A stretch of 64,000 nucleotides of DNA, from the sequence record MN850580.1, one strand, 5' to 3'. The position numbers were made by a program, and so were the translations under genes. Origin of the DNA: Escherichia phage momo. The stretch's first letter is position 1; each line of letters opens with the position of its first letter. The notes under the pieces are model-generated. The model saw only the letters and a list, made by a program, of their open reading frames with translations. It did no database searches and had not been told where the DNA came from. This document shows positions 1 to 64,000 of this stretch, one piece after another.

Positions 1-526
1 CCATAATTACACCAATAGAACCAACATCTGCATCTGGTGATGCAATAATTTCTTCAGCAGAAGATGCAAGAGCGTATGCAGCGGAACAAGCGAACTCATC
101 TACATAAGCAATAATTTTCTTTTGGCCTCTTGAAGCCATGATGTGACGTGCTAATTCAAAGCAACCTGAAGCTTCACCGCCACCAGAATCAATGTGCAGA
201 ACAATAGTCTTGATTGACTCATCTGCTAAAGCTTCGTCAAAGCCTCTACGCAAACCTTCATAAGAGCTTAATCCACCTGTACACATTGCATCAATGAATG
301 TCATACGATGGGTTAAACCGCCCATAATAGGGATAATAGCAATGTCATCTTTCACTTTTAAAAGACTTCTTGCTTCACCTTTGGGTTTATCAAAGTTTAC
401 TGCTGCTTGGACATCACCCAGCAATCTGTTATTCACATAAGTTGCTGCTGAGTGAGCTAATGATTCAGTGGCTAGTAAAGGTTGGTTGAATAATCTATCA
501 GCAAGTCTGAAGATATTCGAACTCAT
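1..526 (-). CDS. S49/ClpP-like prohead (head maturation) protease, partial; C-terminus lies beyond window start
   Basis: Minus-strand translation from ATG at 526 gives MSSNIFRLADRL...IVLHIDSGGGEASGCFELARHIMAS; DSGGG motif resembles SppA/ClpP serine proteases; sits downstream of terminase and portal. Confidence 0.45.
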   Translation of the reverse strand, partial: MSSNIFRLADRLFNQPLLATESLAHSAATYVNNRLLGDVQAAVNFDKPKGEARSLLKVKDDIAIIPIMGGLTHRMTFIDAMCTGGLSSYEGLRRGFDEALADESIKTIVLHIDSGGGEASGCFELARHIMASRGQKKIIAYVDEFACSAAYALASSAEEIIASPDADVGSIGVIM

Positions 527-537
527 TTTTACTCACC

Positions 538-870
538 CTATTTGTTTAAATCTACAGAGACTGAAGAGATAACATAGATACCTTCTTCAGCAAAGAATTG
601 AGGTTTGCTAAGAGCACCAGTTGCCACGCATTTATCGTTAGCATCCCACAAGCTATAGTGTGAGACCGTTGCAGAAGCTGGGACAGTAATGTTAACTGTG
701 TCTTCTGAGGCAATTAAGCCATTATCCGGTTCAGAAAAATAAATAGCCACTGGCTGAGTAACCTTATTTGCTGTAGGGTCTGCCGTTGGGTCTACATTGT
801 GTAAAATAATAGTCGTTGGGGTTAGCGTGGCGAGGATTTTATTCTTACCATCAATAGTTAATGTTCCCAT
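538..870 (-). CDS. hypothetical protein (head/assembly module)
   Basis: 110-aa ORF abutting neighbours with no gap; position in head module. Confidence 0.4.
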   Translation of the reverse strand: MGTLTIDGKNKILATLTPTTIILHNVDPTADPTANKVTQPVAIYFSEPDNGLIASEDTVNITVPASATVSHYSLWDANDKCVATGALSKPQFFAEEGIYVISSVSVDLNK

Positions 871-1370
871 TAATTAAACCTTACTTTTTGTTTAAGGGCT
901 GTTGAATGGTTACCAGATTCATCTACCACATTTACAATCATATCATATACTTTGCCTTTGACAAGTACTTTGTAATCATTTTGTGAAAAAATGTATTCAA
1001 GTCTGTTTGTTTCTTTATTAACTGTCATTGGAGATTGAAATGCAGTGTCGAGGGTAATGAAAGCGGCTTCAATGCTATTAACATTGATACGTTTATTCTC
1101 GCAGTTATATAACTTTACACCCAAAAGGCATGAACTGTCAAATGGAATTTTAACAATTTCACTACAATTTCCTGAAATAAACGGTTTTCCACTCATTGGT
1201 GCATCAAGTAACCTACAAATAGTGAAAACGTCAGAGGCTCCACCATCACTTACATAACCTGAAAGGCTAACCCTTGAGCCAGCCTCTACAGATAATTTGT
1301 CAGTGATAATAAGAACACCTCTATACGAATGCACTCGTGTAGCATTTGAAATAGAGATAACTTCAGCCAT
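870..1370 (-). CDS. hypothetical protein (head/assembly module)
   Basis: 166-aa ORF, start overlaps stop of upstream gene. Confidence 0.4.
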   Translation of the reverse strand: MAEVISISNATRVHSYRGVLIITDKLSVEAGSRVSLSGYVSDGGASDVFTICRLLDAPMSGKPFISGNCSEIVKIPFDSSCLLGVKLYNCENKRINVNSIEAAFITLDTAFQSPMTVNKETNRLEYIFSQNDYKVLVKGKVYDMIVNVVDESGNHSTALKQKVRFN

Positions 1371-2845
1371 TATTTATTTGCCTTATTTGCTGTGCTTGGG
1401 TCTTTCGCTGAAGGTGTCTTTGCAGTACCTTCTCCAGCAGTCTTATAACCATCTCCTGAACGGCTTTGGCTATTTGGAGAAAGCTTTTCAGATACTGGTT
1501 GAGACTCATCAGCAGGAGGAAGACCAATATGCTCTCTAAGCTTGTTAGATAGCTCTTTGTCAACTTCCAAAGCACCTACTGCAACAGTCTTCTGGATATA
1601 AGAACCAATTGCTTCAAGGTCTGGAGTTTCGATATCATCATATGTGATTTGTACATGTTCTTCATCGTCCCACATATTAAGAGCATAAGTCTGTGCAACT
1701 AAATCACGGTTAATTACGTTCTTAATTTGCTTCAGCAGAATATCTACTGACATTGCTAATAAGCTTGTCTTAGAATCTGCAAGAGAGAATGAACCATATT
1801 TTGACTGACCCATAGCAAGAACATCTGACATAAATGCCATCATAATCTGCTTGGAATATCTGTCAATAATAGAACCTGTGTCGTATGCTTTAGCACCCTG
1901 TCTAGAAACTAATGAGAACTCGAAAATATCCTCTTTAGTATCTGGGTCGATATATCTAGGCCAGATTAAACCTGCTCTGTCATTTGCAATCATATCATTA
2001 ACAACAGTTTTGCAGTATTGTACGAAAGCTTTCTTTTCAGGTTCTGCATTTTCATCCAGATAGTCCGGTGGTAAACCAATCTTTGGCATACCAACCAAGT
2101 CTCTTGAAACACCAACAGCTTCATACTCTTCAATCTGTACTTTATACTTCCACGGCACATAAGCATTAAGTAATGGTGAACGACCTTCTGGGTTTCCATA
2201 TTCATCGTCATACTTAAACAGCATGAATTTAGCTCGTGGAAGTTTTCTTGTCAGTGGTCTTTCTCCGAGATTAATTGCTCCAGCAATATGTGAAACATTT
2301 CTCAGATTCTGTCTAACACCAGTAACTTTTCTAAAGTCTTCGTCAAAGTACCACTTATCAAGCGTTGACTGGTTTCTGATTGGCAATTTAGCCCATCCGA
2401 TTAAACCATCATCGAATTTTGATTGGTACTTCCCTTTCTTACCCTGACGCTTCTTATAAACTTTTTCGTTAACACAGAATCCATAAGTGCAGAATGACAT
2501 TACAGAGTTAATAAAATCTGCCCAATCATGCTCCATGTCATCCATTAAAGAATTAAAGAAGTCTGCTCTTTCAAGCATTTTAGGGTCTTGCTCTTTTCCC
2601 TTTGGAGGTACGAATCTCCAGTTGACTTTTCTGACAAACATCTTAATAATATTTACAGATGCTGCTACAGCAGGGTCACGCATCATTAATTGGAAAGTTT
2701 TAATACTTTCAGGGAACCTTAGTGCCTGACGAGGTTCTTCATAGATTCTTCCATTCTTAACCTTCAGACCCAAAGAACCTACTTCACCCATTCTAAATGG
2801 TGGTAAGCTTTCTTGTGTTTCTGTAATATCTGCCATTCTTCTCAC
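1370..2845 (-). CDS. putative portal protein
   Basis: 491-aa ORF immediately downstream of large terminase; size and synteny only, no motif recognised. Confidence 0.45.
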   Translation of the reverse strand: MRRMADITETQESLPPFRMGEVGSLGLKVKNGRIYEEPRQALRFPESIKTFQLMMRDPAVAASVNIIKMFVRKVNWRFVPPKGKEQDPKMLERADFFNSLMDDMEHDWADFINSVMSFCTYGFCVNEKVYKKRQGKKGKYQSKFDDGLIGWAKLPIRNQSTLDKWYFDEDFRKVTGVRQNLRNVSHIAGAINLGERPLTRKLPRAKFMLFKYDDEYGNPEGRSPLLNAYVPWKYKVQIEEYEAVGVSRDLVGMPKIGLPPDYLDENAEPEKKAFVQYCKTVVNDMIANDRAGLIWPRYIDPDTKEDIFEFSLVSRQGAKAYDTGSIIDRYSKQIMMAFMSDVLAMGQSKYGSFSLADSKTSLLAMSVDILLKQIKNVINRDLVAQTYALNMWDDEEHVQITYDDIETPDLEAIGSYIQKTVAVGALEVDKELSNKLREHIGLPPADESQPVSEKLSPNSQSRSGDGYKTAGEGTAKTPSAKDPSTANKANK

Positions 2846-2852
2846 CTAGCTA

Positions 2853-4454
2853 TCAACGTCTAAGCCCCTCATATGGGTTTCCTCTCACTAAGTCTGTGTG
2901 AGCACCCATTGATGGTGGCTTGAATAATTTAACTTCGTTAAGACTGTTGAAAGCATCACTGGTAGCATCCACTTGGTCATCTTTAGTTTTGCCATCACCA
3001 CAAAAGCCTTCAAGCTCTTGGAAATAAGCTTCGTTCCAACTACCTCTCAAAACTTTTACAAGTCCAGCTTCAGAAGCAGCAGAAAACCCCGCAAAGCGGG
3101 TAACTTTATCTTTATTTGTTGGTTTGGCTCTTGCTCGATAACCTTTCTCGGCAAGTTTCCTGATGAGGGATGTTGCGTAGGATTTACCAGCAGCGCCTGG
3201 GTCTTGAGGGATAAAAATACCAGTTCGCTTACCGTCACTTTCAGCAGTCAAATTAATTTGTGTTTCGACTCCAGAGGGTCTATCTCTAAATCTTACTACA
3301 TCAATGATATAATAGCAACCGTCTTTTTTAGATTTACCCATCTTAACACCTGCTGTCCAGTCTGGATTAGGGTTAATTTCAGATGGTAAAGTTGCTGCTA
3401 AGTCCCATGCCCTAACATCAAATACATCCTCTGGGAGTGAATCAACAATTTCACACCATTGTCTTTGCCAATAGTTTGAACCTTCTGCACGAGCCTTCCA
3501 GTTACCGAAACGAAGTCTTGCAACGTTTACAGGGGTGTTGTTTTCCAACTTACCGCGATACTTTGGTTCTAAGAAGTCAAGAATTGGGTTATCATCAATC
3601 GTACCAGAGATGAAGGTGTATGTTTGAGGAATCTCAAGAGGGAACATTTCAAGAATCTTGTCTCTCTCCCAATCAGAAACCATCACACCATCATTCATTA
3701 CATACCAACGAATACGACCACACTTTTCAGGGTCTGGATAACCTTCTTCATCTAAGAATGGTTCTACCCAATCATAAATAAAGTGGTCTCTGTCTGGGTT
3801 CATGGAAATCTTCATGTATGAATCACCTTCAGCACCAGAACGTAGACGGGTTTGTAGGTATGAAATCTGTGAAGCAGAGAAGTGTGTACCTTCGTCAAAG
3901 TAAATAGCTGAGTATTCAATACCCTGATGACCTTCAGCGTGCTTTTCAAGTTCTAGGTAGGTAAACTTGATAGTCGCCCCAGAAGGGAATGTGATAGTCA
4001 TTTTCTGCTCGTGAGGAATCCCACCAAACTTACCAAATAGTTTCTTTGCAGCAGGCCATAAACCACCTTGTAACTGTGTTGTATTTCGACGGAAATATAC
4101 AGCATTATAGTTAGGGTCTTCAATAAATCTTAAAGAGTCCATTAACAATGCAGCAGTTTTACCAGCACCAGCAGCACCACCATAAAGAACCAAGTCAGCA
4201 TTAGTGTTTAAAAAGACCTCTTGAGAACCCGGTTGAGGGGCTACATAGTTCTTATCAGTCATCAATTTAAAGATAAGGCGAACTTGGTCTGGTGTGTATC
4301 TTAATAAAGTCAGAATTTGAGTTGGAAGGAATTTAGAGGGGTCTTTACCGAATGATTTGATAATTTCTTTTACTTCATCAGAAAGCCCCAACTCTCCAGC
4401 TAGGACTTTCCTAACATCTTCCACTCGCTTCTGCTTAACAGCATTTAAGTCCAT
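2853..4454 (-). CDS. terL: terminase large subunit
   Basis: Walker A LYGGAAGAGKTAAL near N-terminus, ~530 aa; start set at MDLNAVKQK preceded by GGAGGTG. Confidence 0.85.
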   Translation of the reverse strand: MDLNAVKQKRVEDVRKVLAGELGLSDEVKEIIKSFGKDPSKFLPTQILTLLRYTPDQVRLIFKLMTDKNYVAPQPGSQEVFLNTNADLVLYGGAAGAGKTAALLMDSLRFIEDPNYNAVYFRRNTTQLQGGLWPAAKKLFGKFGGIPHEQKMTITFPSGATIKFTYLELEKHAEGHQGIEYSAIYFDEGTHFSASQISYLQTRLRSGAEGDSYMKISMNPDRDHFIYDWVEPFLDEEGYPDPEKCGRIRWYVMNDGVMVSDWERDKILEMFPLEIPQTYTFISGTIDDNPILDFLEPKYRGKLENNTPVNVARLRFGNWKARAEGSNYWQRQWCEIVDSLPEDVFDVRAWDLAATLPSEINPNPDWTAGVKMGKSKKDGCYYIIDVVRFRDRPSGVETQINLTAESDGKRTGIFIPQDPGAAGKSYATSLIRKLAEKGYRARAKPTNKDKVTRFAGFSAASEAGLVKVLRGSWNEAYFQELEGFCGDGKTKDDQVDATSDAFNSLNEVKLFKPPSMGAHTDLVRGNPYEGLRR

Positions 4455-4475
4455 TAAGCACCTCCGCAAATAGAA

Positions 4476-4676
4476 TTATTCAGAGTCTGTAGCAGTCTCT
4501 TCTTTCTTAACTTCGAACTTTGCATCAACAGCATCAAGAAGTGCATCCATAGAGGCTTCTTTGATATCAATACCTGTTGCTACAGATAATCTATCTGCAA
4601 TTGCCATGATAGTGTTCTGCATAAATTCTAGCTTTTTGTTAGCTTCATAAAGTTCTTTATAAACGGTCTCACTCAT
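4476..4676 (-). CDS. hypothetical small acidic protein (upstream of terL)
   Basis: 66-aa ORF with GGAGA RBS. Confidence 0.35.
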   Translation of the reverse strand: MSETVYKELYEANKKLEFMQNTIMAIADRLSVATGIDIKEASMDALLDAVDAKFEVKKEETATDSE

Positions 4677-4712
4677 TATGTTTTCTCCAAATAATTAACC
4701 ATGTTTCTCCTT

Positions 4713-4736
4713 AAAAAAGACGGCACAGAGACCGTC
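4713..4736 (-). terminator. rho-independent terminator at distal end of tRNA array
   Basis: Minus strand GACGG-loop-CCGTC followed by TTTTTT. Confidence 0.5.
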
Positions 4737-4898
4737 AAGGAGAAACCACAATGTACGTCAGAGACATACTGTATAAGCCTTCTTATAAAGTATAACTCTG
4801 TAAAAAAGCCCTGTCTAAAAATACTCTTCGGTAGCGAAAGGAAGAATACTTATAGCAGGGCATTATTATTATTTTAATTGAGAGAGAGTAAAATAACT

Positions 4899-4974
4899 TG
4901 GAGAATCCGAAGGGACTCGAACCCTTATAAACCTGTTTTGCAGACAGGCACATATCCATTTCTGTCACGGATTC
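4899..4974 (-). tRNA. tRNA-Cys(GCA): tRNA-Cys (anticodon GCA), CCA encoded
   Basis: Manual cloverleaf: acceptor GAATCCG/CGGATTC, anticodon loop CUGCAAA, T-loop. Confidence 0.65.
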
Positions 4975-4978
4975 AAAT

Positions 4979-5071
4979 TGGAGGAAGATACCAGACTTGA
5001 ACTGGTACACCGATTTCTCAGCTACTGGCAGTTTAGCAAACTGCTCCCTTACCTTTTAGGGTTAATCTTCC
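4979..5071 (-). tRNA. tRNA-Ser(GCU): tRNA-Ser (anticodon GCU), long variable arm, CCA encoded
   Basis: 93 nt; acceptor GGAAGAT/ATCTTCC; anticodon loop UUGCUAA. Confidence 0.6.
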
Positions 5072-5072
5072 A

Positions 5073-5870
5073 TTATTTCTGTAATGCGCTCTTCATTTCT
5101 GGTGTTGCAATAGTGTCAATCACACCAGTTTTACAAGCATCGTCAAACCAGTCTGGTAAGATACCTGCTAAGAACCCATTGATATTCGTTTTAAGGTACT
5201 CTGCAATAAGGGCAGCTTCTTCTTCAATCATCTGCACAACTTCATCTGCATAAGCTGTAATCTTTGAAATACCTTCATTAATCTTACTGACAGCTTGGTT
5301 AGCTAAATCAGAAACAGTATCAAGACCCTTATCAATAGCATCTTGTAAGTCACTTAACACACCATTAACACTATCTAGTGTACTGTTCATCATGTCAATA
5401 GCTTTTTGACCATACTCTGTAGCAACACCCATGATACCACTGAATGGTGTACAACCAACTTGTTCTCCTGCTGCACCCATAACATTGGAATACCCCTTTG
5501 CTACCTGCATACGTGATGAAAACTCATCAATAGATTTTTGACCGTAGTCTGTCAGAGTTTTAGTAGTTGCTGTAGTGCTTGTAAGGCTTGTTGTAAAGCT
5601 GTTTAGAAGGACTGTTGTAAGTCCAGCAGCAACAAGTTTCTCCTTCATTGTAGGGTCTGTTACAGAACTAATAGAGCTTACAAGTGATGTAGAAGCAGCT
5701 ACGGTTCCACCGAGAACTGCTGCACCAGTAATAAGCGGGTTAGAGAACCCTTTACCAGTTTTTAAGAGATTAAAAATCTCCTTACCTTGTTCTGTCATCT
5801 CTTTCATTAAGCACCTTTGAAATTGGTAGTCCAGTGGGATTTGAACCCTCTTCTCATGTTTTTCAGACAC
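5073..5870 (-). CDS. hypothetical protein embedded in tRNA array
   Basis: 265-aa ORF between tRNA genes; Ser/Thr-rich middle region. Confidence 0.4.
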   Translation of the reverse strand: MSEKHEKRVQIPLDYQFQRCLMKEMTEQGKEIFNLLKTGKGFSNPLITGAAVLGGTVAASTSLVSSISSVTDPTMKEKLVAAGLTTVLLNSFTTSLTSTTATTKTLTDYGQKSIDEFSSRMQVAKGYSNVMGAAGEQVGCTPFSGIMGVATEYGQKAIDMMNSTLDSVNGVLSDLQDAIDKGLDTVSDLANQAVSKINEGISKITAYADEVVQMIEEEAALIAEYLKTNINGFLAGILPDWFDDACKTGVIDTIATPEMKSALQK

Positions 5871-5899
5871 GCGCTTTAACCATATAAGCTACTTGGACT
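5824..5899 (-). tRNA. tRNA-Phe(GAA): tRNA-Phe (anticodon GAA)
   Basis: Anticodon loop CUGAAAA, T-loop TTCAAAT, CCA encoded. Confidence 0.6.
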
Positions 5900-5905
5900 A
5901 TAAAT

Positions 5906-5981
5906 TGGGGTGACCTACGGGATTTGAACCCGTATAGACCATGTTCACAGCATGGGTCATTACCGTTTATGATAAGGCCAC
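5906..5981 (-). tRNA. tRNA-His(GUG): tRNA-His (anticodon GUG)
   Basis: Acceptor with one G-U pair; anticodon loop CUGUGAA; CCA encoded. Confidence 0.65.
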
Positions 5982-6012
5982 ATTTAAGGACTCTCGCAAG
6001 AATCCTTAGAAG

Positions 6013-6088
6013 TGGCAGCGGCATAAGGATTTGAACCTTAATAGGACAGCTTCAGAGGCTGCTGCATTGCCAGTTATGCTATACCGCT
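6013..6088 (-). tRNA. tRNA-Gln(CUG): tRNA-Gln (anticodon CUG)
   Basis: Anticodon stem GCAGC/GCUGU, loop CUCUGAA. Confidence 0.55.
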
Positions 6089-6093
6089 AAATT

Positions 6094-6172
6094 TGGTACT
6101 CCATATCGGATTCGAACCGATACATAACACAGATTTTAAGTCTGGCCTCTCTGCCAATTGGAGTAATGGAGC
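6094..6172 (-). tRNA. tRNA-Leu(UAA)?: tRNA with anticodon UAA (Leu by anticodon) but short variable loop
   Basis: Acceptor and T-arm clear; anticodon loop CUUAAAA; no long extra arm. Confidence 0.5.
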
Positions 6173-6174
6173 AT

Positions 6175-6250
6175 TGGCGGGGGATGTTGGAATTGAACCA
6201 ACTTCTTCGATTTCAAAGACCGAGGTTTTAACCTTGTAAACTAATCCCCT
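6175..6250 (-). tRNA. tRNA-Gln(UUG): tRNA-Gln (anticodon UUG)
   Basis: Anticodon stem UCGGU/AUCGA, loop CUUUGAA; possible 1-72 mismatch. Confidence 0.55.
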
Positions 6251-6258
6251 TTAAATCT

Positions 6259-6816
6259 TTACTTTCTCAGTGGATGAATAAAGAATGCCAACATAACTCT
6301 TTCCCTTGAGAATGCTCTTTCTTCTGGGACAACACTTTTTAGTTTCCATCCAACATAAATTCTCCAGTAAAACTGTTTACCAAAGATTTTAATTGACGGA
6401 ATAAAAGCGAATAATCCCCAAGCATTGTTGTTCCACATTAGGAGATAACCTGTCTGATTATCTTCAGGGTCAGAACTTACGTTGATATTACCTTTCCACT
6501 TAGTAACATCTTTTACATCTCTTCCTAATACATGGTAAGAGAAGTTATAAGCTTTGTTTCTCCAGAGCCATCCAACTCTCTGCATATAAACACCGAGCTT
6601 GCCAATCTTTCTAATCTTAGCCCATCTTTTAATGTGACCTTCATCACCATCAATAGGGTTGTCATATGTCTCCATCCATCTGAATCCAAAAGGTAGATGC
6701 CCTTTCTTCTCACTATAGAATGGAACTACAAAAGGTGCTAAGATAACTGCTAAGGTTGCTGCCAATGGGTCTAACAAAGCTAGGAAAATCCATGAAGCAT
6801 ACTTCAAATATCTCAT
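6259..6816 (-). CDS. hypothetical membrane protein embedded in tRNA array
   Basis: 185-aa ORF with hydrophobic N-terminal segment. Confidence 0.4.
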   Translation of the reverse strand: MRYLKYASWIFLALLDPLAATLAVILAPFVVPFYSEKKGHLPFGFRWMETYDNPIDGDEGHIKRWAKIRKIGKLGVYMQRVGWLWRNKAYNFSYHVLGRDVKDVTKWKGNINVSSDPEDNQTGYLLMWNNNAWGLFAFIPSIKIFGKQFYWRIYVGWKLKSVVPEERAFSRERVMLAFFIHPLRK

Positions 6817-6835
6817 TTAAATAGCCTCTTTAAAT

Positions 6836-6911
6836 TGGCGCAGGATAAGGGATTCGAACCCCTATTAACAGCTTCGTAGACTGCTGCTCTATCCATTTGA
6901 ACTAATCCTGC
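6836..6911 (-). tRNA. tRNA-Arg(ACG): tRNA-Arg (anticodon ACG)
   Basis: Perfect acceptor GCAGGAT/ATCCTGC; anticodon loop CUACGAA. Confidence 0.65.
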
Positions 6912-6916
6912 AAAAT

Positions 6917-6994
6917 TGGTGTTCCAAGACGGATTCGAACCGTCACTAGTACAAGGTTTGAGCTTGCATCCTCTGCCAATTGGGATATTGGAAC
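6917..6994 (-). tRNA. tRNA-Leu(CAA)?: tRNA with anticodon CAA (Leu by anticodon) but short variable loop
   Basis: Acceptor GUUCCAA/UUGGAAC; anticodon loop CUCAAAC. Confidence 0.5.
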
Positions 6995-6995
6995 A

Positions 6996-7070
6996 TGGTA
7001 CTCACTAAAGGACTTGAACCTTTTTCTTCATCTTGTAAGGGTGATGTTTTACCATATAAACTAAGCGAGT
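6996..7070 (-). tRNA. tRNA-Val(UAC): tRNA-Val (anticodon UAC)
   Basis: Anticodon loop CUUACAA; T-loop TTCAAGT. Confidence 0.55.
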
Positions 7071-7165
7071 ATGAAAGAGGTCTGAAGTTGTGCCGCTAAC
7101 TCAACTCCGTGGAATTTGTTACGGTCTTCAGTTGACACCAGCGGTCTTTCACTTGACCTCTGAAT

Positions 7166-7241
7166 TGGTGCTCCCACAAGGATTCGAACCCTGATAAGTT
7201 GCTTACAAGGCAACCGTAATAGCCAATTATACGATAGGAGC
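7166..7241 (-). tRNA. tRNA-Thr(UGU): tRNA-Thr (anticodon UGU)
   Basis: Anticodon stem GUUGC/GCAAC, loop CUUGUAA. Confidence 0.65.
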
Positions 7242-7248
7242 ATTAATT

Positions 7249-7323
7249 TGGAGCATCCAGAGGGAATCGAACCCTCAACCTCAGTTTGGAAGACTGTAAT
7301 TTTCCCGTTTAAACTATGGATGC
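7249..7323 (-). tRNA. tRNA-Gly(UCC): tRNA-Gly (anticodon UCC)
   Basis: Perfect acceptor GCAUCCA/UGGAUGC; anticodon loop CUUCCAA. Confidence 0.65.
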
Positions 7324-7329
7324 ACTAAT

Positions 7330-7403
7330 TGGTGGAGTCACTGAGAATTGAACTCAGTTCCCAAGTTTGCAAAACTCGAATTTTAACCATATAAACTATG
7401 ACC
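7330..7403 (-). tRNA. tRNA-Ala(UGC): tRNA-Ala (anticodon UGC)
   Basis: Acceptor GGGGUCA with G3-U70 pair (Ala identity element); anticodon loop UUUGCAA. Confidence 0.65.
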
Positions 7404-7410
7404 CCATTGT

Positions 7411-7486
7411 TTGGTACAGGTGGAGGGAATTGAACCCATCGTCTTACTGATTAAGAGTCAGCCGCATAACCATTTTGCTACACCTG
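7411..7486 (-). tRNA. tRNA-Lys(CUU): tRNA-Lys (anticodon CUU)
   Basis: Anticodon stem GCUGA/UCAGU, loop CUCUUAA; weak T-stem. Confidence 0.5.
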
Positions 7487-7493
7487 CATTAAT

Positions 7494-7571
7494 TTGGTAG
7501 GAGACAAGGGATTCGAACCCTCAAACATCTCGTTCTAAGCGAGATAGGTTTACCAATTACCGTCAATCTCC
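7494..7571 (-). tRNA. tRNA-Leu(UAG)?: tRNA with anticodon UAG (Leu by anticodon) but short variable loop
   Basis: Perfect anticodon stem UCUCG/CGAGA, loop CUUAGAA; 5-nt variable loop. Confidence 0.55.
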
Positions 7572-7830
7572 CATTAAATCTTTTTAGAGAACTTCTAAGA
7601 ACCTAAGCAACAAGGTTCCACAACAAGCTGTAATAACCTTAGAAGCCCTCTAAAAAGACCTAAAAAGGTCTTTGCATAGTCTTGTTTAATCCGGTGACTA
7701 GAACCTTTGGAGAGCTTGATATTATCTCTTCTCCGTGACACCTACTAGGTGCTTTACTGTGCGTGTACGACAATACACTAGGGATACCAAAGCAACATCC
7801 GAATGAAGCTTGGCTTTAAATCTTATTAGG

Positions 7831-7918
7831 CGGTAAGTAAAGGAGTCGAACCCTCACCGTATCTCTACAGTGGCAACTGTTTTCAAGACAGTTTGGCTAC
7901 CATTAGCCGCTACCTACC
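7831..7918 (-). tRNA. tRNA-Ser(UGA): tRNA-Ser (anticodon UGA), long variable arm, no encoded CCA
   Basis: Perfect anticodon stem ACUGU/ACAGU, loop CUUGAAA; discriminator G. Confidence 0.6.
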
Positions 7919-7931
7919 CCTAATAAGACTT

Positions 7932-8014
7932 TGGCATGGGACGGAGGAGTTGAACCACTTTGAAACGGTTTTGGAGGCCGTTGCTCATGCCTTAGAGTCT
8001 TAACATCGTCCCAC
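7932..8014 (-). tRNA. atypical tRNA-like gene (possible anticodon CCA, Trp) with extra nucleotides between acceptor and D region
   Basis: Clear acceptor GUGGGAC/GUCCCAU, T-arm and encoded CCA, but D-region does not fold canonically in manual fold. Confidence 0.4.
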
Positions 8015-8157
8015 ACTATAATTCGAAGCTTACCGTATTTTCACAACACTGTAAAGCCCCTTCTCAGATTATTTACATGTTCTGGAAAACATGAGATACA
8101 GACCACCTCCTTACACGGAGACCCGATAAGGTCGTCTAAGTAATCTGCTAACTAAAT

Positions 8158-8239
8158 TGGTCGAGGCGGCAGGACTCGAACCCGCATACTCCACTTACTC
8201 GGTTAACGGCGGTTTAGAAGACCGCTGAGATACGCCCCG
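8158..8239 (-). tRNA. atypical tRNA-like gene; one perfect 5-bp stem with loop CUUCUAA (UCU), no canonical D-arm
   Basis: Acceptor CGGGGCG/CGCCUCG, T-arm and CCA present; body folds ambiguously. Confidence 0.35.
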
Positions 8240-8487
8240 TAATTATCTTTAAAGACTCTCTTAGAAAGCCCTTAAAGATGCCCACCTTATTAATCATACC
8301 GTGGGCTAGTACGCCAAATTCTTTGATGAGGGATTGGAAGACCTCACTGGTGTTTAGCCTATCAAGCTACTGCCAGAAAAACATTGTCGTTTGCATTTAT
8401 TTTAAATTTGCAAAATAGACGCTACGCAACGAAAACTAAGGTTACTATAAAGTAGTCGCATCTCAATGTCAACAACTTTATTGAAAT

Positions 8488-8563
8488 TGGTACTGGTAGG
8501 TGGAATCGAACCACCGATGTTCCCTTATCAGGGGAGTGTTATAACCTTCTTAACTATACCAGC
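8488..8563 (-). tRNA. tRNA-Ile(GAU): tRNA-Ile (anticodon GAU)
   Basis: Anticodon loop CUGAUAA; T-arm GGUGG/CCACC. Confidence 0.6.
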
Positions 8564-8564
8564 T

Positions 8565-8641
8565 TGGAGGTTCAGATGGGAATCGAACCCACATTCATAG
8601 GGCTTATGAGACCCTTGCATTACCTTATCTGCGACTGAACC
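8565..8641 (-). tRNA. tRNA-Met(CAU): tRNA-Met (anticodon CAU)
   Basis: Perfect acceptor GGUUCAG/CUGAACC; anticodon loop CUCAUAA. Confidence 0.6.
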
Positions 8642-8645
8642 ATAT

Positions 8646-8720
8646 TGGTAGAAGTGGAGGGATTCGAACCCATCGCCTGTCAGATTAAAAGTCTGCCGCA
8701 TCACCATTCTGCTACACTTC
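8646..8720 (-). tRNA. tRNA-Lys(UUU): tRNA-Lys (anticodon UUU)
   Basis: Anticodon stem GCAGA/UCUGA (one G-U), loop CUUUUAA. Confidence 0.6.
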
Positions 8721-8872
8721 CATTAAATTATCTTTGTAGATAAGCTACCCAGACTTGCTTAAGGTCTGTAGCGATGTGACTTTTTGGGTTTAAATCTAGA
8801 ATTTACCCTTTCACCCTTTGTGGTCGCATACTCACAGGTAAGCTTAATAACTTATCTACAAAGATAATTACC

Positions 8873-9003
8873 AGACCGTTGTTTATCATCTTAAGTGCTA
8901 CCATTACACCAACTCGACCTCTGCCGAGTGAAGGAATCGAACCTTCGCCTTTTCTTTACCGAGAAATAGATTGTTTAAGTTTTGCTGTAAACGGTCTTCT
9001 GTA
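8873..9003 (-). repeat. tRNA-spacer hairpin repeat (CCAGACC...GGTCTTCTG) enclosing a T-arm-like hairpin
   Basis: Inverted termini CCAGACCGTT / AACGGTCTTCTG; internal GAAGG-AATCGAA-CCTTC with no matching acceptor stem. Confidence 0.4.
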
Positions 9004-9013
9004 AATTTGTTGA

Positions 9014-9113
9014 GCCAGACCAAGTTTTAAATTTTTTCAAAATTGAATTGGCTTGAAAATATCATACATTCTTGCTGTATTTGGTCTTCTACTCCTTTAA
9101 AGAATACTCGTAA
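9014..9113 (-). repeat. tRNA-spacer hairpin repeat (CCAGACC...GGTCTTCT)
   Basis: Same terminal inverted repeat as 8873-9003. Confidence 0.4.
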
Positions 9114-9152
9114 GAACTCTTTAAGGGAGGGGCTAAATAGCCCTCTCAAAAT

Positions 9153-9230
9153 TGGCGGTTACGAAGGGATTTGAACCCTCATCATCTCCCGTGACAGGGG
9201 AGTATTTTAACCAAATTAAACTACATAACC
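9153..9230 (-). tRNA. tRNA-Asp(GUC): tRNA-Asp (anticodon GUC)
   Basis: Perfect anticodon stem CUCCC/GGGAG, loop CUGUCAC. Confidence 0.65.
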
Positions 9231-9235
9231 TTTAT

Positions 9236-9323
9236 TGGTGTGCCGTGTAGGAGTCGAACCTACCGAGTCTCAATGACAAGGGATTTACAGTCCCCACCGC
9301 TACCATCTACGGGATAACGACAC
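9236..9323 (-). tRNA. tRNA-Tyr(GUA): tRNA-Tyr (anticodon GUA), long variable arm
   Basis: 85-nt body; anticodon loop CUGUAAA. Confidence 0.6.
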
Positions 9324-9331
9324 ATTTAATT

Positions 9332-9408
9332 TGGCGGTTAGTCAGGGATTCGAACCCTGTGCCATTCGCTTAACAGGCGACCGCACATACCTTATGTGCT
9401 TCCTAACC
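9332..9408 (-). tRNA. tRNA-Asn(GUU): tRNA-Asn (anticodon GUU)
   Basis: Anticodon loop CUGUUAA; T-arm CAGGG/CCCUG. Confidence 0.55.
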
Positions 9409-9418
9409 TTAATACATT

Positions 9419-9481
9419 GCCAGACCGTGTTTTTTCTTTTATCCGCAAAAAAGTATTTTGTTGCTGAATACGGTCTTCTGC
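9419..9481 (-). repeat. tRNA-spacer hairpin repeat (CAGACCGT...ACGGTCTTCTG)
   Basis: Terminal inverted repeat, immediately 3' of tRNA in transcript orientation. Confidence 0.4.
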
Positions 9482-9486
9482 AAAAT

Positions 9487-9563
9487 TGGAGGCGGGTGCA
9501 GGAGTCGAACCTGCCGATACCATGCTAATGAGACATGTGAGACGCCCTTTCTCTATACCCGCA
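9487..9563 (-). tRNA. tRNA-Met/Ile2(CAU): tRNA with anticodon CAU (initiator Met, elongator Met or lysidine Ile2)
   Basis: Anticodon stem CAUGU/GCAUG, loop CUCAUUA; possible 1-72 mismatch. Confidence 0.5.
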
Positions 9564-9574
9564 ATTCTTAATGA

Positions 9575-9648
9575 CCAGACCAAATCTCTTCTTTGTCCGA
9601 TTTACCTTCAGATGAATAAGATTAAGTTTGCTGTAATTGGTCTTCTGT
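9575..9648 (-). repeat. tRNA-spacer hairpin repeat (CCAGACCAA...TTGGTCTTCTG)
   Basis: Terminal inverted repeat as in the other spacers. Confidence 0.4.
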
Positions 9649-9654
9649 CAAAAC

Positions 9655-9732
9655 TGGCGTTCCAGAAGGGATTTGAACCCTCAGATATCCACTTTGAAAG
9701 AGTGGTGACTATACCATTTTGTCTACTGGAAC
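9655..9732 (-). tRNA. tRNA-Glu(UUC): tRNA-Glu (anticodon UUC)
   Basis: Perfect acceptor GUUCCAG/CUGGAAC; anticodon loop CUUUCAA. Confidence 0.65.
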
Positions 9733-9739
9733 ATTAATT

Positions 9740-9816
9740 TGGTCTCTGTTGGAGGACTTGAACCTCCGGCCTTACCGCCCCAAACGGAACGCTCTACCAA
9801 TCTGAGCTAAACAGAG
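9740..9816 (-). tRNA. tRNA-Pro(UGG): tRNA-Pro (anticodon UGG)
   Basis: Perfect acceptor CUCUGUU/AACAGAG; D-arm GCUC/GAGC; anticodon loop UUUGGGG. Confidence 0.65.
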
Positions 9817-9934
9817 ATAAACTTTTCAAACTCTATGTAACCACTTTAACATTATTTTTTAGTGGTTGTCAAGAACTTTTTTAAAATATTTTTCAGTATC
9901 TTAGAAAAGCTCTCATTTCGTTTCTATGTAGAAC

Positions 9935-9963
9935 ATATTAAAGGGTATCAAACACATTGTCAA
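9935..9963 (-). promoter_or_regulatory. sigma70-like promoter for the tRNA array
   Basis: Minus strand TTGACA, 17-nt spacer, TAATAT, about 120 nt upstream of first tRNA. Confidence 0.5.
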
Positions 9964-9981
9964 TACCCTTTTTAAAACTTT

Positions 9982-11397
9982 TTACCAGATATAACGGTCA
10001 ATCATTACTGCTTTGAGCATTACACTGATTGGGTCAAACTTCTCACCACCAAGCAGAGCTTTTAAAGTGGCTGGAGAGAACCCTGATACCATTGCTACAC
10101 CGTTATCCTTAACAGATACTTCGCAAGTACCATTACGGTTTGCTAAGTACCAGAATACCAGTTGTGGCATCTCATATCCAGCTTTTTTGTACTTACTCTG
10201 AATTGCTTCAAAGTTTGTACGACCGTTAGCTCCATCAACCTGATTGAACTCCATATCGGAGAAGATGATAAGCTTACTTGGCATATCTTTCTGAGTCAAG
10301 TTGTTTCTTTTACCTGTTTCAAGAATGCGGTCAAAAGCTGCTTGTAAGTTAGTTGAGCCATATTCAACGTGTCGCATCACCTGACGATGACGGTTTCGTA
10401 AATCACCACTCAGTTCGATGAAGTGAGGGTTTGTTGAATAAACCATTAACTCATTCTTAAAGCAACCTGTATTGCGTTCTGCTACATACAAGGCAAGTGA
10501 TACACCAATATCCAGAGCAGTAATGGAGCCAAAATTCACCCAAGACATTGAACTTGATACATCAGACATACACAAGATGTTTTCACCTTCTGCCATCCAG
10601 TTTGGTAGTGCTTTCCACTGCTCATTAGCAACATCTGCATTACCATACTTGACAGATTTAATCACATCGTATGGGTAAACAGCACCAGCGTTAATCTTAG
10701 TCTCACCTTTTGATAAGGACTCGATGTAAGATTTGTAACGCTCTCCATCTTTACGGTTAAACAGTTTTTGGTAACGTGCAGCAGCAAGTGAAGGAATCTT
10801 ACTGTAGTCAATCTTACCAAACTCGTTAGCAGAGATTTTTTGCTCAACTGTATCAGATAGTGCAGACAACAGTGTGCGGTACTCTTTCTCACTCAAGTTG
10901 GCAAACTTGCAGAAACGTTTTACAAACTGCTTATGACGTGGTTTGACTCGTGGTAACCACTTAGCTGCCAAACCTGCTGTTGCAGGGTCTAGTAATGCTG
11001 CTTCTAAATGCTTGAAGGCATCTGTCTCGAAACGAGTACCCACGAAGATTTTGAAATCATCAAAGCGACCAAGCTCTGCAATCTTATCCATAATGCGAAG
11101 AACCTGTGTAGACTCTAGAACTTTATCTTCAATCGCTTGAAGTAAAACAGTTCGGAAAGCTTTACGCTCACCCATACCTTCTCGTACATCTCGCATATGC
11201 AGTAAAATACGAACTGCAACATCAACATCCTCATGCAAAGCTTTGTAGAACAAGTCTGGTAAGATTTCTACATTGCTACGGCTAGAACCAGCAGCTTTGT
11301 AAAAGTCCACAAGAGCAGACATTGATGAAGTATGGTTTACAGCACCATTTTCAGTTCGACCTGCATGAAGGTGCACATGTTTAAATAATTCGCTCAT
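9982..11397 (-). CDS. vWA-domain protein with helical N-terminal region (possibly Ro60/TROVE-like or DUF2828-like)
   Basis: 471 aa; C-terminal MIDAS-like motif SDVSSSM followed by GSTN and FSDME; alpha-helical N-terminal ~270 aa. Confidence 0.5.
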   Translation of the reverse strand: MSELFKHVHLHAGRTENGAVNHTSSMSALVDFYKAAGSSRSNVEILPDLFYKALHEDVDVAVRILLHMRDVREGMGERKAFRTVLLQAIEDKVLESTQVLRIMDKIAELGRFDDFKIFVGTRFETDAFKHLEAALLDPATAGLAAKWLPRVKPRHKQFVKRFCKFANLSEKEYRTLLSALSDTVEQKISANEFGKIDYSKIPSLAAARYQKLFNRKDGERYKSYIESLSKGETKINAGAVYPYDVIKSVKYGNADVANEQWKALPNWMAEGENILCMSDVSSSMSWVNFGSITALDIGVSLALYVAERNTGCFKNELMVYSTNPHFIELSGDLRNRHRQVMRHVEYGSTNLQAAFDRILETGKRNNLTQKDMPSKLIIFSDMEFNQVDGANGRTNFEAIQSKYKKAGYEMPQLVFWYLANRNGTCEVSVKDNGVAMVSGFSPATLKALLGGEKFDPISVMLKAVMIDRYIW

Positions 11398-11478
11398 ATT
11401 TTACTCTCTTCTCTCATTTGTTGTTTGATGTGACAGACTTTAGAGCAACTTTGTAGAGTCTGTCAACACCTTTTAAAA

Positions 11479-11850
11479 TTATTTTTTGAGAGTCGCTACA
11501 GCAGAGAACGTTGGTTTGTTATCTGTCTGTTGTTGACCACCACTATCAGGAGTCTTCTTAGTGTCTGCTGCAAGTGCTTTCATCTCACCTGCTGAGTGAG
11601 TAAAGATAGTTTTACCGACCTCAATCATACTCTTGATGGTTACGTCATCTGTGTTTAACCCGAACTCTGCAAGCTTAGCAGCATCCCTTGTAACAATCGC
11701 TTCAAATAACTTTGCAGCAAACTCAGCAGAATTGTCAATGGTCAGTTGAGCTTTTACAAGTGAGCTTTTGTTGCGAGAGCCTTTTGGTCTTCCAGATGGG
11801 TTTCCAGATTGGCCTTTTTTAAACTGGCCTTTGTTTGTTCTGTTTTTCAT
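11479..11850 (-). CDS. hypothetical protein with basic N-terminal motif
   Basis: 123 aa beginning MKNRTNKGQFKKGQSGNPSGRPKGSRNK. Confidence 0.45.
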   Translation of the reverse strand: MKNRTNKGQFKKGQSGNPSGRPKGSRNKSSLVKAQLTIDNSAEFAAKLFEAIVTRDAAKLAEFGLNTDDVTIKSMIEVGKTIFTHSAGEMKALAADTKKTPDSGGQQQTDNKPTFSAVATLKK

Positions 11851-12099
11851 TGGTATGCCTCTTATAAGACCTCTTAAAAGGCTTTTAAGATAAAAGATAG
11901 ATATCCAGAAAGATATCTGTTTAAATAGCCTTTTTAGAGGAACCTTTTAAGTTATCTTCTAAGTATTTATAAGCCTACACCTTGTCAAGTACTTTGTCAA
12001 CAACTTTTTTAACTTGCAATAGTTCTTGACTTGTTGTATGGATTACTGTACCATCTTACTTAAAGCTGTAGGTCTGCCTTGTTCTACAAAGGAGACTTA

Positions 12100-12261
12100 A
12101 TGAGAAAATCAAATAAACCGAAGAAAGGTAAGAATACCAATCACTGTAAGGAATCAAAAAGGGTAGAGTTAATCTACTATTCATCCTCTGAAATTGGTCT
12201 GTACCTGTTCTTTCAAAATTACAGAAGACAAGAGGATTATCTATGTGTAGTTCCCAATTAG
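12100..12261 (+). CDS. hypothetical small basic protein
   Basis: ATG at 12100 preceded by AAGGAGA; ORF track start is an upstream alternative. Confidence 0.3.
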   Translation: MRKSNKPKKGKNTNHCKESKRVELIYYSSSEIGLYLFFQNYRRQEDYLCVVPN

Positions 12262-12476
12262 AAATCGCAGATATTATAGATTTATATCAAACTGCAAAGA
12301 GTCATGGCTATATAACCTCAATTGGAAAGAATAGTCACTATGATGCTTTGACTGGAATGTATTTCAGGGCAATGGCTCAATCTAGTGAACAACACTTAAT
12401 GGTTTCTTCCAGTGAGTTTACTTCGTTTCTCTATTGCAGCAAAATTATAAATCGCAGGAGAACTGAAAAATGTTAA
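12243..12476 (+). CDS. hypothetical protein
   Basis: 77-aa ORF in plus-strand cluster. Confidence 0.3.
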   Translation: MCSSQLEIADIIDLYQTAKSHGYITSIGKNSHYDALTGMYFRAMAQSSEQHLMVSSSEFTSFLYCSKIINRRRTEKC

Positions 12477-13060
12477 CAGTAAGTTTTAATTACAATAGTG
12501 ATGGCTCTGTATCAATTAATTCACCATATGCAAATGACCTACTTAAAGAGCTAGTCAATCAGTGTGATAGAGGTCTTCACTATGTTCAAAATTCTTTTAA
12601 ACAGAAGACTATTGCTAATAACTTGATGCGTGTAACAGTGACGGCATCGAATCCAAATTATGACTTTGATAGTGAAAGTCCGTACTCATTAGTTGCGCTT
12701 GGAGAGAGCAGCCAATTCAAACTTGTTTGCCACGACTCAGAAACATTTCTTAAGGTATTTTCCAACCTTATCCATAATAATAAGTACAGCTACGTTGATA
12801 GTAGTGTAAACTTCTATCCAGCAAACTATACATGTTTGTTGGTTGATAATATGAGAAAAAGTAAGCAAGAGCCTACAGAAATTTCATTTGATGTGAACTC
12901 TAGTCCAGACGCAGAAACAAGTAAGAACTTTGATATGAGTTACGCATTGTCACTTAGTAAGAAATCCGAGTTCATTGATTATGTCAATGGATTTGGTTTT
13001 AAGTTTGATGAGAGTATGAATCTTAAAAAACTTAAGAACCTACTTAAGACCAAAGCTTAA
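12470..13060 (+). CDS. hypothetical protein
   Basis: 196-aa ORF followed by hairpin. Confidence 0.45.
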   Translation: MLTVSFNYNSDGSVSINSPYANDLLKELVNQCDRGLHYVQNSFKQKTIANNLMRVTVTASNPNYDFDSESPYSLVALGESSQFKLVCHDSETFLKVFSNLIHNNKYSYVDSSVNFYPANYTCLLVDNMRKSKQEPTEISFDVNSSPDAETSKNFDMSYALSLSKKSEFIDYVNGFGFKFDESMNLKKLKNLLKTKA

Positions 13061-13069
13061 GTGTGAATA

Positions 13070-13093
13070 GGGGCTGATGCCCCTTTAACTATT
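13070..13093 (+). terminator. putative terminator hairpin
   Basis: GGGGC-TGAT-GCCCC followed by TTTAACTATTT. Confidence 0.35.
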
Positions 13094-13107
13094 TATAAGG
13101 ATATTTA

Positions 13108-13479
13108 ATGAAAGCTAAGAGTGCAAAAGACTTTTATTGCTTCCTACAATCCTATATCAATTCCGTGCAAAATGGTGAAAGGTACAACCTTAATGATGTT
13201 ATCCCAACACCTTTGACATGGAGACTCAGTAAGTGGCCTGAAGAAGATATTACACCAACAAGCGAACAGCGTACCTACAAACCTGAAATCAATATTCCAG
13301 ATTCTGAGAATCTATTATATCCAATGTTCCATATTGTTGGTCTTGGAAGATTCCTTATGGATATCCAGTATGTAATTGGTAAAGGTTATAAGGTTAAAGG
13401 TATTGTTGTTGGTGATGTATCTCCGCATCACAAAGGTTATTTTAGACTAAACGCACATTTAGAGGCTAAAAAGAAATGA
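13108..13479 (+). CDS. hypothetical protein, paralog of N-terminal domain of next gene
   Basis: 123 aa; shared motifs with 13476-14360 (K..DF..F....I..V..G.RY, FMD(I/L)QYxI). Confidence 0.5.
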   Translation: MKAKSAKDFYCFLQSYINSVQNGERYNLNDVIPTPLTWRLSKWPEEDITPTSEQRTYKPEINIPDSENLLYPMFHIVGLGRFLMDIQYVIGKGYKVKGIVVGDVSPHHKGYFRLNAHLEAKKK

Positions 13480-14360
13480 TTAAAGCAAAGACTTACCCAG
13501 ACTTCAAAGAGTTTGTGAAGGGTTTCATTGCAAATGTAAAGGCTGGTAAGAGATATGATTTTAGAACATATCAAGAGGCTATTTTACCACTTACCTATAG
13601 TTCATATTGGCCTGAAGCTGATATTGCAGAAGTTGAGAAGTTTGACTACAAACCAGACTACAAAGTTCCATTTAGTGACGAATTGCTTTACAGTGTTGGT
13701 GCACAGATGAGAACTGCTGATTTCTTCATGGATTTGCAGTATGCAATCATCAATGGTAAAGATGTTGACACAATTTACTGTGAATGGTTGGCAAGAGTTA
13801 AGCCGTTCTCAATGTTGAATGCTAAGTTGAAGGATGCTATTAAGCCACCAGCAATTACTCAGCAACCGACAGGTCAAACAGTCAATGAGGGTGGCACACT
13901 TACTCTAAGCATTCTAGCAACTAACGCCACTGGATATCAGTGGAAGAAGGATGGTGAGGACATCCCTAGTGCCAATTCTGCAACTTACACAAAACAGTCA
14001 GTAGCACCTTCTGACGCTGGTTCATACACTTGTGTTGTATCTGGAGAGGGTGGAACAAGTGTTACTTCAGATGCAGCAACAGTTACTGTGAATGCACTTC
14101 CAGTAATCACTCAACAGCCAGCAAATCAAGAAATCACTGAAGGTGAGACCTTAACGCTGAATGTTGTGGCTACTGGTGCAACAAGTTACCAGTGGAAGAA
14201 AGGTGAGGAAGACATCCTCGATGCAACTACTGCAACTTACACCAAAGAAGGTGCAACCACCGCTGATGCAGGAAGCTACACTTGTGTAGTGACTGGCGCA
14301 GGTGGCTCTGTAACATCTAACGCAGCAACAGTTACAGTTAATCCAGCAGGGGAGGCATAA
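13476..14360 (+). CDS. paralogous N-domain fused to two tandem Ig-like (I-set type) domains
   Basis: Two repeats TLTL...ATGYQWKKDGEDI...ATYTK...DAGSYTCVV.G.GG..TS.AATVTVN. Confidence 0.6.
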   Translation: MIKAKTYPDFKEFVKGFIANVKAGKRYDFRTYQEAILPLTYSSYWPEADIAEVEKFDYKPDYKVPFSDELLYSVGAQMRTADFFMDLQYAIINGKDVDTIYCEWLARVKPFSMLNAKLKDAIKPPAITQQPTGQTVNEGGTLTLSILATNATGYQWKKDGEDIPSANSATYTKQSVAPSDAGSYTCVVSGEGGTSVTSDAATVTVNALPVITQQPANQEITEGETLTLNVVATGATSYQWKKGEEDILDATTATYTKEGATTADAGSYTCVVTGAGGSVTSNAATVTVNPAGEA

Positions 14361-14824
14361 TGCAACTCTCAAGAAAAGGTTTAGAGGCTATTAAGTTCTT
14401 TGAAGGTCTGAAGTTAGAGGCTTACGAAGACTCTGCCGGAATCCCAACAATCGGTTATGGAACAATCCGTATTGACGGAAAACCTGTTAAGATGGGTATG
14501 AAAATTACTGCTGAACAAGCTGAACAGTATCTTCTTGCAGATGTTGAAAAATTCGTTGCAGCAGTGAATAAAGCCATCAAGGTTCCAACTTCTCAGAACG
14601 AGTTTGATGCACTTGTAAGTGAAACATACAACATCGGTATCACAGCTATGCAGGATTCCACATTTATCAAGCGCCACAATGCTGGTAATAAGGTCGGTTG
14701 TGCAGAAGCTATGCAGTGGTGGAACAAGGTTACAGTCAAAGGTAAGAAGGTCACTTCAAACGGCCTGAAAAACAGACGTAGAATGGAAGCTGACATTTAT
14801 CTTGACAGTGTATACCCAAAGTAA
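14360..14824 (+). CDS. lysozyme / endolysin (GH24 muramidase family)
   Basis: N-terminal FEGLKLEAYEDSAGIPTIGYGT matches phage lysozyme catalytic region; 154 aa. Confidence 0.7.
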   Translation: MQLSRKGLEAIKFFEGLKLEAYEDSAGIPTIGYGTIRIDGKPVKMGMKITAEQAEQYLLADVEKFVAAVNKAIKVPTSQNEFDALVSETYNIGITAMQDSTFIKRHNAGNKVGCAEAMQWWNKVTVKGKKVTSNGLKNRRRMEADIYLDSVYPK

Positions 14825-14834
14825 TATCTTCATA

Positions 14835-14860
14835 GGCTCCTTCGGGAGCCTTTTTTATTT
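14835..14860 (+). terminator. rho-independent terminator after lysozyme
   Basis: GGCTCC-TTCG-GGAGCC followed by TTTTTTATTTT. Confidence 0.65.
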
Positions 14861-14875
14861 TCTAAGGAGAAAACT

Positions 14876-15274
14876 ATGAAGCTTTGGGCTAGTGACTTTG
14901 GAACTTTTAAGTACACTCGTAACGGCTCGCTTGTACGTATCATTGGAAGTAACGTTGTTACAGTTGGAGATAAGGTACATACAAGGTTTACTGTTGAGTT
15001 GGTTGAACTATCGCCTATTGAGTCTGCTAATAATGGTTTATTCAAGTTTGAAACTTACCATGTAAATGAGCATGGACAGTTTAATACTCTAGGTGAAAGT
15101 GGTCTCGATATTATTTCAGAGAACCCATTGACAAGAGAGCAACTTGCAGGTTACTATAAAACCATTCTTGAAAGAACTTTGGCGACACATGAGCATGAAG
15201 CCAGATATCACATTGAACGGTGTGAAGTTCTAAAAGCAAAAATCGAACAAGCAGAGAGAGGTTTTTATGAATAA
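14876..15274 (+). CDS. hypothetical protein
   Basis: 132-aa ORF preceded by AAGGAGA. Confidence 0.45.
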   Translation: MKLWASDFGTFKYTRNGSLVRIIGSNVVTVGDKVHTRFTVELVELSPIESANNGLFKFETYHVNEHGQFNTLGESGLDIISENPLTREQLAGYYKTILERTLATHEHEARYHIERCEVLKAKIEQAERGFYE

Positions 15275-15665
15275 AGATGTTAGAGATATCCAAGTAAAAG
15301 TTGACACGTTTGGCCATGATGGTCGAGAAGATATAGGTTTTGCCGATGCAGTAATATACAAGTGCAACGGAGATTTATTCCTTCAGTTTACAGGGTCTGG
15401 AAGCACACTTCATCGAGTACGAGATGATGAAGATGGTTGTCCTGTATTTGGTTGGTTTGACAGGGAGTTCCCTCTTTACGCAATCCACTACCCAGATGGT
15501 GGTGAAGATTGGACAACCCAATCAATCTTTGATGAGCTTAATGGTGTTCCAGTTGAGCAAGAAGAGCGAGAGCCTGTTGAACTTACCTTCACCTTTATCA
15601 AAGAAGAGAAAGTAGGTGACTTGTCAGTAACTGAAGCAATTCAAGTCTCACAGGTGATTCGTTAA
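15267..15665 (+). CDS. hypothetical protein
   Basis: 132-aa ORF overlapping upstream stop. Confidence 0.45.
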   Translation: MNKDVRDIQVKVDTFGHDGREDIGFADAVIYKCNGDLFLQFTGSGSTLHRVRDDEDGCPVFGWFDREFPLYAIHYPDGGEDWTTQSIFDELNGVPVEQEEREPVELTFTFIKEEKVGDLSVTEAIQVSQVIR

Positions 15666-15958
15666 TGAGTAAAGTACAGGTTATTTTCCCTATTTGTGAC
15701 TTCTCACTAGAGCGTGAACTTGACCTGTACGAAGAAATTACTGACGAAATTATCTGGTCTGTTGTAGAAGAGGCTATCAAGAAACTGTATGGTGGCCTCT
15801 TAAATCCATCAAGTAAAAAGCTCACTACTAAGCAAGTAGCTGATACGTACACTTCATATGATGCCTACAACAAGCCTTTTGAGAACACCTGCTTTGACCT
15901 TATGGTAGGTAATAATAAAGTCAACTATTTCTTCGTCAGAGAGTTTAACGATGAGTAA
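15665..15958 (+). CDS. hypothetical protein
   Basis: 97-aa ORF, tightly packed. Confidence 0.4.
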   Translation: MSKVQVIFPICDFSLERELDLYEEITDEIIWSVVEEAIKKLYGGLLNPSSKKLTTKQVADTYTSYDAYNKPFENTCFDLMVGNNKVNYFFVREFNDE

Positions 15959-16295
15959 GCTCCATGTCACAGTTTACAAAAACTTCTCAGATATTAAAGA
16001 GTCTTTAACAAATAAGCTTGACTTACAACGTAAAAGACTCTTCTTAATGTACGATATAGACAACTACAACCATCCTAAAGAGTTTAACTACAAAGATGGT
16101 ACAAAGGTTGTTGAGTTTGAAGATTCTGTAACGGTGTATGTCAAGTATGACTTGCCAGCAAAGTACATAGGGATGCTAGAGTACTACATATTCAAACATA
16201 CTGGTATGCGTGGTGAATCTGTCAAGATATCTTCTATAGAAGTTTTTGAGAAACCTAACACACAACTTAAAAAGTATTTAATGAGGAAACTGTAA
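15951..16295 (+). CDS. hypothetical protein
   Basis: 114-aa ORF. Confidence 0.4.
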   Translation: MSKLHVTVYKNFSDIKESLTNKLDLQRKRLFLMYDIDNYNHPKEFNYKDGTKVVEFEDSVTVYVKYDLPAKYIGMLEYYIFKHTGMRGESVKISSIEVFEKPNTQLKKYLMRKL

Positions 16296-16876
16296 TGTCC
16301 GAAGAGCAACAGAATATTACTCCACAAGTAACACTAGTCCAACATTTTGGAAACATTGAAGGGTGTGTTGCACTTTTTCAACCAAGCATCAACTCTCCTG
16401 CAAAAGTTTGTAAGTTGACTATGAATGTGAACAATATCAGTGTTTGCCTTGTTGATGAAGTTCAATATTTCAAGTTTAATGACAGAGAGGTTGATGCTGC
16501 ACTATTGAAGTACCGAGCAAGCCTCGAAAAAGACATCGACCACAAAGAACTTGTAACACTGTTTGGTGACCTTCACAAGCTTCTTGAAAAGGTTATGAAG
16601 CGCACATACTACATGAACAATGGTTCAATCATCACCACTTTGATTTCACCATGTATATCAGAGCCAATTTTAACTGATGACGGTGGATACTACGTGGTAG
16701 CATCAGCAGACTCTGATTGGTGGATGAAGAACACAGCACTTAAAACAGTGATTGAGGCTATCCGCGAACATATCCCTTCATTCAGCCCGTGGAAAGGTAA
16801 AAGTGATGATTTCATTGCACTATTGAGTGAAGAGAGTAACAAGCGCAGTGCATTGCTGCCTAAAAAATACTCTTGA
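16295..16876 (+). CDS. hypothetical protein
   Basis: 193-aa ORF. Confidence 0.45.
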   Translation: MSEEQQNITPQVTLVQHFGNIEGCVALFQPSINSPAKVCKLTMNVNNISVCLVDEVQYFKFNDREVDAALLKYRASLEKDIDHKELVTLFGDLHKLLEKVMKRTYYMNNGSIITTLISPCISEPILTDDGGYYVVASADSDWWMKNTALKTVIEAIREHIPSFSPWKGKSDDFIALLSEESNKRSALLPKKYS

Positions 16877-16959
16877 CCGAGTATACAATATTGACTATGA
16901 TGGGAGCTATCGAGAGGTAGTTCCCTTTTTAGTTTCTAGATAAGAGACATGGTAAAAGA

Positions 16960-17178
16960 ATGAAAAAGTTAACTACAGTTGAAGATTACTACAAACTTTC
17001 CCTGTTAGAACAGTATCGTAGAAGCCAGAATATCAGAAAATGCTACGGTAAACACGCTGAAGGTGACTTTTACCGTTGCTATGATGCAGATTTAAAAGGC
17101 GTAACACCTAGAGGGAAAGTCCTGCAAAGACTTGTTGACCTTGAGTGGAACAAACGATTGAGAGGGGTTGGAAAATGA
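16960..17178 (+). CDS. hypothetical protein
   Basis: 72-aa ORF. Confidence 0.35.
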   Translation: MKKLTTVEDYYKLSLLEQYRRSQNIRKCYGKHAEGDFYRCYDADLKGVTPRGKVLQRLVDLEWNKRLRGVGK

Positions 17179-17678
17179 TTTACGAAGAAAGATACAAGAT
17201 AGATTTTCAGGATACTTGCCATCATACTTCTTTAAGAGTGACGAAACCAAATGGAGAGGTTGGTATCATAGCACATTTTGGTGGTGATTATTGGTATGGT
17301 ACAGGTTGCTTTGAAGGCTACACTCAAGAATACCTGAAAGCTTTCTACAGAGACTTTGCAAATGACTACAACAGAGTTGTTGACGAAAAGAATAAGTGTA
17401 TTAAGCATGAACACCATGCCAGAGGTTGCCTAAGTATTGTTATGGTACTGGCGTTCTTCTTAGCAATGCTACTGGCAGTATCAGCAATTAGCTGCATAGC
17501 TCAAGATTTGACCATTACACAGATTACTACAAAGATACATGATATCTGGTACTTGTATGCTGTTCCTTTAGCTGGTATTATCATCTCACTAATAAGGTTC
17601 AGAGTTCATAAGAAACGACTTAAGGACTCAGAGATTAAACTTGAAGAGGTAAGTAAAGAATGCAACCTACAATTATAG
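17175..17678 (+). CDS. hypothetical membrane protein
   Basis: Start at MIYEERYK after GAGGGG; two hydrophobic segments in C-terminal half. Confidence 0.4.
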   Translation: MIYEERYKIDFQDTCHHTSLRVTKPNGEVGIIAHFGGDYWYGTGCFEGYTQEYLKAFYRDFANDYNRVVDEKNKCIKHEHHARGCLSIVMVLAFFLAMLLAVSAISCIAQDLTITQITTKIHDIWYLYAVPLAGIIISLIRFRVHKKRLKDSEIKLEEVSKECNLQL

Positions 17679-17754
17679 CTGTATGTGTTCGTTTTGCAAT
17701 CGCTGAAATGATTAACAAGGCAATCTTAAAAGATGCCTATGGAGAGACTAAGCA

Positions 17755-17979
17755 ATGATTAAGACACCTGTACCAATTTTTGGATTTCCTTCTATAGAAG
17801 AGTTCAAAGTTTATCTTGACAAAAACTTCTACAACGAGCAGCCTGTTACTTTGCTGAAGAGTGACTTATCAGAGCTTCTTGATATGGTTATTAAGGCAAC
17901 TTCTGAGAAGGAGCCTGAACAGAAAGCTGAGAAGAAGACTAGTAAGAAATCCGATAAGAAGACTGAAAAGTCTGAGTAA
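17755..17979 (+). CDS. hypothetical protein
   Basis: 74 aa with lysine-rich C-terminus. Confidence 0.4.
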   Translation: MIKTPVPIFGFPSIEEFKVYLDKNFYNEQPVTLLKSDLSELLDMVIKATSEKEPEQKAEKKTSKKSDKKTEKSE

Positions 17980-18031
17980 TAACTTAGGGGTTACTTGATA
18001 GCCCCTTTGTAGAAGCTTAGAAGGTAGCGAA

Positions 18032-18496
18032 ATGAAAATTAAAGAAGTCGTTCAAAAAGCAATGCTTGACAACTCAACTAAAGATGAAATGTACAAAGAG
18101 ATTTGTGATAAGTTGAATTGTTCAAGACATGCTGCTAAGGCTCTTGTACATTGTTTTATCTGGGAATGCTCAGAGGCTTATATGCAATATGTAGCTTTTG
18201 AAAGTTCTCACTTGCTAGGTGATGTAGAAGCTGGTGATAAGCTAAAAGAGCCTGAGATGAAAACAGTCCCTAGAGTCGGTAATACATACCCTCTTAAAGA
18301 TTTCAAGACTGGAAAGATTGTTGCAAAAGGTGTAGTAGAATCTGTCTATCATGATGGTAAATACTTACTTAAAATATTTGAGTATGACAGCCACTATACG
18401 CACTTATGTGGGATTACATTCTTAGTAACAGAAGAAGACCTTATTAAGCACAACAGCAACAAGTTTGCAGTACCAGCCTACCAAGTTTTACGATAA
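18032..18496 (+). CDS. hypothetical protein
   Basis: 154-aa ORF. Confidence 0.4.
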   Translation: MKIKEVVQKAMLDNSTKDEMYKEICDKLNCSRHAAKALVHCFIWECSEAYMQYVAFESSHLLGDVEAGDKLKEPEMKTVPRVGNTYPLKDFKTGKIVAKGVVESVYHDGKYLLKIFEYDSHYTHLCGITFLVTEEDLIKHNSNKFAVPAYQVLR

Positions 18497-19058
18497 TGTT
18501 GTGATAGCTATGGAAAAAGATAACTTAAAAGAAGTTGAAGGTAACTACCTAGTCCTTGACTGGAGTGATGTTCGTGAAGCACTCTCCGAAGAAAATCTTG
18601 ACTGGTTCCAACAAATTATCTTTGCAGTACGACATACCAGAGAAGTTGAAAATGGTAAAGAGCCACTTGAAGGAATCTTTGTAGAGAAGTCTTATCCGTT
18701 CTATGAAGACACTTTACAGAAAGTTAAAATGTACTTTAAACAGAAGAACCGTAAAGTGGTCACTATGGTATCTCTTGGTGGACAGAGTATGTCTGTGATG
18801 GAAGATATCAACCCTAAGAGACCGAGCAAAGGTGTCTGTATAAAAATCACAGGGCATGAAGAGTATATCTCAGTGGACGATTTTAGTGTGTTCTGTAATG
18901 GTTCTGCTGTCTTTAATGGGTTTCACTATGATATCCGAGTGTACCCAATCAAGGGAGATGATATCATGATGCAGATATTCGATAACAACAATGGATTTAC
19001 TCATTTTTATCAGACAACCAAGTCATCATTAAAAACAGTTCTGGAAACACTGATTTAA
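18465..19058 (+). CDS. hypothetical protein
   Basis: 197-aa ORF; true start may be internal MEKDNLKEV. Confidence 0.4.
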   Translation: MQYQPTKFYDNVVIAMEKDNLKEVEGNYLVLDWSDVREALSEENLDWFQQIIFAVRHTREVENGKEPLEGIFVEKSYPFYEDTLQKVKMYFKQKNRKVVTMVSLGGQSMSVMEDINPKRPSKGVCIKITGHEEYISVDDFSVFCNGSAVFNGFHYDIRVYPIKGDDIMMQIFDNNNGFTHFYQTTKSSLKTVLETLI

Positions 19059-19068
19059 AATATCTTAA

Positions 19069-19100
19069 GAGCCTCCTTAATTGGGGGCTTTTTAATTTTT
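19069..19100 (+). terminator. rho-independent terminator closing plus-strand cluster
   Basis: AGCCTCC-loop-GGGGGCT followed by TTTTTAATTTTT. Confidence 0.5.
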
Positions 19101-19105
19101 ATAAA

Positions 19106-20700
19106 ATTTTATCGGTTGTCCCAACCTCTGGGTCACCATCATATGTGAATAAAATATCTACCCTTCTTAACAACCTTCTTAAGCTTACTCTCTATATATA
19201 GTTATATAGTACTATATAGTATCTTAGTATCTATCTAGTGGTCTTAATAGCCCCTCTGTATAGCCCTTCTAAATAGCCTTCTAAACACTCTTCTAACAAG
19301 CCTTCTTAATAACCTATACAATCACCTTAACCATTCCTCTACACACTCTTAGAAGCTCCTATACACCTCTTAATCTCTATGTCAGCTATGATACCCTCTA
19401 TAGGTGTTCACTAGGTACTACTAAGCCTCTATATAGACTGTTTTAACAAACTTAACAGGAATATCTTCACAGACTTTATCTCACAAGGTCTAACACGGCA
19501 CTAACAAGGTATCTTATAAGCCTGTTTCTACCTGTATTTTTAAAAGACTGTATAGGTAATTATTCAGAATCTTAAAATTTTTATAAAATAGAGCTATCAA
19601 GTCATTTTTTAGGGTCTTTGAAGGAACTGAAAAATATCTGTAGAAGATGTATATCTGCTTGGTAGCCCTTAACAGCCCCCTTACAAGTACTTTGCAAAAT
19701 TTTAAAATATCCTTAACAATCTCTTAACAGTTCTCACACCTTCTTAACAACTCTTCAAAGGTCTTAACAGATTCTTAACAGAACTAACAAGGATGTAACA
19801 GTTTTCTAACAAGTGCTGAATAGGCTTTACAGAATCTTAACAGATGACTAACAAGAGCTAAGTAGTTAAATGTTAAGAGTTATTTTGTTAAGATAATTAA
19901 CAAGTTTCTAACAAGTGTTTAATCTTTTTAACAAGCTATTAACATGGTCACTACTCTTTTCTTATCGTTCCCTTTGCTTCTTAGTGATTCTTTAAACATA
20001 CCTCTTAAAAGCCCTCTATAGCTCCTTGTAAGCTCTTTTAAGTCTCTTCCTAGTATTTACCCCCAACTATACAGACACCTCTTTATAAGGCTTTACAGAA
20101 GCTTTAAAGGCTATGTCAAAGGCTCTTACAAGGCTTTTACATGGTCTTAACAGAGATTTAACAAGGGGCTAACAAGTTGCTAACAAGTGCCTTAAAAGCA
20201 TAACTATGTAGGGTTTGTTAAGAAATTGTTAAGAAAATGTTAAGGGGGCTAGCATTTACGTAACTTTTAAGCTACTTCAAAATAACTTTTAAACTACTTC
20301 AAAATAACTTTATAGCCCCCTTCTTAGATATTCACAAGATAGCTAACGAGATAATAAAGCTTACACCCTTATAAGATTCTTTTAAGTCTCTGGGAAGCTT
20401 TATAAAGGGCTTTTTAGGGTGAGTTAATGCAATCCCTTAAGTTAGGTTGATAAGGCTGTTATAGAGCTTTATAGAGCGTTTAAACGGTTGCCCTTCCCTT
20501 TCGGGTTATGGGCTTATATTTAAGTTGATTTGATAAAAGGCTATAGAGTAGACTATAGAGTTATTGCTTTTTAAGGTCTGATAAGATTCTGGAAAGGAAA
20601 GGGAAAGGGCTGTATAAGGGATTTGATAAGACGTAAAAAAGCCCCTATGAGATAGACTCTATCGAATCTATATGGGAAAGGGGCTGTAAAGGTATCTGGG
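19106..20700. promoter_or_regulatory. 1.6-kb non-coding region dense in short direct repeats; candidate origin / regulatory hub
   Basis: No ORF over 60 aa; more than 20 copies of (T/C)TAACA(G/A)G, TATATAGT repeats at 19195-19245, 21-nt tandem duplication at 20281-20322. Confidence 0.5.
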
Positions 20701-20723
20701 GCTATTTAGCCCCGTTGCGGCGT

Positions 20724-20972
20724 TTAGTTAGTGCCTTTTTTGTCGTAGTACAGGGAGACAATTTTTTCACCCCAGTAGTGGTATGTATAACCCTCTTTGA
20801 GAACTTCCTGTTTTGTTTCTTTCCAGAATTCATCAGAGGGGTTGTAGTCACTGATGGTCTGGCTGATGAGGCCTTTCACCATTTCAAAGGTGTTATCAGT
20901 ACCTACAAGGTCAAATTTAACGTCCAGAGAGTAGAAGCCGAATTCGTTAACAGTTGCGCGGATAGTAGCCAT
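20724..20972 (-). CDS. hypothetical small protein (cassette array)
   Basis: 82-aa ORF directly preceded by conserved leader ending AAACTGGAGATTCTAAAATG. Confidence 0.5.
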   Translation of the reverse strand: MATIRATVNEFGFYSLDVKFDLVGTDNTFEMVKGLISQTISDYNPSDEFWKETKQEVLKEGYTYHYWGEKIVSLYYDKKGTN

Positions 20973-21051
20973 TTTAGAATCTCCAGTTTAGGAAGTTGAT
21001 TAAGGGTTTTATTTAGTGGGGAAGGTCATTCCCTCCCCGTTGATTGACAAT
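20973..21051 (-). repeat. conserved stem-loop plus leader cassette, variant A
   Basis: GGGGAGGGAATGACCTTCCCC hairpin then CTAAACTGGAGATTCTAAA leader. Confidence 0.6.
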
Positions 21052-21582
21052 TTACAGACTTTTGATTGTCTCGTCAATATCTTTTTCAATATCTTTTAAA
21101 GTTTTTTCTAAGTTCTTGATATTGAAAGATAAGCCCTCTCCTAGTGTCTTAGAGTAACCGCTAGGACGTGAGTTATATAGTTCGATTTCTTCCACTTCGA
21201 AGAGACTAACCAACTCACCGCTTACACTGTAAGCCATTGAAACAGTATTTACAGGGGCTTTATAAAACTTGTTTAAGGACTTGATAGAACGTTCATAAGC
21301 CATTTTATAACCGTTTAAAAGGTTTTTAACGTGGTTACGAACGTTTTTGCACTCATCTAAGTAAATCTCTAAGAATAACGGTAATAATTCCGCTACAGCT
21401 TGCATAAAGTGAGAGACTACAACAGTAGAAACATTACGGCGATGAATGTAATAAGCCCCGTTTTCTGACTTAGTGATGGTTGCAAAGTGTACCCCATTGC
21501 AGCGAAATTCGTATGTGTCTTTTACAGGTTTTGACATTACAGCATTTGAACGAATGAAGTTGATAGCTTTAAACTTGTTCAT
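21052..21582 (-). CDS. hypothetical protein (cassette array)
   Basis: 176-aa ORF preceded by cassette. Confidence 0.5.
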   Translation of the reverse strand: MNKFKAINFIRSNAVMSKPVKDTYEFRCNGVHFATITKSENGAYYIHRRNVSTVVVSHFMQAVAELLPLFLEIYLDECKNVRNHVKNLLNGYKMAYERSIKSLNKFYKAPVNTVSMAYSVSGELVSLFEVEEIELYNSRPSGYSKTLGEGLSFNIKNLEKTLKDIEKDIDETIKSL

Positions 21583-21665
21583 TTTGACTCTCCTAGTTTA
21601 AGGATTTTATTTAGTGAGGAAGGTCATCCCTCCCGTTGATTAGTAATTTACTTGTTTTGATAGCT
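21583..21665 (-). repeat. conserved stem-loop plus leader cassette, variant A, degenerate
   Basis: Hairpin and leader with SD GGAG. Confidence 0.5.
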
Positions 21666-21801
21666 GATTGCAAGCAATTTTTTAAGCTTATCTATAAAGA
21701 ATCTTTTAAGTGAATCCCTTTTAGATAAACCCCCTCGAACAAAGTTACCAATGTCAAGGGGTATTGTCAACACTTTTTAAAAGTTTTTTGTAAGTTATTG
21801 A

Positions 21802-22143
21802 TTAACTGATGAATATTTTTTCAGGCTTTACATAGCTGATACGTTGACTTTTTAGAAGGTCATCCCAGATTATCGCGGCAATGTGACCATATCCGGCCTC
21901 ACGTAAGAGCTTCATTGCTTTACTTCTCGTTTCAAAACGGCTTGCGTAGTACTCACTATTCAGAGTTGTTTTCTTCCCTTCATTGTCTACATGAATAATC
22001 TGCATTACGTGAAAGGGGCTTGTGTCCTCGCCTTTGTTCCACTGTTCAAAGTATTTTAGGCACTGCATAGGCGACATCTTATCACTAACCTGAGTTGACC
22101 AAGATGCGCCAGCTTTATCGGTAATTACGGTTACATAAGCCAT
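21802..22143 (-). CDS. hypothetical protein (cassette array)
   Basis: 113-aa ORF preceded by cassette. Confidence 0.5.
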   Translation of the reverse strand: MAYVTVITDKAGASWSTQVSDKMSPMQCLKYFEQWNKGEDTSPFHVMQIIHVDNEGKKTTLNSEYYASRFETRSKAMKLLREAGYGHIAAIIWDDLLKSQRISYVKPEKIFIS

Positions 22144-22233
22144 TTTTAGAATCTCCAGTTTAGGACTTTACTTAGTGGGGAAGGTCATTCCCTCCCCGTT
22201 GATTGACAATTTACAGACTTTTATCAGGCTTGT
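22144..22233 (-). repeat. conserved stem-loop plus leader cassette, variant A
   Basis: Near-identical to 20973-21051. Confidence 0.6.
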
Positions 22234-22467
22234 CTAGTCTTTTTCAATGATAATTTCATATTGACCGTCAACGCTGTCAAAATAGATGCCGTCTTTATCT
22301 TCTGTCTTAAAGTAGCATTGTATATCATCACTTGCGGGATAGTCTTGCCGTGCTATCTGGCAAACTTGAATAGCATTTTCTTTACTTCCTGTAAACTCTT
22401 CAAGCCCTTTAAAATCGCATGAATGACCATTACAGATGGAAAGGATGAGGTAAACGGTTGTAAGCAT
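22234..22467 (-). CDS. hypothetical small protein
   Basis: 77-aa ORF; upstream hairpin AGCCCCT-ACAA-GGGGCT instead of the standard cassette. Confidence 0.45.
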   Translation of the reverse strand: MLTTVYLILSICNGHSCDFKGLEEFTGSKENAIQVCQIARQDYPASDDIQCYFKTEDKDGIYFDSVDGQYEIIIEKD

Positions 22468-22510
22468 GATTTAAGCCCCCTAAAAGCCCCTACAAGGGGC
22501 TGATTAGTGT

Positions 22511-23077
22511 TTATAAGGTGATTGCATAGGTTTTTAAAAAAAAGCTCTTTAAATCCTCTTCTGCGATGTTTCCTGCCAGTGTATCCATGATGTCACAAAA
22601 AACCTGAATGCTGTCCGACTGTTGAACGCTTTTAGCAAGAAGCTCCAGAGACTCATCAAGATAGTTTAAATTTGGGTTATCCAATGAAGGAAGACAAAAA
22701 GGCGAAAACATCGCATTAAACTCGGTTACGTAAACCTTTTTAATCCAATTTAAATCGAAGTATTCTGTAAAACTTGCTACGCCAGACATATTATCACAAG
22801 AATAATCATCATTTAATTCGTCCTCTGGAATATCAAGTTCCAAGATAACAATGTTTTGGGTTTTCATCTGGAAAGCTGCCGTGATAGTGGCATTTCCTAA
22901 CGCCTGTTGAATACCTTCGGATACTATCTCTTCCTCATCGTCACCATAGATTTTATTTTCTGGGTATACGTAAAAATTGCCATCCATATCCGAACAATTC
23001 CATGCACCTGATGGCTTATCACCATTATTAATCAGGTTGATAAAGTTTTCTTGAGTAGTACCGTGAAAGCATTTCAT
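22511..23077 (-). CDS. hypothetical protein (cassette array)
   Basis: 188-aa ORF preceded by variant B cassette. Confidence 0.5.
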   Translation of the reverse strand: MKCFHGTTQENFINLINNGDKPSGAWNCSDMDGNFYVYPENKIYGDDEEEIVSEGIQQALGNATITAAFQMKTQNIVILELDIPEDELNDDYSCDNMSGVASFTEYFDLNWIKKVYVTEFNAMFSPFCLPSLDNPNLNYLDESLELLAKSVQQSDSIQVFCDIMDTLAGNIAEEDLKSFFLKTYAITL

Positions 23078-23163
23078 TTTTTGAATCTCCAGTTTAGGAT
23101 TTAGTGGTAAAGCTCTTTATCTGGGGCTTACTTTATCGAACTATAAGCCCCTTGTAAAGTACT
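23078..23163 (-). repeat. conserved stem-loop plus leader cassette, variant B
   Basis: GGGGCTTA-13 nt-TAAGCCCC hairpin; minus strand TTTACA-17 nt-TAAAGT promoter-like; leader with SD GGAG. Confidence 0.6.
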
Positions 23164-23367
23164 TTATTTGTTATTTTTGACAACTTTTAAGACTGCAAGA
23201 TACCCTAAGCAATAAGAATCACCGAAGAGAGTCCTACCCATGAAAGAATCCTCTTTGATATCCTTTGTAGTGACAGTTTTTTCTACGCCGTGGGAAAGGA
23301 CTATATCGCCAACTTTGATATCTTTGATGTGTGTAGTTTCAATGTTTAAGCCGTTAATAATAGCCAT
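23164..23367 (-). CDS. hypothetical small protein (cassette array)
   Basis: 67-aa ORF preceded by variant A cassette. Confidence 0.5.
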   Translation of the reverse strand: MAIINGLNIETTHIKDIKVGDIVLSHGVEKTVTTKDIKEDSFMGRTLFGDSYCLGYLAVLKVVKNNK

Positions 23368-23467
23368 TTTAGAATCTCCAGTTTAGGACTTTACTTAGTG
23401 GGGAAGGTCATTCCCTCCCCGTTGATGTGTAATTTAATCTATCTAAAAACCGGTGTCAACAAAATTT
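23368..23467 (-). repeat. conserved stem-loop plus leader cassette, variant A
   Basis: Same hairpin and leader. Confidence 0.6.
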
Positions 23468-23872
23468 TTAGAGTTCTGCATAAATTGCATCACAGACATC
23501 ACGAAAATCGTGATTTGTCAAATTACGTTGTAACCAAGTGGCAAAGAAATCAGCGATTGCAAAATTAGCGTCATACTCGACGGATAGCCATACTTTAACA
23601 GCAAATCGAAACATTTTTAAATCAAGCTCTTTATTCATTATCTTTGATTTGCCTAACATGTCAGCCATTTCATATTGTGCGCCGTCTAGCGTGATACCTG
23701 ATGCAACGTCAGCCAATGATTTTTTTACGTTTTCAACGTCTAAGATAACGCTTTGAATCTTCCCGATAATGTTGTGCAATGTCTCATCAGGCGCTGATGA
23801 CGTGATAACATTAATCCGGTTAACGGTCAAACGTGCTTTTAAGATTGATAATTCACGGTTATTAATAGCCAT
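23468..23872 (-). CDS. hypothetical protein (cassette array)
   Basis: 134-aa ORF preceded by variant B cassette. Confidence 0.5.
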   Translation of the reverse strand: MAINNRELSILKARLTVNRINVITSSAPDETLHNIIGKIQSVILDVENVKKSLADVASGITLDGAQYEMADMLGKSKIMNKELDLKMFRFAVKVWLSVEYDANFAIADFFATWLQRNLTNHDFRDVCDAIYAEL

Positions 23873-23958
23873 TTTTAAGTTCTCCAGTTTAGGATTTAGT
23901 GGTAAAGCTCTTTATCTGGGGCTTACTTTATCGAACTATAAGCCCCCTGTAAAGTACT
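23873..23958 (-). repeat. conserved stem-loop plus leader cassette, variant B
   Basis: Near-identical to 23078-23163. Confidence 0.6.
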
Positions 23959-24231
23959 TTACACTAAATGCAGCTTTTTACCTTTTACTATGATGTAACT
24001 CGATGCGCTATTGCTTTGCACATCCTGATAAATTCTGCGCAAACGGCCTTCGTAGTATACTTTCCAACTGGTTGGAATCTTTTTCCCGTATCCTGTAGCA
24101 GTTTTTTGTAGTCCTGCAAGTTGCCAATCTAAGATATGTTGTTCGGCTTGTAAATCTTCGAAGTGCATTACACCGTTCACATAGTGACGAATGGTTACGT
24201 TTAAGGTGCGACCGTTGTTAGTAGTGTACAT
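23959..24231 (-). CDS. hypothetical protein (cassette array)
   Basis: 90-aa ORF preceded by cassette. Confidence 0.5.
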   Translation of the reverse strand: MYTTNNGRTLNVTIRHYVNGVMHFEDLQAEQHILDWQLAGLQKTATGYGKKIPTSWKVYYEGRLRRIYQDVQSNSASSYIIVKGKKLHLV

Positions 24232-24318
24232 TTTGAATCTCCTAGTTTAAGGACTTTACTTAGTGGGGAGGTTATTACCTCCCGTTGATTAGTAATTTAC
24301 TTGTTTTAAAAACCAAAA
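24232..24318 (-). repeat. conserved stem-loop plus leader cassette, variant A, diverged
   Basis: GGGGAGGTTATTACCTCCC hairpin and leader. Confidence 0.55.
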
Positions 24319-24651
24319 TCAAGAGGAATTTTTTCGTTTGCTCAATTCTTGAACAATTACAGCGTAGTAGTCTTTTAAGTCACTGACATTTAAAGCATTT
24401 ATCAGAGAATTATAATCATCGACTAACTGAAAATCATCTTTGAAAATGTCGCTGATTTGATAAGTTTTTGATTGAAATCTGAAGCTCATTTCTAACCGTT
24501 TTATTTGTTCATCACTTAAACGCTCCAGAAAGCTCATTACAAGGCTATTATTGACCTGTTGCGTGATTGCCTTATTTGCTAGATTATAGGCTTTATATGC
24601 CTTATATAGCGCGAAAATGGCAAGGATTGCGGTGATGCCAGTCATTAACAT
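24319..24651 (-). CDS. hypothetical membrane protein
   Basis: 110 aa with N-terminal hydrophobic segment; overlaps upstream gene by 7 nt. Confidence 0.45.
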   Translation of the reverse strand: MLMTGITAILAIFALYKAYKAYNLANKAITQQVNNSLVMSFLERLSDEQIKRLEMSFRFQSKTYQISDIFKDDFQLVDDYNSLINALNVSDLKDYYAVIVQELSKRKNSS

Positions 24652-24941
24652 GGTGTTTCCTCTTTACGTGATACTTTGCCATTTACAGTTATCTCATAGG
24701 ATTCTAATAAGTCACTTTTAGACTTTACTGGACTTTTAAAAGTATCATCATAAATATTTACTTGCAATACAGGTTTTTTATACTCCCTGCAACTATTCCA
24801 TAAGCAAATCACTACGCGACGGCCTTTTATTTTGCCGTGCAACCATTCCATAACATCATGATTATTTCTTGATGTCTCGATAAAATCAATTTTGTTGAGT
24901 AATTTGCTCAGATTTTCACGCACTTGATTTGATAATTTCAT
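24645..24941 (-). CDS. hypothetical protein (cassette array)
   Basis: 98-aa ORF preceded by cassette. Confidence 0.5.
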   Translation of the reverse strand: MKLSNQVRENLSKLLNKIDFIETSRNNHDVMEWLHGKIKGRRVVICLWNSCREYKKPVLQVNIYDDTFKSPVKSKSDLLESYEITVNGKVSRKEETPC

Positions 24942-25033
24942 TTTAGAATCTCCTAGTTTAAGGGCTTTATTTGATAAATCTCTTTATCTGGGGCTATCTT
25001 ACCAGCTTGATAACCCCGTGTAAAGAAATCTAT
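24942..25033 (-). repeat. conserved stem-loop plus leader cassette, variant B, diverged
   Basis: GGGGCTATCTTACCAGCTTGATAACCCC hairpin and leader. Confidence 0.55.
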
Positions 25034-25546
25034 TTAGTTCTTAAAGATATTCATCACTGAGTCTTTCAACGATTCCAAACGTTCTAATACTTCAGTTTCT
25101 GCGTCTGAATTGTTCACCTCTTCTTTTAGTCTATCTTCTAAATCCTCACCGTCACTATAGCACCAATCGAAAGCGTAACCAATATAAAAGCTGTCTAAAA
25201 CCGTTTTACCGTTTGCATCTACAACTTTCGCGGCAATGTTATACTCTGAAGCTTCTAAATCTCTTTCTAGTTCTTTTTGTAAGCTGATGTAAGCCTCTTT
25301 TGATGGATTTTCCCGGCCTTGTTTTGCATAGTCACTTGAAAGCTGTTTAAGGCTGTAATGCAAAGGGATTGCATATTTAAATGCATTATGCTGATAGTTA
25401 GGATTTTTAACAGTCACGCCGCCTTGATGGTCATCTGTAAACTTCCAATTATCAAGGTTATGGCTTGCTTCGTAGCAATTTACCGCTTCATAGATAATGG
25501 TGAATTTTTCTTTTACAACTTCAAAAGTAGCGTCTACAGTTTTCAT
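25034..25546 (-). CDS. hypothetical acidic protein (cassette array)
   Basis: 170-aa ORF preceded by cassette. Confidence 0.5.
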   Translation of the reverse strand: MKTVDATFEVVKEKFTIIYEAVNCYEASHNLDNWKFTDDHQGGVTVKNPNYQHNAFKYAIPLHYSLKQLSSDYAKQGRENPSKEAYISLQKELERDLEASEYNIAAKVVDANGKTVLDSFYIGYAFDWCYSDGEDLEDRLKEEVNNSDAETEVLERLESLKDSVMNIFKN

Positions 25547-25634
25547 TTTTGAATCTCCAGTTTAGGATTTAGTGGTAAAGCTCTTTATCTGGGGCTTAAG
25601 ATATCAACTTTTAAGCCCCTTGTAAAGTACTTTA
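25547..25634 (-). repeat. conserved stem-loop plus leader cassette, variant B
   Basis: GGGGCTTAAGATATCAACTTTTAAGCCCC hairpin and leader. Confidence 0.6.
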
Positions 25635-25892
25635 TCAGATTAAATTGCCAGTTAATGATAAGTGCATTTTATAGCCTTTTTTGGTAAAGACGTTCACTTT
25701 ACCGAGTGATTTTACACCTTTAAAAAGGTTGTTTGAACTGCGTTTTAAGGTTAGTTGTTTATCAGCCTTTACTCCCCATCTTACAGCGGATTGTTTTCCG
25801 TTGTCAACCACTTTCCCGCATAACTTTTTAGCCATAACGCGAGCGTCATCACGAGTTTTTGCAGCAATTACAACGTTTTTGATAATAGCCAT
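25635..25892 (-). CDS. hypothetical basic protein (cassette array)
   Basis: Start placed at MAIIKNVV directly after cassette; ORF track start is an upstream alternative. Confidence 0.45.
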   Translation of the reverse strand: MAIIKNVVIAAKTRDDARVMAKKLCGKVVDNGKQSAVRWGVKADKQLTLKRSSNNLFKGVKSLGKVNVFTKKGYKMHLSLTGNLI

Positions 25893-25981
25893 TTTTAAGT
25901 TCTCCAATTTAGGATTTAGTGGTAAAGCTCTTTATCTGGGGCTTACTTTATCGAACTATAAGCCCCTTGTAAAGTACTTTA
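25893..25981 (-). repeat. conserved stem-loop plus leader cassette, variant B
   Basis: Near-identical to 23078-23163. Confidence 0.6.
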
Positions 25982-26362
25982 TCAGTTAATTTTGAAAATT
26001 GTCACATAGCCGTCACTGCCGATTATTTGAGACACTCCAGCTTTTTCCACTGAATAGTCCATATTTTCAAGATGATAAACAGCATCATCATAACCATATG
26101 CGCCACCCTGATAACGTCTCTTATCGCATCTTATCAGGTTTTTACCACGTCCTGCAAGTGCATTCAGTACAGCTTTTTCACTTGATAGCGTACCATCTAA
26201 CATGGTTGCCGTGTAATGGTTGATTTTATTCCCGTTAATATCATACTTAAAATTGAATGCGTGAATAACAATCAATTTGCCGTTAAATTTTTCATCAAGT
26301 GACTTCTCCAGTGCGTTGCGGAAGTTGTCTTTGTTGATGAATTTCGGTGCACGATAAGCCAT
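25982..26362 (-). CDS. hypothetical protein (cassette array)
   Basis: 126-aa ORF preceded by cassette. Confidence 0.5.
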   Translation of the reverse strand: MAYRAPKFINKDNFRNALEKSLDEKFNGKLIVIHAFNFKYDINGNKINHYTATMLDGTLSSEKAVLNALAGRGKNLIRCDKRRYQGGAYGYDDAVYHLENMDYSVEKAGVSQIIGSDGYVTIFKIN

Positions 26363-26450
26363 TTTTGAATCTCCTAGTTTAAGGTTAATGTAGTAAAGCT
26401 CTTTATCTGGGGCTTACTTTATCGAACTATAAGCCCCTTGTAAAGTACTT
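26363..26450 (-). repeat. conserved stem-loop plus leader cassette, variant B
   Basis: Near-identical hairpin and leader. Confidence 0.6.
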
Positions 26451-26672
26451 TTATCTATCGTAATAGTAAACCGCTGTCTGTTTTATATGTCGCTTTGTAT
26501 TCTTCGTAAGGTAGCAATTAGAGTTGATTGCCGTTTCTACATAGTTGCAATAATCAGCTTCTGATATTCTACGCCATGCGCCGCACACTTGCATGTAAAA
26601 ACGTTTTACCTTTGTATTAACGTTGGTTGTAACCATCAATTCACGGCTGTAAATCATTATTTCGCGCTCCAT
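26451..26672 (-). CDS. hypothetical small protein
   Basis: 73-aa ORF overlapping upstream gene by 16 nt. Confidence 0.4.
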   Translation of the reverse strand: MEREIMIYSRELMVTTNVNTKVKRFYMQVCGAWRRISEADYCNYVETAINSNCYLTKNTKRHIKQTAVYYYDR

Positions 26673-26845
26673 TTCTCAAAGAGTTCAGCAGGGAAACGTT
26701 CGCTATAACCTTTTAAGGAAAAAGTGTTATCTTTGTGGATAGCTTCCACCTGATAAACCTTATAAGAACGTATAGTTAGCATTTTGTAAGAGTATTCGTG
26801 CTTAATGTTAACCTCATCGCCAACTTTAATTTTTCTTGATGCCAT
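26657..26845 (-). CDS. hypothetical small protein (first gene of cassette array)
   Basis: 62-aa ORF preceded by leader CTAAACTGGAGAATCTAAGAAATG. Confidence 0.45.
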   Translation of the reverse strand: MASRKIKVGDEVNIKHEYSYKMLTIRSYKVYQVEAIHKDNTFSLKGYSERFPAELFEKWSAK

Positions 26846-26890
26846 TTCTTAGATTCTCCAGTTTAGGAAGTGGGCTTGATTGCCCGTCTG
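26846..26890 (-). repeat. leader half of cassette, no hairpin
   Basis: Leader motif with SD GGAG only. Confidence 0.45.
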
Positions 26891-27096
26891 ATGCAGATAT
26901 TAGATAACCATACTCAAAGAGTCAATAGGAATTTTAAAAATATTTTTTTTTTTTTTGCAAAGATTGTAATGAAACGGGTGCGCGCGACTACCATAAAACA
27001 GAACTACAATCAAGAATTATTTTTCAATCCGCTACAAATTTTTCTGTTGACTTTTATTTCCAGATGTGGTAGCCTTGTGAGAAATGGCGACATCCC

Positions 27097-27295
27097 CACC
27101 TGCACCCACCTACCTGCACAATTCTAAAATGATTTTTCTTGCCCGACCTGATTTTTCTCTGCACGTTTTGAAAATGAAAAAGCTCTTTGGAGATTACCTG
27201 CACAGTTTGAAAATGAATTTTCCCTTTGGAGTTCAAAATTTTCTCTACAGATTTCTCTACAGAACTCTACCTGCACAATCCTGAAATGAAAAAGC
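27097..27295. repeat. direct repeats (A/T)CCTGCACA...GAAAATGA, 5-6 copies
   Basis: Copies at about 27098, 27114, 27168, 27196, 27269; adjacent poly-T run at 26944-26958. Confidence 0.5.
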
Positions 27296-27362
27296 CCCCC
27301 TTACCTGAAAAATTTACCAGATAAGAAAGGCTTAGTCTATTGTGAATACTATACAGAATTTC

Positions 27363-28148
27363 TTAGTTCTTTGCGTCTAAGAAGGTTACTTCCGGTGAAG
27401 AGAAAACCGTCTCGATATCCTCATCATTTCTTGCATAGATGTAAGCATCTGCATCACTGCCAAATGTTACTGCAATTCTGTGATTGCTCTTCGACAGGTG
27501 GGTAACTAGAGCGTTACTTAGAGACATCTTCTCAACCGGAGGGTTACTTTGATGTATCTTACCTTTTCTTCGTCTGAAGAGGGTAACTGTATCATCTGTG
27601 AACATTACTACACCTGCAAAGTATTCTGGTTCACAGTAGTTATTCCAACCTGAGCGTAACTTGTGGTACATCTCTCCTTCGTAGACATACAGATAAACAT
27701 CTACACTCTTCATCACCTGATTAATGATAACTGTGACGGCTTGAGGGTCTAGCCCACCGATACCTGCACCAATCATAGGTAGACCAACTTTCTTCAACTG
27801 ATTGACTTCACAGTATCTGTTAAGCTGTTTCAAAGATGATTCTAAAGCACTGTATCGGGCATCTTTACCAGTCTTAAGCTGAGTGTAAAGGTTAGCTATT
27901 CGACCTTGTTTTAAACGTGCTACAGAGAAATTACCCAGTAAATTTTCACAGGGTTTGTGTCCTATACCACCTGCATATAGATAAACTTCTGTATCGGTCT
28001 CATATGCTTTTGGGTAAAGTTTAGAAATCTTGTCAGCGATACCTGCACCCATTAAATTCATACAGTTGCAACCGTGACCGATGATGTCAAACTTACCTTT
28101 ATCAAATGCGGCAAAGATATCACCATTGATTATTTTTACAATACCCAT
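27363..28148 (-). CDS. putative macro-domain-like protein (ADP-ribose binding/processing) with C-terminal extension
   Basis: N-terminal INGDIF...DIIGHGCNCMNLMGAGIA resembles the macro-domain N(A)AN and GGGV(A) motifs; assignment tentative. Confidence 0.35.
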   Translation of the reverse strand: MGIVKIINGDIFAAFDKGKFDIIGHGCNCMNLMGAGIADKISKLYPKAYETDTEVYLYAGGIGHKPCENLLGNFSVARLKQGRIANLYTQLKTGKDARYSALESSLKQLNRYCEVNQLKKVGLPMIGAGIGGLDPQAVTVIINQVMKSVDVYLYVYEGEMYHKLRSGWNNYCEPEYFAGVVMFTDDTVTLFRRRKGKIHQSNPPVEKMSLSNALVTHLSKSNHRIAVTFGSDADAYIYARNDEDIETVFSSPEVTFLDAKN

Positions 28149-28349
28149 TTAACATCTCTCCCAAGATTCTTTATCTTCTGAAGGTTTTACACGTTGTCCT
28201 TCGTGGTCTACCCAGATACATCCACAACCTTCACAGATTACTGGCATTGCATAGCCAGCTTTAAAGTCATCTTCAGTGATAAGACCTTTTAAGTCACCTG
28301 TATCACGTCCGAACATTTCGATAGAACAGTCTTTGCAGAAGTCAGCCAT
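28149..28349 (-). CDS. hypothetical Cys-rich small protein
   Basis: Start set at MADFCKDCSIEMF; C-terminal CEGCGC cluster. Confidence 0.35.
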   Translation of the reverse strand: MADFCKDCSIEMFGRDTGDLKGLITEDDFKAGYAMPVICEGCGCIWVDHEGQRVKPSEDKESWERC

Positions 28350-28569
28350 GAATAATTGCCTCTTGAATGATGATGCCTTTACCACAACGACTTTTAAAGT
28401 CTTCCAACGGTTGGGAGATGAAGCCGCGCAAGCAATCACTAAATACTAAGTTTTTCCTGTAAGCTATCACAAAGTTTGTTGTAAACGGGATGACTTCATT
28501 TCTTCCAATGAATACTGCTGACCGGATGAGTTTCCGTGTCTTTTTATCTCTGGCTAGAATTACTCTCAT
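28342..28569 (-). CDS. hypothetical protein
   Basis: 75-aa ORF filling gap, overlaps both neighbours. Confidence 0.25.
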   Translation of the reverse strand: MRVILARDKKTRKLIRSAVFIGRNEVIPFTTNFVIAYRKNLVFSDCLRGFISQPLEDFKSRCGKGIIIQEAIIHG

Positions 28570-28909
28570 AATTTACCTTCTCAGTTAGCTCATATAAATC
28601 AACATGCTCAATACTATCAATGTTGATATCAATCTTTTTGAAACGTTCCATCACTTCATTGTCAGTCATCCATATCAGACACCAATGATTGTGGATGGAT
28701 TCTTCAAGAAGGTCAACACAATCTTTAAAAGTTTTTGTATCACTTCTTGTTCCTACTACTGCGATTGTTCCATATAGCCACTTACCATTGCCATAGGTTA
28801 CCTGTGCTACACCAACTTCTTTATCGTTCTCGTAGTAAACGGCTACAAAGTCTCTTCCATTAATCTGCATTTGTAAGTTCCTCTGTTGGTAATTCACCAT
28901 TTTCAGCAA
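28544..28909 (-). CDS. hypothetical protein
   Basis: 121-aa ORF. Confidence 0.4.
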   Translation of the reverse strand: MLKMVNYQQRNLQMQINGRDFVAVYYENDKEVGVAQVTYGNGKWLYGTIAVVGTRSDTKTFKDCVDLLEESIHNHWCLIWMTDNEVMERFKKIDINIDSIEHVDLYELTEKVNYESNSSQR

Positions 28910-29174
28910 AGTATTGAAGGTACGGCAACAGTTCTTTTACCTGTTCTTGATTGAGTTTCATTCTTTGGTTACCTACAAAATCTTTGCCTACTAATGCTGG
29001 GATATCAAGTGTTTTCCAGCCACCATCTAGGTACTGAACAGAGACCTCTTTAGCACCTAACCAGATACATGGTTCATATGATGAACTCTCTTGTAAAGTA
29101 CAAATTTCCCCTTTAGCATCTTTAAATTCTGCATAAGAAAATCCACGATTTGTTGGCTGGAATTGCATAATCAT
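28860..29174 (-). CDS. hypothetical protein
   Basis: 104-aa ORF. Confidence 0.4.
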   Translation of the reverse strand: MIMQFQPTNRGFSYAEFKDAKGEICTLQESSSYEPCIWLGAKEVSVQYLDGGWKTLDIPALVGKDFVGNQRMKLNQEQVKELLPYLQYFAENGELPTEELTNAD

Positions 29175-29440
29175 TTCCTCGTTTTAAGAACTGCTAAGAT
29201 TTCTTTAGAGTCTGGTAAGAACCATGTGTAGTGATTCTCTTTGATTTCTGGATGAGTGTCAACCTTTATTTTGCACTCTTTACCAACATGCTTAAGCTGT
29301 GCTGTGACACCTTGCATAAAGATATGACACATCACGTTGTCCATAATGGTTGGTGAGAAATCAACACGCATATAAGTTTCTTTTGGTCGTGGTAGTAGTA
29401 AGTACCCTTCTACATAGAAAGTGTCTTCATTCTCTGTCAT
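29171..29440 (-). CDS. hypothetical protein
   Basis: 89-aa ORF with 4-nt start/stop overlap. Confidence 0.4.
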   Translation of the reverse strand: MTENEDTFYVEGYLLLPRPKETYMRVDFSPTIMDNVMCHIFMQGVTAQLKHVGKECKIKVDTHPEIKENHYTWFLPDSKEILAVLKTRK

Positions 29441-29706
29441 TGCTGTTTGTTTCCTAATAAAATCATATCAATAAGGTTATTAGCTTTGATTGTGCACTGG
29501 TAAAAACCATCACGATAAAACTCAAGGGCTGCTGCCACATTACTACCAGTATTACCTTTGACAGTGAATCTTGACTCTTCTTGAGTGTACTTGTCACTCT
29601 CACTTACTTGGGAGTTTTTGAATGTACTGTTCACTTTGTTCGTTGAACACCCTGACATAATTATCAGTAACACAAACATTATAAAACTCTGGCTTAGTCT
29701 TTTCAT
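29437..29706 (-). CDS. putative o-spanin (outer-membrane lipoprotein, Rz1-like)
   Basis: Signal peptide with lipobox LIIMSGC; starts inside 3' end of preceding gene in another frame. Confidence 0.5.
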   Translation of the reverse strand: MKRLSQSFIMFVLLIIMSGCSTNKVNSTFKNSQVSESDKYTQEESRFTVKGNTGSNVAAALEFYRDGFYQCTIKANNLIDMILLGNKQQ

Positions 29707-29947
29707 ATGTTAGTACCTCTTTTGTGTGCTTATTCTTAGCAAGCACGTCTTTCAAATCATTTTTGTAATTGGTGCTGAGTGTGGCTAAACCTTCCTGATA
29801 AGCATCTTTAGCAACACTTATTAGTTTCTCATTATTTAGCTCAGCTTCAGCAACTTGGTAGTCTCTGTAAGAGTATCCTCCCCAGACACCTGCCCCAACT
29901 AAGAAAACAATTATGAAAGTAGCTTGACAGAACTCTTTAAATGTCAT
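29600..29947 (-). CDS. putative i-spanin (Rz-like)
   Basis: N-terminal transmembrane helix then charged periplasmic domain; 3' end overlaps the lipoprotein gene. Confidence 0.5.
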   Translation of the reverse strand: MTFKEFCQATFIIVFLVGAGVWGGYSYRDYQVAEAELNNEKLISVAKDAYQEGLATLSTNYKNDLKDVLAKNKHTKEVLTYEKTKPEFYNVCVTDNYVRVFNEQSEQYIQKLPSK

Positions 29948-29963
29948 TTAACAATCTCCTGAA

Positions 29964-29987
29964 ATGAAAAAGGCTCCAGAAGGAGCC
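29964..29987 (-). terminator. rho-independent terminator / attenuator
   Basis: Minus strand GGCTCC-TTCT-GGAGCC followed by TTTTTC. Confidence 0.5.
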
Positions 29988-29999
29988 TGTATCTTAACC

Positions 30000-30464
30000 T
30001 TAACCGAGGACTTTAGCAAGGACATTTGCAGCCATCGAAGAAGCTTTTGCAGCAGCAGCTACCCCAGCTTTGACAGTGCTATCCTTGATAGCAGATACCG
30101 TTGCAGCATCAGTAAAGAGATAAGTAGTTGTTTTAGAACCACTTGTAAAGGAAAGCATGAGAGCAGTTTCCAGATTGAAAGAGCGATACGGAGCACCTTC
30201 TTTAACGATACCTTCAGCACCTAATTCTGAAGCCATCCCCATATCATAGATAGTCATCAGGTTTTCTTTGTGTGCAGTCGTTGAACCAGCACCTTTGACG
30301 TGTTTCTTAACATTTAAAAGAGCACGATACTCCCGAATGTTACCGTCTGCTTTTACATTGACAGCACGGAAGATTTTACCCTCAAAGTTGCTCTTGATAA
30401 TGTTACGAACTACTTCAGATTTGTTTGCTGTAACGTCCAGTGCTACCGTGATAATGTTGTTCAT
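30000..30464 (-). CDS. hypothetical protein
   Basis: 154-aa ORF, Ala-rich C-terminus. Confidence 0.4.
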   Translation of the reverse strand: MNNIITVALDVTANKSEVVRNIIKSNFEGKIFRAVNVKADGNIREYRALLNVKKHVKGAGSTTAHKENLMTIYDMGMASELGAEGIVKEGAPYRSFNLETALMLSFTSGSKTTTYLFTDAATVSAIKDSTVKAGVAAAAKASSMAANVLAKVLG

Positions 30465-30474
30465 AAGTTTTCTC

Positions 30475-31170
30475 TCAATGTTTAACTAACATGGTTTTGA
30501 TGTGTGGAAGGATTCTGTTCACCTTCTGCACATTCTTCTCTGTATCTTCTATAAAACATACTATATTAAAGTAAGGTAGAATGCAAGACTGAATCATCCT
30601 CACTTTCAAACTTTCTGCACTTATAGAGTTAGTCCCAAAACCACGCATAAAAAGCATGTAGTCATGCTCTGTGTTATGCCTTAAAAACATCTCAGTAGGT
30701 ATTCTCTGAGATTCGCCTCTCGCTGTCAAGAGTCCAACGGCAGCATGATTAGCAATTGCATCAATGATATTGAAAACATACGTTGGTTTTGCTCTTACAG
30801 AGTCAAGAAGATTAGTGTACTGTGAAAATGAACCATCAGTCAGTTCCGTTGAACAATCTTCGTGATTAAAATTTGTAAGAACACCATCAATATCTGCTAA
30901 GATGAGATTCCCTTTTTCTATAAGGTCTTTATTGACTATGACTAAACTATCACGTTTTACACCTATGGATTGTCCAGTCTTTTTGTCCACAACGTTCACA
31001 ATTGGTTCTGATGTGTGGAACTCTTCAAGTGAACATACAACTTCTCTTGCGGTGTCTTCAAAATCCCTGCACTGTTCTGGAGTCCATACACAGGAGTCAA
31101 GACCTAACTCATGAGGATGTAAGTCATAAGCGTGGCACAATACTTCATCAGACTTTCTTAATTTTTTCAT
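30475..31170 (-). CDS. putative HAD-superfamily phosphatase (nucleotidase-like)
   Basis: Motif I-like LILADIDGVLT, LLTARGES, FIEDTEKN; N-terminal extension unusual. Confidence 0.35.
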   Translation of the reverse strand: MKKLRKSDEVLCHAYDLHPHELGLDSCVWTPEQCRDFEDTAREVVCSLEEFHTSEPIVNVVDKKTGQSIGVKRDSLVIVNKDLIEKGNLILADIDGVLTNFNHEDCSTELTDGSFSQYTNLLDSVRAKPTYVFNIIDAIANHAAVGLLTARGESQRIPTEMFLRHNTEHDYMLFMRGFGTNSISAESLKVRMIQSCILPYFNIVCFIEDTEKNVQKVNRILPHIKTMLVKH

Positions 31171-31696
31171 GGTTTACCTTAGAAATGTTTGTTGCAAATT
31201 CACATTGAGCAATTACTTTCATGTTGTTATAGACATCTTGAGAATACTTCTTAGCTTTAGGGATTCTGTACGAATACCCAGCATTATATGATGCTAAGAC
31301 TTTTTGTAAAGTCTTCTTTGACTTTGGCTGACCATGTACCTTTGTCCAAAACTCAAGTTCTTTGTGCGTTTCCTTCGCAGCATAATCAAAGTCTTTTAAG
31401 AGTTTCTTTTTAGCCACATTAGGACTAATTTTGTTACGCTTTACAACAGTCTTCAAGTGATTCTGGAAGATACCATAATCATGTGTCTTTTTATTCTCTA
31501 CCTTCAGACCTAACTCTGACTCTTGTAAGGCTATAGCAGCTAGAGTGATACCCCAACCTTTACCCATGTTATTCTCACCATACTGGTAAGCTTTTAACAT
31601 GTTTACTTTTTGGCTAATTGATAGCTCTGGGCAGTCAACTGCATAAGATAAGTGTGCTGTAAACATTAAGCACAAACCTAGAATCAATTTCTTCAT
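31148..31696 (-). CDS. putative secreted lytic transglycosylase (SLT/lysozyme-like fold)
   Basis: Signal peptide MKKLILGLCLMFTAHLSYA; LQESELG and DYGIFQNH resemble SLT catalytic motifs. Confidence 0.45.
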   Translation of the reverse strand: MKKLILGLCLMFTAHLSYAVDCPELSISQKVNMLKAYQYGENNMGKGWGITLAAIALQESELGLKVENKKTHDYGIFQNHLKTVVKRNKISPNVAKKKLLKDFDYAAKETHKELEFWTKVHGQPKSKKTLQKVLASYNAGYSYRIPKAKKYSQDVYNNMKVIAQCEFATNISKVNHEKIKKV

Positions 31697-31754
31697 TGGT
31701 TCTCCTGTTTAGTTTATCGTGACAACAATTATACAGCACTCTGCACAAAATACA

Positions 31755-31779
31755 AATAAAAAAGGCTGCCGAAGCAGCC
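31755..31779 (-). terminator. rho-independent terminator after rIIB
   Basis: GGCTGC-CGAA-GCAGCC flanked by A-run and T-run. Confidence 0.6.
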
Positions 31780-31796
31780 TTTTAAGAAATTACTTA

Positions 31797-32906
31797 TTAG
31801 ATTTCACGTTTACGTTGGGAGATTAGTTCACCAGCAGTGCCAACGATGACATGCAAAGCTTCAGTCTTGCCATCCCATTCTTTCAGCACTTTACGTTGAT
31901 TATCAACGATTGCTGCAACTTCATAACGAGACGAACGCATCTTCATATCGTTGTAATCAGTTGGAACAGATACAACATCTCGTGGATGGACACGAACCTT
32001 CAGGATTGTATCACCTGAGAAGCAACGAACATAATCCCAAGCACCAACGTGAAGACCCTGAGAGCAAGTCACGTTACGGTTATTATCAACCATCCAACGT
32101 GGCATTTCTACAATGTTACCCAAATCATTAGGTACTCTGTAGGTGTGGGAGTCAACCAGCTTGCCTTCATGAGTAGAGACTTTCTTCCAACCAATGATGT
32201 AGCCTTCTTCATCAATTTCAACATCAAGGTGAGATACGAATCCCCAAAGTTGTTCTACAGAGTCTTTAGATGGGTTTTCCATCAGTTTTTCGAAGAACAT
32301 CACAAGGCGTTCAAAACCCTTATCGCCAGTTTTCATCATGTGAAGAATACGGTCAACCAGAGTAGAACGCATCTCAACAGCACCGTAGAATAGCTTGTCT
32401 CCTTTGATTGTGATAGCACCCTGAGTGAAGTTTTCGATAGACTTACGAATGTTCATCAGTTCAAATGCTTTCTTGAACTCACCTTTCACAACATGAACTA
32501 CAATCTCTTGATAGTTCGGATGGGTAGACTCAACAATTTCAGATTCTGAACCATAAGTCATGATTACAGAATCACCAGTAATCATGTACTCAATCTTGTC
32601 ATCTTTCTGCATAGCTTCATGCAGTTTATTTACTGGAGCTTTCTGTACAGCATCTTTAACGGCCTTTTCAACTTGTTTGCCAGATTTCTTTTTAACTGAT
32701 TTAGCAACTTGCTTCAAAGTCTTCGTAGCTGGTTTAGAAGCTACCTTTTTCTTACCTTTTAAGGTTGCTTCATGACGCTCTACAGCACGACCAACTGAAC
32801 GGGTTGAAGTATTGAACTTCTGTGCAATAGCTGTTTTAGTCAGCTTACCTTCTTTAACCAGTTCGTAAATTTCTGCGTCAATCTGTGCTTTAGTTTTAGT
32901 AGTCAT
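31797..32906 (-). CDS. rIIB: rIIB-like protein
   Basis: N-terminal HTH-like region; ITGDSV...THPNYQEI resembles T4 rIIB as recalled; immediately downstream of rIIA-like gene. Confidence 0.6.
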   Translation of the reverse strand: MTTKTKAQIDAEIYELVKEGKLTKTAIAQKFNTSTRSVGRAVERHEATLKGKKKVASKPATKTLKQVAKSVKKKSGKQVEKAVKDAVQKAPVNKLHEAMQKDDKIEYMITGDSVIMTYGSESEIVESTHPNYQEIVVHVVKGEFKKAFELMNIRKSIENFTQGAITIKGDKLFYGAVEMRSTLVDRILHMMKTGDKGFERLVMFFEKLMENPSKDSVEQLWGFVSHLDVEIDEEGYIIGWKKVSTHEGKLVDSHTYRVPNDLGNIVEMPRWMVDNNRNVTCSQGLHVGAWDYVRCFSGDTILKVRVHPRDVVSVPTDYNDMKMRSSRYEVAAIVDNQRKVLKEWDGKTEALHVIVGTAGELISQRKREI

Positions 32907-32985
32907 CTTATTACTCTCTCTTGTTAGTTAATAAATCATTTTGTAAGGCTATTCTAAGGGGCTTCGAAGCCCCTTGTCAAACACT

Positions 32986-35352
32986 TTAATCGTAAATTGT
33001 AGTTCCTTCTGGAACACACTTCACATCAAAGCCTAAGAACTTACTTACTTCGACGGGTGACACTTTATTCCAATCTAGATGAGAAAGCAAGAAGTTTTCT
33101 TGTTTTCTTTTTGAGAAGTAGTTTGTTACCTTAATAAACATACGGTCACCAGCTTTCTTAATTTTCTTGTAAAGTTTTGTATCATTATCAAGACACCTTT
33201 TCAAATCTTGCAACACACTAATAGTGTAAGTGTATGCAAATTGTGCAGCAATGTATTGGATTTTACCGAACATTGCCTCAACAGCATCTTCATTACCTTC
33301 TAGGAAGATAGTTTTGTTTGTATCCCGTGAATAGCAATAACCATCAGAAATCTTCCTGTTATTGAACGTAAAGTTTCTGGTAATAATCCAACAGCTTGTA
33401 AGGTCTAGGACACCACGCATACAGACGCGTGTCATATACCTGTTATGATTAATCCAATGAACATCAGTTAAGCTGTCGTTCAAGAGCTTCTCATCTACTT
33501 CAATCCAGTCTTCTGGTATCTTTTTCCAATTTGCTTTTCGGAAAACATAGACTGTCTTTCCAATGACATTGGCAACTGACTTAGCTACATCATCTGGAGA
33601 TGAGCAAAAACATTCGCCATCAACTGTGTCACCTACTGCCTTAATATAAAGCTGAGGCTCTTCAATCGTGTCTAAGTCTTCTGACACCTCTGTGTATGAG
33701 GCTACACCTTCTGCTGGAACAGCTTTCCAGAGTTTTACAACACCTCTCACAGCTTCTTTACGCTGATAATGGTGTTCCTTATCAGACATCTTCACAATCT
33801 TTAACAAGCTCTTATCAAGTTTGTGCAGATTGATTAAGTCATCTAACTCTTTCTCTGTAGAGAATACAAAGACAATACCGTTGTATCTGTGAAACAGACT
33901 TGACTCACTGGCATAGTCTCGACATGCACCACGCAAGATTTGATTGCGTCCTACAGTCTTCTCAGTACCATTTTTATTGCGACGGTCATTGATAACAAAC
34001 AAAAACTGTTCAATTTGGCTTTTACGCATTGCGCCAAAAATATTGAACATACTTGCCTCTTGAGTGTAGGAAAGTGATGTCGCACGAATCTTACTCTCTA
34101 AAGAGTTGAACTTAACATAAGCAACTGGGTCATAAAGATAATCTACTTTAGGGATGTTGTTTCCGTTTCTATCAACCTTAATATTACCTTTACCGTCACG
34201 TTCATAGATGACTGACCCGTCTTCTGCATAGATAATTCCACGACGAATATTTAGTAATTCTTCTTCCAGAGAATCAAGCTTAACACCTCCCCACTCTAGC
34301 TTTGGACACACAGCATTAAACATCTCTCGTGAGTTCAAACGTAACTCAGCATAAGCCTGTGCAGCATCCATGAGTGTAGGTTGGCTGTTAACTTTCTTGA
34401 TAACATCCTTTGTAATTGCTTCAGTTATCTTTTTAGTAGCCTCAATGATAACATTTTTTGTCGTGTCATTCATCTGCAATGCTTCACGAGAAGCTGCAAT
34501 AGCAACTGAACCAATAGGCATGTAGATGTTTACAAGGTCTACACTCCTACGGAAAAATTCTGGCAAGATTTTGAAGAAATCATCACCAAGTAATGCTTCC
34601 ATGTTAACAGGGTAGGCAATGTTACCCATCACCACATTAAACTCTGTCCTGTTACCACTAGAACGCCAGCTTTGCTTATGAATCATGGCATCATAAACAC
34701 CCTCTTCACGGGCAATGACGTTCATATCTGCTAACACGTCATCATATACAATATTACTTTCTGGTTTCACAGCAAAGTATGAGTATACGTGACCAGCCTC
34801 TTCAAAGAACTTTGAAATACGATGGTCAGCAACTGCTACACGTACAGCTAAACCATTAGGTTCTTTTGTTGGGTTAGTGGTTAGCTTAGTCACTTGAGGA
34901 ATACCATTCTCAAGATAAACAGAGTATTTATTAACAACACCATCAACGTAGCTCGATACTGTGAATGACTGAGCAATTGCAAACGGTGACTTTGAGCCGA
35001 TACCCATTGCACCAATGTAGTCATTAGAGTCATTCTTTGTAGAAGCCCCGTAGTTCAGATACAGACTCATAACTTTGTCATGAGTTAATCCAGTTCCAAA
35101 ATCACGAACTTCAAAGTAAGGCTCAAAACGAGTAGGTAAATGCACATGGAACGGGATGTTCTCTTTTCCAGCTTCTTTCTGAGCATCTACTGCGTTACAT
35201 GACAGTTCACGAATAACTGCCCTTTCTTTAAAGGTATATACACCAGAACTCAAAAGACTGAACATTTCAGGTGTCATTGTAATCTGTGCTTGAGATGTCT
35301 CCAAAGAAGTTGAACTCTTAATCACTTCTGCGTGGTCGTTTACCATGCGCAT
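32986..35352 (-). CDS. rIIA: rIIA-like protein with N-terminal GHKL ATPase fold
   Basis: Bergerat motifs ELSCNAVDA, DFGTG, GAMGIGSKS; 788 aa; followed by rIIB-like gene. Confidence 0.6.
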   Translation of the reverse strand: MRMVNDHAEVIKSSTSLETSQAQITMTPEMFSLLSSGVYTFKERAVIRELSCNAVDAQKEAGKENIPFHVHLPTRFEPYFEVRDFGTGLTHDKVMSLYLNYGASTKNDSNDYIGAMGIGSKSPFAIAQSFTVSSYVDGVVNKYSVYLENGIPQVTKLTTNPTKEPNGLAVRVAVADHRISKFFEEAGHVYSYFAVKPESNIVYDDVLADMNVIAREEGVYDAMIHKQSWRSSGNRTEFNVVMGNIAYPVNMEALLGDDFFKILPEFFRRSVDLVNIYMPIGSVAIAASREALQMNDTTKNVIIEATKKITEAITKDVIKKVNSQPTLMDAAQAYAELRLNSREMFNAVCPKLEWGGVKLDSLEEELLNIRRGIIYAEDGSVIYERDGKGNIKVDRNGNNIPKVDYLYDPVAYVKFNSLESKIRATSLSYTQEASMFNIFGAMRKSQIEQFLFVINDRRNKNGTEKTVGRNQILRGACRDYASESSLFHRYNGIVFVFSTEKELDDLINLHKLDKSLLKIVKMSDKEHHYQRKEAVRGVVKLWKAVPAEGVASYTEVSEDLDTIEEPQLYIKAVGDTVDGECFCSSPDDVAKSVANVIGKTVYVFRKANWKKIPEDWIEVDEKLLNDSLTDVHWINHNRYMTRVCMRGVLDLTSCWIITRNFTFNNRKISDGYCYSRDTNKTIFLEGNEDAVEAMFGKIQYIAAQFAYTYTISVLQDLKRCLDNDTKLYKKIKKAGDRMFIKVTNYFSKRKQENFLLSHLDWNKVSPVEVSKFLGFDVKCVPEGTTIYD

Positions 35353-35538
35353 AATACTTTCCTCTTAGTTTACTGTTAAATTACTTATTAAACATTTTAC
35401 CAGAACCACCACAAATAGGGCAACAACCTGCTCTTGTGTACCCTTCCCCGTTGCAGTAATCACACTTCTTGTGCTCTGCATAGTACTTGCAAAGAAGGTA
35501 AACAAATACTGCTACACTACCAAGTGACAGTAAAATTT

Positions 35539-35874
35539 CTATCCAATATGCTTGCATGACTCACCTCTCATATTCTTGTAAAGGATAAAGCTTCTGTCAT
35601 GGACGATACTTGTAGACACTGCAAAGTTACTTTCAAGCATCTGTTTGTTTGGATTGTAGAAGCTTTCTTTAAACTCGTCAAGTGCAAATTGGTGATGTTG
35701 TGGAAGACCTTTTACACAGATTTTTATTGTGATTGCTGCTGCAATCTTGCCAGTCAGTTCTTCTTTAGCTGCTACTAAAATTTTGTTAAGGAACTTTTTA
35801 CCATCTTCAGGTTGCTTAATGTTCTCCCAACGTTCTTCTAGGACAACGTTAATGTTCATTTCTTTGATTTTCAT
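35539..35874 (-). CDS. hypothetical protein
   Basis: 111-aa ORF. Confidence 0.4.
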   Translation of the reverse strand: MKIKEMNINVVLEERWENIKQPEDGKKFLNKILVAAKEELTGKIAAAITIKICVKGLPQHHQFALDEFKESFYNPNKQMLESNFAVSTSIVHDRSFILYKNMRGESCKHIG

Positions 35875-35889
35875 AATCTTCTCCAGAAA

Positions 35890-35912
35890 TTAAAAAGGCT
35901 CCCGTAGGAGCC
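35890..35912 (-). terminator. rho-independent terminator after NAMPT-like gene
   Basis: GGCTCC-TACG-GGAGCC followed by TTTTTAATTT. Confidence 0.55.
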
Positions 35913-35927
35913 TCTTATCATATACTT

Positions 35928-37709
35928 TTAAAGCTGCTTGTCAATATTATTTCGAATATCTCCAAGAGTTGTATAACCGAACTGCTCAGAGTCGCTAAAG
36001 ACTAAACGTAAAGCACAAGCTTGGTGGTCAAGTACATCTGCAAAACTCTGGAATCCATAGCCATCTACAGCTTTCAGCTTATCACCATCCCACATAGGTG
36101 CTACACCACCAAAGGCAGATTTCTTAACACCACTATCTGTTTTAGGGTCTTTTGCAAGCATAATCTCTTTACCACCAATGCTTGCAAGAGTTGCTTTGAC
36201 AGCAAATGCGAAGGTGTCACGAGTCATGTACTGGTAAGTGTAAGAGCCTACACCAAACACTACGTTAGAGCTTGCAAAACCCATTTCATACAGACGCTTC
36301 AGGATTTCGTTTGCACGTTCCAGCGTGATAGAGTCACCATAGATAAGGCCGATGTGCTCATCCAGTACCTTAAACCCTTTAGAGTTAATAGTCCCTCCGA
36401 AGATGTTGTACAGGGTCTTAATAGCTCCATCAATCTCAGCTACAGGACGTGTTACAACGTTTGCAGAACCAACCATATAAGCGTTTTTCAACAGCACTGT
36501 ATCAGCAACTTCAAAGTCTTCTCTGTCAACAACCATTTCGTAGCCTTCTGACAGTAGCCATCCAGCAATACCATAATTGATGTTTTCAAGCTTCATGTTC
36601 AGAACAGCATTCAACATTGTGTCGCTGGCTTCAAGCTTGCTTAAGTGTTTGTAATAAGCCTTTTTAGCACATTCTAAGTGGATTGCTTTATAACCTGTGA
36701 CAATATGTACAGGGTCTCCAGAGTCAGGACGAATTACCAGTTTGCCATCACGTTCCATAATTTCTTTACGAAGTGCTGGTAAAATTTCTGACACAGTTCT
36801 CCAGAAGTTATAAGTGTCTGAAACAACACTTGCAATACCAGTTGGGTAAGTTTCTGTTAAGAAACGACGGAAGGTTTGTAACTCACCTTTAAAGCGTCTT
36901 TCTTCTTCAATCAACTCATTACCACCTTCCCAAGCAATGTTTGCACACATTACAGAGTGCTCAGTGGCTGGTACAGAGCTACCAATATCAGAGATTGGGT
37001 AGGACTGTCCATAGATTCGTTTAGCCGTATACACAGCAGGGAAGCTATCAGTTCCTTTAAAGCTGGTTAAGTGGCCTACAGCGTTAAATGCGTCATCAGT
37101 AAAGCCGGACATACCACGCATAGCAAAGTCATGGCACTGATAAGGCAAATGCAAGTCGTTGTCACAAGTAAGGTCAGCCCACTTCTTACAGATACGTTTG
37201 TAGTGCAATGCAATAGTTGCAATGGTACAAGCCTTCCAAATCTCAGCAGAGAAAGCATCTTCCAGATACCCCGCTACCCAATGGAAGCCTGAAACAGTGT
37301 TCTGGAAGACAATCATTGGGACGCGCATAGGGACAACTGTACCTTCTTCTACAGCGTATACTTCAACTGGTAGATAACCTAAGTCGTGAAGTGCTTCCCA
37401 GTGCTCTCGACCGATAGCATCTTTACCCAGAACACCATTCATGACTTCTAAGATTTCATCAATGGCTTCTTTTTTATCACGTTCAAAGAAAGTGGCGTTC
37501 CAGTGGTCTATCAAGTAATCTTTAACGAAACGTTGAATACCAAAAGCCACTACACCGTCAATTGCCAAAGGGCTGTTAAACCATTTATCACTACGTGGTG
37601 TCAGGTTCAACATAAGATATTGCGTAGCATCTGGATACTGATATATATGTGATGCCTTGTAAGCATCTGCATTAAGACCTGCTGGTACTGCGTAAAGTGA
37701 TTTAGTCAT
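35928..37709 (-). CDS. nicotinamide phosphoribosyltransferase (NAMPT/NadV) family protein; candidate Namat-like enzyme
   Basis: AYKASHIYQYP, HDFAMRG, LTSFKGTD, PATEHS, RPDSGDP match NAMPT motifs as recalled; 593 aa. Confidence 0.75.
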   Translation of the reverse strand: MTKSLYAVPAGLNADAYKASHIYQYPDATQYLMLNLTPRSDKWFNSPLAIDGVVAFGIQRFVKDYLIDHWNATFFERDKKEAIDEILEVMNGVLGKDAIGREHWEALHDLGYLPVEVYAVEEGTVVPMRVPMIVFQNTVSGFHWVAGYLEDAFSAEIWKACTIATIALHYKRICKKWADLTCDNDLHLPYQCHDFAMRGMSGFTDDAFNAVGHLTSFKGTDSFPAVYTAKRIYGQSYPISDIGSSVPATEHSVMCANIAWEGGNELIEEERRFKGELQTFRRFLTETYPTGIASVVSDTYNFWRTVSEILPALRKEIMERDGKLVIRPDSGDPVHIVTGYKAIHLECAKKAYYKHLSKLEASDTMLNAVLNMKLENINYGIAGWLLSEGYEMVVDREDFEVADTVLLKNAYMVGSANVVTRPVAEIDGAIKTLYNIFGGTINSKGFKVLDEHIGLIYGDSITLERANEILKRLYEMGFASSNVVFGVGSYTYQYMTRDTFAFAVKATLASIGGKEIMLAKDPKTDSGVKKSAFGGVAPMWDGDKLKAVDGYGFQSFADVLDHQACALRLVFSDSEQFGYTTLGDIRNNIDKQL

Positions 37710-37754
37710 CTTTTAATCTCTCTCAAAGTGGGGCTTTCAAGCCCCTATAAAGTT

Positions 37755-38651
37755 TCAATCAATGGTTGCTACAGTAACTTGGGCGTAATGTGTTAAGCCA
37801 CGGTCTTTAGCTTCACCTAAAGTGTTTGTAGTGTAGATATGGTCAATACCGTTGTCAAGTAAGTTTTCAACACCTTTAGAGAAAATACCATGAGTTACAT
37901 AGAGTTCCACACGTTTTGCACCTGCTTCACGTAGGTGTTTAGCTGCCTCTACGAAGGTTCGACCACCATCACAGATATCATCAAGAATCATGACAGTTTT
38001 ATCGGTCAAATCAACATCGTCAAGGATTCGCATACCAGTGATTTCTCCAGTCTTAAGATTGCGCACCTTAGACATTGTGATATACGGTTTATCCACCTCT
38101 TTAGCGGTATCTTCAGTCTTCTTAGCTGCACCTGCATCTGGGGCTACCAAGAAATCAATGCGTGGGTCACTTGCAAAGTGTACTGCCACATCTTTTTGCT
38201 TCATGCTTTGAAAGCACTTAAATAAGTTTTCTGCAACATTACTGTGAGGGTCAAGAGCACATACTGCATCAAAACCCATTGCATTAACTAGGTTGGCAAA
38301 GACTTTCAGTGCTGCTGCATCACCTTTGAACATGTGGCGGTCATATCGAGCATTTGGTAAGAACCCGAAAACAACGGTTTTCATCGCTGATTTCTGGGGA
38401 ACAAGACTGTCAACGGCATCCTTAGCCAAAGCTAATGCAAACAGTGTATCTTTGTCATATCCCTGTACAGTAATTATAACATTATCAATCTTACCAGCAT
38501 TACGCTCAGTAAACTTAACAAAATCTTCAGAGAAGTTTCCACCAATTTCTCCAGATGGGAATTGAATGATATTAAATTTTTCTGTGTGGAAGAATTTCTC
38601 TTGAGCGGTGACGACGGCTTCAATAACAGTTTTCATAGTTTTCTCTCTCAA
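37755..38651 (-). CDS. ribose-phosphate pyrophosphokinase (Prs) family protein; candidate Adps-like enzyme
   Basis: LDPHSNVAENLF, VAPDAGAAKK and ILDDICDGGRTFVEAAKHLREAGAKRVELYVTHGIFS match Prs PRPP-binding region. Confidence 0.75.
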   Translation of the reverse strand: MREKTMKTVIEAVVTAQEKFFHTEKFNIIQFPSGEIGGNFSEDFVKFTERNAGKIDNVIITVQGYDKDTLFALALAKDAVDSLVPQKSAMKTVVFGFLPNARYDRHMFKGDAAALKVFANLVNAMGFDAVCALDPHSNVAENLFKCFQSMKQKDVAVHFASDPRIDFLVAPDAGAAKKTEDTAKEVDKPYITMSKVRNLKTGEITGMRILDDVDLTDKTVMILDDICDGGRTFVEAAKHLREAGAKRVELYVTHGIFSKGVENLLDNGIDHIYTTNTLGEAKDRGLTHYAQVTVATID

Positions 38652-38926
38652 TCAAAAGTTACGTTTGTTACTGCCATTGCAGATTTGCATTTTGCAGGGT
38701 CTACAACGTGATAAAGTACACTACAGTTACCTGTGCTGTCTGGTACAGGCTTTACCCATTGCTGCTTTATATTTGGCTCCCCTAAGTCTTTGTAAGAGCC
38801 ATCTGTAAAGTTGTTTACCATCTCAAGTGCAATTGGTTCTGGAACATGCCCACGTATCATGTACATTTCACAACCATTACCGCCTTCACTGACTAATGGT
38901 AAAATCTCCCACTTCTCTTTAGCCAT
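38648..38926 (-). CDS. hypothetical protein
   Basis: 92-aa ORF. Confidence 0.4.
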   Translation of the reverse strand: MAKEKWEILPLVSEGGNGCEMYMIRGHVPEPIALEMVNNFTDGSYKDLGEPNIKQQWVKPVPDSTGNCSVLYHVVDPAKCKSAMAVTNVTFD

Positions 38927-39434
38927 TGTAAGTTGCCCTATAAACTGTCTCGAACTTCAACAGGAGAGATATTGCCAAATCTGTATAGTTGTTGTCAAGC
39001 ACATCTGGCATATTATTTTTGATATATTTCTCTTGCTCTTCATAGGTCATCTTAGGTGTGCTTAGAAGGTTATCTCCCTGCTTCTGGTTATCAAGTTTAG
39101 TCTGGATAAACCAGTTTGCACAGTGATGCTCACCACCCTTTGTAACAGGTTTGTGGTGGCCTAATGTGAAGGATTGACTACCTGTGTATCTACAAAGCTT
39201 ATTGAGCACTGCAATGGTGTTCTTCACAACAAAACATTCATACAGGTTATCTATAGTGTAGTGTGGGTAATAACGGAATAGTACTCTTTCACGAGTACTT
39301 TCACGATTCCAGAGAATCATGTGATTGGAGTTTGAGGGGTCGTATTGGTGGGAGTCAATGAACTCTTGACGTTCCTCAAAGCTAAGTCTTAACACTGACA
39401 TTGCAGCAGAACGTTTTAGGTTTGACAGATACAT
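38919..39434 (-). CDS. putative HNH endonuclease
   Basis: GHHKPVTKGGEHHCANW...N motif typical of HNH nucleases. Confidence 0.5.
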   Translation of the reverse strand: MYLSNLKRSAAMSVLRLSFEERQEFIDSHQYDPSNSNHMILWNRESTRERVLFRYYPHYTIDNLYECFVVKNTIAVLNKLCRYTGSQSFTLGHHKPVTKGGEHHCANWFIQTKLDNQKQGDNLLSTPKMTYEEQEKYIKNNMPDVLDNNYTDLAISLLLKFETVYRATYNG

Positions 39435-39485
39435 ATCATCTCCAAAATAAAAAGGGAACTGTAAAGGTTCCCTTATAGTATCTGT

Positions 39486-39806
39486 TTACTGAGCTACTTT
39501 CAAGATGCTTGTGAATGAAATCTCACTCTCATCCATAAACTCTTTTGCTTCTCCAGTAACTTTTACAAAGTTATCTAGGCAGATAATCTTCTTATCTTTC
39601 TTGCTATAGGTTAGCTTGACCTTTTCAATATCTTTCTTAGAGTTTTTCTCTTCATTAAAGAGCTTCACAGCTTCTTTAAATGGTAGGTATGAACCATCAT
39701 CATCGCTAATAAAACCTGTGCCGCAATAGTAGAAGTTATATTCTTTAGCCATAAACTGGCACAGTACGAAAATCTGTAATTTGCGAGTGTTATATACTTT
39801 GCTCAT
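39486..39806 (-). CDS. hypothetical protein
   Basis: 106-aa ORF. Confidence 0.4.
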   Translation of the reverse strand: MSKVYNTRKLQIFVLCQFMAKEYNFYYCGTGFISDDDGSYLPFKEAVKLFNEEKNSKKDIEKVKLTYSKKDKKIICLDNFVKVTGEAKEFMDESEISFTSILKVAQ

Positions 39807-39808
39807 GA

Positions 39809-40075
39809 TTATTTAACCTTCTTATTACGTTTACGGTTACGAGCTTTCTTAGCTGCTCGTTTAATAGCTGCTGCACCAGACTGGTGGTGAGCTTGTTTCT
39901 TACCACCTTTACCACGTCCTACGTAGATGTAAGGCTGCTGTTCAATTTGGCTTGTAAGAACCTGTGCAACCGCTGAAGCATCTACACCGACCTGCTTTCC
40001 AGTCATAGAAATGATTGCTGCTGCTTTTGCCAGTGCCTTCAAGAAGCCAGCCTTCATATTACCTAAAATTCCCAT
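39809..40075 (-). CDS. hypothetical small basic protein
   Basis: 88 aa, Lys/Arg-rich C-terminus. Confidence 0.4.
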   Translation of the reverse strand: MGILGNMKAGFLKALAKAAAIISMTGKQVGVDASAVAQVLTSQIEQQPYIYVGRGKGGKKQAHHQSGAAAIKRAAKKARNRKRNKKVK

Positions 40076-40090
40076 TTTTAGTCTCTCTCA

Positions 40091-40447
40091 TTAAAGTTTA
40101 ATACAGAACTTATGGAGTTCTTCTTCAGTGATACCGATTGAAGTTACACCTTCTCTGATGTTTTGAATCCTGTAGAAGTCTCCAAATTTATCTGACTCGT
40201 GTATGGCAAAGGTGACATTCTTTACAATCGTTGCAAGAGCACATAATGAATGTGCACCAAATTTTTCTCTTGTATAAATAATCCAGGCATCTAACTTGTT
40301 GATGTCATAAGTCCACTTGCCAGAATAATCATTCTGCTCGCCATTGACAATCGCCTTGCCATCCATACTCTTTTCTCCAGAGGTTTTGGTTATCAGAACC
40401 ACGATATGGTTTAACTGTTGGTTTAGACGAATCATACTTACCATCAA
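40091..40447 (-). CDS. hypothetical protein
   Basis: 118-aa ORF; 5' end overlaps nrdG, true start probably internal. Confidence 0.3.
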   Translation of the reverse strand: MMVSMIRLNQQLNHIVVLITKTSGEKSMDGKAIVNGEQNDYSGKWTYDINKLDAWIIYTREKFGAHSLCALATIVKNVTFAIHESDKFGDFYRIQNIREGVTSIGITEEELHKFCIKL

Positions 40448-40814
40448 TCACCACGTCAACATATTTCATCACATCTAAGTGGATTTTTTCGTGCAGTTGA
40501 AAACCTGTCCAGAGCCATATAGTCTTCTCTGGGTAAACAGTTTTAACACGTTTGCATATGTCGGTAACCTCTTGAATATTTCTATCATCCAGAGGTTCTC
40601 CACCAAGTATTGACAGCCCACTGACAGCATCGTCACCCATTAACTGGATGACTCCGTATAGGTTTGCATAAGTAAATACTTTACCAGCATTAAACTTCCA
40701 AGACTCCCTGTTAAAGCAGCCTTCACAGTGATGTTTACAGCCAGCTACGAAGAGGCTTACACGAACCCCTTCACCATTAGCTGTGTCAAATGGTCTAATC
40801 TCCATGTAATTCAT
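40329..40814 (-). CDS. nrdG: anaerobic ribonucleotide reductase activating protein (radical SAM)
   Basis: CKHHCEGC radical-SAM cysteine motif near N-terminus; 161 aa. Confidence 0.75.
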   Translation of the reverse strand: MNYMEIRPFDTANGEGVRVSLFVAGCKHHCEGCFNRESWKFNAGKVFTYANLYGVIQLMGDDAVSGLSILGGEPLDDRNIQEVTDICKRVKTVYPEKTIWLWTGFQLHEKIHLDVMKYVDVVIDGKYDSSKPTVKPYRGSDNQNLWRKEYGWQGDCQWRAE

Positions 40815-40823
40815 CTAGTTACC

Positions 40824-41123
40824 TCACCAATACATATAAGTGCTCTGAGCAGCTTTCTTTGGAGACTTGCTGTCAATGTCAAAGTATTCATCTAAGAAAG
40901 ATGTCTTAGAAAGCTGCCTTATTTGTGTTCTTGTAAGACGTTTAGTAGCCTTCTTAATCTCTCTACAAGGTTGGCTTGTAAAGTCATAAGAGCCACCTTT
41001 TCTGGACATCATATCAGAATGGAAGTAGACATCTGAAGCGTTTTCTCTGTTACGTACCTCATTTCTCCACTCATAAAGCCCATGAACGTTCTTTAAACCT
41101 TTTCTTCGAATTGTTTTACTCAT
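40824..41123 (-). CDS. hypothetical protein
   Basis: 99-aa ORF. Confidence 0.4.
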   Translation of the reverse strand: MSKTIRRKGLKNVHGLYEWRNEVRNRENASDVYFHSDMMSRKGGSYDFTSQPCREIKKATKRLTRTQIRQLSKTSFLDEYFDIDSKSPKKAAQSTYMYW

Positions 41124-41515
41124 TCAAACACCACCTGACAAGGAACCTGTTTAGTAATAAATTCTTCACAGTGCTCTTTAATGAAGTTTTGTAATGGTAC
41201 ACAATCTTGTGCGCAAGTCATTAGCATAATGTACTCTGGATTCATGATGTTTTCAAGGGTGTAGAAGATAACATCGTCAGATAGCTCATGACCATCCTCT
41301 TCAGACCAAGTTCCAGAGACTACAGCCAGTTTATCAAGTAATTCATTAGGTAATGCTACACCATCTTCTACAGAATCACTTAGAACGTTGTCGCTGATGT
41401 ACAATGTGAAGACCGTGTGGAATGTTGAGTATCTTACGTGATTCTTTTCGCAAGAGCCACACTCTGAGGCGTAATCTTTAATCCACTCTAACTGTTTTTG
41501 GTTTAACTTAATCAT
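41120..41515 (-). CDS. hypothetical protein
   Basis: 131-aa ORF. Confidence 0.4.
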   Translation of the reverse strand: MIKLNQKQLEWIKDYASECGSCEKNHVRYSTFHTVFTLYISDNVLSDSVEDGVALPNELLDKLAVVSGTWSEEDGHELSDDVIFYTLENIMNPEYIMLMTCAQDCVPLQNFIKEHCEEFITKQVPCQVVFE

Positions 41516-41727
41516 AATTTCACCTTAGTTGGTAATGCACTGAATGCTATAGCTAACCCTAAAAATGGTTTGAAGCATGACCATAAATCCATCTTACCAT
41601 GATATGAGAAATTCCATTGTGGGTCTGAAAAACCCCATACCATAACACTAACACCAAAGAAGAAGATTACTATGTGTAGTATGGGTGTCAATACCTTTAA
41701 GATTGTTGTCATTGTTAATTCCACCAT
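41512..41727 (-). CDS. hypothetical membrane protein
   Basis: 71 aa with two hydrophobic segments. Confidence 0.35.
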   Translation of the reverse strand: MVELTMTTILKVLTPILHIVIFFFGVSVMVWGFSDPQWNFSYHGKMDLWSCFKPFLGLAIAFSALPTKVKL

Positions 41728-42101
41728 ATAGTTTTACCATTATCACATGTGTAAAGATACTCTACAGAAGTTTGTGGGACAAGTATAGTGGTGCTACCAC
41801 TAAGTACACTCACAAAATGAGTAACCTCACGATGCTGATGAGTTTTTACACAATTGTTTGCCTCCATCCATATCACAGTTTTGTATGAATAGAACACTGC
41901 CAAGACACAAAGGGCAATAACCCCAACTATCATGGCAAACTCAGGCAAAAAATCTGACTGTATTATGTCTCTAAATCGCATTATTCCAAGAATAAATAAG
42001 ATTATCAGACATACAATCCCACAAGCTGCTACATAAAGCCACAAGTCCATAATGTAACTCCAAATAAAAAGGTGATGTAAGCCTATCAAGACCCACATCA
42101 C
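41715..42101 (-). CDS. hypothetical membrane protein
   Basis: 128 aa, several hydrophobic segments. Confidence 0.35.
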   Translation of the reverse strand: MMWVLIGLHHLFIWSYIMDLWLYVAACGIVCLIILFILGIMRFRDIIQSDFLPEFAMIVGVIALCVLAVFYSYKTVIWMEANNCVKTHQHREVTHFVSVLSGSTTILVPQTSVEYLYTCDNGKTIWWN

Positions 42102-42112
42102 CTTGTCAAGTT

Positions 42113-43060
42113 TTACATAGAAATTCTGTCACGAATCTCAGCGATTTTTGCATCATTCATTCGGGATTCACCTTTAATCTTAGTCCATCCCAAATATCCG
42201 CACACCCTGTTAATCACAGAGATATCGTGTGAATGACAAACCTCACATTCTTCAACATCAGCCTTTGGTCTGTTACCACAATGTTCACAGATTGCTAAGT
42301 CAAAGTTAAGTCCCTGATAGAAACCTTTCAACATCCCTCTTGTAATACAACTTTTAAGTGCTGTTAAGTTTTCTGGGTTAGCTACTCTTACATACTGGAT
42401 TCTACCACCTCTACAGATATGGAAGAATGGCTCTTCTAAGTCCTGCTTCTCAAATGGTGAGATGTCTGCTGCAACATTCATATGGAAACTGTTTGTAAAG
42501 TATTCCTTGTCAGAGACACCTTTAATAACGCCAAACATATCTCTGAACTGTTTTAACTGAGTTCCACAAAGTGATTCTGCTGGAGTGCCATATACCGCAT
42601 ACAAGAAGCCATCTTCGTTCTTAAACTCTTCAGTTTTCATGTTGATGTATGCCAGAACATCATATGCAAAACTATAGCTTCCAACTTCATGAAGTCGTTT
42701 ACCTTCAGCAAGAACAGATAGCTCATCAAGCGCAGTAACCCCAAAAGAAGCTGTGAAGGACTTCACAATATCCCAACCAACCCTGTCAGTAGGCTTCTTA
42801 GTTCCTTTGTACAGACCACCTTGCGTGAATGCAAGAGGGTTAGAACTTGCTGGCATATTAGCAATCATTTCGTAGCGTTTCTTGTGGAAGCTGCGAATCA
42901 TCTCTAGGTACTTATCAAGCTCTTTCCAGAAATCTAAACCATTCTCTTTAGAATACTGGTAAATCATTGGTAAGTTCAAAGATACAGCACCAATGTTAGC
43001 ACGACCTACATAAAACTCTTCACCATGTTCGTTATGGTATGGTGATAAAAATGCTCTACA
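42113..43060 (-). CDS. nrdD: anaerobic ribonucleoside-triphosphate reductase NrdD, exon 2 (C-terminal glycyl-radical domain)
   Basis: C-terminal zinc-ribbon CEHCG...CEVCHSHD and glycyl-radical RVCGYLG; reading frame is open upstream to 43081; proposed exon start at codon TGT gives junction SPMG|CRAFLSP. Confidence 0.6.
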   Translation of the reverse strand, partial: CRAFLSPYHNEHGEEFYVGRANIGAVSLNLPMIYQYSKENGLDFWKELDKYLEMIRSFHKKRYEMIANMPASSNPLAFTQGGLYKGTKKPTDRVGWDIVKSFTASFGVTALDELSVLAEGKRLHEVGSYSFAYDVLAYINMKTEEFKNEDGFLYAVYGTPAESLCGTQLKQFRDMFGVIKGVSDKEYFTNSFHMNVAADISPFEKQDLEEPFFHICRGGRIQYVRVANPENLTALKSCITRGMLKGFYQGLNFDLAICEHCGNRPKADVEECEVCHSHDISVINRVCGYLGWTKIKGESRMNDAKIAEIRDRISM

Positions 43061-43376
43061 CTTGTTGTTCAGGTAAGTTCGCTAAGCTTACCCCGCTTTA
43101 TTCAAGCTGCTTACTGTCGCCAGTAAGTCCAGACTATATCTTCTACTTATTTCTAAGTAGCGTACCATTTCGAGTCGCTTGACCCTACACCGCTACATTC
43201 ATCACGGTTAGTCGTTCGGCATTTAGATGTACTCAAACTCATATTCGAAGTTATTCGGTATGTAAGACTCCTATGTTGTATAGTTTCTTACATCGTACAT
43301 CATTTAGCACAGGATTGTCTACATCTGTAGAGTTTCCCTGTTTAGGCACGTTTTAGATGAGCTATAGAGCTTGTTA
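43061..43376 (-). other. putative self-splicing group I intron in nrdD (no ORF)
   Basis: Interrupts nrdD; starts with in-frame TAA after exon-terminal U; R-like GACTAA and S-like AGATATAGTC elements, GNRA-capped hairpin CTTACTG-GCGA-CAGTAAG, ends in G. Confidence 0.6.
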
Positions 43377-44573
43377 ACCCATCGGTGAAATTACCTTACC
43401 AGAACGCTCAAAAGCCTCTGCTACAGCACCATGTCCAGTTACACTTAAGAAATCTGGATACATCGCTTTAGAGCAACACTCAATAGCTTTTTCAAACAAC
43501 CTTGCTTGGCATACATCAAGCTTATGTCTCGTTTCTTCATAGATATACACAAGTTTAGGGAACACAACAGGTTTTTTGCTTTTTCCTTGCCCGTTCATCC
43601 TTACGTTAAGGATTGTATTGGCAATCATAAACTGAAGACGGTTATCTTCATTGTGCATATCTGGTTCCAACAGACCAAATGTCAGAGTAGTAAATGCAAA
43701 ATCACCGCGACTGCAAGGAACAGTGTTAAGTTTCATTTCAAGAGATTGGAAACCTTGTGTTAACTCATTCTGTAATTGCTCCATTACGTAATTATAGTGT
43801 TGCTCTTTAGGGATTCCGTACTCTTCAGCTTTCTCTGAGTGGTACACTAAAGACTTCTTAGCATACGGTACAAGTACCTTATCAATCTCTGCTAAAGTAA
43901 AGCCACCAAATTGCTGTGCAGTTGCTGAAAGAACTACATCACCAATAACCTGTAAGGCTGACAGCACAGACTTCGGTTCACAGTATTCAATGCCAGACAT
44001 TTCAAAGCCACCTTTCAGCACTTTACCAATGTCAAACAGGCAACAGTTGATACCACCAAAAATTAGGTCTCTTAAATCATGGATATAGATAAACCCTTTT
44101 TCAATGGCTTCAAGTTCCTCTGGTGTTAAATGGTACTGTTTAAAGATTTCTTTAGTCAGGTAACCACGGATAATTGAACCTTTCGTAGAAATTAAACTGC
44201 TGTCAAAGTTAGCATTTTCACGGTCACCTAAGAAGAGTGTATCTTTAGTCTTCTGGTAGAGTTCATCCCAATTTTGAGCAACCTCTTTACGGTAATTTCT
44301 GTATGTTGAGTAAGACTCATAAATCTCGTGATTAACTTCTGCCAAAGCACCTTCAACAATACTGTGAATATCATTTACCGAGATAAGCAAATTATTCTGC
44401 TTAGTGGACTTTACCAAAATCCTCATGAATGCTGACTCAAGAGCTTGGGTAACATCTGGTGGAAGTTCTTTATATCCAACCCTGTTAGCTGACTTAGCTA
44501 CTGCTGCTAAAACTTTTTTTATATCAGGTTCTTCAAGTGAGCCGTTCTTTTTAATAATCTGTACTTTGTTCAT
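43377..44573 (-). CDS. nrdD: anaerobic ribonucleoside-triphosphate reductase NrdD, exon 1 (N-terminal ATP-cone and core)
   Basis: ATP-cone-like N-terminus (IIKKNGSLEEPDIKKV); spliced product about 714 aa, matching class III RNR size. Confidence 0.65.
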
Positions 44574-44590
44574 TATTGCCCCTTTACATG

Positions 44591-44613
44591 CTAAAAAGGT
44601 CTCCGAAGAGACC
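44591..44613 (-). terminator. terminator / attenuator upstream of nrdD
   Basis: Minus strand GGTCTC-TTCG-GAGACC followed by TTTTT. Confidence 0.5.
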
Positions 44614-44621
44614 CTTTCATT

Positions 44622-44828
44622 TTAAATCTTTTTAGAAAACTTTGAAACGAGTTTTCTTAGTTTTTCAGTGATGCCTAGCTGTATCTCTAATATTTCAAAG
44701 ATAACCCATAGTAACATGGCTCCAAACAATGAACCTTGTTCAAAATCAGTAAATAGGTTAACGATAAGCATACCAATCACAATAGCTGGTGCATCAACAA
44801 CCAAACCTTCCCAAATGCGTTTAAGCAT
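44622..44828 (-). CDS. hypothetical small membrane protein
   Basis: 68 aa, hydrophobic. Confidence 0.35.
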   Translation of the reverse strand: MLKRIWEGLVVDAPAIVIGMLIVNLFTDFEQGSLFGAMLLWVIFEILEIQLGITEKLRKLVSKFSKKI

Positions 44829-45063
44829 TATTCACCTCTGCCATAAAATTCTGTAGCATACCAACAGGTTTTAGGTTTTGCCCATCAGTTTTCATGATGA
44901 ATGGCATCTGACGAACTGGCATCTGTGCAATAGCAATCAGGTCTGACAGTTCATAGTCCTGCCCTAACATTCTCACAACATGGTCAATACCACGAGCTTT
45001 TGCAAAATTCTTTGCAGTCTCGCACTGAGGGCATCCAGTTTTGGAGTAAATTACATAAGTCAT
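44821..45063 (-). CDS. glutaredoxin/thioredoxin-like protein
   Basis: CPQC redox motif near N-terminus; 80 aa; adjacent to nrdB. Confidence 0.6.
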   Translation of the reverse strand: MTYVIYSKTGCPQCETAKNFAKARGIDHVVRMLGQDYELSDLIAIAQMPVRQMPFIMKTDGQNLKPVGMLQNFMAEVNNA

Positions 45064-46136
45064 TAAGGAACCTCTAAAAATCCACTATTCAAATCATCTA
45101 CAACAGTATTCAATAGGTACGCACCGTTCTGTTGCTCCTGATTAGCATTCTGCTCTTTATCAATTTCCATCTTCTTAATCATGTACTTCAAAGGTGGTTC
45201 TTTAGGAGCTACAAAATCTCTGGGAATGCCAAACATATCATACAGTGGGGCAGCATTATAGTAAACCCACTCATGAAGAAGCTTTGTATTTAAGCCAACT
45301 ACAGCACGTCCTTCGGAGAAGATATAATACGACCATTTCTCTTCACTTTCAACTACTTCATCTAAGATTACTTTAATCTCTGGAAGAATTTGTTGAAAAG
45401 CTTTCTGCCACTCATCATCTCTTAAAGTTTCTTTTAAAACTTCAATATCAATTTTAGTGTGAAGGATTTCGTCAAGCATAATTTTCTGGACAGCTTGAGC
45501 AATACCTTGAAATTTATCTTGAGCATCAAGTGCAAAAGTACATGCAAAGGATGCCATAAAAGATATTCCTTCCAGTGCAGTCACTGCAAATAGACCTTTC
45601 AGAATCACTTTATGGAAGTGTAAAGGGTCTTTGTCCAGAAGTGAGTCACGCACATAACTCAGACGATAGTTTATACCTTCATCCAGTAATTCTTCAAGAA
45701 CACGATTCACAGTTTTTAATCGGTCTTGCACAGCAACATTCTGGTTAATCTCATCTAAGATTGTTTCAGGATTTTTAATACATTGCCTTACAATCTCTGA
45801 GTAAGTAAGAGCATGTAGGTTTTCAATCTCAGACTGCTTCATAATTGCAGTTGCATAAATGTCATCAGAGATGAATGGTGCAAAGGCAAACGCTAAACTC
45901 TTAGCAACTTGGGTATCTGCTTCCCACTGCCACTTAAGAATCTCAAGCATTACACCTGACATTGATGCTGGCACACTCTCAAAATCAAGACGTGATTGTT
46001 CAAAAGGGAACTCATCTTCTGACCAGTCTTGTGCTTTTTGTTGTTTATATAACTCAAAGATTTTTGGGTAGTGCTTGTTAAGTGAGTCAAATGTCTTTCT
46101 CTCACCACCTAAAAAGATTGGGTGTTGGTTAATCAT
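45063..46136 (-). CDS. nrdB: ribonucleotide reductase class I beta subunit
   Basis: EIENLHALTYSEIV and DEILHTKID resemble R2 di-iron ligand motifs; start set at MINQHPIF. Confidence 0.7.
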   Translation of the reverse strand: MINQHPIFLGGERKTFDSLNKHYPKIFELYKQQKAQDWSEDEFPFEQSRLDFESVPASMSGVMLEILKWQWEADTQVAKSLAFAFAPFISDDIYATAIMKQSEIENLHALTYSEIVRQCIKNPETILDEINQNVAVQDRLKTVNRVLEELLDEGINYRLSYVRDSLLDKDPLHFHKVILKGLFAVTALEGISFMASFACTFALDAQDKFQGIAQAVQKIMLDEILHTKIDIEVLKETLRDDEWQKAFQQILPEIKVILDEVVESEEKWSYYIFSEGRAVVGLNTKLLHEWVYYNAAPLYDMFGIPRDFVAPKEPPLKYMIKKMEIDKEQNANQEQQNGAYLLNTVVDDLNSGFLEVP

Positions 46137-46390
46137 AGTGTGATTTCTCCTTTCTTTATCATCTCTAAGGCTTGTTTTCTGTCTAAAACTTCCCAATTTT
46201 CTTTGTTAAACATGTCATAAGGTCTTGCATAGATTTTACCATCTGCTGTAGAGATGTAAGAGACACCATCGACCCATGAGTCATCATTTTGTTTTATCAT
46301 CATATCTGTGCTACTCACATAGTACAGCGTTTTCCGAGGTTTGTGGAGCAAGTATATGGGATGCTCGTGATTTGCTATTAAGTCTTTCAT
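46133..46390 (-). CDS. hypothetical protein between nrdA and nrdB
   Basis: Start set at internal MKDLIANHEHP to avoid overlap with nrdA. Confidence 0.35.
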   Translation of the reverse strand: MKDLIANHEHPIYLLHKPRKTLYYVSSTDMMIKQNDDSWVDGVSYISTADGKIYARPYDMFNKENWEVLDRKQALEMIKKGEITL

Positions 46391-46445
46391 AGTCTCTCCA
46401 AAGTTAATTTTAGAGGGTCTTTTACGACCCTCATAGTTATTAAAA

Positions 46446-48680
46446 CTAAACACCACAACCCTCGCAATAAGCATCTTGCAGTGCAGATTTACCTACACCA
46501 ATGCGGCTGTTAAGGTAGTACATGGTTTTCATACCTACCGAGTTGGCATAAATCATGTACTTCAGAGCTTGAGCCAATGATACCTTCTTAGACTTTGCAT
46601 AGTCAACATAGAAGTCTGAAGAGATAGCCTGACCAGTGAACTTTTGAACAATTGCATAACAATCAATCATATCAAAGGTGTCAATATCCCAAGCAATCTC
46701 ATAGACATACTTCAACTCTTCATAATCTGGAACAATAAACAGTACGTTACCAGTTGCAGACTTTTTAGTTAAAATAAAGTCACGAATTGGGTACAAGCCA
46801 TTTGTCGTATTAGTTGCCAGTGAAGAACTCTCATTAGGCATATAAGCCTCAAGTACAGAGTTTCGGATTCCACCATTTTCTTTGATACGTTGTGCTAAGT
46901 CGTCCCAATCATATCGTAGTTTTGCATCATGCTTTTCATCAATCTTCTTGTTAGCTGTCTTTGGAGGAACCCATCCTTCAGGATACTTAGTGAACTTCAT
47001 GTACTCTGGAACGCCACGCTCTTTAGCAAGTCTCAGAGAGGCTTCATGCAGATAGTAAGAGTGCATCTCTGCAAGTTCATGAAGCTTCGTCTTACCTGCT
47101 CGTGAAGAGTAGTTCACGTAGTTCTTCGCAAGGTAATGAGCCACATTTGTAAGGCCAATCCCAACAGAACGACGCTTCTGAACATGGTTACGCATCGACG
47201 GATACGGATAATCCATAAGGTCAATAACGGAGTCAACCATTGCAAGAGCATAATAAGCAACGTCAGCGTATTCATCTTCTGAAATTCTCCCTGCAACCAA
47301 ACTAGCTAGGAAGCAAAGAGCCACCTCACCATCCTCTTTCACAGCATCGTCTCTGTAAAGGTCTGTCTCTTTCTCAAAACCATACACTGGCAACACAATT
47401 TCCATACAAAGATTTGACATCTTCAAAGGCTCTTTAAATGGTGTATGTGTGTTCGCATTATTTGTGAAGAATGGATACACACGGCCTGTTGCGTAACGCT
47501 GCTGAATAAACAGTTTAGCAATTTCACGAGCCTTTACTCGTCTGTGCTTAACTCCTGAATGTACTGCGTGACCAACTGCCATAGCAAACTCATCAGCAGA
47601 TGCTGTGTAGAACATGTCATAGAGTTTTGGTGCATCTTTGTAAGAGAATAGCAACCAATCTGTATCATACTGGACACACTGCCAGAAATAATCGTTTGTG
47701 CCGAATGAGTAGTCCATCTCATTAATACGTTTAGAAGGAACCGTTGTAGGGTGCTTCAAACGCAGTAAATCTTCAATCTGCGGGTCTAGAGCAGTGTAAA
47801 AGTTATTAGCTGAACCACCACGGCTCTTCTGTTTGTTTGCCTCTACAGATGAACGTACAAGCTTGTAATAAGGTAGCTTACCCATGTGCTCAATAGTATT
47901 TTGACGGATACCATCACCAATAGTGCGAGTCTCCATCAGCATACCAATACCAGCTTGCTTTGTAGTCATATCATAAGCAACCTTTGCAGCAATACCAAGT
48001 GATTCAGCAGTATCATTTGCCTTAATCAAACAGCATGACGCATAGCCTGACTTGGTGGCTCTTAAACCGTTTAAATAAGGTGTAGGAGCATTAATCTTCA
48101 GGTCAGACAGGTAAGTGTACAGCTTGATAACATCTTGCAGTCTACGGTGCTTTGGTTGCTTCTCAAAGGCTTTCATAGCCATACCCATAAACATAAACTG
48201 TGGTGACTCAAAAAGTCTTCCAGTTTTAATATCACGGATACCGTACTTGTCTCTGAACTGTTTCAAGACTGCATAACCGTAAGAGATATCTTTTGAGTGT
48301 ACGATGTAACCTTGCAGGTATTCAAGCTCTTCCTGTGAATAGTCCATCTTCTCCCAAAGTCCTGCTCTCTCCATATTTTTAACGAAGGTAATCAGTGTAG
48401 GAACCTTAGTAAAGCCTCCAAAGGCTTCTTTGTAGATAATACCCAAAAGTAGCCGTCCAGCCATGTCTGAGTACTCTTGAGTTTGTTTATCAACACAAAC
48501 ATCAATCATGGCTTGGTGCATCTCTTTTGTAGTGCATCCTTCATAGACACGTTTCATGGCTTCCATAGTGACTTCTGACCAGATAATTCCACGCTTATCT
48601 GCCCATGATGCCCACTTGTTCAGTCTTTCTGGGTCAAAGCTTACTACTGTACCGTTTGATTTTTTAATTGTCTTAATCAT
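46446..48680 (-). CDS. nrdA: ribonucleotide reductase class I alpha subunit
   Basis: 744 aa; N-terminal ATP-cone (IKKSNGTVVSFDPERLNKW); adjacent nrdB. Confidence 0.8.
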   Translation of the reverse strand: MIKTIKKSNGTVVSFDPERLNKWASWADKRGIIWSEVTMEAMKRVYEGCTTKEMHQAMIDVCVDKQTQEYSDMAGRLLLGIIYKEAFGGFTKVPTLITFVKNMERAGLWEKMDYSQEELEYLQGYIVHSKDISYGYAVLKQFRDKYGIRDIKTGRLFESPQFMFMGMAMKAFEKQPKHRRLQDVIKLYTYLSDLKINAPTPYLNGLRATKSGYASCCLIKANDTAESLGIAAKVAYDMTTKQAGIGMLMETRTIGDGIRQNTIEHMGKLPYYKLVRSSVEANKQKSRGGSANNFYTALDPQIEDLLRLKHPTTVPSKRINEMDYSFGTNDYFWQCVQYDTDWLLFSYKDAPKLYDMFYTASADEFAMAVGHAVHSGVKHRRVKAREIAKLFIQQRYATGRVYPFFTNNANTHTPFKEPLKMSNLCMEIVLPVYGFEKETDLYRDDAVKEDGEVALCFLASLVAGRISEDEYADVAYYALAMVDSVIDLMDYPYPSMRNHVQKRRSVGIGLTNVAHYLAKNYVNYSSRAGKTKLHELAEMHSYYLHEASLRLAKERGVPEYMKFTKYPEGWVPPKTANKKIDEKHDAKLRYDWDDLAQRIKENGGIRNSVLEAYMPNESSSLATNTTNGLYPIRDFILTKKSATGNVLFIVPDYEELKYVYEIAWDIDTFDMIDCYAIVQKFTGQAISSDFYVDYAKSKKVSLAQALKYMIYANSVGMKTMYYLNSRIGVGKSALQDAYCEGCGV

Positions 48681-48696
48681 TTTTGAATCCTACAGA

Positions 48697-48720
48697 TGAA
48701 AAGAGCCTCCGAAGAGGCTC
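48697..48720 (-). terminator. terminator / attenuator upstream of nrdA
   Basis: GAGCCTC-CGAA-GAGGCTC; minus strand followed by TTTTCATC. Confidence 0.5.
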
Positions 48721-48726
48721 CATAGT

Positions 48727-49062
48727 TTAAATCTTGAAAATTTGCTCATTCTGCCACATATCGTAAAACTTATCACTTACTTTTGTGACTGAAGAAGTGT
48801 GCATACAATTTAGGAACCATGATGGTGCGCTAGCATCCATAATTGTTTCAAGTTTTTGTGTAACGTTCACATCCATGTCTGCAACAACGTAATTACCTCT
48901 CATCTTGCAAACAATTCTTCCAAACAAGATTGCACTTCTGCCTCTTCGGTCATCACAGTACATAACTGTGTCTCCGTGCTTGATATCTTGTCCGATACTG
49001 TCAACACCTAACTTAGCACCTGAGATGATGTCATCATAAGATAGCTTTTTTGCTTTAGACAC
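48727..49062 (-). CDS. hypothetical protein
   Basis: 111-aa ORF. Confidence 0.4.
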   Translation of the reverse strand: MSKAKKLSYDDIISGAKLGVDSIGQDIKHGDTVMYCDDRRGRSAILFGRIVCKMRGNYVVADMDVNVTQKLETIMDASAPSWFLNCMHTSSVTKVSDKFYDMWQNEQIFKI

Positions 49063-49387
49063 GGTATTTCTCCAAGTTTCTTTTTAGATACAACCAACCA
49101 TAGTCAGTCCTTTCTACACCCATAAAGAGTGGAGCCATCACAACTTTACCGAAAGTATTCCTGTGTTGGCAGATTTCAAAGGAATACTCTTTCTCAATAT
49201 CAATCCCGTATTTGTACAGGACTGCTTTTAAAACTTGTTCATTGTCCAGAAGTGTATCTGGAGTCTCACCATATTTTTCTAGTAACGGGTCATTCATAAA
49301 CACCGTCATAGAAATATTGTAGTTTGAGAAGTGGCTCTTCTGAGCCACACCCTCTTTATTAATGTTCTGTGAATCCATTATAACCAA
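49055..49387 (-). CDS. hypothetical protein
   Basis: 110-aa ORF. Confidence 0.4.
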   Translation of the reverse strand: MVIMDSQNINKEGVAQKSHFSNYNISMTVFMNDPLLEKYGETPDTLLDNEQVLKAVLYKYGIDIEKEYSFEICQHRNTFGKVVMAPLFMGVERTDYGWLYLKRNLEKYRV

Positions 49388-50114
49388 CCCCTTTTAACCA
49401 GCACTTCAGGTTATTAGCATCATAATTCAGTTTCGGGTATGAAGTTACATGGAACTGCTCACCATCATAGTAGACAATATCTGCAATCCATAGTCCGTTC
49501 TCTTTACAGAAGTCTTTATCTGCTTTAGAGGTAATTGGATTAACTTCTACAAAACCATCTACACCCAAATCCTTTAAGCTACCTACAATACCTTTGCAGA
49601 TAACGCATGTCTCAGATACTACCACAAAAAGTTCTTGGCTTTCAAGTTCTACAATGTATTCACCAAGCTGTACTTTAGGGAGATTTGATTGCTTCATAAT
49701 CTTCCCATCGGCTGCACGAACAATAGCATACCACTCTTTACCATCAACTACTGACATTCTGATAATACACTCTTGACCAGTACGCTTTTCAATGTCTGCA
49801 AGACGTTTTAAAGCTTCTTCATAGTCATCTGTGTACTTCAGGTCATTATTACGGCAAACAGCTTTCATAGCACCGTTATGGTCATGTTGTGACAGATAAA
49901 TCAAGCCGTCAAGAACATATTGCAAATCTGCCTGAGCATCCAGTGTCTCAATGGGGTCTTTCTCTTCAATTGCTTTTACAAGCTCTTTTGCTTCTTCAAG
50001 CATACACAGAGATTGAGATTTTAAAGATTCCCAATACTCATCACTGTAAGGTTGCTTTTGAGTGTTTCCACAACGAAGGTTCCAGTTTTTTACTGATTCT
50101 CTTGAGTTAAACAT
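49359..50114 (-). CDS. hypothetical protein, possible MazG-like NTP pyrophosphohydrolase N-domain
   Basis: EEAKELVKAIEEKDPIETLDAQAD resembles MazG EExxE...D pattern; weak. Confidence 0.3.
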   Translation of the reverse strand: MFNSRESVKNWNLRCGNTQKQPYSDEYWESLKSQSLCMLEEAKELVKAIEEKDPIETLDAQADLQYVLDGLIYLSQHDHNGAMKAVCRNNDLKYTDDYEEALKRLADIEKRTGQECIIRMSVVDGKEWYAIVRAADGKIMKQSNLPKVQLGEYIVELESQELFVVVSETCVICKGIVGSLKDLGVDGFVEVNPITSKADKDFCKENGLWIADIVYYDGEQFHVTSYPKLNYDANNLKCWLKGVGYNGFTEH

Positions 50115-50353
50115 TCGGACTCCTTAAAATATTTGTTAACCTTTAGCTCTCGTGTTTCAATATATTCTAGATGTTCACGTAGCTCTTGACGTTTAAGCAT
50201 TAGGTGCTGCATTTGAGACTCAACAGCTTCAACTTCTTTAATTATTGACTCTCTAGCATTTGCAAGGATGCGCTCAAGTTCTTCAATTTTGCTGTCAACT
50301 TTTGCTACATGACTCACAGCTTTACTTTTGTTAAACATTTTATTCTCTCTCAA
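50090..50353 (-). CDS. hypothetical coiled-coil protein
   Basis: 87-aa ORF. Confidence 0.35.
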   Translation of the reverse strand: MRENKMFNKSKAVSHVAKVDSKIEELERILANARESIIKEVEAVESQMQHLMLKRQELREHLEYIETRELKVNKYFKESECLTQENQ

Positions 50354-50359
50354 TAGTTA

Positions 50360-50857
50360 TCAAGCACAATTTGCTTTCATTACCTTATGGATTCTTTTTT
50401 CAGCATCTTCATAAGTTTCTTTAGTGATAAACTTAATTGCTGCAATATTGGCATTGTAGAAGAGTCTGAGCTTAGAGTCAATCCTTTTTGTCATTACATC
50501 GAATTTATGTTGAAGGTTTGCTTCACCATAGACTAGGCCACCTTTTGTGTAGTAGGTCTGAATAATGTAAAAGTCAAAAAATTCTTTTCCAAAACTCTCA
50601 ATATCTTTTTTAATATACTCAGAAGAAGTCTCATAAGTCATCCAATCACTTTCCTTAGTGACTATCTTCTTCCGAGTCTTCCCAGCAACTTTTCTTTTGG
50701 TCACACTGTTAAACTGTTTCTTTCCGATATAATACTGTCCAGTCTTCTTACAGTGTACTAAATAGACAAAGCCAAAATGTTTAGTGGGGTCAACTTCCCC
50801 ACATAAAGATACCCAATGACCATAGGTAGGGCAATTACCAAAACCTTTAATCTTCAT
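50360..50857 (-). CDS. putative GIY-YIG domain endonuclease
   Basis: GFVYLVHCKKTGQYYIGKK resembles GIY-(10 aa)-YIG motif. Confidence 0.4.
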   Translation of the reverse strand: MKIKGFGNCPTYGHWVSLCGEVDPTKHFGFVYLVHCKKTGQYYIGKKQFNSVTKRKVAGKTRKKIVTKESDWMTYETSSEYIKKDIESFGKEFFDFYIIQTYYTKGGLVYGEANLQHKFDVMTKRIDSKLRLFYNANIAAIKFITKETYEDAEKRIHKVMKANCA

Positions 50858-51887
50858 TCATACACGGCTCCCAATTATATTTCTTAAAAGAGAAATTATC
50901 TTTTGGATTTCTCTCTTGATATGCTATCCAGAAATGCTGTTCCATTAACTCTAACGGTGTCTTTGTAACAGTCTGTCCATCCCATGACACGTAGGTATAA
51001 GAGTCTTTTTTAGCATAGAGTTCATAGATAGCATCAAGACACTCTTTGTAAGTCTCTTTACCATCCAAAGCATTCATCACAGCCACTTTACCAGCACCTT
51101 TTAGGCCGAAGTAGTTGTCTGCATTATCTCCAGCAACAGCCTGATAACACAAGAATTTAAAACCTACACCAACTGTTTTTGCAGCTTTTGGTTTTGATTT
51201 GATAGGACAATCCCAGATATCACCAACATTATTGTCAGCAATAAAGATTAGTGGTGATTTTTCATAAGTCATATCAATACAATAAGTCCCTTCAGCTTGT
51301 CGAAGGTCTTTGTCAATACTCATAAGAGCAGCTTTCTTACCCATCTTTTCAGCTTTAGCAATTACGATTGAATCGGCTTCGAAGCCTCCCCTTAAGAGTT
51401 TGAACTCTGGTCTTGACAGAAGATATTCACGACAAGCAACTAAGTGTGTTGGTGTGACAGCATCTTTACGGTTACCTTGATATTGGTGCTCAAGACCTTT
51501 AATGTCTTTATGTTTATGCACACCTTTCTCTGTTAAGTAACCTACCCAAGTTCTCTCTTTACCAACAACCTTAAGCCATTCCTGAAGAACCTGTTGAGTA
51601 GCCATGATAGCTTCTTTTTCACTCTTAGCTTCTTTCCAAGTCTGTCTTTCCCATTCATCTTCATCAAATGCTAGGCCAAGTTCTTCCACAAGGATTCTCT
51701 GGTCTGCTAACCATCTTGCAGCATCTTTAGCATTATCAAATGGCTCAGATTCTTCTGCTGTGAGTTTATTGACATATTTATATTTTGCTTTCTCAACTAC
51801 ACAAGCACCTTTATAGGCAATACTATCAGAGTCAATAAAAACATGTGTAACTGAATCGGGAAGTTTTGTTAATGTGTACTTCTCCAT
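50847..51887 (-). CDS. 5'-3' exonuclease / flap endonuclease (T7 gp6-like)
   Basis: H3TH-like motif AGDNADNYFGLKGAGKVAV; N-terminal acidic VFIDSDSIAY. Confidence 0.65.
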   Translation of the reverse strand: MEKYTLTKLPDSVTHVFIDSDSIAYKGACVVEKAKYKYVNKLTAEESEPFDNAKDAARWLADQRILVEELGLAFDEDEWERQTWKEAKSEKEAIMATQQVLQEWLKVVGKERTWVGYLTEKGVHKHKDIKGLEHQYQGNRKDAVTPTHLVACREYLLSRPEFKLLRGGFEADSIVIAKAEKMGKKAALMSIDKDLRQAEGTYCIDMTYEKSPLIFIADNNVGDIWDCPIKSKPKAAKTVGVGFKFLCYQAVAGDNADNYFGLKGAGKVAVMNALDGKETYKECLDAIYELYAKKDSYTYVSWDGQTVTKTPLELMEQHFWIAYQERNPKDNFSFKKYNWEPCMNED

Positions 51888-51949
51888 TATGGCTCTCCAT
51901 ATGAAAAAGCCCCATACTAAGTACAGGGCTTTAAAGTAACTTTTAGAGA

Positions 51950-52807
51950 TTAGTCTTCTGTATCGAAGTCTTCATCTTCTTCGTCATCTGGGTCTGGCAA
52001 ATCTTCATCATCACCATCATCAGAAGCATTCGAAGGTTTATGGTCTGTTGCGTCTTCTTCAGTGATTTCACCGTTATCTTCAACACCATCAAGACCAAGC
52101 ATAGCCAGTTCATCTTCATCAAGTTCAGGTTCACCGTTAGCACCGTTACCACCAGTGTAAGGTACAAGAGTATCAATGATAAACTGTTCCTGAATAGGTT
52201 TTGTCAGAACATTGTTCTCAAAAGTGTAGAAGTGAGTAGAAAGAATCACACTACCAAAAGAACCGTTACCGACTGCAATATCTGGATGAATTACATCATA
52301 GTTCTTGTCATCTTCATGTTTATCAGATGCTTGAGCTTTGATTTTCTTCATCGGCTGTTTAACAGCTACACGCTTACCATTTACTTCTTCAATCAGCATC
52401 ACAGGGAATGACTGTTTAGCTGTCCATACAGCACCATCTTTATAAGCTGCTGCACGACTTACTTTCAAGATGTAGTAAGTGTCTGCTTCAAAAGGTGGTT
52501 TACAACCAAACTTCTCTTCGAAGTCATCTGCATCAACTGCTTCAGTAGTGACTTTATCCCAGCCTTCTGGATTTTTCTTAGACTTAGTAAACTCTTTAAA
52601 CAGTTTGTTACCGTCTTCTGCCAGAATTGATACGCTGTAGTTACAGTCTTTGCCTGGGAATTTCTTATCAATAGACTTACCTTTTCCCGGACGTGGTGAA
52701 GTGTTCAGGTAATAAAACCAGACATCTTTCAGCAGGTATCGCAGAGTTTGGCGTTCAGTACCATTGTATTTCTCTACCGGAGCTTTCATTTTAACAACTT
52801 TAGACAT
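51950..52807 (-). CDS. putative single-stranded DNA-binding protein (T7 gp2.5-like)
   Basis: 285 aa with strongly acidic C-terminal tail ending DEEDEDFDTED. Confidence 0.45.
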   Translation of the reverse strand: MSKVVKMKAPVEKYNGTERQTLRYLLKDVWFYYLNTSPRPGKGKSIDKKFPGKDCNYSVSILAEDGNKLFKEFTKSKKNPEGWDKVTTEAVDADDFEEKFGCKPPFEADTYYILKVSRAAAYKDGAVWTAKQSFPVMLIEEVNGKRVAVKQPMKKIKAQASDKHEDDKNYDVIHPDIAVGNGSFGSVILSTHFYTFENNVLTKPIQEQFIIDTLVPYTGGNGANGEPELDEDELAMLGLDGVEDNGEITEEDATDHKPSNASDDGDDEDLPDPDDEEDEDFDTED

Positions 52808-53025
52808 TATTTAAACCTCTATCTCAATTTATGAAGAGTACCAATTCTAGTTTGTTGATACTCTATTGTCAAATACTAATTACTGGAAGTTGTGCTTATC
52901 TTTAGAAGCTGCTTTACGTGCAGTTTTTCCAGTTCTTACACGTTTTTCTTCATAGTATTTTGCTGGTTTTCCAGCAGTGGCTTTTAAGGAATCCCCAAAA
53001 ACTTTTTCAAATGCTTTAGAGTGTT

Positions 53026-53319
53026 TCATGATATTCTCCGATATACTTGATATTCAAACACATTTTCTTTAATTATAAACAGCCAACTAATATTATGCTG
53101 AGGCAGCGCAATGATGACTGTAATCATGCTCTGGTGAAAATCTTCTTTTATCTCAACCTCTCCATCGCATTTCATGAGGAGCATTCTATAGAATCTATCA
53201 ATCTTTGTCAAACACTCTTCCTGAAATTTATTTAAACTTTTTTCTTCAAAGAAGGGTGTGAACCCCTCTCTTTTATAACTATCACTCAGTTTCGAATGGG
53301 CAGTCATCTGCATCCTCAC
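53026..53319 (-). CDS. hypothetical protein
   Basis: 97-aa ORF. Confidence 0.35.
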   Translation of the reverse strand: MRMQMTAHSKLSDSYKREGFTPFFEEKSLNKFQEECLTKIDRFYRMLLMKCDGEVEIKEDFHQSMITVIIALPQHNISWLFIIKENVFEYQVYRRIS

Positions 53320-55273
53320 TTAATACAGGTGGAATCGTTGAGCTTTGGCGCTGCTCTTCAGTATAGACTTCACCAGTCTCACGGTCAAACACTTCATCCT
53401 CATAATGTGGCAAAGAGTCATCGTAATGGTCTTCAGCTTCACCAATACCAAACTGTTGGCGAATATTTTCTGCTGCACCATCAATGTCAACTCCGCAACC
53501 AGATGCTTTGATGAGGCGTCCTGTATCTGGATTGTACCAAGTATGACCAGCAATACCCGTTGACTTACCGTGACGACGACATTTAGTTAGCTTGATTTTT
53601 GTCAAGTTTTTCTTAACAGGGTCTGGGTCAACCTTGTTACGCATTAACAGAATGTTGTTCATAGAAATCTGGAAATACGCACCAGAGCCTTTAATATCCT
53701 CTTCAGAGATATCCCCACCTTCAGAGTTAGCCTTCTGACCACCTGCACTCTTACGAACGTGACAGACGTTCACTTGTGCATACTGGTAGCGTTTGCAACG
53801 ACGCAATAGCTCAGACAAAACTTCCTCTTCATCCGTATCTGAACGTGACAGAGCCAACGTAATAGGGTCAAGAATAATAATCTTACAGTCTAAGCTATTA
53901 ACAAGATAGTCAACAAACTCCAGTAAGTTATCTTGGTCAATTGCCCCTTGATGGTCTACGATGTGGATACGACGACCTTTAGATAGTTCTGCGTGCGCTC
54001 CCTTCAATTCATCCCAATCACGTTCGTCATAAGGAATCTCAGAAATCTGCTTGCTCAGGTGGATTGCACAGAGCATCTCCATCAACTCTTCATAGGTATC
54101 TTCTACAGGAATTACACCAATATTGTAATCGGTTTCTTTCCAAGCTGTGTAAATCATTTCACGAGTGTATGCTGATTTACCCACTGAAGATGGTGCTGCC
54201 AGAGTTGTAATCTCACCTAGTCCATAACCACCATAAGTCAGTCTGTTCAAATCTCCGAATGATTCTGGGAAAGGAATCAATGGAATCTGACCACGATTCT
54301 TCATTGCCTCAAAACCATCTGCGAAGTTCTTGATACCAGCAGGACAGTAACGAGGTGCATTGTAGATACGCTGCTTAAATCCTTCCAGAACTGTATCTTT
54401 CTCTTTATAGAACTTTGTCCACCATTCGTTAAGGTCTTTTACACCTTCTGGATACTGGAATAAACGAACCTTCTCGATAGGGAGAATGCCAGCAGCCTCT
54501 TTGGTAGCTTTAGCACCTGCTTCATCGTTATCAAAGCACAAGTAAATCTCATCAAATGATGTGATGTACTGATAGTTGTCTTTGATAGACTTAATGTTTG
54601 CACCTGATGGGACAGATACGTGACAGTAATTCTTACGACGAGACTTATCTTTAATCGCCAAAGAGGTCATGTAGATTGCTGTCGCACATTCCATCTCACC
54701 TTCCCAGATGAATAGACGGTTACCACCTTCTGGAGCAATCCATGAACCAAACATTGCCAGTTCACCTTTAATGTCTCCAACACCACCAGAAAAGTCTTTT
54801 AGCTTACCACGTAGGTGCTCTTTTGGATGGTCTTCTGGGTAACGGTGACGAACACGGTAGCCAACATGTTCTAGCTTACCATCTTCATTACGTTTGTAAG
54901 TTGGGTAGAAATGTGCGTCAATTTCACCATCACTGTCAATGTCAACCTTAATACCCAAACGCTCAAGAACTTTTGCAGGAATCTTCCTGTCTTTCAAGTC
55001 CATTGCTTCTAGGTTTTCTTTTACATCGTCTAAATCCATTCCACGGAAAGTACGGTTTTTATTGTCTGAACCAGTAGAATAAGTGCTCACGATTTGTCCT
55101 TTATCAAAATCCCACTCTGGGAAACCTTTCTTACAACTAAAGCAAGTCATCGAATAAGAATCATCGTCATGATGATAGATTGAACCAGCATCTGATGAAC
55201 CACAACGTGGACATGCACAATGACCAACAAACTGACCAGCCTCTTTCAATTTACGACCTTTAGACATTAGCAC
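53282..55273 (-). CDS. bifunctional DNA primase-helicase (T7 gp4-like)
   Basis: N-terminal zinc finger CACPRCG...CFSCKKG, TOPRIM LCFDNDEAG, Walker A APSSVGKSAYT. Confidence 0.85.
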   Translation of the reverse strand: MLMSKGRKLKEAGQFVGHCACPRCGSSDAGSIYHHDDDSYSMTCFSCKKGFPEWDFDKGQIVSTYSTGSDNKNRTFRGMDLDDVKENLEAMDLKDRKIPAKVLERLGIKVDIDSDGEIDAHFYPTYKRNEDGKLEHVGYRVRHRYPEDHPKEHLRGKLKDFSGGVGDIKGELAMFGSWIAPEGGNRLFIWEGEMECATAIYMTSLAIKDKSRRKNYCHVSVPSGANIKSIKDNYQYITSFDEIYLCFDNDEAGAKATKEAAGILPIEKVRLFQYPEGVKDLNEWWTKFYKEKDTVLEGFKQRIYNAPRYCPAGIKNFADGFEAMKNRGQIPLIPFPESFGDLNRLTYGGYGLGEITTLAAPSSVGKSAYTREMIYTAWKETDYNIGVIPVEDTYEELMEMLCAIHLSKQISEIPYDERDWDELKGAHAELSKGRRIHIVDHQGAIDQDNLLEFVDYLVNSLDCKIIILDPITLALSRSDTDEEEVLSELLRRCKRYQYAQVNVCHVRKSAGGQKANSEGGDISEEDIKGSGAYFQISMNNILLMRNKVDPDPVKKNLTKIKLTKCRRHGKSTGIAGHTWYNPDTGRLIKASGCGVDIDGAAENIRQQFGIGEAEDHYDDSLPHYEDEVFDRETGEVYTEEQRQSSTIPPVLSEDADDCPFETE

Positions 55274-55460
55274 CTCTTCGTTGTAGTTCTGCCTTCAATC
55301 CATTTTCAATCTTGTCCAGTTCATGAATTTCATCTGCAATCTCTTTCCTTCGTGATTCAACTCTCTTAAGACGTTCAATCATTACCTCATTGGAAAGAGA
55401 TGAGAGTTCCACTAAACGGTGGTCAATAACTTTAAAATTGTCTTTTACTCTCATCTTCAT
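55260..55460 (-). CDS. hypothetical small protein
   Basis: 66-aa ORF. Confidence 0.35.
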   Translation of the reverse strand: MKMRVKDNFKVIDHRLVELSSLSNEVMIERLKRVESRRKEIADEIHELDKIENGLKAELQRRGANV

Positions 55461-55468
55461 TCTCTCTT

Positions 55469-56212
55469 TTAAACTTTAATGATGGCTCTTAGCTTGTTCT
55501 CAAGGTCTGCAAGAGTACCATTATTATGAATAATGTCACGCTCATATTTTGTAGAAATCCCATTTTCTGAAACATGTGATGAAACTTTGTCCACATTGTC
55601 TCTTTTTACTTCAATAGTTTGGTGTGCAAATCTACTCAGCCATTCAGCTTCAGAGTCAAATCTTAAATCACTGATTAATACAAAACCATATTGATTTCTA
55701 AGTGAGCACATTTCATGGAATCTAACCATTCTTTTTTCAAGGTCTTTAGACCAGAACTTGTCGCCCATTACTTTACGGACAACTTCAGTGCCCCAAACCT
55801 GTTGAATTTGTCTTGATGAGAATTTATACTTTTTGCTAAACCCCAGACGTGTCAATAGAGTCGGTTTAGCAACCTTCTTAAGCTCCATGATTAATCGTCC
55901 GGTTAACTCTGACATAAGCTTGAAGTCCATATGGTAACGTTCATCTCTGAAGGTGAACTCCATAGCTTCCGTAACTTTAAACATCAGTTCAGGATATGAT
56001 AAGTTAAATACCTGTGGAGTCTCTTTAGTTTCACCATACAGGTCATTCCAAGTCAGGTCAAATATCTTTGATGCAGACAGTTTAAGGTTGTCTGCAAAGG
56101 CCATTACAGCAACATTGTAGCCGTACTCATCCTCTAAGATGTTCTTCACAATAGAACATGAGGTGTCTTTTCCAGAACGTGCCTTTCCAGTAAATGCGAT
56201 AATATTACTCAT
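55469..56212 (-). CDS. deoxynucleoside monophosphate kinase (T4 gp1-like)
   Basis: P-loop FTGKARSGKDT at N-terminus; 247 aa. Confidence 0.65.
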   Translation of the reverse strand: MSNIIAFTGKARSGKDTSCSIVKNILEDEYGYNVAVMAFADNLKLSASKIFDLTWNDLYGETKETPQVFNLSYPELMFKVTEAMEFTFRDERYHMDFKLMSELTGRLIMELKKVAKPTLLTRLGFSKKYKFSSRQIQQVWGTEVVRKVMGDKFWSKDLEKRMVRFHEMCSLRNQYGFVLISDLRFDSEAEWLSRFAHQTIEVKRDNVDKVSSHVSENGISTKYERDIIHNNGTLADLENKLRAIIKV

Positions 56213-56273
56213 TTTATCTCCCTTAATTACTAAAAAGCCCCCAACTAAGGAGGCTTTTAAGATTTATAAAGAT

Positions 56274-57074
56274 TTAGTGCAGTTGCTCAGCAGACTCTTT
56301 TTCAGCCATAGCTGAGATTTGCTTCACAAAATCATCACCGAAGTTAATGCGTAGTTTTTCTTCAATGATTGAAGCGCCAATGTTCACCAAAACATCATTG
56401 ATTGCTTGCAGACTGACACCACCAGTCATCTCCTCAATGAACTCAATACTCATACCCATCATCTGTGAAAGTTGGATTAGTGCAACGATATTCATCATCG
56501 TAGAGATAGCTGGAATCATCAGTGCAACTTTCACCTGAAGTGGTTCTATATCAGCTACAGAGTCATTTTCAACAGCTTCTTCCAAAGACTCTTTAGTTTG
56601 CTGGATAATTTCTTGGATTCGTGGGTTTAGTTCTTCTACCCCCCAATCAAGTTTTTCATATCGTGACAGCTTCTCTTCCATTCGCTTCTCAAGAGCAGCC
56701 ATAACAGCACTTGTTGATGAAATTATCATGGAAATTAACTCATTATTACCTAATGACAGTAATAAGTCCTTTTCTTCAGAGTTAAGGGAGATATAGTCAT
56801 TTTTCTGCATCTCCTTAAAAATGAACTCTGCAAGAGCATCAACACCTACGACTATAGATGCTAAAGCAAGTGTAGTGTCTGTCAACATCATGTTAACCTG
56901 TTCTGCAAAAGCACCGTTATCAGACTTGTCTTCAGGCAAGTTATAGCTTGAAGGCATAAACTGTTCTGTGTAGTTGTTCCCACGAAGAATCATAGCCATG
57001 CTTTCTACGGCATTGATTAAAAATGCTTCGTCAATACCTTTTTCTTCAAGCATCTTTTCTACATCGATATTCAT
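56274..57074 (-). CDS. hypothetical protein
   Basis: 266-aa ORF. Confidence 0.4.
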   Translation of the reverse strand: MNIDVEKMLEEKGIDEAFLINAVESMAMILRGNNYTEQFMPSSYNLPEDKSDNGAFAEQVNMMLTDTTLALASIVVGVDALAEFIFKEMQKNDYISLNSEEKDLLLSLGNNELISMIISSTSAVMAALEKRMEEKLSRYEKLDWGVEELNPRIQEIIQQTKESLEEAVENDSVADIEPLQVKVALMIPAISTMMNIVALIQLSQMMGMSIEFIEEMTGGVSLQAINDVLVNIGASIIEEKLRINFGDDFVKQISAMAEKESAEQLH

Positions 57075-57075
57075 A

Positions 57076-57498
57076 TTATTTCTCTCTCAGTTGGTTAAGT
57101 TTCTTTCTAGAACATTTTAAGTTTTCGGATGAAGAAAAGTCAAGTGTCTTTTCAGAACGTGGATAATAGTGCCTATCCCAAGAAGTTTCAACATCGTTAA
57201 TCAGTGACGCTAGATTACACAGGTCTGTACCACTTTGCAACCTCTTTTTAAGAGAATCTAGTAAAGCAACTGTGTCTTTAGCTTTACGTCTCGCTGTAGC
57301 AACATCTTTCATATGCTCAAATACAGAGCATTTTAAGTCATCTTCATAGTTTTCAGATAACTCTATTTCATGTTGTATATCAACCATTCTCCTGTGATGG
57401 TGAGCATATTCCCGTTGAGCAGCAATGTCAAGTTCTTCCAACTTCTGCAAAGCTCTAACAAAGTCAGCTATGTCTGGGTGAACAAACATTTTCTGCAT
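57076..57498 (-). CDS. hypothetical protein
   Basis: 140-aa ORF, first gene of minus-strand replication block. Confidence 0.4.
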   Translation of the reverse strand: MQKMFVHPDIADFVRALQKLEELDIAAQREYAHHHRRMVDIQHEIELSENYEDDLKCSVFEHMKDVATARRKAKDTVALLDSLKKRLQSGTDLCNLASLINDVETSWDRHYYPRSEKTLDFSSSENLKCSRKKLNQLREK

Positions 57499-57755
57499 GT
57501 AAGCCTCTTTTAAGTAACTATTAAGTTTTAATCTTTTATCTTAACGTATTCTATACGTTATACTTTAAAGCTTTTTAAAAGCTATTAAATAATCTTTTAA
57601 GAGTTTTAAAGTATCTGTATAGTTAAACTGTTAAGTAACCTTTTAAGTAAAAACCCACTTCGCAAAGATTAACACCTTGTCAAGTACATTGTCAACTTGC
57701 TTTTTATAATTTTTTGCAGTAATGTATGAGGTTAATGATTTTAGAGGGAGTAAAA

Positions 57756-60455
57756 ATGGAAAACGTAGATTTTAAAAACTTACATTTGGTTGGTGATACA
57801 GAAACTGATGGTTTACTCCTTGAGTTCACTAAAGTTCACGTAATGGCCTTTGCAGACTATAAATCTGACGATGAAGAGCCACCTGTATGGGTCTTTACAG
57901 ATGAGCCTATCCTCGGTCACAAGTACACTAAGTACATCAAAGGTGGTTTACGTGAAGGTGTTGAATTTGCGTTAAAGGCAAAACGTCTTTGCATCCATAA
58001 CGGTCTCGGTTATGACTGGTGGGTTTTTAATCACATTGCACCTGATTTATGGAACTTTGATAATCCAAAGTGTAAACCGTGGAGTAATTTCTTTCAGGAT
58101 TCTCTTATCCAGTCCCGTGTTCAGTGGATGGATAGACCAACTCCAAAGGGCTATAAAGGTGCTCATGGTTTGGCTGCATGGGGTGCTCGTGTTGGTGTCC
58201 GTAAACCAGAGATTGAACATTGGGGTGTGTGGAATGCAGAAATCTTCACTCGTGTTGTAGAAGATATCCGTATTAATGCCAAAACTAAACGGGCACTTGA
58301 TAACGAGTATCTCAAGCTTAAGAAGTGTGGTATAGACACTTATGAAACTTACATGCGAGCTAAAGAAACATCTTTCTGGATGAGTCAACAAGCTATCAAT
58401 GGTTGGAAAGCTGATAAAGAGCTTATGGAGTTCCATGTAAAGGAGCTTGACAAGTTGACTAATGAGCTTGCTTCAGAGGTTGAACCACATCTACCTCCAA
58501 CTATTAAGACCAAAGGTAAAGTCACTGGAGAAGAGTTTGCAAAAGCTTGGAATGAGTATGTTGAAACATTTGGTCATGCAGATGGACTGAAAAGAATTAC
58601 CAAGTACCCTAAGACAAAGTATCGTCAGCAGGTGCGTAACGGTGAGATGCAAACATATGAAATCAAACCATTTGGTAAGCCAACTACAAAGATTTTTAAC
58701 ATTGAAAAGAGAAATTGCTATACACCAACCAACTCTGTAACTGGTGAAGAGTACAAAGAGGGTTTTGTAGCGATGAAGGATGCTCGTGCAATCTGCAACG
58801 AGTTGAATGCAAAGATTGGCAAAAAATGCAAAGACTGGAAACCAGTAAAAACAGTCAAGACTGTGAAGTACTATAACAGTCACGTTGTCAATCACTTTGA
58901 ACTTGAGTCAAGTCGCTACACAGGTTTGATTGATGCACCATATACACCAATTGAGTTTGAAGTTTCTCGTATGACTCAGGTAGCAGTTGTTAAAGACTAC
59001 TTGAAATCAGTTGGTTGGATTCCAGATGACTGGAATTACAAGAAAGACTCAGATGGTCGCCCTATCAAAGTTTGTCGTTTCAAAGACAATAAAAAGATGA
59101 TTACAAAGCATCCTAAGTGGCAGGAAATGGTTGAGCGGTGTGGTTTGAGTTATGTTGAACATGAAGGTGTACAGTACATTGAGCATAACTGGTCTGTGAA
59201 GAAATACACAGATTTGCTTGAACCTTGCTTAATCCGTACTTCACCAAAACTTACTGAATCATCTTATGATACGATTGAAGGTGAGCTTGGACAGAAGATT
59301 GCTAAGTACTATACTTTGATGCACCGACGCAGAACTATTGAGAACTCAAAGGATGATGAAAAAGGTTGGTTGAACCAGATTCGTCCTGATGGTCGCCTTA
59401 GTGCTGGCGCAATGGTGTTTGGTACTTCAACTGGACGTATGACACAATATGGTATTGTAAACGTACCGTCTGGTGCTGCTGTCTATGGAGCACCTATGAG
59501 GGAAGTTTGGACTTGTGAAGATGGTACAGATATCATCTCCGTAGACCAAAACTCAGCCCAGCTAGTTCTTCTTTGTAACTTTATGGGTGATGAAGACTTC
59601 ACTAAAGCGGTAACTGAGGGTAAAGAGTCAGTAGAGTTCACTAAGCAAGATGATGGTAGGTACTACTGTAAGCATCTTGACAAGTATCTTAACCCAGAAA
59701 CTGACAAGTATCTGCGTTATGATGCTGAAAATGACCTCTATGAAGTCTACACAGGGACTGATGCGCATACACTGAACAGTATTTACTTTGGTCTGAACAA
59801 GGAAGAAGATATTGTTCGTTGTAGGGAGACACAGGATGAGGAACTTCTTCACGAGATTACAAAAGGTCGTAAGAAGAGCAAAAATGGCATCTACGCCCTG
59901 TTATTTGGAGCCGGAGACGAGAAGTTTGCAAAAACTATCAAGGCATCATCTACGGAAGAAGGTGCATTGACTAAACAAACTTACTTTGTTCGTCTACCTA
60001 AGATTAAAAAGCTGCTTGATAGACTAGAGGAAGACTTCAAAGCAACTAAGAAAGCACTTGAAGAGGTTTTTGGAAAAACTTCTGCAATTGCCAAAGGTGG
60101 TTATATCAAAGTTGCTGGAGCGTGGTTATGGTGTAAATCTCCACATAAGCTATTGAATTACACACTTATGGGCAGTGAGGCGCAGGTGCAGAATGAGGGT
60201 ATTAACTTGGCAAACAGGGAACTCACAGAGCGCAAGCTTACAGTTCTAAATGGTAGGAAGCCCGCTATTGGTGCTAGGTGGGTCTGTAGTTACCACGATG
60301 AGGTCTCTTTAGAGGTTCCAACCAAAGATGTACCTGATGTTAAGGAGATTATTGATAGAATGTATGGCCAAGCATCAAAAAATCTTGGATTAAAGAGTAA
60401 GACGCTTGTTACAGGCACTGGTAAGGTAGGTAAGACATGGTACGCCGTACACTAA
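57756..60455 (+). CDS. DNA polymerase, family A, with 3'-5' exonuclease domain
   Basis: Exo I GDTETDG; motif B RKKSKNGIYALLFGAG; motif C YHDE; C-terminus KTWYAVH; start at MENVDF after GAGGGAG. Confidence 0.85.
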   Translation: MENVDFKNLHLVGDTETDGLLLEFTKVHVMAFADYKSDDEEPPVWVFTDEPILGHKYTKYIKGGLREGVEFALKAKRLCIHNGLGYDWWVFNHIAPDLWNFDNPKCKPWSNFFQDSLIQSRVQWMDRPTPKGYKGAHGLAAWGARVGVRKPEIEHWGVWNAEIFTRVVEDIRINAKTKRALDNEYLKLKKCGIDTYETYMRAKETSFWMSQQAINGWKADKELMEFHVKELDKLTNELASEVEPHLPPTIKTKGKVTGEEFAKAWNEYVETFGHADGLKRITKYPKTKYRQQVRNGEMQTYEIKPFGKPTTKIFNIEKRNCYTPTNSVTGEEYKEGFVAMKDARAICNELNAKIGKKCKDWKPVKTVKTVKYYNSHVVNHFELESSRYTGLIDAPYTPIEFEVSRMTQVAVVKDYLKSVGWIPDDWNYKKDSDGRPIKVCRFKDNKKMITKHPKWQEMVERCGLSYVEHEGVQYIEHNWSVKKYTDLLEPCLIRTSPKLTESSYDTIEGELGQKIAKYYTLMHRRRTIENSKDDEKGWLNQIRPDGRLSAGAMVFGTSTGRMTQYGIVNVPSGAAVYGAPMREVWTCEDGTDIISVDQNSAQLVLLCNFMGDEDFTKAVTEGKESVEFTKQDDGRYYCKHLDKYLNPETDKYLRYDAENDLYEVYTGTDAHTLNSIYFGLNKEEDIVRCRETQDEELLHEITKGRKKSKNGIYALLFGAGDEKFAKTIKASSTEEGALTKQTYFVRLPKIKKLLDRLEEDFKATKKALEEVFGKTSAIAKGGYIKVAGAWLWCKSPHKLLNYTLMGSEAQVQNEGINLANRELTERKLTVLNGRKPAIGARWVCSYHDEVSLEVPTKDVPDVKEIIDRMYGQASKNLGLKSKTLVTGTGKVGKTWYAVH

Positions 60456-60940
60456 CACTTCAAGACTACAAGGATAATTTTATTTACGACCCCGACAAAG
60501 GGGTCTTCTACAACAAGTATGACAGGAATAGACAAGCTAAAGCTGGGCAGATTGCAGGAGGTGCTGATGCTTACGGTTACAAAGTACTTAAATTCAAAGA
60601 TGTCGTAATAAAAATTCATCACCTCGTTTGGTGGTTCGAACATGGTTACAAACCCACTAAGATGATAGACCACATTGATGGTAACAGAAGTAATAATCAC
60701 ATTTCTAATCTTAGGGAGACTGATAAATACGGAAATGCTCAAAATAGAGTAAAGCAGACGACTAACAAATCAGGTTACAAGGGTGTGTATTACTTTAAAG
60801 ACTGCAATAAGTGGAGGGCAGCTATAACATGTAGAGGTAAAAGGACATCACTTGGTTTATTTGACACACCTGAAGAAGCCCATAAAGCTTACTGTGAAGC
60901 TGCTATTAAACTTCACGGAGAGTTTGCAAAACTAAGTTGA
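60437..60940 (+). CDS. HNH endonuclease with AP2 DNA-binding domain (putative homing endonuclease)
   Basis: HNH motif IDHIDGNRSNNHISNLR; AP2-like SGYKGVYYFKDCNKWRAAI...LGLFDTPEEAHKAY; start overlaps polymerase stop. Confidence 0.7.
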   Translation: MVRRTLTLQDYKDNFIYDPDKGVFYNKYDRNRQAKAGQIAGGADAYGYKVLKFKDVVIKIHHLVWWFEHGYKPTKMIDHIDGNRSNNHISNLRETDKYGNAQNRVKQTTNKSGYKGVYYFKDCNKWRAAITCRGKRTSLGLFDTPEEAHKAYCEAAIKLHGEFAKLS

Positions 60941-60991
60941 CAAGGTGCTCATGGAAGAGTACCTTATACTATATCTTGTATAGGAGGACTT

Positions 60992-61201
60992 ATGAGTCAC
61001 CGTGGAAGAACCCATGCAGCAATGATGAAAGGTGCTTCAAAGGAGACTATCAAAAATCGTAAGCAGAAGCTGTTTGAGAGAATGAACAGGTTAATTGACA
61101 ATTCATCTCTTTCATGTTCTGAGAAGGTTTTCTTGAAAGGTAATCTGAAAAGCATTGCACAAGAACTTATTGACATTGAGTATTGGAGACATCAAAAATG
61201 A
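60992..61201 (+). CDS. hypothetical protein
   Basis: 69-aa ORF. Confidence 0.4.
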   Translation: MSHRGRTHAAMMKGASKETIKNRKQKLFERMNRLIDNSSLSCSEKVFLKGNLKSIAQELIDIEYWRHQK

Positions 61202-61410
61202 CACTTGCAGACGTTATTCAGCAACTTCACAACAATTGCTATACTCCAGAGTTGATTCAGGAGATGTCCATTGTAGTGATGCCTAGTAAGTTCGTAAAAG
61301 CTTTTAATGGTGACTCTTTAAGGGCTGCACATATCCTTATTGTTGACGGTAAGATTGCAAGAGACCGTACAGGAGTCCTTAAGGGTGAGCGTATTAATAT
61401 TGACATCTGA
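61183..61410 (+). CDS. hypothetical protein
   Basis: 75-aa ORF. Confidence 0.4.
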   Translation: METSKMTLADVIQQLHNNCYTPELIQEMSIVVMPSKFVKAFNGDSLRAAHILIVDGKIARDRTGVLKGERINIDI

Positions 61411-61427
61411 GTATTGGAGATACCAAA

Positions 61428-61583
61428 ATGAAACGCAAAGTAAAATTATTTAATTTATATGGAAGAGTTGCTAAAGGTTTTGACTGGCAACTGTTACGTT
61501 CAAATGTTAAAAGCAATGAATTAGCACCTCTTATCATAAACTACCGACGCACATACAGAGAAGTAGAACATCGTGAACAGTAA
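61428..61583 (+). CDS. hypothetical small protein (not in ORF track)
   Basis: ATG at 61428 after GGAGATACC; 51 codons read by eye. Confidence 0.3.
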   Translation: MKRKVKLFNLYGRVAKGFDWQLLRSNVKSNELAPLIINYRRTYREVEHREQ

Positions 61584-61833
61584 TAGGATGAGTATTATGT
61601 GGAAAGCAGTAATTGCACTTGGTGTTATTTTTCTATCTGGCTGCAACCCTTCTTATGAAGATAAAAATGCTTCTTACAGTCTCCCACCAGAGATGCAAGA
61701 TTGCAGAGTATACAAGTTACATGGTGATGCTATAAGTAGGGATATTGTTGTTGTCAGATGTCCAAACTCTCAAACAACAACATCTTATAGCTACGGAAAA
61801 AATGGTCAATCACATACTACGGTTATTGAGTGA
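61573..61833 (+). CDS. putative lipoprotein
   Basis: Signal peptide with lipobox FLSGC. Confidence 0.4.
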   Translation: MNSNRMSIMWKAVIALGVIFLSGCNPSYEDKNASYSLPPEMQDCRVYKLHGDAISRDIVVVRCPNSQTTTSYSYGKNGQSHTTVIE

Positions 61834-61843
61834 GGTTTTCACG

Positions 61844-62050
61844 ATGGAAGTCCTAGTAAACTATGTCTATCGTTATGACGTTGTTCACTCCACTACAACC
61901 GTAGCTCAACGTAATCCAATCGTCCCACGAGAAGGTGAGTTGGTTCGCATTGAGGGTTGGACTTACACTGTGGAAAGCATCATTCATAAGTTTGATGTTG
62001 CTGGCGATGTTCAAGTTATCGACGTAGAGATTGGTGGTAAAAGAAAATGA
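61844..62050 (+). CDS. hypothetical protein
   Basis: Start set at MEVLVNYVYRYD after GAGTGAGG. Confidence 0.35.
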   Translation: MEVLVNYVYRYDVVHSTTTVAQRNPIVPREGELVRIEGWTYTVESIIHKFDVAGDVQVIDVEIGGKRK

Positions 62051-62265
62051 CTGTAGAAGATAAATTTAAGAACGCAGTTCTTACAGAAGATGGTGAGCTT
62101 GAAACATTCATTCTTCGTGTTGATGGTAAGTTATTCCGGTGTCGTTGTGGGTCAAACTGTTTCCATAAACCAGATAAAAATGACTTAGAGCTTTACGCAT
62201 GTAATGCTTGCAATACTTGGTATCACTCAGAGGTTAAAAATGACAATTCTGTACAAACAAAATAA
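62047..62265 (+). CDS. hypothetical zinc-finger-like protein
   Basis: CRCGSNCFHK...CNACNTWYH. Confidence 0.4.
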   Translation: MTVEDKFKNAVLTEDGELETFILRVDGKLFRCRCGSNCFHKPDKNDLELYACNACNTWYHSEVKNDNSVQTK

Positions 62266-63343
62266 AGACGGTTCCTTCAACGTCTGGTCATGCGTTGCTG
62301 TAGGTGACAAAGTTATCACAACCTATGGTAAAGAAAATGGCAAGATGATGTTTGAAGAGTATACAGCAGAACCTAAAAACATCGGTAAAAAGAATGAGCG
62401 TAACGCTGAACAGCAAGCTCTCTTTGAAGTTGCTGCTAAGTATAAAAAGCAAGTTGACCGTAAAGGCTACGCTTACACAAAAGAGTCTGCAAAGAATACT
62501 GAGAAAGTAGGTGTACAGCTTGCTCATGATGCTGCAAAGGTTAGTCATGCAAAGTATCTGAAGTTCCCTGCTGATGCTCAACCAAAACTTGATGGTGTAC
62601 GTTGTAGAATTTCAAGACACTTAAGTATTGGCAGTGTATTTACAGCATATTCTCGTGAGAATACTGTTTACAAAATCCCTACTGAACTAATACCTGACAT
62701 TATGGCAATGTTAAGGCTCCACAAAGATGTTGATGAATTTGATGGAGAGATTTATGCTCATGGGTGGGACTTAGAAGATATTGTCTCCATGATTAAAAAT
62801 GAAGACAATCCTGACAGACACTTACTTAAGTTCTACTGGTATGATATCTGTGACAGTACTAAAACGTGGCCTGAGCGTAGAGATATTATTGAGACTTCAC
62901 CATTGAATGACTTTAGAGACGGCTGTAAAGTTGTCCCTGTTAAATCTCGTCGTGTAAATTCTTGGGAAGAGTTTGATGAAGCTCATGATAAGTGGGTTGA
63001 AGCTAAGTTTGAAGGTGCAATGTACCGTTCAATCTCTGAAGACTCCTTCTATGAGTGTTGTCACCGTTCATACTTCTTGATTAAGCACAAGAAGATGCAC
63101 ACTGAAGAGTTTAAAGTGACTGGTGTCAAGACCGATAAACGTGGTCACGGTAAGTTCGTTGTAGAGACTCTTCCTAACGTCTTTGTAGATGTCTCATGGA
63201 AGACTACTCATGAGAAGAAACAGTATCTTGCTGAGCATCCTGAAGAGTTTATCGGGAAACCTTTAACGGTTCAGTTCCAGAAGATGACTCGTAAGGGTTC
63301 TTTACAGTTTCCTGTTGGGCTAGTTATTAGGGATTATGAGTAA
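62240..63343 (+). CDS. ATP-dependent DNA ligase
   Basis: Adenylation motif I PKLDGVRCR; start set at MTILYKQNKDG. Confidence 0.8.
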   Translation: MTILYKQNKDGSFNVWSCVAVGDKVITTYGKENGKMMFEEYTAEPKNIGKKNERNAEQQALFEVAAKYKKQVDRKGYAYTKESAKNTEKVGVQLAHDAAKVSHAKYLKFPADAQPKLDGVRCRISRHLSIGSVFTAYSRENTVYKIPTELIPDIMAMLRLHKDVDEFDGEIYAHGWDLEDIVSMIKNEDNPDRHLLKFYWYDICDSTKTWPERRDIIETSPLNDFRDGCKVVPVKSRRVNSWEEFDEAHDKWVEAKFEGAMYRSISEDSFYECCHRSYFLIKHKKMHTEEFKVTGVKTDKRGHGKFVVETLPNVFVDVSWKTTHEKKQYLAEHPEEFIGKPLTVQFQKMTRKGSLQFPVGLVIRDYE

Positions 63344-63346
63344 ACT

Positions 63347-63493
63347 ATGTTCAGTACAGTCATTATGTTTATACTGGTTGTCTTTGTATTGTCATATGTT
63401 GCAAGTAAGCTTTTGGACACATCTTTTGCAATGGGTGTCTTGTTTACAATCTTTTGTTTCGTGACGCATATAGCTATCAGAACTTTTTTATAA
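63347..63493 (+). CDS. hypothetical small membrane protein (not in ORF track)
   Basis: 48-codon ORF MFSTVIMFILVVFVLSYVASK... read by eye. Confidence 0.25.
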   Translation: MFSTVIMFILVVFVLSYVASKLLDTSFAMGVLFTIFCFVTHIAIRTFL

Positions 63494-63499
63494 AAGTTG

Positions 63500-63527
63500 T
63501 TGACATAGAAAATTTGGTGAGTATACT
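63500..63527 (+). promoter_or_regulatory. sigma70-like promoter
   Basis: TTGACA-16 nt-TATACT. Confidence 0.5.
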
Positions 63528-63880
63528 GAGCAGCATAAACCAACGGGTACTCACCAGCATCACTTAAGAGTCTTCTAAAAAGGGTTTTTAAGTGATGTAA
63601 TGCGTGGCTCGGTGCAGTGAAGTATGGTGGGGTAGGGTATAATATGGTGCGGTAATGTATGGGTAGTTAGTCTCAGCTACATTAAAATGAGACTTACCTT
63701 TTTAAAAGGTCTTTAAAGAGGGTCTTTTAATAAGGTCTGGTGTAGTAGGGTTGGGCATGGTACTGTCCGGTGTGGTGTGGCACGGTATGGGTGGATGGTA
63801 GTATCCACGTTAAAAATCTACCAAGTTTCTAAAGAGTCTTCTGTTGAGGGTTCTTTACAAACAACTTAACAATCAACTAA

Positions 63881-64000
<120 letters not shown>

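What the first reader, a model, noticed from the sequence alone, without database searches (positions are those of the whole stretch)
20700..26900. Array of about 15 small genes each preceded by a near-identical stem-loop plus leader cassette
At least 12 intergenic copies of a ~85-nt cassette occur in front of consecutive small minus-strand genes. Each has a GC stem-loop (variant A GGGGAGGGAATGACCTTCCCC; variant B GGGGCTTA-13 nt-TAAGCCCC) followed by an almost invariant leader ...CTAAACTGGAGATTCTAAAATG. Variant B also contains TTTACA-17 nt-TAAAGT overlapping the hairpin. This resembles the promoter-early stem-loop cassettes of T4-type hyperplastic regions, thought to drive modular gene shuffling. 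All encoded proteins are small and unassigned, a typical profile for host-takeover or anti-defence genes.
Basis: partly seen in the sequence, partly recalled or inferred. Interest (0 to 1): 0.7.

Follow-up and report, generated by a model that had tools for sequence, protein, structure and literature searches.

The report
Repeated promoter-hairpin cassettes in a phage
In this Felix O1-like phage, 15 small genes of unknown function sit in a row, most with their own copy of a short promoter + RNA hairpin + ribosome-binding unit, and related phages have gained, lost and swapped genes by recombining between these copies.

Summary
The window is a Felixounavirus, 99.9% identical to Escherichia phage allfine. 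On the minus strand, 26845-20724, lie 15 genes of 62-188 aa with no Pfam match. Eleven carry a full 79-100 nt cassette and the first gene carries a related one.

There are two architectures. Type B (6 copies) has TTTACA-17 nt-TAnnnT with a GC hairpin between -35 and -10. Type A (5 copies) has TTGACA-like-17-TAAATT followed by a hairpin at about +3 of the transcript. Both end in the leader CCTAAACT(A)GGAGA-N8-9-ATG.

Across 186 distinct B copies from Ounavirinae, the -35, the T/A/T of the -10 and the 17-nt spacing are almost invariant. The stem covaries, and its non-Watson-Crick pairs are G.U on the sense strand only. As read-through RNA, type B forms a two-part hairpin spanning about 24 helix positions that encloses its own promoter.

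Indels between related phages end in cassettes, with chimeric junctions, and cassettes evolve in concert within a genome.

This is an analogue of the PeSL cassettes of T4-like phages, unrelated in sequence and not described as such for this subfamily in the papers I could search. No transcript data exist, so promoter activity and the hairpin's role are inferred. Interest is moderate.

The parts
27292..27333 (-). Intrinsic terminator after the Macro-domain ('phosphatase') gene 27363-28148. It marks the upstream boundary of the array.
   Evidence: 17-bp stem followed by a T-run. Corresponds to t13 of Felix O1. Macro domain from Pfam.
26846..26925 (-). First-gene cassette: promoter TTGACT (26925-26920)-17-TAATAT (26902-26897), mini-hairpin GGGC-aatcaa-GCCC (26885-26872), leader CCTAAACTGGAGA and ATG at 26845.
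26451..26845 (-). Genes of 62 aa (26657-26845) and 73 aa (26451-26672). They overlap and share one cassette.
   Evidence: PHROGs 'unknown function'.
26363..26451 (-). Type-B cassette: -35 at 26444-26439, -10 TAAAGT at 26421-26416, predicted +1 near 26408, extended hairpin 26451-26395. Drives the 126-aa gene 25982-26362.
25893..25981 (-). Type-B cassette: -35 at 25973-25968, -10 at 25950-25945, +1 near 25937. Drives the 85-aa gene 25635-25892.
25547..25636 (-). Type-B cassette with TGn-extended -10 TATCTT: -35 at 25626-25621, -10 at 25603-25598, +1 near 25590. Drives the 170-aa gene 25034-25546.
24942..25033 (-). Type-B cassette, variant stem GGGGTTATC/GATAGCCCC with a 13-bp lower stem: -35 at 25024-25019, -10 TAAGAT at 25001-24996, +1 near 24989. 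Drives the overlapping 98-aa (24645-24941) and 110-aa (24319-24651) genes.
   Evidence: RNA fold -27 kcal/mol, z = -4.1. Also.
24232..24322 (-). Type-A cassette: TTGATT (24322-24317)-17-TAAATT (24299-24294), +1 near 24286, 5' hairpin GGGAGGT-aata-ACCTCCC at 24283-24266. Drives the 90-aa gene 23959-24231.
23873..23962 (-). Type-B cassette: -35 at 23953-23948, -10 at 23930-23925, +1 near 23917. Drives the 134-aa gene 23468-23872.
23368..23459 (-). Type-A cassette: TTGACA (23459-23454)-17-TAAATT (23436-23431), +1 near 23423, hairpin at 23420-23400. Drives the 67-aa gene 23164-23367.
23078..23166 (-). Type-B cassette: -35 at 23158-23153, -10 at 23135-23130, +1 near 23122. Drives the 188-aa gene 22511-23077.
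   Evidence: RNA fold -23.1 kcal/mol, z = -3.84. Also.
22468..22510 (-). Spacer without a cassette: hairpin AGCCCCT-tgt-AGGGGCT (22501-22485) followed by TTTT, then the 77-aa gene 22234-22467. That gene has no promoter of its own and must be read through the hairpin.
22144..22236 (-). Type-A cassette: TAGACA (22236-22231)-17-TAAATT (22213-22208), +1 near 22200, hairpin at 22197-22177. Drives the 113-aa gene 21802-22143.
21583..21673 (-). Type-A cassette: TTGCAA (21673-21668)-17-TAAATT (21650-21645), +1 near 21637, hairpin at 21634-21618. It sits at the end of a 219-nt spacer and drives the 176-aa gene 21052-21582.
20973..21077 (-). Type-A cassette whose -35 lies inside the preceding gene: TTGACG (21077-21072)-17-TAAATT (21054-21049), +1 near 21041, hairpin at 21038-21018. 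Drives the 82-aa gene 20724-20972.
20635..20713 (-). End of the array: a lone B-like hairpin GGGGCTAAATAGCCCC (20713-20698) followed by AGATACCTTTACAG, then a large hairpin with a T6 run (20686-20635) as terminator.
   Evidence: Read directly from the sequence. Corresponds to t23 of Felix O1.

Best explanation
The array is the hyperplastic early-gene region of a Felix O1-like phage (subfamily Ounavirinae). Most of its ORFan genes are self-contained expression modules built from three parts.

1. A promoter for the host sigma70 RNA polymerase.
- Type B: TTTACA-17-TAnnnT.
- Type A: TTGACA-like-17-TAAATT.
- Both have an AT-rich stretch upstream of the -35.

2. A GC-rich hairpin that acts in sense-strand RNA.
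- In type A it sits 2-3 nt from the predicted 5' end of the cassette's own mRNA. There it most likely acts as a 5' stabiliser.
- In type B it lies upstream of the cassette's own start site. It therefore exists only in transcripts that arrive from the gene before.
- In those read-through transcripts the -35 region pairs with the +4 to +15 region to make a lower stem, and the -10 sits in the apical loop.
- The result is a two-part hairpin spanning about 24 helix positions, directly after the upstream stop codon.
- It would attenuate read-through, protect the 3' end of the upstream message, or both. This insulates each gene.

3. A shared leader with a GGAG ribosome-binding site 7-10 nt (mostly 8-9) before the ATG.

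Because the 80-100 nt cassettes are near-identical repeats in one orientation, homologous recombination between them deletes, inserts, swaps and re-promotes genes. It also homogenises the cassettes within each genome.

Shown here:
- the anatomy of the cassettes;
- the conservation pattern of the promoter elements;
- covariation in the hairpin;
- cassette-bounded indels with chimeric junctions;
- concerted evolution of cassettes within a genome.

Inferred, not shown:
- promoter activity and the exact start sites;
- what the hairpin does (attenuation, stabilisation or processing);
- early timing in this particular phage.
For: Promoter
- In 186 distinct B cassettes from 61 loci, -35 is TTTACA in 184.
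- The hexamer 17 nt downstream is TAnnnT in nearly all, with free middle positions (TAAAGT 58, TATCTT 43, TAAGAT 31, TAGTAT 13 and others).
- The distance from -35 to the next conserved block is fixed at 29-30 nt.
- An extended -10 TGn accompanies TATCTT (39 of 45), TAAGAT (20 of 32) and TACCTT (5 of 5) but never TAAAGT (0 of 58).
- In 237 distinct A cassettes, -35 is TTGACA, TTGCAA, TTGACT, TTGATT, TTGACG or TAGACA. It is followed by 17 nt and TAAATT (171 cases) or TAAAGT, TAATAT or TAGTAT.
- The 22 nt upstream of -35 are 76% AT, against 63% for the array.
- The consensus scan flags all six B cassettes, three of the five A cassettes and the first-gene promoter.
- In Felix O1, RT-PCR placed ORFs 16, 20, 21 and 22 of the orthologous array at maximal expression 5 min after infection (PMC3185647).

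RNA hairpin
- The upper stem is 98.7% paired in 50 distinct versions, and 3 pairs carry changes on both sides.
- 0 of 500 shuffles reach the observed pairing or covariation score, and sliding the partner collapses the pairing.
- Within stem positions 1-9, non-Watson-Crick pairs are nearly all G.U or U.G on the sense strand (about 50 cells, against a single A.C), plus a few scattered mismatches.
- The lower stem is 83% paired. At one position G-C (117) alternates with U-A (18). 0 of 500 shuffles reach the observed values.
- RNAalifold independently predicts the same two-part hairpin.
- Single cassettes fold at -23 to -27 kcal/mol, z = -3.3 to -4.1.
- Pairing with the invariant -35 explains why TAAAG at +4 to +8 is invariant even in Erwinia phages.

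Recombination
- Deletions of 1-3 genes and insertions relative to 38 related loci end at cassettes. The flanking alignments overlap by 26-100 nt in the shorter genome.
- The junction cassette in L028 is the 5' part of one cassette fused to the leader of the next. In L066 a type-A promoter and hairpin are fused to the leader of a type-B gene.
- The same gene family carries different cassette types in different phages, and gene order differs in Erwinia phages and in Mordin.
- Cassettes within one genome are 86.5% / 84.5% identical (promoter+hairpin / leader). Cassettes at orthologous positions in other genera are 80.8% / 80.7% identical.
Against: - No transcript data exist for any Ounavirinae phage in the searchable literature. 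Start sites, 3' ends and promoter strength are therefore predictions.
- Neither hairpin is followed by a U-tract, so neither is a canonical intrinsic terminator (flags none of them).
- The 77-aa gene at 22467 has no promoter and sits behind a hairpin plus TTTT. At least that hairpin must be leaky.
- Type-A cassettes fold no better than shuffled sequence as a whole (z = -1.0 to -1.6), and some A stems carry a mismatch.
- Covariation counts are inflated by relatedness among copies. The compensatory changes trace to only a few independent events.
- Breakpoints at gene boundaries are partly what purifying selection alone would leave.
- The Felix O1 RT-PCR put other genes of the array (ORFs 14, 17, 19, 23) at 25 min.
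Confidence: 0.7

Rival explanations
1. The type-B hairpins are RNase III (or other endonuclease) processing sites in a long polycistronic early transcript, as between the early genes of T7. The promoter-like hexamers would then be secondary or incidental. Cleavage on the 3' side of the internal loop would leave a hairpin-protected upstream mRNA. It would also leave a downstream mRNA that begins at about the same base as the predicted promoter start. This may hold in addition to, rather than instead of, the promoter function.
For: As read-through RNA the B cassette forms an interrupted helix spanning about 24 positions: a 12-bp lower stem, a 3x3 internal loop and a 9-bp upper stem. The size and shape are those of T7 R-sites (my own knowledge of that family). 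Both stems covary. There is no U-tract, so it is not a classical terminator. At least one gene (22467) depends on read-through.
Against: This does not explain the near-invariant TTTACA, the T/A/T pattern of the -10 at exactly 17 nt, the TGn that accompanies some hexamers and never TAAAGT, or the AT-rich upstream stretch. Type-A cassettes and the B2 variants of Erwinia phages have only 6-9-bp stems, too short for RNase III. No cleavage data exist.
Confidence: 0.2
2. The inverted repeats are operators. A dimeric phage- or host-encoded regulator binds the palindromes that overlap the promoters and switches the whole array on or off together.
For: The inverted repeats overlap the -35/-10 region. 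The blocks TAAAGTACTTTA and TAAAGAGCTTTA are near-palindromes flanking the core promoter. The repeats are genome-specific, which could reflect co-evolution with a protein.
Against: The stems keep complementarity rather than sequence. Several different stems coexist in one genome. Departures from Watson-Crick pairing are G.U on one strand only, which has no meaning for double-stranded DNA recognition. In type A the repeat lies downstream of the start site.
Confidence: 0.05
3. Only the leader matters. The repeats are start-associated sequences that act in translation, as proposed for cluster K mycobacteriophages and suggested for phage Mordin. The array would then be transcribed as one unit from the promoter at 26925-26897.
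For: The leader CCTAAACT(A)GGAGA is the part shared by all cassette types and sits 7-10 nt (mostly 8-9) before every ATG. The Mordin genome announcement made this comparison (PMC4611695).
Against: This does not account for the conserved promoter geometry or the covarying hairpins upstream of the leader. The leader diverges in Erwinia phages while the promoter and hairpin persist. A translational role for the leader is compatible with the best explanation.
Confidence: 0.08

Closest known systems
PeSL (promoter-early stem-loop) cassettes of T4-like phages RB49/phi1, T4/PST and KVP40/nt-1 (Arbiol et al. 2010, PMC2839356; Comeau et al. 2014, PMC4122927)
   Same: Both are intergenic repeats of about 100 bp in front of ORFans in a hyperplastic region. 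Both contain a sigma70-type promoter with an AT-rich upstream stretch. Both have a G-run/C-run stem-loop, most often between -35 and -10 or over -10, and end in a Shine-Dalgarno sequence plus ATG. In both, indels between close relatives are bounded by the cassettes and the junctions are chimeric.
   Different: The host lineage differs (Ounavirinae, not T4-like) and there is no detectable sequence similarity. There are two fixed architectures, one of which has the hairpin after the promoter. Type B has a covarying lower stem that pairs the -35 with the start of the cassette's own transcript. Neither hairpin has a U-tract. Promoter activity, terminator activity and mini-circles, all shown for PeSLs, are untested here.
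Start-associated sequences (SAS) and extended SAS of cluster K mycobacteriophages (Pope et al. 2011, PMC3203893)
   Same: Both involve a short conserved motif that includes the ribosome-binding site just upstream of many start codons. In both, a subset is preceded by inverted repeats with a variable spacer, and the consensus is specific to the subcluster or genome. Phage Mordin's 26-bp repeat was likened to SAS.
   Different: For the extended SAS, the authors found little support for an mRNA hairpin. Here the stems covary. The Ounavirinae cassettes also contain a clear sigma70 promoter and are confined to one gene array.
RNase III processing hairpins between the early genes of phage T7 (R0.3 to R1.3)
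   Same: Both are intergenic hairpins of about two helical turns with an internal loop, placed after the stop codon of one early gene and before the next. (This comparison rests on my own knowledge of T7.)
   Different: T7 sites carry no promoter. Cleavage has not been tested here, and type-A hairpins are too short.
Direct repeats reported in the Felix O1 genome paper (Whichard et al. 2010, PMC3185647)
   Same: These are the same elements. The 57-bp repeat between genes 15/16 and 19/20 is a type-B cassette. The 39-bp repeat between genes 18/19 and 20/21 is the promoter half of a type-A cassette.
   Different: They were reported only as repeats. That paper stated that secondary promoters downstream of the terminators and temporal regulation were not understood.

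Membership tests
PeSL regulatory cassettes (T4-like phages) | Sequence matching the sigma70 promoter consensus (-35, about 17 nt, -10) | tested here: met
   TTTACA or TTGACA-like, then 17 nt, then TAnnnT. Conserved across 186 B and 237 A copies, and TGn accompanies TATCTT, TAAGAT and TACCTT but never TAAAGT.
PeSL regulatory cassettes (T4-like phages) | [quoted passage not shown] | tested here: met
   76% AT in the 22 nt upstream, against 63% for the array.
PeSL regulatory cassettes (T4-like phages) | Stable stem-loop with G and C tracts, usually between -35 and -10 or overlapping -10 | tested here: met
   Met by type B (GGGG...CCCC between -35 and over -10, -13 kcal/mol). Type A instead has the hairpin after -10. 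The PeSL paper allows 'various positions'.
PeSL regulatory cassettes (T4-like phages) | Shine-Dalgarno sequence and start codon at the 3' end, in front of ORFans in a hyperplastic region | tested here: met
   GGAG lies 7-10 nt (mostly 8-9) before the ATG. All 15 proteins lack a Pfam match and fall in PHROGs of unknown function. Gene content varies among relatives.
PeSL regulatory cassettes (T4-like phages) | Insertions, deletions and replacements between close relatives are bounded by the cassettes | tested here: met
   Flanking alignments overlap by 26-100 nt at about a dozen events. Junction cassettes are chimeric.
PeSL regulatory cassettes (T4-like phages) | Demonstrated promoter and terminator/attenuator activity; formation of mini-circles | not testable with these tools
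   Needs reporter fusions, transcript mapping and inverse PCR. The absence of a U-tract after the hairpins argues against strong intrinsic termination.
PeSL regulatory cassettes (T4-like phages) | Residence in a T4-like genome, or sequence relatedness to the RB49/phi1 motifs | tested here: not met
   The genome is a Felixounavirus. A blastn search with a cassette found Ounavirinae, plus one Staphylococcus-phage and one Campylobacter-phage record, but no T4-like phage. Full B cassettes occur only in IMG/VR contigs of Ounavirinae size. This is therefore an analogue, not a homologue.
Start-associated sequences (cluster K mycobacteriophages) | Short conserved motif including the ribosome-binding site, 3-8 bp upstream of many start codons across the genome | tested here: inconclusive
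   A conserved leader with an RBS is present. It is confined to one array, is unrelated in sequence, and is attached to a promoter.
Intrinsic (rho-independent) terminators | GC-rich hairpin followed directly by a U-rich tract | tested here: not met
   The cassette hairpins are followed by AGAUAAAG (B) or ACUAAGUAAAG (A). The scan flags only the terminator-like hairpins at 27333-27292 and 22501-22485; the array-end terminator (20686-20635) was read directly from the sequence.
Rfam RNA families | Match to any curated covariance model | tested here: not met
   No match above noise in 19000-28000 (best E = 0.6).

The most novel reading that the evidence does not exclude
Type B is a dual-coded element. 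The same 60 nt act as a promoter in DNA and, in read-through RNA, as a two-part hairpin. That hairpin would be cut or stalled at its internal loop. Promoter-initiated and processed transcripts would then share one 5' end, and every ORFan would become an insulated plug-and-play unit. On this reading the system arose independently of the T4-like PeSLs. Recombination-prone expression cassettes would then be a convergent, general way for lytic phages to trade accessory genes, perhaps through excised gene-plus-cassette circles.
Probability: 0.2. Interest if true: 0.65.

Novelty: new member of a known kind. Interest (0 to 1): 0.5.

Why it matters
- It would show that PeSL-type shuffling cassettes are not peculiar to T4-like phages. 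They would also operate in a second, unrelated group of lytic phages that includes Felix O1 and many phage-therapy and biocontrol candidates.
- It assigns a likely function to repeats that two earlier genome papers reported without explanation.
- It gives base-level predictions of 12 early transcription starts.
- It explains where and how this subfamily gains and loses its unknown early genes.
- It points to natural, self-expressing insertion sites for engineering these phages.

Tried and rejected
- **Literature.** Searches for transcript maps or promoter studies of Felix O1-like phages found nothing usable.
- **Rfam.** The scan of 19000-28000 found only noise.
- **Protein function.** There were no Pfam hits and only PHROGs of unknown function. 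PDB sequence searches for the 188-, 170- and 176-aa proteins gave only chance-level hits or none. Homologues of the 188-aa protein came, where the source contig could be judged, from Ounavirinae-size contigs or named Shigella/enterobacterial phages. Its AlphaFold model had pLDDT 50, so I ran no fold search. The anti-defence idea could not be tested.
- **Register error.** My first structure string for the stem was off by one column. It gave 64% pairing, and the -1 slide gave 99.7%. I corrected it.
- **Alignment problem.** MAFFT put the gap of the 46-nt hairpin class into the 3' arm. I therefore tested the upper stem on the 47-nt class only, and on all classes with an end-anchored count.
- **IMG/VR scan.** The pattern scan returned 28 single-hit loci from contigs of other sizes. 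None contains a full cassette, so they are chance matches.
- **T4 MotA-type middle promoters, considered and rejected.** TGCTTTA occurs in some copies, but it lies 19 nt from the -10 rather than the 11-13 nt that MotA boxes need (my own knowledge).
- **RegB-type cleavage at GGAG, considered and rejected.** The motif is absent from the Erwinia-phage leaders.

Full report
**Identity of the window.** Bases 20700-26900 match Escherichia phage allfine (MN850633) at 99.9% over their full length. They match 254 other records, almost all Felix O1-like phages of Escherichia, Salmonella, Shigella and Citrobacter. The allfine record annotates the stretch as 15 'hypothetical protein' genes on the minus strand. 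They lie downstream of a 'putative phosphatase', which is a Macro-domain protein.

**The observation.**
- Reading the minus strand and extracting every spacer gives 15 ATG-started genes of 62-188 aa between 26845 and 20724.
- Eleven genes are preceded by a 79-100 nt cassette. The first has a related one. Three have none: two overlap the gene before them, and one follows a hairpin plus T-run.
- HMMs of the two cassette types find every copy at E = 1e-18 to 1e-27 and nothing comparable elsewhere in the 64 kb. The one weak exception is a promoter with a hairpin in its spacer near 32980.

**Anatomy.**
- Type B (6 copies) reads, 5' to 3':
  - the stop codon of the previous gene inside ATAAAGTA;
  - CTTTACA (-35);
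  - GGGGCTTA(T/A);
  - a 10-11 nt loop whose 3' end is the -10 (TAAAGT, TATCTT or TAAGAT);
  - TAAGCCCC;
  - AGATAAAGAGCTTTACC;
  - ACTAAATCCTAAACTGGAGA, 8-9 nt, ATG.
- Type A (5 copies) reads:
  - a TTGACA-like -35, 17 nt, TAAATT;
  - 7 nt ending in ATC, then A;
  - two bases later, a hairpin such as GGGGAGGG-aatga-CCTTCCCC;
  - ACTAAGTAAAGTCCTAAACTGGAGA, 7-9 nt, ATG.
- With the usual 7-nt distance from the -10, type-B transcripts would start at the A of AGATAAAG, after the hairpin. Type-A transcripts would start 2-3 nt before their hairpin.

**Are these promoters?**
- I collected cassettes from 15 GenBank loci and from IMG/VR contigs of Ounavirinae size.
- Among 186 distinct type-B copies, TTTACA is present in 184.
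- The hexamer 17 nt downstream keeps T1, A2 and T6 while its three middle bases vary freely.
- The distance to the next conserved block is fixed at 29-30 nt.
- T1, A2 and T6 are the positions that matter most for sigma70 recognition (established knowledge).
- An extended -10 TGn accompanies TATCTT (39 of 45), TAAGAT (20 of 32) and TACCTT (5 of 5) but never TAAAGT (0 of 58).
- Type A shows the same geometry in 237 distinct copies.
- The 22 nt upstream of -35 are 76% AT, against 63% for the array.
- The Felix O1 paper found ORFs 16, 20, 21 and 22 of the orthologous array maximally expressed 5 min after infection. It also found no phage RNA polymerase and no T4-like modifier of the host enzyme (PMC3185647).
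- I conclude these are host-type early promoters. This is inference, because no transcript map exists.

**Is the hairpin real, and in which molecule?**
- The 9-bp upper stem of type B is 98.7% paired in 50 distinct versions.
- Three pairs carry compensatory double changes. One is GGGG/CCCC in enterobacterial phages against GGTG/CACC in Erwinia phages.
- 0 of 500 shuffles reach the observed pairing or covariation, and sliding the partner collapses the pairing.
- Within the stem, departures from Watson-Crick pairing are nearly all G.U or U.G on the sense strand, with a single A.C and a few scattered mismatches.
- That asymmetry points to a structure in sense-strand RNA, or less likely in single-stranded DNA of that strand. 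It argues against a protein-binding palindrome.
- Type-A hairpins come in at least nine different stem sequences that all pair, again with G.U on the sense strand.

**The extended hairpin.**
- Folding whole B cassettes gave a longer structure than expected. The region from the upstream stop codon through CTTTA pairs with TAAAG-AGCTTT after the upper stem (-23 to -27 kcal/mol, z = -3.3 to -4.1).
- Counted on 148 distinct sequences anchored by motif, this lower stem has 5 invariant pairs, one mismatch and 6 more pairs.
- One of those pairs alternates between G-C (117) and U-A (18). Another varies between U.G, U-A and C-G.
- 0 of 500 shuffles reach the observed values.
- RNAalifold on 32 diverse copies predicts the same two-part hairpin without guidance.
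- This explains why AGATAAAGAG is the most conserved block of the cassette, even in Erwinia phages whose leaders differ. It must pair with the -35, which cannot change.
- The full hairpin can form only in RNA that enters from the upstream gene, because the cassette's own start lies in its 3' strand.
- It has no U-tract and is not a canonical terminator.
- I favour attenuation and/or 3'-end protection. The geometry, about 24 helix positions with a 3x3 internal loop, also fits an RNase III site.

**Recombination.**
- I clustered the array proteins of 16 genomes into families. This gave a syntenic backbone with presence/absence variation, plus changes of order in Erwinia phages and in Mordin.
- I aligned the window's array to 38 loci.
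- Deletions fall at cassettes:
  - two genes in Felix O1;
  - three genes in Felix O1, JLBYU32 and L052;
  - single genes in several other loci.
- Insertions fall at cassettes as well.
- The two flanking alignments overlap by 26-100 nt in the shorter genome. In other words, one cassette there aligns to both flanking cassettes here.
- In L028 the junction cassette is the promoter and hairpin of one cassette joined to the leader of the next. In L066 a type-A promoter and hairpin are joined to a gene that carries type B in the window.
- The same gene family carries type A, type B or a third hairpin type in different genera.
- Cassettes within a genome are more alike (86.5% / 84.5%) than cassettes at orthologous positions in other genera (80.8% / 80.7%). 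That is concerted evolution.
- Selection against broken genes contributes to the breakpoint pattern. It does not explain the overlaps or the chimeras.

**Comparison with what is known.**
- The published definition of PeSLs in RB49/phi1 matches feature for feature, apart from lineage and sequence.
- A cassette query finds Ounavirinae (plus two odd records, noted below) but no T4-like phage. Full B cassettes occur only in contigs of Ounavirinae size.
- Parts of the element had been noticed before. The Felix O1 paper listed 57-bp and 39-bp direct repeats. The Mordin announcement reported a 26-bp repeat likened to mycobacteriophage start-associated sequences.
- For the extended form of those sequences, the authors found little support for RNA pairing. 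Here pairing is supported by covariation.
- I found no paper that interprets the Ounavirinae repeats as promoters or as PeSL-like modules.

**Verdict.**
- This is a real, well-defined regulatory and recombination cassette system.
- It is a new member of a known kind.
- The hairpin that encloses its own promoter is the one feature I did not find described.
- The functions of the 15 proteins stay unknown.
- Interest is moderate, 0.5.

Noticed in passing
window 26950-27291 (noncoding stretch upstream of the array): The roughly 500-nt spacer between the Macro-gene terminator and the first array promoter is conserved in length across Felixounavirus (505-521 nt). It holds four copies of a unit of about 28 nt, TACCTGCACA..GAAAATGA, at 27111, 27159, 27195 and 27268 (+ strand), plus a tandem TTTCTCTACAGA. 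Some records annotate small opposite-strand ORFs here. Iterons or regulator sites are possible.
   Followed up: partly
window 19700-20700: About 1 kb of noncoding DNA beyond the array's terminator is full of short TTAACA / CTTTACAG-type repeats. The allfine record annotates it as repeat_region features. It lies where two transcription units converge. Its function is unknown.
   Followed up: no
window 32928-32989, minus strand: One more promoter with a hairpin inside its spacer lies outside the array: TTGACA-aGGGGCTTCGAAGCCCCt-TAGAAT, upstream of a gene starting at 32905.
   Followed up: partly
window 20684-20713, minus strand: Directly after the last array gene sits a lone B-like hairpin, GGGGCTAAATAGCCCC, followed by AGATACCTTTACAG. 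It looks like a cassette remnant without a gene.
   Followed up: no
window 22468-22510, minus strand: The 77-aa gene (22234-22467) has no cassette and follows a hairpin plus TTTT. It must be expressed by read-through, which suggests the hairpins in this array are leaky.
   Followed up: partly
window 4800-9700: The repeat families here are the T-arms of a dense cluster of tRNA genes on the minus strand, as expected for Felix O1-like phages.
   Followed up: no
GenBank GU169904 (Staphylococcus phage SA1) and one Campylobacter phage record: These records contain Felix O1-like array sequence at about 92% identity. They are probably chimeric or contaminated assemblies.
   Followed up: no
L010 / L014 (Erwinia phages SunLIRen, Harbringer): A further cassette variant, CTTTACA-GGGGTTAcggttatgagacTATAACCCC-GTCGAAAC, keeps the promoter geometry and the upper hairpin but lacks the AGATAAAGAG block. 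It therefore lacks the lower stem.
   Followed up: partly

What the first reader, a model, noticed from the sequence alone, without database searches (positions are those of the whole stretch)
19106..20700. 1.6-kb non-coding region with more than 20 short direct repeats: candidate replication origin or regulatory hub
No credible ORF. Dense copies of (T/C)TAACA(G/A)G (e.g. 19730-19860, 20150-20190), a TATATAGT repeat block at 19195-19245, a 21-nt tandem duplication at 20281-20322, and repeated TATAGAGC at 20440-20470. It sits between the convergent ends of the plus-strand cluster and the minus-strand cassette array. Iteron-like repeats plus AT-rich blocks are typical of origins or multi-site regulator binding regions.
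Basis: seen in the sequence. Interest (0 to 1): 0.55.

Follow-up and report, generated by a model that had tools for sequence, protein, structure and literature searches.

The report
Phage genome ends, not an origin
The repeat-filled 1.6-kb gap is where the two ends of a Felix O1-type phage chromosome meet: a 589-bp terminal repeat, already known for this genus, packed with a short motif once per DNA helical turn, probably marking where the packaging machinery cuts.

Summary
Window 19059-20723 has no ORF of 60 aa or more, lies between convergent gene clusters, and is packed with short repeats. TAACA occurs 31 times (18.9/kb against 2.8/kb elsewhere), and 13 of 30 spacings are exactly 11 nt.

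The window is a Felixounavirus (Felix O1-like myovirus). The central 589 bp (19661-20249) is the genus's direct terminal repeat (DTR), collapsed to one copy in a circularised assembly. Four GenBank records carry identical copies at both record ends, and all map to exactly these borders. Published Bal31/run-off sequencing and PhageTerm work give DTRs of 608 and 581 bp.

24 of the 31 TAACA copies lie inside the DTR. Both borders sit in sequence blocks that are invariant across three genera. The motif layout recurs in Mooglevirus, Suspvirus and Kolesnikvirus. The non-coding DNA is more conserved than the genes beside it.

The most likely function is concatemer-junction recognition and cutting for packaging. 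This is analogous, not homologous, to the CCTAAAG arrays at the T7 ends. Nothing specifically supports a replication origin: transcription converges here, DnaA boxes do not cluster, and no neighbouring gene looks like an initiator.

The DTR is already known. The phased, conserved motif architecture appears undescribed. Interest is moderate to low.

The parts
19067..19092 (+). Intrinsic terminator that closes the + strand gene cluster.
   Evidence: Stem of 10 pairs followed by a T-run. It is conserved in the relatives and annotated as a terminator in phage Moogle.
19093..19660 (.). Unique non-coding DNA next to the right physical end (R-flank). It holds ATTTTTATAAAAT twice (19095, 19577), a TATATAG block (19193-19239), a 12-nt CCTTCTAA array (19242-19315) and CTCTATA copies (TATAGAG on the - strand at 19190, 19396, 19427). 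The top strand is C-rich.
   Evidence: Blocks invariant across three genera lie at 19194-19220, 19418-19446, 19493-19527 and 19571-19593. Self-similarity peaks at lag 12, z = 5.2.
19644..19678 (.). Conserved block holding one DTR border. The cut is inferred between 19660 and 19661: ...TGTATATCTGCT|TGGTAGCCCTTAACA.
   Evidence: The block is invariant in seven sequences from Felixounavirus, Mooglevirus and Suspvirus, and TGTATATCTGCTTAGT is also present in phiEa21-4. The ends of the Ro111lw, I14.1, SPJ41 and Pr103Blw terminal repeats map to 19661.
19661..20249 (.). Direct terminal repeat (589 bp here), present once because the assembly collapsed the two copies.
   Evidence: Four records carry 100% identical copies at both record ends (613, 581, 613 and 581 bp), and all map to 19661-20249. 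The DTR annotated in UAB_69 maps to 19659-20251. Experimental and PhageTerm DTRs are published for the genus (PMC4837284, PMC8303462). The sequence is unique within the window.
19714..19944 (+). TAACA array I: 16 copies of (C/T)T(T)AACA(A/G)(G), 14 on + and 2 on - (19871, 19886). Spacings are mostly 11, 20 or 31 nt.
   Evidence: The positional layout is reproduced in Felix O1, Moogle, Sf14 and SUSP2.
20148..20185 (+). TAACA array II: four copies spaced exactly 11 nt apart.
   Evidence: Copy number varies between phages in 11- or 22-nt steps.
20216..20242 (-). TAACA array III: three inverted copies (TGTTAAG) 11 nt apart, ending 7 nt from the DTR border. It forms an inverted repeat with 19702-19729.
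   Evidence: (repeat I1: 28 nt, 86% complementary). Conserved in all relatives.
20242..20261 (.). Conserved block holding the other DTR border. The cut is inferred between 20249 and 20250: ...TGTTAAGGGGGC|TAGCATTTACGT.
   Evidence: Nearly invariant across three genera. The first 40 nt of the Pr103Blw genome are identical to the reverse complement of the window from 20249 inward.
20250..20634 (.). Unique non-coding DNA next to the left physical end (L-flank). It holds a strain-specific 22-nt tandem duplication (20261-20311), a conserved block (20354-20391), two composite TGATAAG...TATAGAG...TATAGAG units (20447-20481, 20525-20566) and a conserved hairpin (20490-20513). The top strand is G-rich.
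   Evidence: TATAGAG is on the + strand here and on the - strand in the R-flank, so the arrangement is inverted about the DTR.
20635..20684 (-). Intrinsic terminator that closes the - strand gene cluster (GCCCCT...AGGGGC plus a T-run on the - strand). Its loop is enlarged by a roughly 30-nt palindromic insert.
   Evidence: Read from the sequence. In Felix O1 and others the same stem has a short loop. Annotated as a terminator in Moogle.

Best explanation
The region is the place where the two physical ends of a Felix O1-type phage chromosome meet in a circularised assembly, or in the replicating concatemer.

Layout:
- 19661-20249 is the direct terminal repeat (DTR). In virion DNA it is present at both ends.
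- 19093-19660 and 20250-20634 are the unique non-coding stretches just inside the right and left ends.
- Intrinsic terminators on both sides stop the converging transcription units before they reach this DNA.

How it most likely works (inferred): the TAACA motifs sit once per helical turn, with three inverted copies against one border and one copy 9 nt from the other. Together with the TATAGAG, TTAGAAG and GATAAG motifs in the flanks, they are multi-site binding arrays. A sequence-specific component of the packaging machinery, or a partner protein, assembles on them at the concatemer junction. That complex places the two cuts in the invariant border blocks, and the single junction copy of the repeat is then duplicated so that each packaged genome carries it at both ends, as in T7-type DTR phages.

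What is shown and what is inferred:
- Shown: the identity and borders of the DTR, the phasing of the motifs and their conservation.
- Inferred: which protein binds, and that binding serves cutting and packaging rather than another end-related function.

My confidence that this is the DTR and genome-end region is about 0.95. My confidence in the packaging-recognition role of the arrays is about 0.5.
For: Identity:
- The region matches 256 phage records, nearly all Felixounavirus or Mooglevirus; 200 of them hold at least 80% of it.
- It corresponds to the 1.6-kb gap between Felix O1 ORF23 and ORF24.

Ends:
- Many records start or stop inside the region.
- Ro111lw, I14.1, SPJ41 and Pr103Blw carry identical repeats of 613, 581, 613 and 581 bp at both record ends, all mapping to window 19661-20249.
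- The DTR annotated in UAB_69 maps to 19659-20251.
- The DTR of UAB_Phi87 (608 bp) was shown by Bal31 digestion and run-off sequencing (PMC4837284). That of Pr103Blw (581 bp) came from PhageTerm (PMC8303462).

Site specificity:
- Both borders lie in blocks invariant across Felixounavirus, Mooglevirus and Suspvirus, and the blocks are recognisable in Kolesnikvirus phiEa21-4.

Motif arrays:
- 24 of the 31 TAACA copies lie inside the DTR, and 13 of the 30 spacings in the region are exactly 11 nt. The lag-11 self-similarity has z = 11.2.
- 81.7% of motif columns are invariant against 53.5% of other DTR columns; none of 588 circular shifts reaches this.
- The layout recurs in four genera.
- Among 27 unique DTRs the indels are mostly 11 nt (20 cases) or 21-23 nt (16 cases), so the phase is kept.

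Selection: the non-coding DNA is 76-84% identical to Moogle and SUSP2, against 55-73% for the adjacent genes.

Symmetry about the junction:
- TAACA copies are inverted at the two borders.
- TATAGAG is on the - strand to the left and on the + strand to the right.
- GC skew is mirrored across the region.

Specificity: the motif is at background level elsewhere in the window.

Analogy: the left end of T7 carries CCTAAAG 11 times, with a 13-nt period, in and next to its terminal repeat.
Against: - No protein that binds the motif has been identified. No small terminase subunit is annotated in this phage group (PMC3185647), and none was found here with PHROGs, Pfam or NCBIfam.
- The one candidate I tested, the DUF5681 protein at 11479-11850(-), gave a low-confidence model and no significant structural match.
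- In T7, most single loci at the genome ends are dispensable in a knockout screen (bioRxiv 10.1101/2024.10.10.617714). Comparable arrays may therefore be redundant, or may serve something other than packaging.
- The ends of this particular isolate were not measured. They are inferred from 91% identity to Pr103Blw's DTR and from near-identical border sequences.
- Arrays stretching over 1.6 kb are far more than known terminase recognition sites need.
Confidence: 0.6

Rival explanations
1. Telomere-like end complex. The phased arrays are bound by a phage or host DNA-binding protein that is not part of the terminase. It would coat both terminal repeats after injection to protect the ends from exonucleases, hold the two ends together, or promote the end-to-end recombination that builds concatemers.
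For: - The arrays lie mostly inside the DTR, so they are present at both virion ends.
- Both ends read inward as ...CCCTTAACA within the first 14 nt.
- The subterminal TATAGAG motifs and the strand composition are symmetric with respect to the ends.
- An 11-nt period with 20 to 28 sites suits a cooperative filament or wrapped complex.
- The single-stranded DTR is predicted to pair its own two ends (z = -3.0).
Against: No candidate protein is known. The invariant blocks exactly at the cut sites are more simply read as nuclease recognition. Nothing here separates this reading from the packaging one, and the two are not mutually exclusive.
Confidence: 0.2
2. Replication origin. The short direct repeats are iterons for an initiator protein, and the AT-rich blocks are the unwinding element.
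For: - Phased direct repeats plus AT-rich stretches are present (GC 25-26% at 19500-19650 and 25% at 19850-19949).
- From my own knowledge: terminal repeats can prime recombination-dependent replication, and T7 has secondary origins near its ends.
Against: - Genes converge on the region, so forks leaving it would meet transcription head-on. GC skew only tracks gene orientation.
- Only one relaxed DnaA box is present, at 19144-19152, and the count for the whole window is below chance.
- The adjacent genes match no Pfam family and only PHROGs families of unknown function, so no initiator gene is evident next to the repeats.
- The repeats coincide precisely with the mapped terminal repeat.
Confidence: 0.1
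3. Transcriptional control region or non-coding RNA locus. The repeats would be operators or promoters, and the region would be transcribed.
For: - Two TTGATA-N17/18-TATAG elements lie in the L-flank, at 20447 and 20530. The window as a whole has 3 matches against 0.36 expected.
- The hairpin at 20490-20513 keeps its stem in SUSP2 through a change on both sides.
Against: - Sigma-70-like sites are not enriched, 6 found against 5.8 expected, and the best score only 9 of 12.
- No Rfam family reaches significance; the best E-value is 0.14, on the flanking terminator.
- The elements differ from the repeated cassette promoters TTTACA-17-TAAAGT.
- The motif is absent from other intergenic regions.
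- Terminators insulate both sides.
Confidence: 0.07
4. Functionless repeat expansion by replication slippage in a gene-free spacer, or an assembly artefact.
For: Copy number changes in whole 11-nt units between phages, which is typical of slippage.
Against: - The region is present in 256 independent records.
- It is more conserved than the flanking genes across genera.
- Motif columns are preferentially invariant.
- The layout is kept even in an Erwinia phage with a different GC content.
Confidence: 0.03

Closest known systems
Direct terminal repeat of Felixounaviruses (UAB_Phi87, 608 bp, shown experimentally; Pr103Blw, 581 bp, by PhageTerm; annotated in UAB_69)
   Same: It is the homologous sequence. 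The Pr103Blw DTR aligns to window 19661-20249 at 91% identity, and its first 40 nt are identical to the window. The position between the ORF23-like and ORF24-like genes is the same.
   Different: Nothing essential differs. The length differs by whole 11- or 22-nt repeat units (567-658 bp among 27 relatives). The papers I could search give the length of the DTR but do not describe its internal motif arrays or border blocks.
Phage T7 concatemer junction: a 160-bp terminal repeat with CCTAAAG short-repeat arrays (named SRL and SRR by Dunn and Studier 1983, from my own knowledge)
   Same: A short exact DTR with a 7-8-nt motif repeated many times in and beside it. In T7, CCTAAAG occurs 11 times and TAAAG 17 times in the first 500 bp, with a regular period. 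The concatemer holds one repeat copy, which is duplicated at packaging (PMC10438801).
   Different: - There is no sequence similarity.
- The period is 13 nt in T7 and 11 nt here.
- The T7 arrays lie mostly outside the repeat; here they lie mostly inside.
- The T7 arrays are all direct; here they are inverted at one border.
- T7 is transcribed inward from its left end; here genes converge on both ends.
- The function of the T7 arrays is itself unsettled, and most single end loci are dispensable.
Terminase recognition sites built from phased short repeats: the P1 pac hexamers, the SPP1 pacL/pacR boxes and the lambda cosB R sites (from my own knowledge)
   Same: Several copies of a short motif, about one helical turn apart, flank a specific cleavage point.
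   Different: Those sites are roughly 100-250 bp with 3 to 7 repeats and have a known small terminase subunit. Here about 30 motif copies spread over 1.6 kb, and no small subunit has been identified.
Iteron origins and plasmid centromeres with 11-bp repeats, such as the lambda ori iterons and R1 parC (from my own knowledge)
   Same: Arrays of direct repeats phased with the helix, which bind one protein cooperatively.
   Different: There is no adjacent initiator or partition gene, no cluster of DnaA boxes, and the gene context is convergent. The arrays coincide with the genome ends.

Membership tests
Short exact direct terminal repeat (T7-type DTR packaging) | The same sequence is present at both ends of virion DNA. 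| tested here: met
   Met for close relatives. Four records have 100% identical repeats of 581-613 bp at both record ends, mapping to window 19661-20249. Bal31 digestion and run-off sequencing showed it for UAB_Phi87 (PMC4837284). For this isolate it is inferred by homology.
Short exact direct terminal repeat (T7-type DTR packaging) | The ends are fixed and non-permuted, at a conserved sequence. | tested here: met
   Independent records share the same borders to within 2 nt. The borders lie in blocks invariant across three genera.
Short exact direct terminal repeat (T7-type DTR packaging) | Doubled read coverage and read-start pile-ups at the borders in this isolate. | not testable with these tools
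   No sequencing reads are available for the window.
Short exact direct terminal repeat (T7-type DTR packaging) | The large terminase subunit groups with those of DTR-type phages. | not tested
   TerL is present at 2853-4469(-) with the Terminase_6N and Terminase_6C domains. The clustering with DTR phages is reported in PMC4837284 and was not recomputed here.
Iteron-type replication origin | Iterons lie next to or inside the gene of their initiator protein. | tested here: not met
   The flanking genes (18465-19058 on +, 20724-20972 on -, 18032-18496 on +) match no Pfam family and only PHROGs families of unknown function.
Iteron-type replication origin | A cluster of DnaA boxes and an AT-rich unwinding element. 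| tested here: inconclusive
   Only one relaxed DnaA box is present (19144-19152). AT-rich 100-nt blocks do exist, with GC of 25-26%.
Iteron-type replication origin | Gene orientation and strand skew diverge from the site. | tested here: not met
   Genes converge on the site, and the skew follows gene orientation.
Iteron-type replication origin | Replication initiates there. | not testable with these tools
   This needs marker-frequency data or 2D gels.
T7-type short-repeat arrays at the concatemer junction | A 7-8-nt motif repeated many times at a regular period in or beside the terminal repeat. | tested here: met
   Window. T7 checked directly.
T7-type short-repeat arrays at the concatemer junction | Sequence homology to the T7 arrays. 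| tested here: not met
   The motifs differ (TAACA against CCTAAAG) and so do the periods (11 against 13 nt). This is an analogue, not a member.
Terminase recognition site with phased repeats | The repeats flank the cleavage point. | tested here: met
   Three TGTTAAG copies end 7 nt from the 20249|20250 border, and a TTAACA starts 9 nt from the 19660|19661 border.
Terminase recognition site with phased repeats | A small terminase or other recognition subunit is encoded by the phage. | tested here: inconclusive
   None was found with PHROGs, Pfam or NCBIfam. The model of the DUF5681 candidate has pLDDT 67 and no significant PDB match; small terminases appear only at E above 2.
Known non-coding RNA family (Rfam) | A match at or above the family's gathering score. 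| tested here: not met
   The best match is Phe_leader at 26 bits against a gathering score of 55, and it lies on the flanking terminator.

The most novel reading that the evidence does not exclude
The 11-nt phased TAACA arrays, with the inverted TATAGAG and TTAGAAG arrays in the flanks, are the binding platform of a still unidentified sequence-specific protein of the Ounavirinae. This could be a new kind of small terminase or recognition subunit, in a phage group where none has been found. Or it could be a telomere-like end-binding protein that coats and pairs the two terminal repeats. The conserved motif would then be a direct handle for fishing that protein out.
Probability: 0.2. Interest if true: 0.55.

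Novelty: new member of a known kind. Interest (0 to 1): 0.35.

Why it matters
- For annotation, the region should be labelled as the terminal repeat plus subterminal non-coding DNA. Genomes of this group should be opened at GCCCCCTTAACA... rather than at rIIA or at an arbitrary point. Most of the 256 matching records do not do this.
- For phage engineering and phage therapy (Felix O1, Bas63 and relatives), the border blocks and arrays are probably cis-acting elements that must be kept.
- Biologically, the motif architecture is conserved across four genera, and this subfamily has no recognised small terminase. The motif therefore offers a concrete bait for finding the recognition protein and for testing what short-repeat arrays at phage ends do. 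That question has been open since such arrays were seen in T7.
- The finding does not bear on locating the replication origin.

Tried and rejected
- Origin signals: the DnaA-box search gave one relaxed hit in the region and a window count below chance. GC skew at 1-kb and 100-nt scales only mirrors gene orientation.
- Promoters and RNA: the sigma-70 scan showed no enrichment, and the Rfam search at E up to 1 gave nothing credible. ATTTTTATAAAAT, present twice in the region, does not recur at other genes, so it is not a general phage promoter.
- A poorly chosen degenerate pattern (CTTWWMWAG) missed the region and instead picked up the repeated cassette promoters.
- Small-terminase candidate: the 66-aa protein upstream of TerL and the DUF5681 protein have no PDB sequence relatives and no informative family names. 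The AlphaFold model of the DUF5681 protein is a low-confidence helical hairpin (pLDDT 67), and Foldseek against the PDB gave no match below E = 2. I therefore make no claim about it.
- The copy of the UAB_Phi87 record in the collection is opened in the tRNA region, so it could not be used to map the experimentally determined ends directly.
- The literature searches found no description of the internal repeats.
- Folding the single-stranded DTR gave an end-to-end panhandle (z = -3.0). That is suggestive only, and I did not test it for covariation.
Full report
**Observation**

Between the stop of the + strand ORF at 19058 and the - strand ORF ending at 20724, the only ORF of 30 aa or more is a 31-aa TTG ORF. 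Shuffles give 14.0 +/- 4.4, and none of 100 reaches 29. Twelve of the matches lie at 19293-20187, all on the + strand.

The core pentamer TAACA occurs 31 times in 19059-20700, or 18.9/kb against 2.8/kb in the rest of the window. Thirteen of the 30 successive spacings are exactly 11 nt. CTAACAAG occurs 8 times against 0.01 expected from the rest of the window. Tandem Repeats Finder reports several period-11 arrays, the TATATAG block at 19193-19239, a 12-nt array at 19260-19315, and a 22-nt duplication (not 21-nt) at 20261-20311. Self-identity at lag 11 inside 19661-20249 is 46.9% (z = 11.2). The flanks peak at lags 11-12 (z = 4-5), and coding controls do not.

**What the window is**

The region matches 256 phage records, and 200 of them hold at least 80% of it. 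Nearly all are Felixounavirus or Mooglevirus. It corresponds, in reverse orientation, to the 1.6-kb gap between ORF23 (+, ends 12305) and ORF24 (-, from 13928) of Felix O1. The annotators of the Danish wastewater phages marked only 'repeat_region' features there.

**The key result: these are the genome ends**

In a spread listing, many records begin or end inside the region, at query positions of about 547-585 or 1138-1144. Ro111lw, I14.1 and SPJ41 carry 100% identical sequences of 613, 581 and 613 bp at both record ends. All three map to window 19661-20249. Pr103Blw annotates a 581-bp 'short direct terminal repeat' at both ends. The two copies are identical and map to 20249..19661, and the first 40 nt of that genome equal the reverse complement of the window from 20249 inward. 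The DTR annotated inside the UAB_69 record maps to 19659-20251.

The literature agrees:
- Felix O1 was inferred to have short terminal repeats (PMC3185647).
- UAB_Phi87 has a 608-bp DTR, shown by Bal31 digestion and run-off sequencing (PMC4837284).
- Pr103Blw has a 581-bp DTR by PhageTerm (PMC8303462).

Short-read assemblies commonly collapse a DTR to one copy and place it in the middle of a contig (PMC10438801). That is the situation in this window, where the DTR sequence occurs only once.

**Anatomy**

From left to right the region contains:
- Terminator at 19067-19092 (+).
- R-flank, 19093-19660.
- Border block, 19644-19678, with the cut between 19660 and 19661.
- DTR, 19661-20249.
- Border block, 20242-20261, with the cut between 20249 and 20250.
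- L-flank, 20250-20634.
- Terminator at 20635-20684 (-).

Of the 31 TAACA copies, 24 lie inside the DTR:
- one copy 9 nt from the left border;
- 16 in array I (19714-19944);
- four at exact 11-nt spacing in array II (20148-20185);
- three inverted at 11-nt spacing in array III (20216-20242), ending 7 nt from the right border.

Arrays I and III form a 28-nt inverted repeat that is 86% complementary. Read inward, the two virion ends are 5'-GCCCCCTTAACA... and 5'-GGTAGCCCTTAACA....

The flanks carry other motifs. Eight of the 12 TATAGAG copies in the window lie in this region. They are on the - strand at 19190, 19396, 19427 and 20014, and on the + strand at 20460, 20470, 20542 and 20554. TTAGAAG(G) is on the - strand at 19266, 19278 and 19290, and GATAAG is on the + strand in the L-flank. 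The top strand is C-rich in the R-flank and G-rich in the L-flank. The junction therefore has an overall mirror symmetry around the direct repeat.

**Conservation**

Seven sequences from Felixounavirus, Mooglevirus and Suspvirus align throughout. The TAACA positions are reproduced almost copy for copy. Within the DTR, 81.7% of motif columns are invariant against 53.5% of the others, and none of 588 circular shifts of the motif mask reaches that value. Both border blocks are among the few stretches of 20 nt or more that are nearly invariant.

The non-coding DNA is 76-84% identical to Moogle and SUSP2 at aligned positions. The adjacent genes are 55-73% identical.

A scan of IMG/VR with the left-border 16-mer gave 78 loci, of which about 30 are Ounavirinae and the rest chance matches. 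Among 27 unique DTRs, lengths are 567-658 bp and TAACA counts are 21-28. Apart from 1-nt events, indels are mostly 11 nt (20 cases) or 21-23 nt (16 cases), so the helical phase is preserved.

In Erwinia phage phiEa21-4 (Kolesnikvirus), the syntenic gap has TCTTAACA 9 times against 0.07 expected. It also has recognisable border blocks (TGTATATCTGCTTAGT...) and a TTAGAAG array in the L-flank.

**Mechanism**

Three things are shown: the DTR identity, the fixed borders in conserved sequence, and the phased and selectively conserved motif arrays. What follows is inferred.

In DTR phages the concatemer holds one repeat copy per junction. Terminase cuts at specific sites, and the repeat is duplicated (PMC10438801). 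The invariant border blocks are the likely cut and recognition sites. The arrays, which occur nowhere else in the window, are the likely assembly platform for the recognition component.

No such component is known. Felix O1 has only a TerL homologue (PMC3185647), and I found no small subunit. I tested the DUF5681 protein at 11479-11850(-). It has a basic N-terminal arm with invariant GNPxGRPxG residues and a predicted helical hairpin, but the result was inconclusive.

A non-terminase end-binding or end-pairing protein fits the same anatomy, so I keep it as the main rival. The predicted end-to-end pairing of the single-stranded DTR (z = -3.0) is compatible with either reading.

**Rivals**

- Origin. 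The region is convergent, not divergent. The skew follows transcription. There is one relaxed DnaA box, and no initiator-like neighbour was found. An origin is not excluded, but nothing specifically supports it.
- Regulatory hub or ncRNA. Promoter-like sites are at chance level and there is no Rfam match. Two TTGATA-N17/18-TATAG elements remain unexplained. They differ from the repeated TTTACA-17-TAAAGT cassette promoters.
- Neutral slippage or artefact. This is excluded by the conservation pattern.

**Comparison with known systems**

This is a member of the known Felixounavirus DTR by homology. It works most like the T7 concatemer junction. I confirmed that the T7 left end carries CCTAAAG 11 times, with a 13-nt period, in and next to its terminal repeat. 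There is no homology, and the placement, period and orientation all differ. [quoted passage not shown] Comparable redundancy is likely here. Resemblances to the P1, SPP1 and lambda terminase sites, to iterons and to R1 parC rest on my own knowledge and were not tested.

**Novelty and verdict**

The DTR is already known, and four of the records examined here annotate or carry it. In the searchable literature I found no description of three things: the phased TAACA architecture, the inverted flank motifs, and the border blocks conserved across the subfamily. I rate the finding as a new member of a known kind. Its interest is moderate to low. Its practical value is for annotation, for engineering, and for finding the missing recognition protein.

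Noticed in passing
window 20647-20678; also L014 (Moogle) at the position equivalent to about 19645 and near its left terminator, L004 (UAB_69) and L015 (Sf14) in the L-flank, and L016 (SUSP2) in the same terminator: A palindromic segment of about 25-30 nt (GAGATAGACTCTATCGAATCTATAT and variants such as GATTCGATAGAATCTATCTCAT) sits at different positions in different phages. In the window it enlarges the loop of the - strand terminator. It behaves like a small mobile insertion.
   Followed up: partly
L004 (UAB_69) and L016 (SUSP2), at the equivalent of window 19861; SUSP2 also at the equivalent of about 20490: A 20-nt hairpin-like insert (GGATTGGTAACAATACCAAT) is present in some relatives and absent from the window. 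It is a second small insertion type within the terminal region.
   Followed up: no
window 20490-20513: The hairpin GCCCTTCCCTTTCGGGTTATGGGC is conserved. In SUSP2 the outer stem changes on both sides (GCCA...TGGC) and keeps the pairing. It is followed by TTATATTT on the + strand. Its function is unknown.
   Followed up: partly
window 23130-40983, - strand (for example 23158, 23953, 25973, 26444): Repeated promoter-like modules TTTACA-17-TAAAGT (containing CTTTACAAG) recur between the small genes of the - strand cassette array. They probably correspond to the 39- and 57-bp intergenic direct repeats reported for Felix O1.
   Followed up: partly
window 4899-9816 (-) and 9982-11397 (-): Twenty-five tRNA genes lie in one array. 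Next to it is a 471-aa protein matching DUF2828 and DUF7788 and the PHROGs 'RNA-binding protein' family. For Bas63 the equivalent protein was reported to resemble Ro60, with a possible link to Y-RNA-like tRNA genes (bioRxiv 10.1101/2024.10.10.617714).
   Followed up: no
window 11479-11850 (-): A 123-aa DUF5681 protein is the first gene of the leftward unit that leads to the tRNAs and TerL. It has a basic N-terminal arm with invariant K12, G13, N17, G20, R21, P22, G24 and N27, and a predicted helical hairpin. Its function is unknown.
   Followed up: partly
GenBank PP892526 (L007, L008): The record 'Escherichia phage vB_EcoM_I14.1' carries a Tequintavirus (Demerecviridae) taxonomy line. Its ends are about 81-91% identical to this Felixounavirus region and it has the Felixounavirus DTR, so the taxonomy label is probably wrong.
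   Followed up: partly
(database hits): One 'Staphylococcus' phage record matches the region. A partial DUF5681 protein 100% identical to the window's is also filed under Staphylococcus aureus (P0022). These look like contamination or mislabelling in public data.
   Followed up: no
The other sequences diverge strongly in this stretch, which makes it the least conserved part of the region.
   Followed up: yes

What the first reader, a model, noticed from the sequence alone, without database searches (positions are those of the whole stretch)
26890..27360. Direct repeats (A/T)CCTGCACA...GAAAATGA and a 15-nt homopolymer upstream of the cassette array
Five to six copies of ACCTGCACA followed ~10 nt later by GAAAATGA lie in the 470-bp gap separating the macro-like gene from the first gene of the cassette array, along with a T15 run at 26944-26958. 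Regular spacing suggests an operator array or a strong early control region.
Basis: seen in the sequence. Interest (0 to 1): 0.4.

Follow-up and report, generated by a model that had tools for sequence, protein, structure and literature searches.

The report
Conserved repeat array beside early promoter
In this Felix O1-like phage, the gap after the macro-domain gene holds a terminator, four copies of a repeat found nowhere else in the genome but kept in all related genera checked, and a strong early promoter; the repeats probably bind a protein, and their job (perhaps starting DNA replication) is untested.

Summary
The window is a Felixounavirus, 99.5% identical to phage allfine over the queried stretch. 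All genes around the finding lie on the minus strand.

There are four composite units (CTGCAC-N6-NAAATGA, 0.1 expected by chance), not five or six. Their spacing is 45/39/73 nt, so it is not regular. The homopolymer is T14 at 26943-26956, and the gap is 517 bp.

Read in the direction of the genes, the gap contains:
- an intrinsic terminator, whose hairpin is kept through stem changes in five lineages;
- the repeat array, TCATTTY-N6-GTGCA;
- a variable G/C tract, then a conserved AT-rich block;
- a near-consensus UP element plus TTGACT-17-TAATAT.

The T-run is the distal A-tract of that UP element. It is 4-6 A in about 45 relatives, 9 in allfine, 13 in finno and 14 here, so its length is not conserved.

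The array has 3-4 units in every Ounavirinae lineage examined and is unique in the genome. It is not coding, shows no conserved RNA fold, and its units are not sigma-70 promoters. It is not the genome end, which lies 7 kb away.

The best reading is a cluster of binding sites for one protein, with the layout of an iteron-type replication origin. That function is inferred only.

The parts
27363..28148 (-). Macro-domain ('phosphatase') gene, 261 aa. It is the conserved upstream neighbour of the array.
   Evidence: ORF. Pfam Macro domain. PHROG 335. Annotated in relatives.
27292..27333 (-). Intrinsic terminator hairpin of the upstream operon. Its U-tract (CTTTTTCATTT, 27281-27291) is also the 5' part of repeat unit 1.
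   Evidence: Scan hit with 17 pairs. The hairpin is kept with different stems in Felix-type, finno/Si3-type, Moogle-type and Erwinia-phage lineages. It equals Felix O1 terminator t13 (PMC3185647, Table 2).
27268..27290 (-). Repeat unit 1 (minus strand: TTCATTTCAGGATTGTGCAGGTA)
27240..27263 (-). Exact 12-nt tandem duplication (plus strand TTTCTCTACAGA x2) lying between units 1 and 2. It belongs to a second, looser 'TGTAG' motif family.
   Evidence: family D9; alignment
27195..27217 (-). Repeat unit 2 (TTCATTTTCAAACTGTGCAGGTA), preceded by the box ACTCCAAAGGG
27156..27178 (-). Repeat unit 3 (TTCATTTTCAAAACGTGCAGAGA), preceded by the box TCTCCAAAGAG
27111..27133 (-). Repeat unit 4 (ATCATTTTAGAATTGTGCAGGTA), preceded by the box GGTCGGGCAAG
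27063..27110 (.). Variable G/C-rich tract, including a partial unit (GGTGCAGGTGG, 27095-27105). In most relatives a C-rich tract (minus strand) replaces it; its complement has four G-runs.
   Evidence: alignment; composition
27000..27062 (.). AT-rich block (73% A+T) conserved in the Felix- and Moogle-type relatives aligned. On the plus strand it holds TTGACT (27047-27052) followed 17 nt later by a weak TAGCCT, pointing into the array.
   Evidence: Erwinia phage has TTGACG-18-TATACT on the same strand between its early promoter and the array.
26976..26988 (.). Short GC-rich palindromic segment. Relatives carry different sequences here that still read as short GC-rich palindromes (judged by eye).
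   Evidence: alignment
26928..26956 (-). UP element (-38 to -59; matches the consensus AAAWWTWTTTTnnAAAA at 14 of its 15 specified positions) plus the A14 run (26943-26956, positions -53 to -66).
   Evidence: Sequence. Run-length survey. The UP consensus comes from my own knowledge (Estrem et al. 1998).
26897..26925 (-). Core sigma-70-type early promoter TTGACT-17-TAATAT. The predicted transcription start is near 26889-26892.
   Evidence: conserved in relatives; annotated as a promoter in phage ASO1A
26846..26888 (-). 5' leader with a small hairpin (GGGC 26885-26882 / GCCC 26875-26872) and a Shine-Dalgarno GGAG, ahead of the ATG at 26845. The leader is repeated before other cassette genes.
   Evidence: Alignment (hairpin kept with different stems, judged by eye). 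Repeat hits at 20974, 22146, 23369 and 23880.

Best explanation
The 517-bp gap is a composite boundary region. All positions below are read on the minus strand, the direction of the flanking genes.

1. Terminator. An intrinsic terminator ends the macro-gene operon.

2. Repeat array. Directly after the terminator, and overlapping its U-tract, comes an array of four same-orientation two-part repeats: [G-rich box]-W5-TCATTTY-N6-GTGCAGGT. It occurs once per genome and is kept throughout the Ounavirinae.

I take the array to act on the DNA as a cluster of binding sites for one sequence-specific protein. That protein is probably phage-encoded, because the right half-site differs between Felix-type phages (GTGCAGGT) and Erwinia phages (GTGCATAG). 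The bound protein would build a nucleoprotein complex.

The overall layout is direct repeats, then an AT-rich block, then a short GC-rich palindrome, flanked by an outward strong promoter and a possible inward one. That is the layout of an iteron-type replication origin. This is the specific role I commit to, at about 0.25-0.3.

3. Early promoter. The T-run belongs to the first early promoter of the small-gene block. It is an expanded distal A-tract of a near-consensus UP element upstream of TTGACT-17-TAATAT.

Shown here: the motif statistics, the conservation, the uniqueness of the array, terminator covariation, the promoter/UP sequence match, and the absence of coding or RNA-fold signals.

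Inferred only: protein binding and origin function.
For: Motif statistics and uniqueness:
- The motif is enriched: 4 copies against 0.1 expected.
- It is found only at this locus in the whole 86,963-bp allfine genome.

Conservation:
- The array is the only part of the gap that still aligns with Erwinia phages (query 270-372 = window 27115-27217).
- There are 3-4 units in every lineage examined. TCATTT and GTGCA are near-invariant, while the N6 spacer and the stretches between units vary.
- Erwinia phages carry four units 37-39 bp apart.

Restricted distribution:
- The pattern occurs only in Ounavirinae in IMG/VR and in metagenomes. The other hits do not align to the window locus and look like unrelated tandem repeats.

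Not coding:
- No ORF is conserved, and the Erwinia phage has none of 30 aa or more.
- Unit spacings of 37 and 41 nt are not multiples of three.

No RNA structure:
- Folding z-scores are +0.8 (plus strand) and -2.1 (minus strand); the minus-strand MFE includes the 17-pair terminator hairpin.
- No pair shows a compensatory change on the gene-sense strand, and the covariation term is about zero on both strands.

Other:
- The AT-rich block next to the array is unique in the window and conserved in the Felix- and Moogle-type relatives aligned.
- The terminator is supported by stem changes that keep pairing.
- Promoter and UP element.
- A-run length polymorphism.
Against: - No initiator gene has been identified, and none lies next to the array.
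- The replication genes (primase/helicase, DNA polymerase) are about 26-30 kb away.
- The replisome is T7-like (Felix O1 paper), and T7-type origins need promoters and AT-rich DNA rather than iterons.
- There are no good DnaA boxes (two or more mismatches), no IHF sites and no GATC in the gap.
- Unit spacing (73/39/45) is wider and less regular than in classical iteron arrays.
- The GC-skew profile gives no support; it follows gene orientation.
- The 1.6-kb non-coding region around the terminal repeat is an equally plausible place for the origin.
- No transcription, binding or replication data exist for this group in the searched library.
Confidence: 0.4

Rival explanations
1. Regulatory or insulator array. 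The units would bind a phage or host factor that either blocks read-through from the macro operon into the early block (a roadblock backing up the terminator) or switches the adjacent early promoter on or off from a distance.
For: - The array starts in the terminator's U-tract and sits at the junction between conserved genes and the mosaic block of small early genes.
- Its distance to the promoter's -35 is similar in all lineages, about 180-210 bp.
- The phage encodes a Cro/CI-type HTH protein, allfine_8 (HTH_3, E 5e-10).
Against: - The units are 170-370 bp from the -35 hexamer and do not overlap the promoter.
- No other promoter-like site in the window carries the motif.
- Cro/CI-type proteins usually bind palindromes, whereas these are asymmetric direct repeats.
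Confidence: 0.2
2. RNA-level element. The repeats would act as single-stranded motifs in an RNA. That RNA could be terminator read-through on the minus strand, or an antisense transcript of about 250 nt started at the plus-strand TTGACT (27047) and ended at the hairpin. One possible role is a decoy or an antitoxin-like repeat RNA, as with ToxI or the pseudo-ToxI of phage PhiTE.
For: - Unit lengths of 37-45 nt fall in the size range of type III antitoxin repeats.
- A plus-strand -35 hexamer preceded by an AT-rich stretch is conserved, and in Erwinia phage it forms a 10/12 promoter, TTGACG-18-TATACT.
- The plus-strand units keep an invariant AAAUGA.
Against: - In Felix-type phages the plus-strand -10 is poor: TAGCCT here, TAAGAG in most relatives (read).
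- There is no conserved fold and no covariation on either strand.
- Similarity to ToxI is at chance level (best p about 0.06; the other four comparisons 0.17-0.93).
- No ToxN-like or other toxin gene is nearby.
- No matching array exists in enterobacterial genomes.
- Felix-type spacing is irregular.
Confidence: 0.12
3. Relic of local duplication, or a recombination scar. Copies of the terminator tail would have been duplicated and kept without any function of their own.
For: - Unit 1 is the terminator's own U-tract plus downstream sequence.
- Units 2 and 3 look like 'mini-hairpin + T-tract' copies.
- Mosaic breakpoints fall inside the array: the finno and Si3 types lose homology within unit 3 and have three units.
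Against: - The core positions are near-invariant across the Ounavirinae lineages examined, while the spacers and the neighbouring genes diverge or are swapped.
- The same two-box motif is kept in Erwinia phages, whose gap otherwise does not align.
Confidence: 0.08
4. DNA-entry pause or anchor site like the T5 injection stop signal. The array would mark the inner limit of a first-entering segment that carries the early genes.
For: - The array lies 7.4-7.6 kb, about 8.5% of the genome, from the right physical end. The T5 signal lies at 7.9%.
- As in T5, the untranslated repeat region is better conserved than the small ORFs next to it.
Against: - No two-step entry is known for Felix O1-like phages.
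- The terminal repeat here is about 0.6 kb, not 10 kb.
- There are no DnaA boxes.
- None of the ten neighbouring proteins scanned matches a family of known function apart from the macro protein, so nothing T5 A1/A2-like was recognised.
- Which genome end enters first is unknown.
Confidence: 0.05
5. Small protein gene (annotated as gp13 in phage wV8; here the 50-aa ORF 27124-27276 minus, or the plus-strand ORF in that frame: 66 aa from 27084, 51 aa from the ATG at 27129).
For: ORFs of about 50 aa are open on both strands in core Felixounavirus genomes.
Against: - The ORFs are lost, shifted or absent in Moogle-type, finno/Si3-type and Erwinia phages, although the DNA motif is kept.
- Indels of 2, 4 and 5 nt occur between genera.
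- The same-strand ORF starts with GTG, and I saw no Shine-Dalgarno sequence ahead of it.
Confidence: 0.02

Closest known systems
Iteron-type replication origins (lambda ori: four 19-bp repeats, an AT-rich region and a palindrome; plasmid iteron origins; T4 oriE with its repeats). Recalled from my own knowledge.
   Same: - Several same-orientation direct repeats of about 20 bp.
- Present once per genome.
- Next to an AT-rich block and a short GC-rich palindrome.
- Promoters close by.
- Lies in one of the few long non-coding gaps of a gene-dense genome.
   Different: - Unit spacing is 37-75 bp rather than about 21-22 bp.
- No initiator gene is identified or adjacent.
- No DnaA, IHF or GATC sites.
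- The replisome is T7-like.
- No replication data exist.
T5 injection stop signal and the untranslated repeat regions of its first-step-transfer DNA (Davison preprint, 10.1101/866236)
   Same: - An untranslated, repeat-rich region that is better conserved than the neighbouring small early ORFs.
- Located about 8% of the genome length from a physical end.
- Borders a block of small early genes.
   Different: - The T5 region is 1.2 kb, full of palindromes and eight DnaA boxes, and lies inside a 10-kb terminal repeat.
- Here there are about 200 bp of direct repeats only, no DnaA boxes, and a 0.6-kb terminal repeat 7 kb away.
- Two-step entry is not known for this group.
Type III antitoxin repeat RNAs (ToxI, 36 nt x 5.5) and the phage pseudo-ToxI mimic
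   Same: Repeat units of 37-45 nt, tandem in Erwinia phages, lying next to a terminator hairpin.
   Different: - No toxin gene.
- No significant sequence similarity.
- No conserved fold.
- No good promoter in Felix-type phages.
- Spacing is irregular.
Strong phage early promoters with UP elements (T4 and T5 early promoters, rrnB P1), and the PeSL 'promoter-early stem-loop' cassettes of T4-type phages. Recalled from my own knowledge.
   Same: The T-run end of the gap is a near-consensus UP element, TTGACT-17-TAATAT and a 5' stem-loop ahead of a small ORF. Parts of the module recur before other small genes of the block.
   Different: The A-tract is stretched to 14 in this isolate. The repeat array itself is not part of the recurring cassette module.

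Membership tests
Sigma-70 promoter with UP element (the T-run end of the gap) | -35 and -10 hexamers 16-18 bp apart, with an A/T-rich UP element at -38 to -59 | tested here: met
   TTGACT-17-TAATAT at 26925..26897. The upstream AAAAATATTTTTAAAA matches the UP consensus at 14 of its 15 specified positions (sequence; consensus from my own knowledge). Conserved in relatives.
Sigma-70 promoter with UP element (the T-run end of the gap) | A mapped transcription start and early timing | not testable with these tools
   No start-site data for Felixounavirus in the searched library.
Intrinsic (Rho-independent) terminator | GC-rich hairpin followed by a U-tract, with pairing kept in relatives | tested here: met
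   17-pair stem plus CTTTTTCATTT. MFE about -25 kcal/mol for a 63-nt segment centred on the hairpin. Five lineages have different stems that all still pair. Listed as t13 in Felix O1.
Iteron-type replication origin | Three or more direct repeats of about 17-22 bp in one orientation at a single locus | tested here: met
   Four units here, 3-4 in relatives; unique in the genome.
Iteron-type replication origin | Adjacent AT-rich DNA-unwinding region | tested here: inconclusive
   A 63-bp block at 73% A+T (window mean 61%) and an UP region at 88% A+T lie within 50-170 bp. No unwinding calculation or 13-mer-type repeats were tested.
Iteron-type replication origin | A cognate initiator protein, usually encoded nearby; host DnaA or IHF sites | tested here: not met
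   Apart from the macro protein, the nine flanking proteins scanned match no Pfam family, and their PHROG matches are all of unknown function. No DnaA box with fewer than 2 mismatches, no IHF site, no GATC.
Iteron-type replication origin | Replication starts there | not testable with these tools
   GC skew follows gene orientation and is uninformative.
Classical operator array | Sites overlap or abut the promoter they control, and are usually palindromic | tested here: not met
   The units are 170-370 bp upstream of the -35 hexamer and are asymmetric direct repeats.
Type III toxin-antitoxin RNA (ToxI-like) or a phage mimic of it | Tandem 34-45-nt repeats under a promoter, then a terminator and a toxin gene; a pseudoknot fold | tested here: not met
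   No toxin family was hit. ToxI alignment is at chance level. No conserved structure. Only the repeat length fits.
Genome terminus / packaging site (direct terminal repeat) | Coincides with the physical ends of virion DNA | tested here: not met
   The 581-bp terminal repeat of phage Pr103Blw (defined by PhageTerm and annotated in its record) maps to window 19661-20249. A 608-bp repeat was shown by Bal31 digestion in UAB_Phi87.
T5-type injection stop signal | Untranslated repeat region at the inner limit of the first-entering DNA, with DnaA boxes and two-step entry | tested here: inconclusive
   The position (about 8.5% from the right end) and the 'more conserved than the ORFs' property fit. 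DnaA boxes are absent. Entry kinetics cannot be tested here.
Protein-coding gene (wV8 gp13-like) | Reading frame conserved among relatives | tested here: not met
Known RNA family (Rfam) | A match at or above the gathering score | tested here: not met
   No Rfam hit in 26,800-27,400. Across the window only tRNAs and one group I intron were found.

The most novel reading that the evidence does not exclude
The array would be a DNA-entry pause or anchor site, analogous to the T5 injection stop signal. It sits about 8.5% of the genome length from the right physical end. It would delimit a first-entering segment that carries the small early genes, and it would be held there by a protein bound to the TCATTTY-N6-GTGCA units until early proteins release it.
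Probability: 0.05. Interest if true: 0.8.

Novelty: new member of a known kind. Interest (0 to 1): 0.4.

Why it matters
Felix O1-like phages are widely used for Salmonella typing, biocontrol and therapy. Even so, the Felix O1 genome paper says it is not known how their transcription is temporally regulated, and my searches of the held papers found no replication origin described for the group.

This array is a compact non-coding element found once per genome and conserved across the subfamily. Genome records either leave it blank or annotate it as a hypothetical ORF.

If it is the origin, or another essential cis site, it must be preserved when these phages are engineered or minimised. It would also give a handle for finding the protein that binds it.

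The work also clears up three side issues. The long homopolymer is a slippage-prone UP-element tract, not a conserved signal. The contig breaks at this locus look like assembly artefacts. The true genome ends lie 7 kb away.

Tried and rejected
- **Genome end or pac site.** Several public contigs and records break inside this gap (KhF1, TH10, IMG/VR L023, L024, L026, L030). These breaks do not mark a real end:
  - the two ends of the KhF1 record overlap at only 89.7% identity;
  - TH10 has a 74-bp overlap of the kind assemblers leave;
  - L024 runs into what I recognise as a Nextera adapter, right in a C-rich tract;
  - L026 loses homology mid-array and continues in unrelated sequence, so it looks chimeric;
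  - the real terminal repeat maps to 19661-20249.
- **Units as sigma-70 promoters.** I tested both strands. The -35 hexamers are absent or inconsistent, with only one or two chance-like cases in Erwinia phages.
- **Small ORF.** Rejected because the frame is not conserved.
- **Structured non-coding RNA.** No Rfam hit. Folding z-scores are +0.8 and -2.1; the minus-strand MFE includes the 17-pair terminator hairpin. No pair shows a compensatory change on the gene-sense strand, and the covariation term is about zero on both strands.
- **ToxI or pseudo-ToxI similarity.** By eye, GTGCAG..AGAAA..TCAGGT looked similar. Local alignment scores are no better than for shuffled sequences.
- **Host copy of the array.** Scans of bacterial genomes, IMG/VR and metagenomes with a two-unit pattern gave only Ounavirinae, plus hits that do not align to this locus and look like unrelated tandem repeats.
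- **Host-factor sites.** DnaA, IHF and GATC were scanned and are absent or weak. By-eye comparisons with Fur, CRP, NtrC, the Mar box, CsrA, type I restriction sites and the CRISPR I-E repeat gave nothing convincing.
- **Rho-utilisation site.** The array RNA on the minus strand is C-poor: 26 C against 50 G.
- **GC-skew evidence for an origin.** Uninformative.
- **Literature.** I found no transcription start map, origin or description of this array for this phage group. The Bas63 knockout study text does not discuss this gap, and no supplement is held.

Full report
**What the window is**

The 1.1-kb stretch around the finding is 99.5% identical to Escherichia phage allfine and 83-96% identical to other Felixounavirus genomes. 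The window carries 25 tRNA genes and a group I intron.

All genes around the finding are on the minus strand:
- the macro-domain gene at 27363-28148 (Pfam Macro);
- the 517-bp gap at 26846-27362;
- a run of small genes from 26845 down to about 20300.

The gap therefore lies downstream of the macro gene and upstream of the first small gene.

**Checking the observation**

- Exact ACCTGCACA occurs three times, all inside the gap and nowhere else in the window.
- The two-part motif CTGCAC-N6-NAAATGA occurs four times (27114, 27159, 27198, 27271). Shuffles give 0.1 expected and none of 100 reaches four.
- One further ACCTGCACC (27098) has no partner.
- Unit spacing is 45, 39 and 73 nt, so it is not regular.
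- The homopolymer is T14 at 26943-26956.

The repeats are real and non-random. The copy number, the spacing, the run length and the gap size were all mis-stated.

**Anatomy of the gap, read 5' to 3' on the minus strand**

1. *Terminator.* A 17-pair hairpin (27333-27292) is followed by CTTTTTCATTT. Felix-type, finno/Si3-type, Moogle-type and Erwinia-phage lineages all keep a hairpin here but with different stem sequences. That pattern is what a real terminator should show. It is terminator t13 of the Felix O1 paper.

2. *The repeat array.* Each unit is a semi-conserved G-rich box, five A/T, TCATTTY, six variable bases, then GTGCAGGT. Unit 1 uses the terminator's own U-tract.

3. *Variable G/C tract* (27063-27110).

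4. *AT-rich block* (27000-27062, 73% A+T), conserved in the Felix- and Moogle-type relatives aligned and unique in the window.

5. *Short GC-rich palindromic segment* (26976-26988).

6. *Promoter module.*
   - AAAAATATTTTTAAAA matches the UP-element consensus almost perfectly. The consensus is from my own knowledge (Estrem et al. 1998).
   - TTGACT-17-TAATAT lies at 26925-26897.
   - A small 5' hairpin appears to be kept with different stems in relatives (by eye).
   - The leader and ribosome-binding region recurs before other cassette genes.

**The T-run**

On the coding strand the run is A14 at positions -53 to -66, which is the distal end of the UP element. About 45 related loci have 4-6 A at this position. 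Allfine has 9, finno 13 and this window 14. It is a slippage-type expansion in one sub-lineage and not a conserved signal. The conserved UP element stays intact.

**Conservation of the array**

A sensitive BLAST of the gap finds 288 phage records. The only part still aligned in Erwinia phages (Kolesnikvirus) is query 270-372, which is window 27115-27217, the core of the array.

Alignments of about 30 distinct loci show 3-4 units in every lineage. TCATTT and GTGCA are nearly invariant, while the 6-nt spacer and the segments between units vary.

Spacing of the GTGCA boxes:
- this window: 73/39/45;
- Moogle-type: 75/41/45;
- finno/Si3 type: 75/45 (three units);
- Erwinia phages: 37/37/39, a true tandem array, with the right box reading GTGCATAG.

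The composite motif occurs only at this locus in the complete allfine genome. Two-unit pattern scans of IMG/VR, JGI metagenomes and 185,000 bacterial genomes return only Ounavirinae. The remaining hits do not align to this locus and look like unrelated tandem repeats.

**What the array is not**

- *Not the genome end.* The 581-bp terminal repeat defined by PhageTerm for Pr103Blw is annotated at both ends of its record. It maps to window 19661-20249. A 608-bp repeat was shown experimentally in UAB_Phi87. The contig and record breaks inside this gap are best explained as artefacts. These are chimeric or overlapping ends, a contig running into what I recognise as a Nextera adapter at a C-rich tract whose complement has four G-runs, and one contig that looks chimeric.
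- *Not a gene.* ORFs of about 50 aa are open on both strands in core Felixounavirus, and wV8 annotates one as gp13. They are not conserved in other lineages and are absent in Erwinia phage. Unit spacings of 37 and 41 nt, and indels of 2-5 nt, break any frame.
- *Not a structured RNA.* There is no Rfam hit. The folding z-score is +0.8 on the plus strand and -2.1 on the minus strand, where the MFE includes the 17-pair terminator hairpin. No pair shows a compensatory change on the gene-sense strand, and the covariation term is about zero on both strands.
- *Not promoters.* No consistent -35 hexamer accompanies the -10-like AAAAT box on the plus strand, and the minus-strand hexamers do not fit by eye. 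A general promoter or operator motif would also not be confined to one locus.
- *Not a ToxI relative.* Alignment scores are at chance level, and no toxin-like gene is nearby.
- *No recognisable host-factor sites.* DnaA, IHF and GATC are absent or weak.

**Most likely mechanism**

What remains is a conserved, asymmetric, two-box DNA motif of about 19 bp. It is repeated 3-4 times in one orientation at a single site per genome. This is the signature of a cluster of binding sites for one sequence-specific protein.

The difference in the right box between Felix-type and Erwinia phages suggests the partner co-evolves with the site, and so is probably phage-encoded. That is an inference.

A function needed once per genome narrows the choice to an origin, a boundary or regulatory element, or an entry or anchoring site. 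The order of elements is direct repeats, an AT-rich block, a GC-rich palindrome, with a strong outward promoter and a possible inward one. The inward candidate is TTGACT at 27047, and Erwinia phage has TTGACG-18-TATACT on the same strand between its early promoter and the array. This order matches the textbook layout of iteron-type origins, so I commit to that reading at roughly 0.25-0.3.

Points against the origin reading:
- no initiator gene is identified;
- the replication genes are 26-30 kb away;
- the replisome is T7-like;
- the spacing is loose;
- the 1.6-kb non-coding region around the terminal repeat is an alternative site for the origin.

A roadblock or long-range regulatory role at the border of the early block is nearly as likely. 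The phage does encode a Cro/CI-type HTH protein, but nothing links it to these sites.

An RNA role cannot be excluded, and no evidence found here supports it.

**A low-probability but interesting reading**

The array lies 7.4-7.6 kb from the right physical end, about 8.5% of the genome. It bounds a block of small early genes that are transcribed toward that end. Like the T5 injection stop region at 7.9%, it is better conserved than the ORFs beside it.

No DnaA boxes are present and no two-step entry is known for this group. I put this reading at about 5%.

**Comparison with the literature**

The terminator is published (Felix O1 t13). A promoter is annotated at this position in at least one record (ASO1A). 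The Felix O1 paper lists direct repeats of 24 bp or more, but not this array.

My searches of the held papers on Felixounavirus found no transcription start map, origin or description of the element.

**Verdict**

The finding is a real, conserved and so far undescribed cis element of a familiar general kind, sitting beside ordinary terminator and promoter signals. Its function is unproven.

Noticed in passing
window 19661-20249 (non-coding region about 18,600-20,250): The physical genome ends lie here. The 581-bp direct terminal repeat annotated in phage Pr103Blw maps to this stretch, which is packed with CTTGTTAA/CTGTTAAGA-type short repeats. The window therefore comes from a circularly joined record that runs across the ends.
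   Followed up: partly
window 43110-43437 (minus strand): Group I intron (Rfam RF00028, 54.4 bits). It lies roughly where allfine annotates a split anaerobic ribonucleotide reductase gene with a homing endonuclease gene between the two parts.
   Followed up: no
window 4899-9816; also 8161-8239: ARAGORN tRNA genes on the minus strand. Rfam adds one weak tRNA-like hit at 8161-8239 (31.7 bits) that ARAGORN does not call, possibly a pseudo-tRNA.
   Followed up: no
relatives' equivalent of window 27063-27110 (e.g. L012, L018, L023, L024): Most relatives carry a C-rich tract (minus strand) whose complement has four runs of four or more G, so it could form a G-quadruplex. This window has an unrelated tract instead. 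Several metagenome contigs stop here, and one (L024) runs into what I recognise as Nextera adapter sequence.
   Followed up: partly
GenBank KT184313 (phage KhF1), loci L005/L006: The first 377 bases and the last 373 bases of the record cover the same intergenic region but are only 89.7% identical. This suggests a chimeric assembly of co-sequenced relatives rather than a terminal repeat.
   Followed up: partly
BLAST hits: One record named as a Campylobacter phage (A132, MG065664; 94% identical over the gap) and one named as a Staphylococcus phage (accession not listed in the output) match this Felixounavirus region. Mislabelling or contamination is likely.
   Followed up: no
window 27240-27263, 27344-27358, 27030-27040, 27004-27012: A second, looser motif family (YTGTAG) is present. 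It includes an exact 12-nt tandem duplication between repeat units 1 and 2, plus copies just after the macro stop codon and in the AT-rich block. The tandem pair also reads as two 2-mismatch DnaA-box look-alikes (TTCTCTACA).
   Followed up: partly
window 9843-9963, 11437-11466, 11972-12000, 21742-21770, 23431-23459, 57666-57695: Other TTGACA-type promoter-like sites have A/T-rich upstream tracts resembling the UP element. The one at 23459-23431 carries the same promoter and leader hairpin module that relatives have at the finding's position, which suggests cassette-like reuse of early promoter modules.
   Followed up: partly
L039 4174-4473 (allfine_8; outside the window): A 99-aa Cro/CI-type helix-turn-helix protein (Pfam HTH_3, E 5e-10), encoded among the co-oriented genes that include ligase, DHFR and thymidylate synthase. 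It is the one sequence-specific DNA binder I identified among the few proteins scanned. No target is known for it.
   Followed up: no
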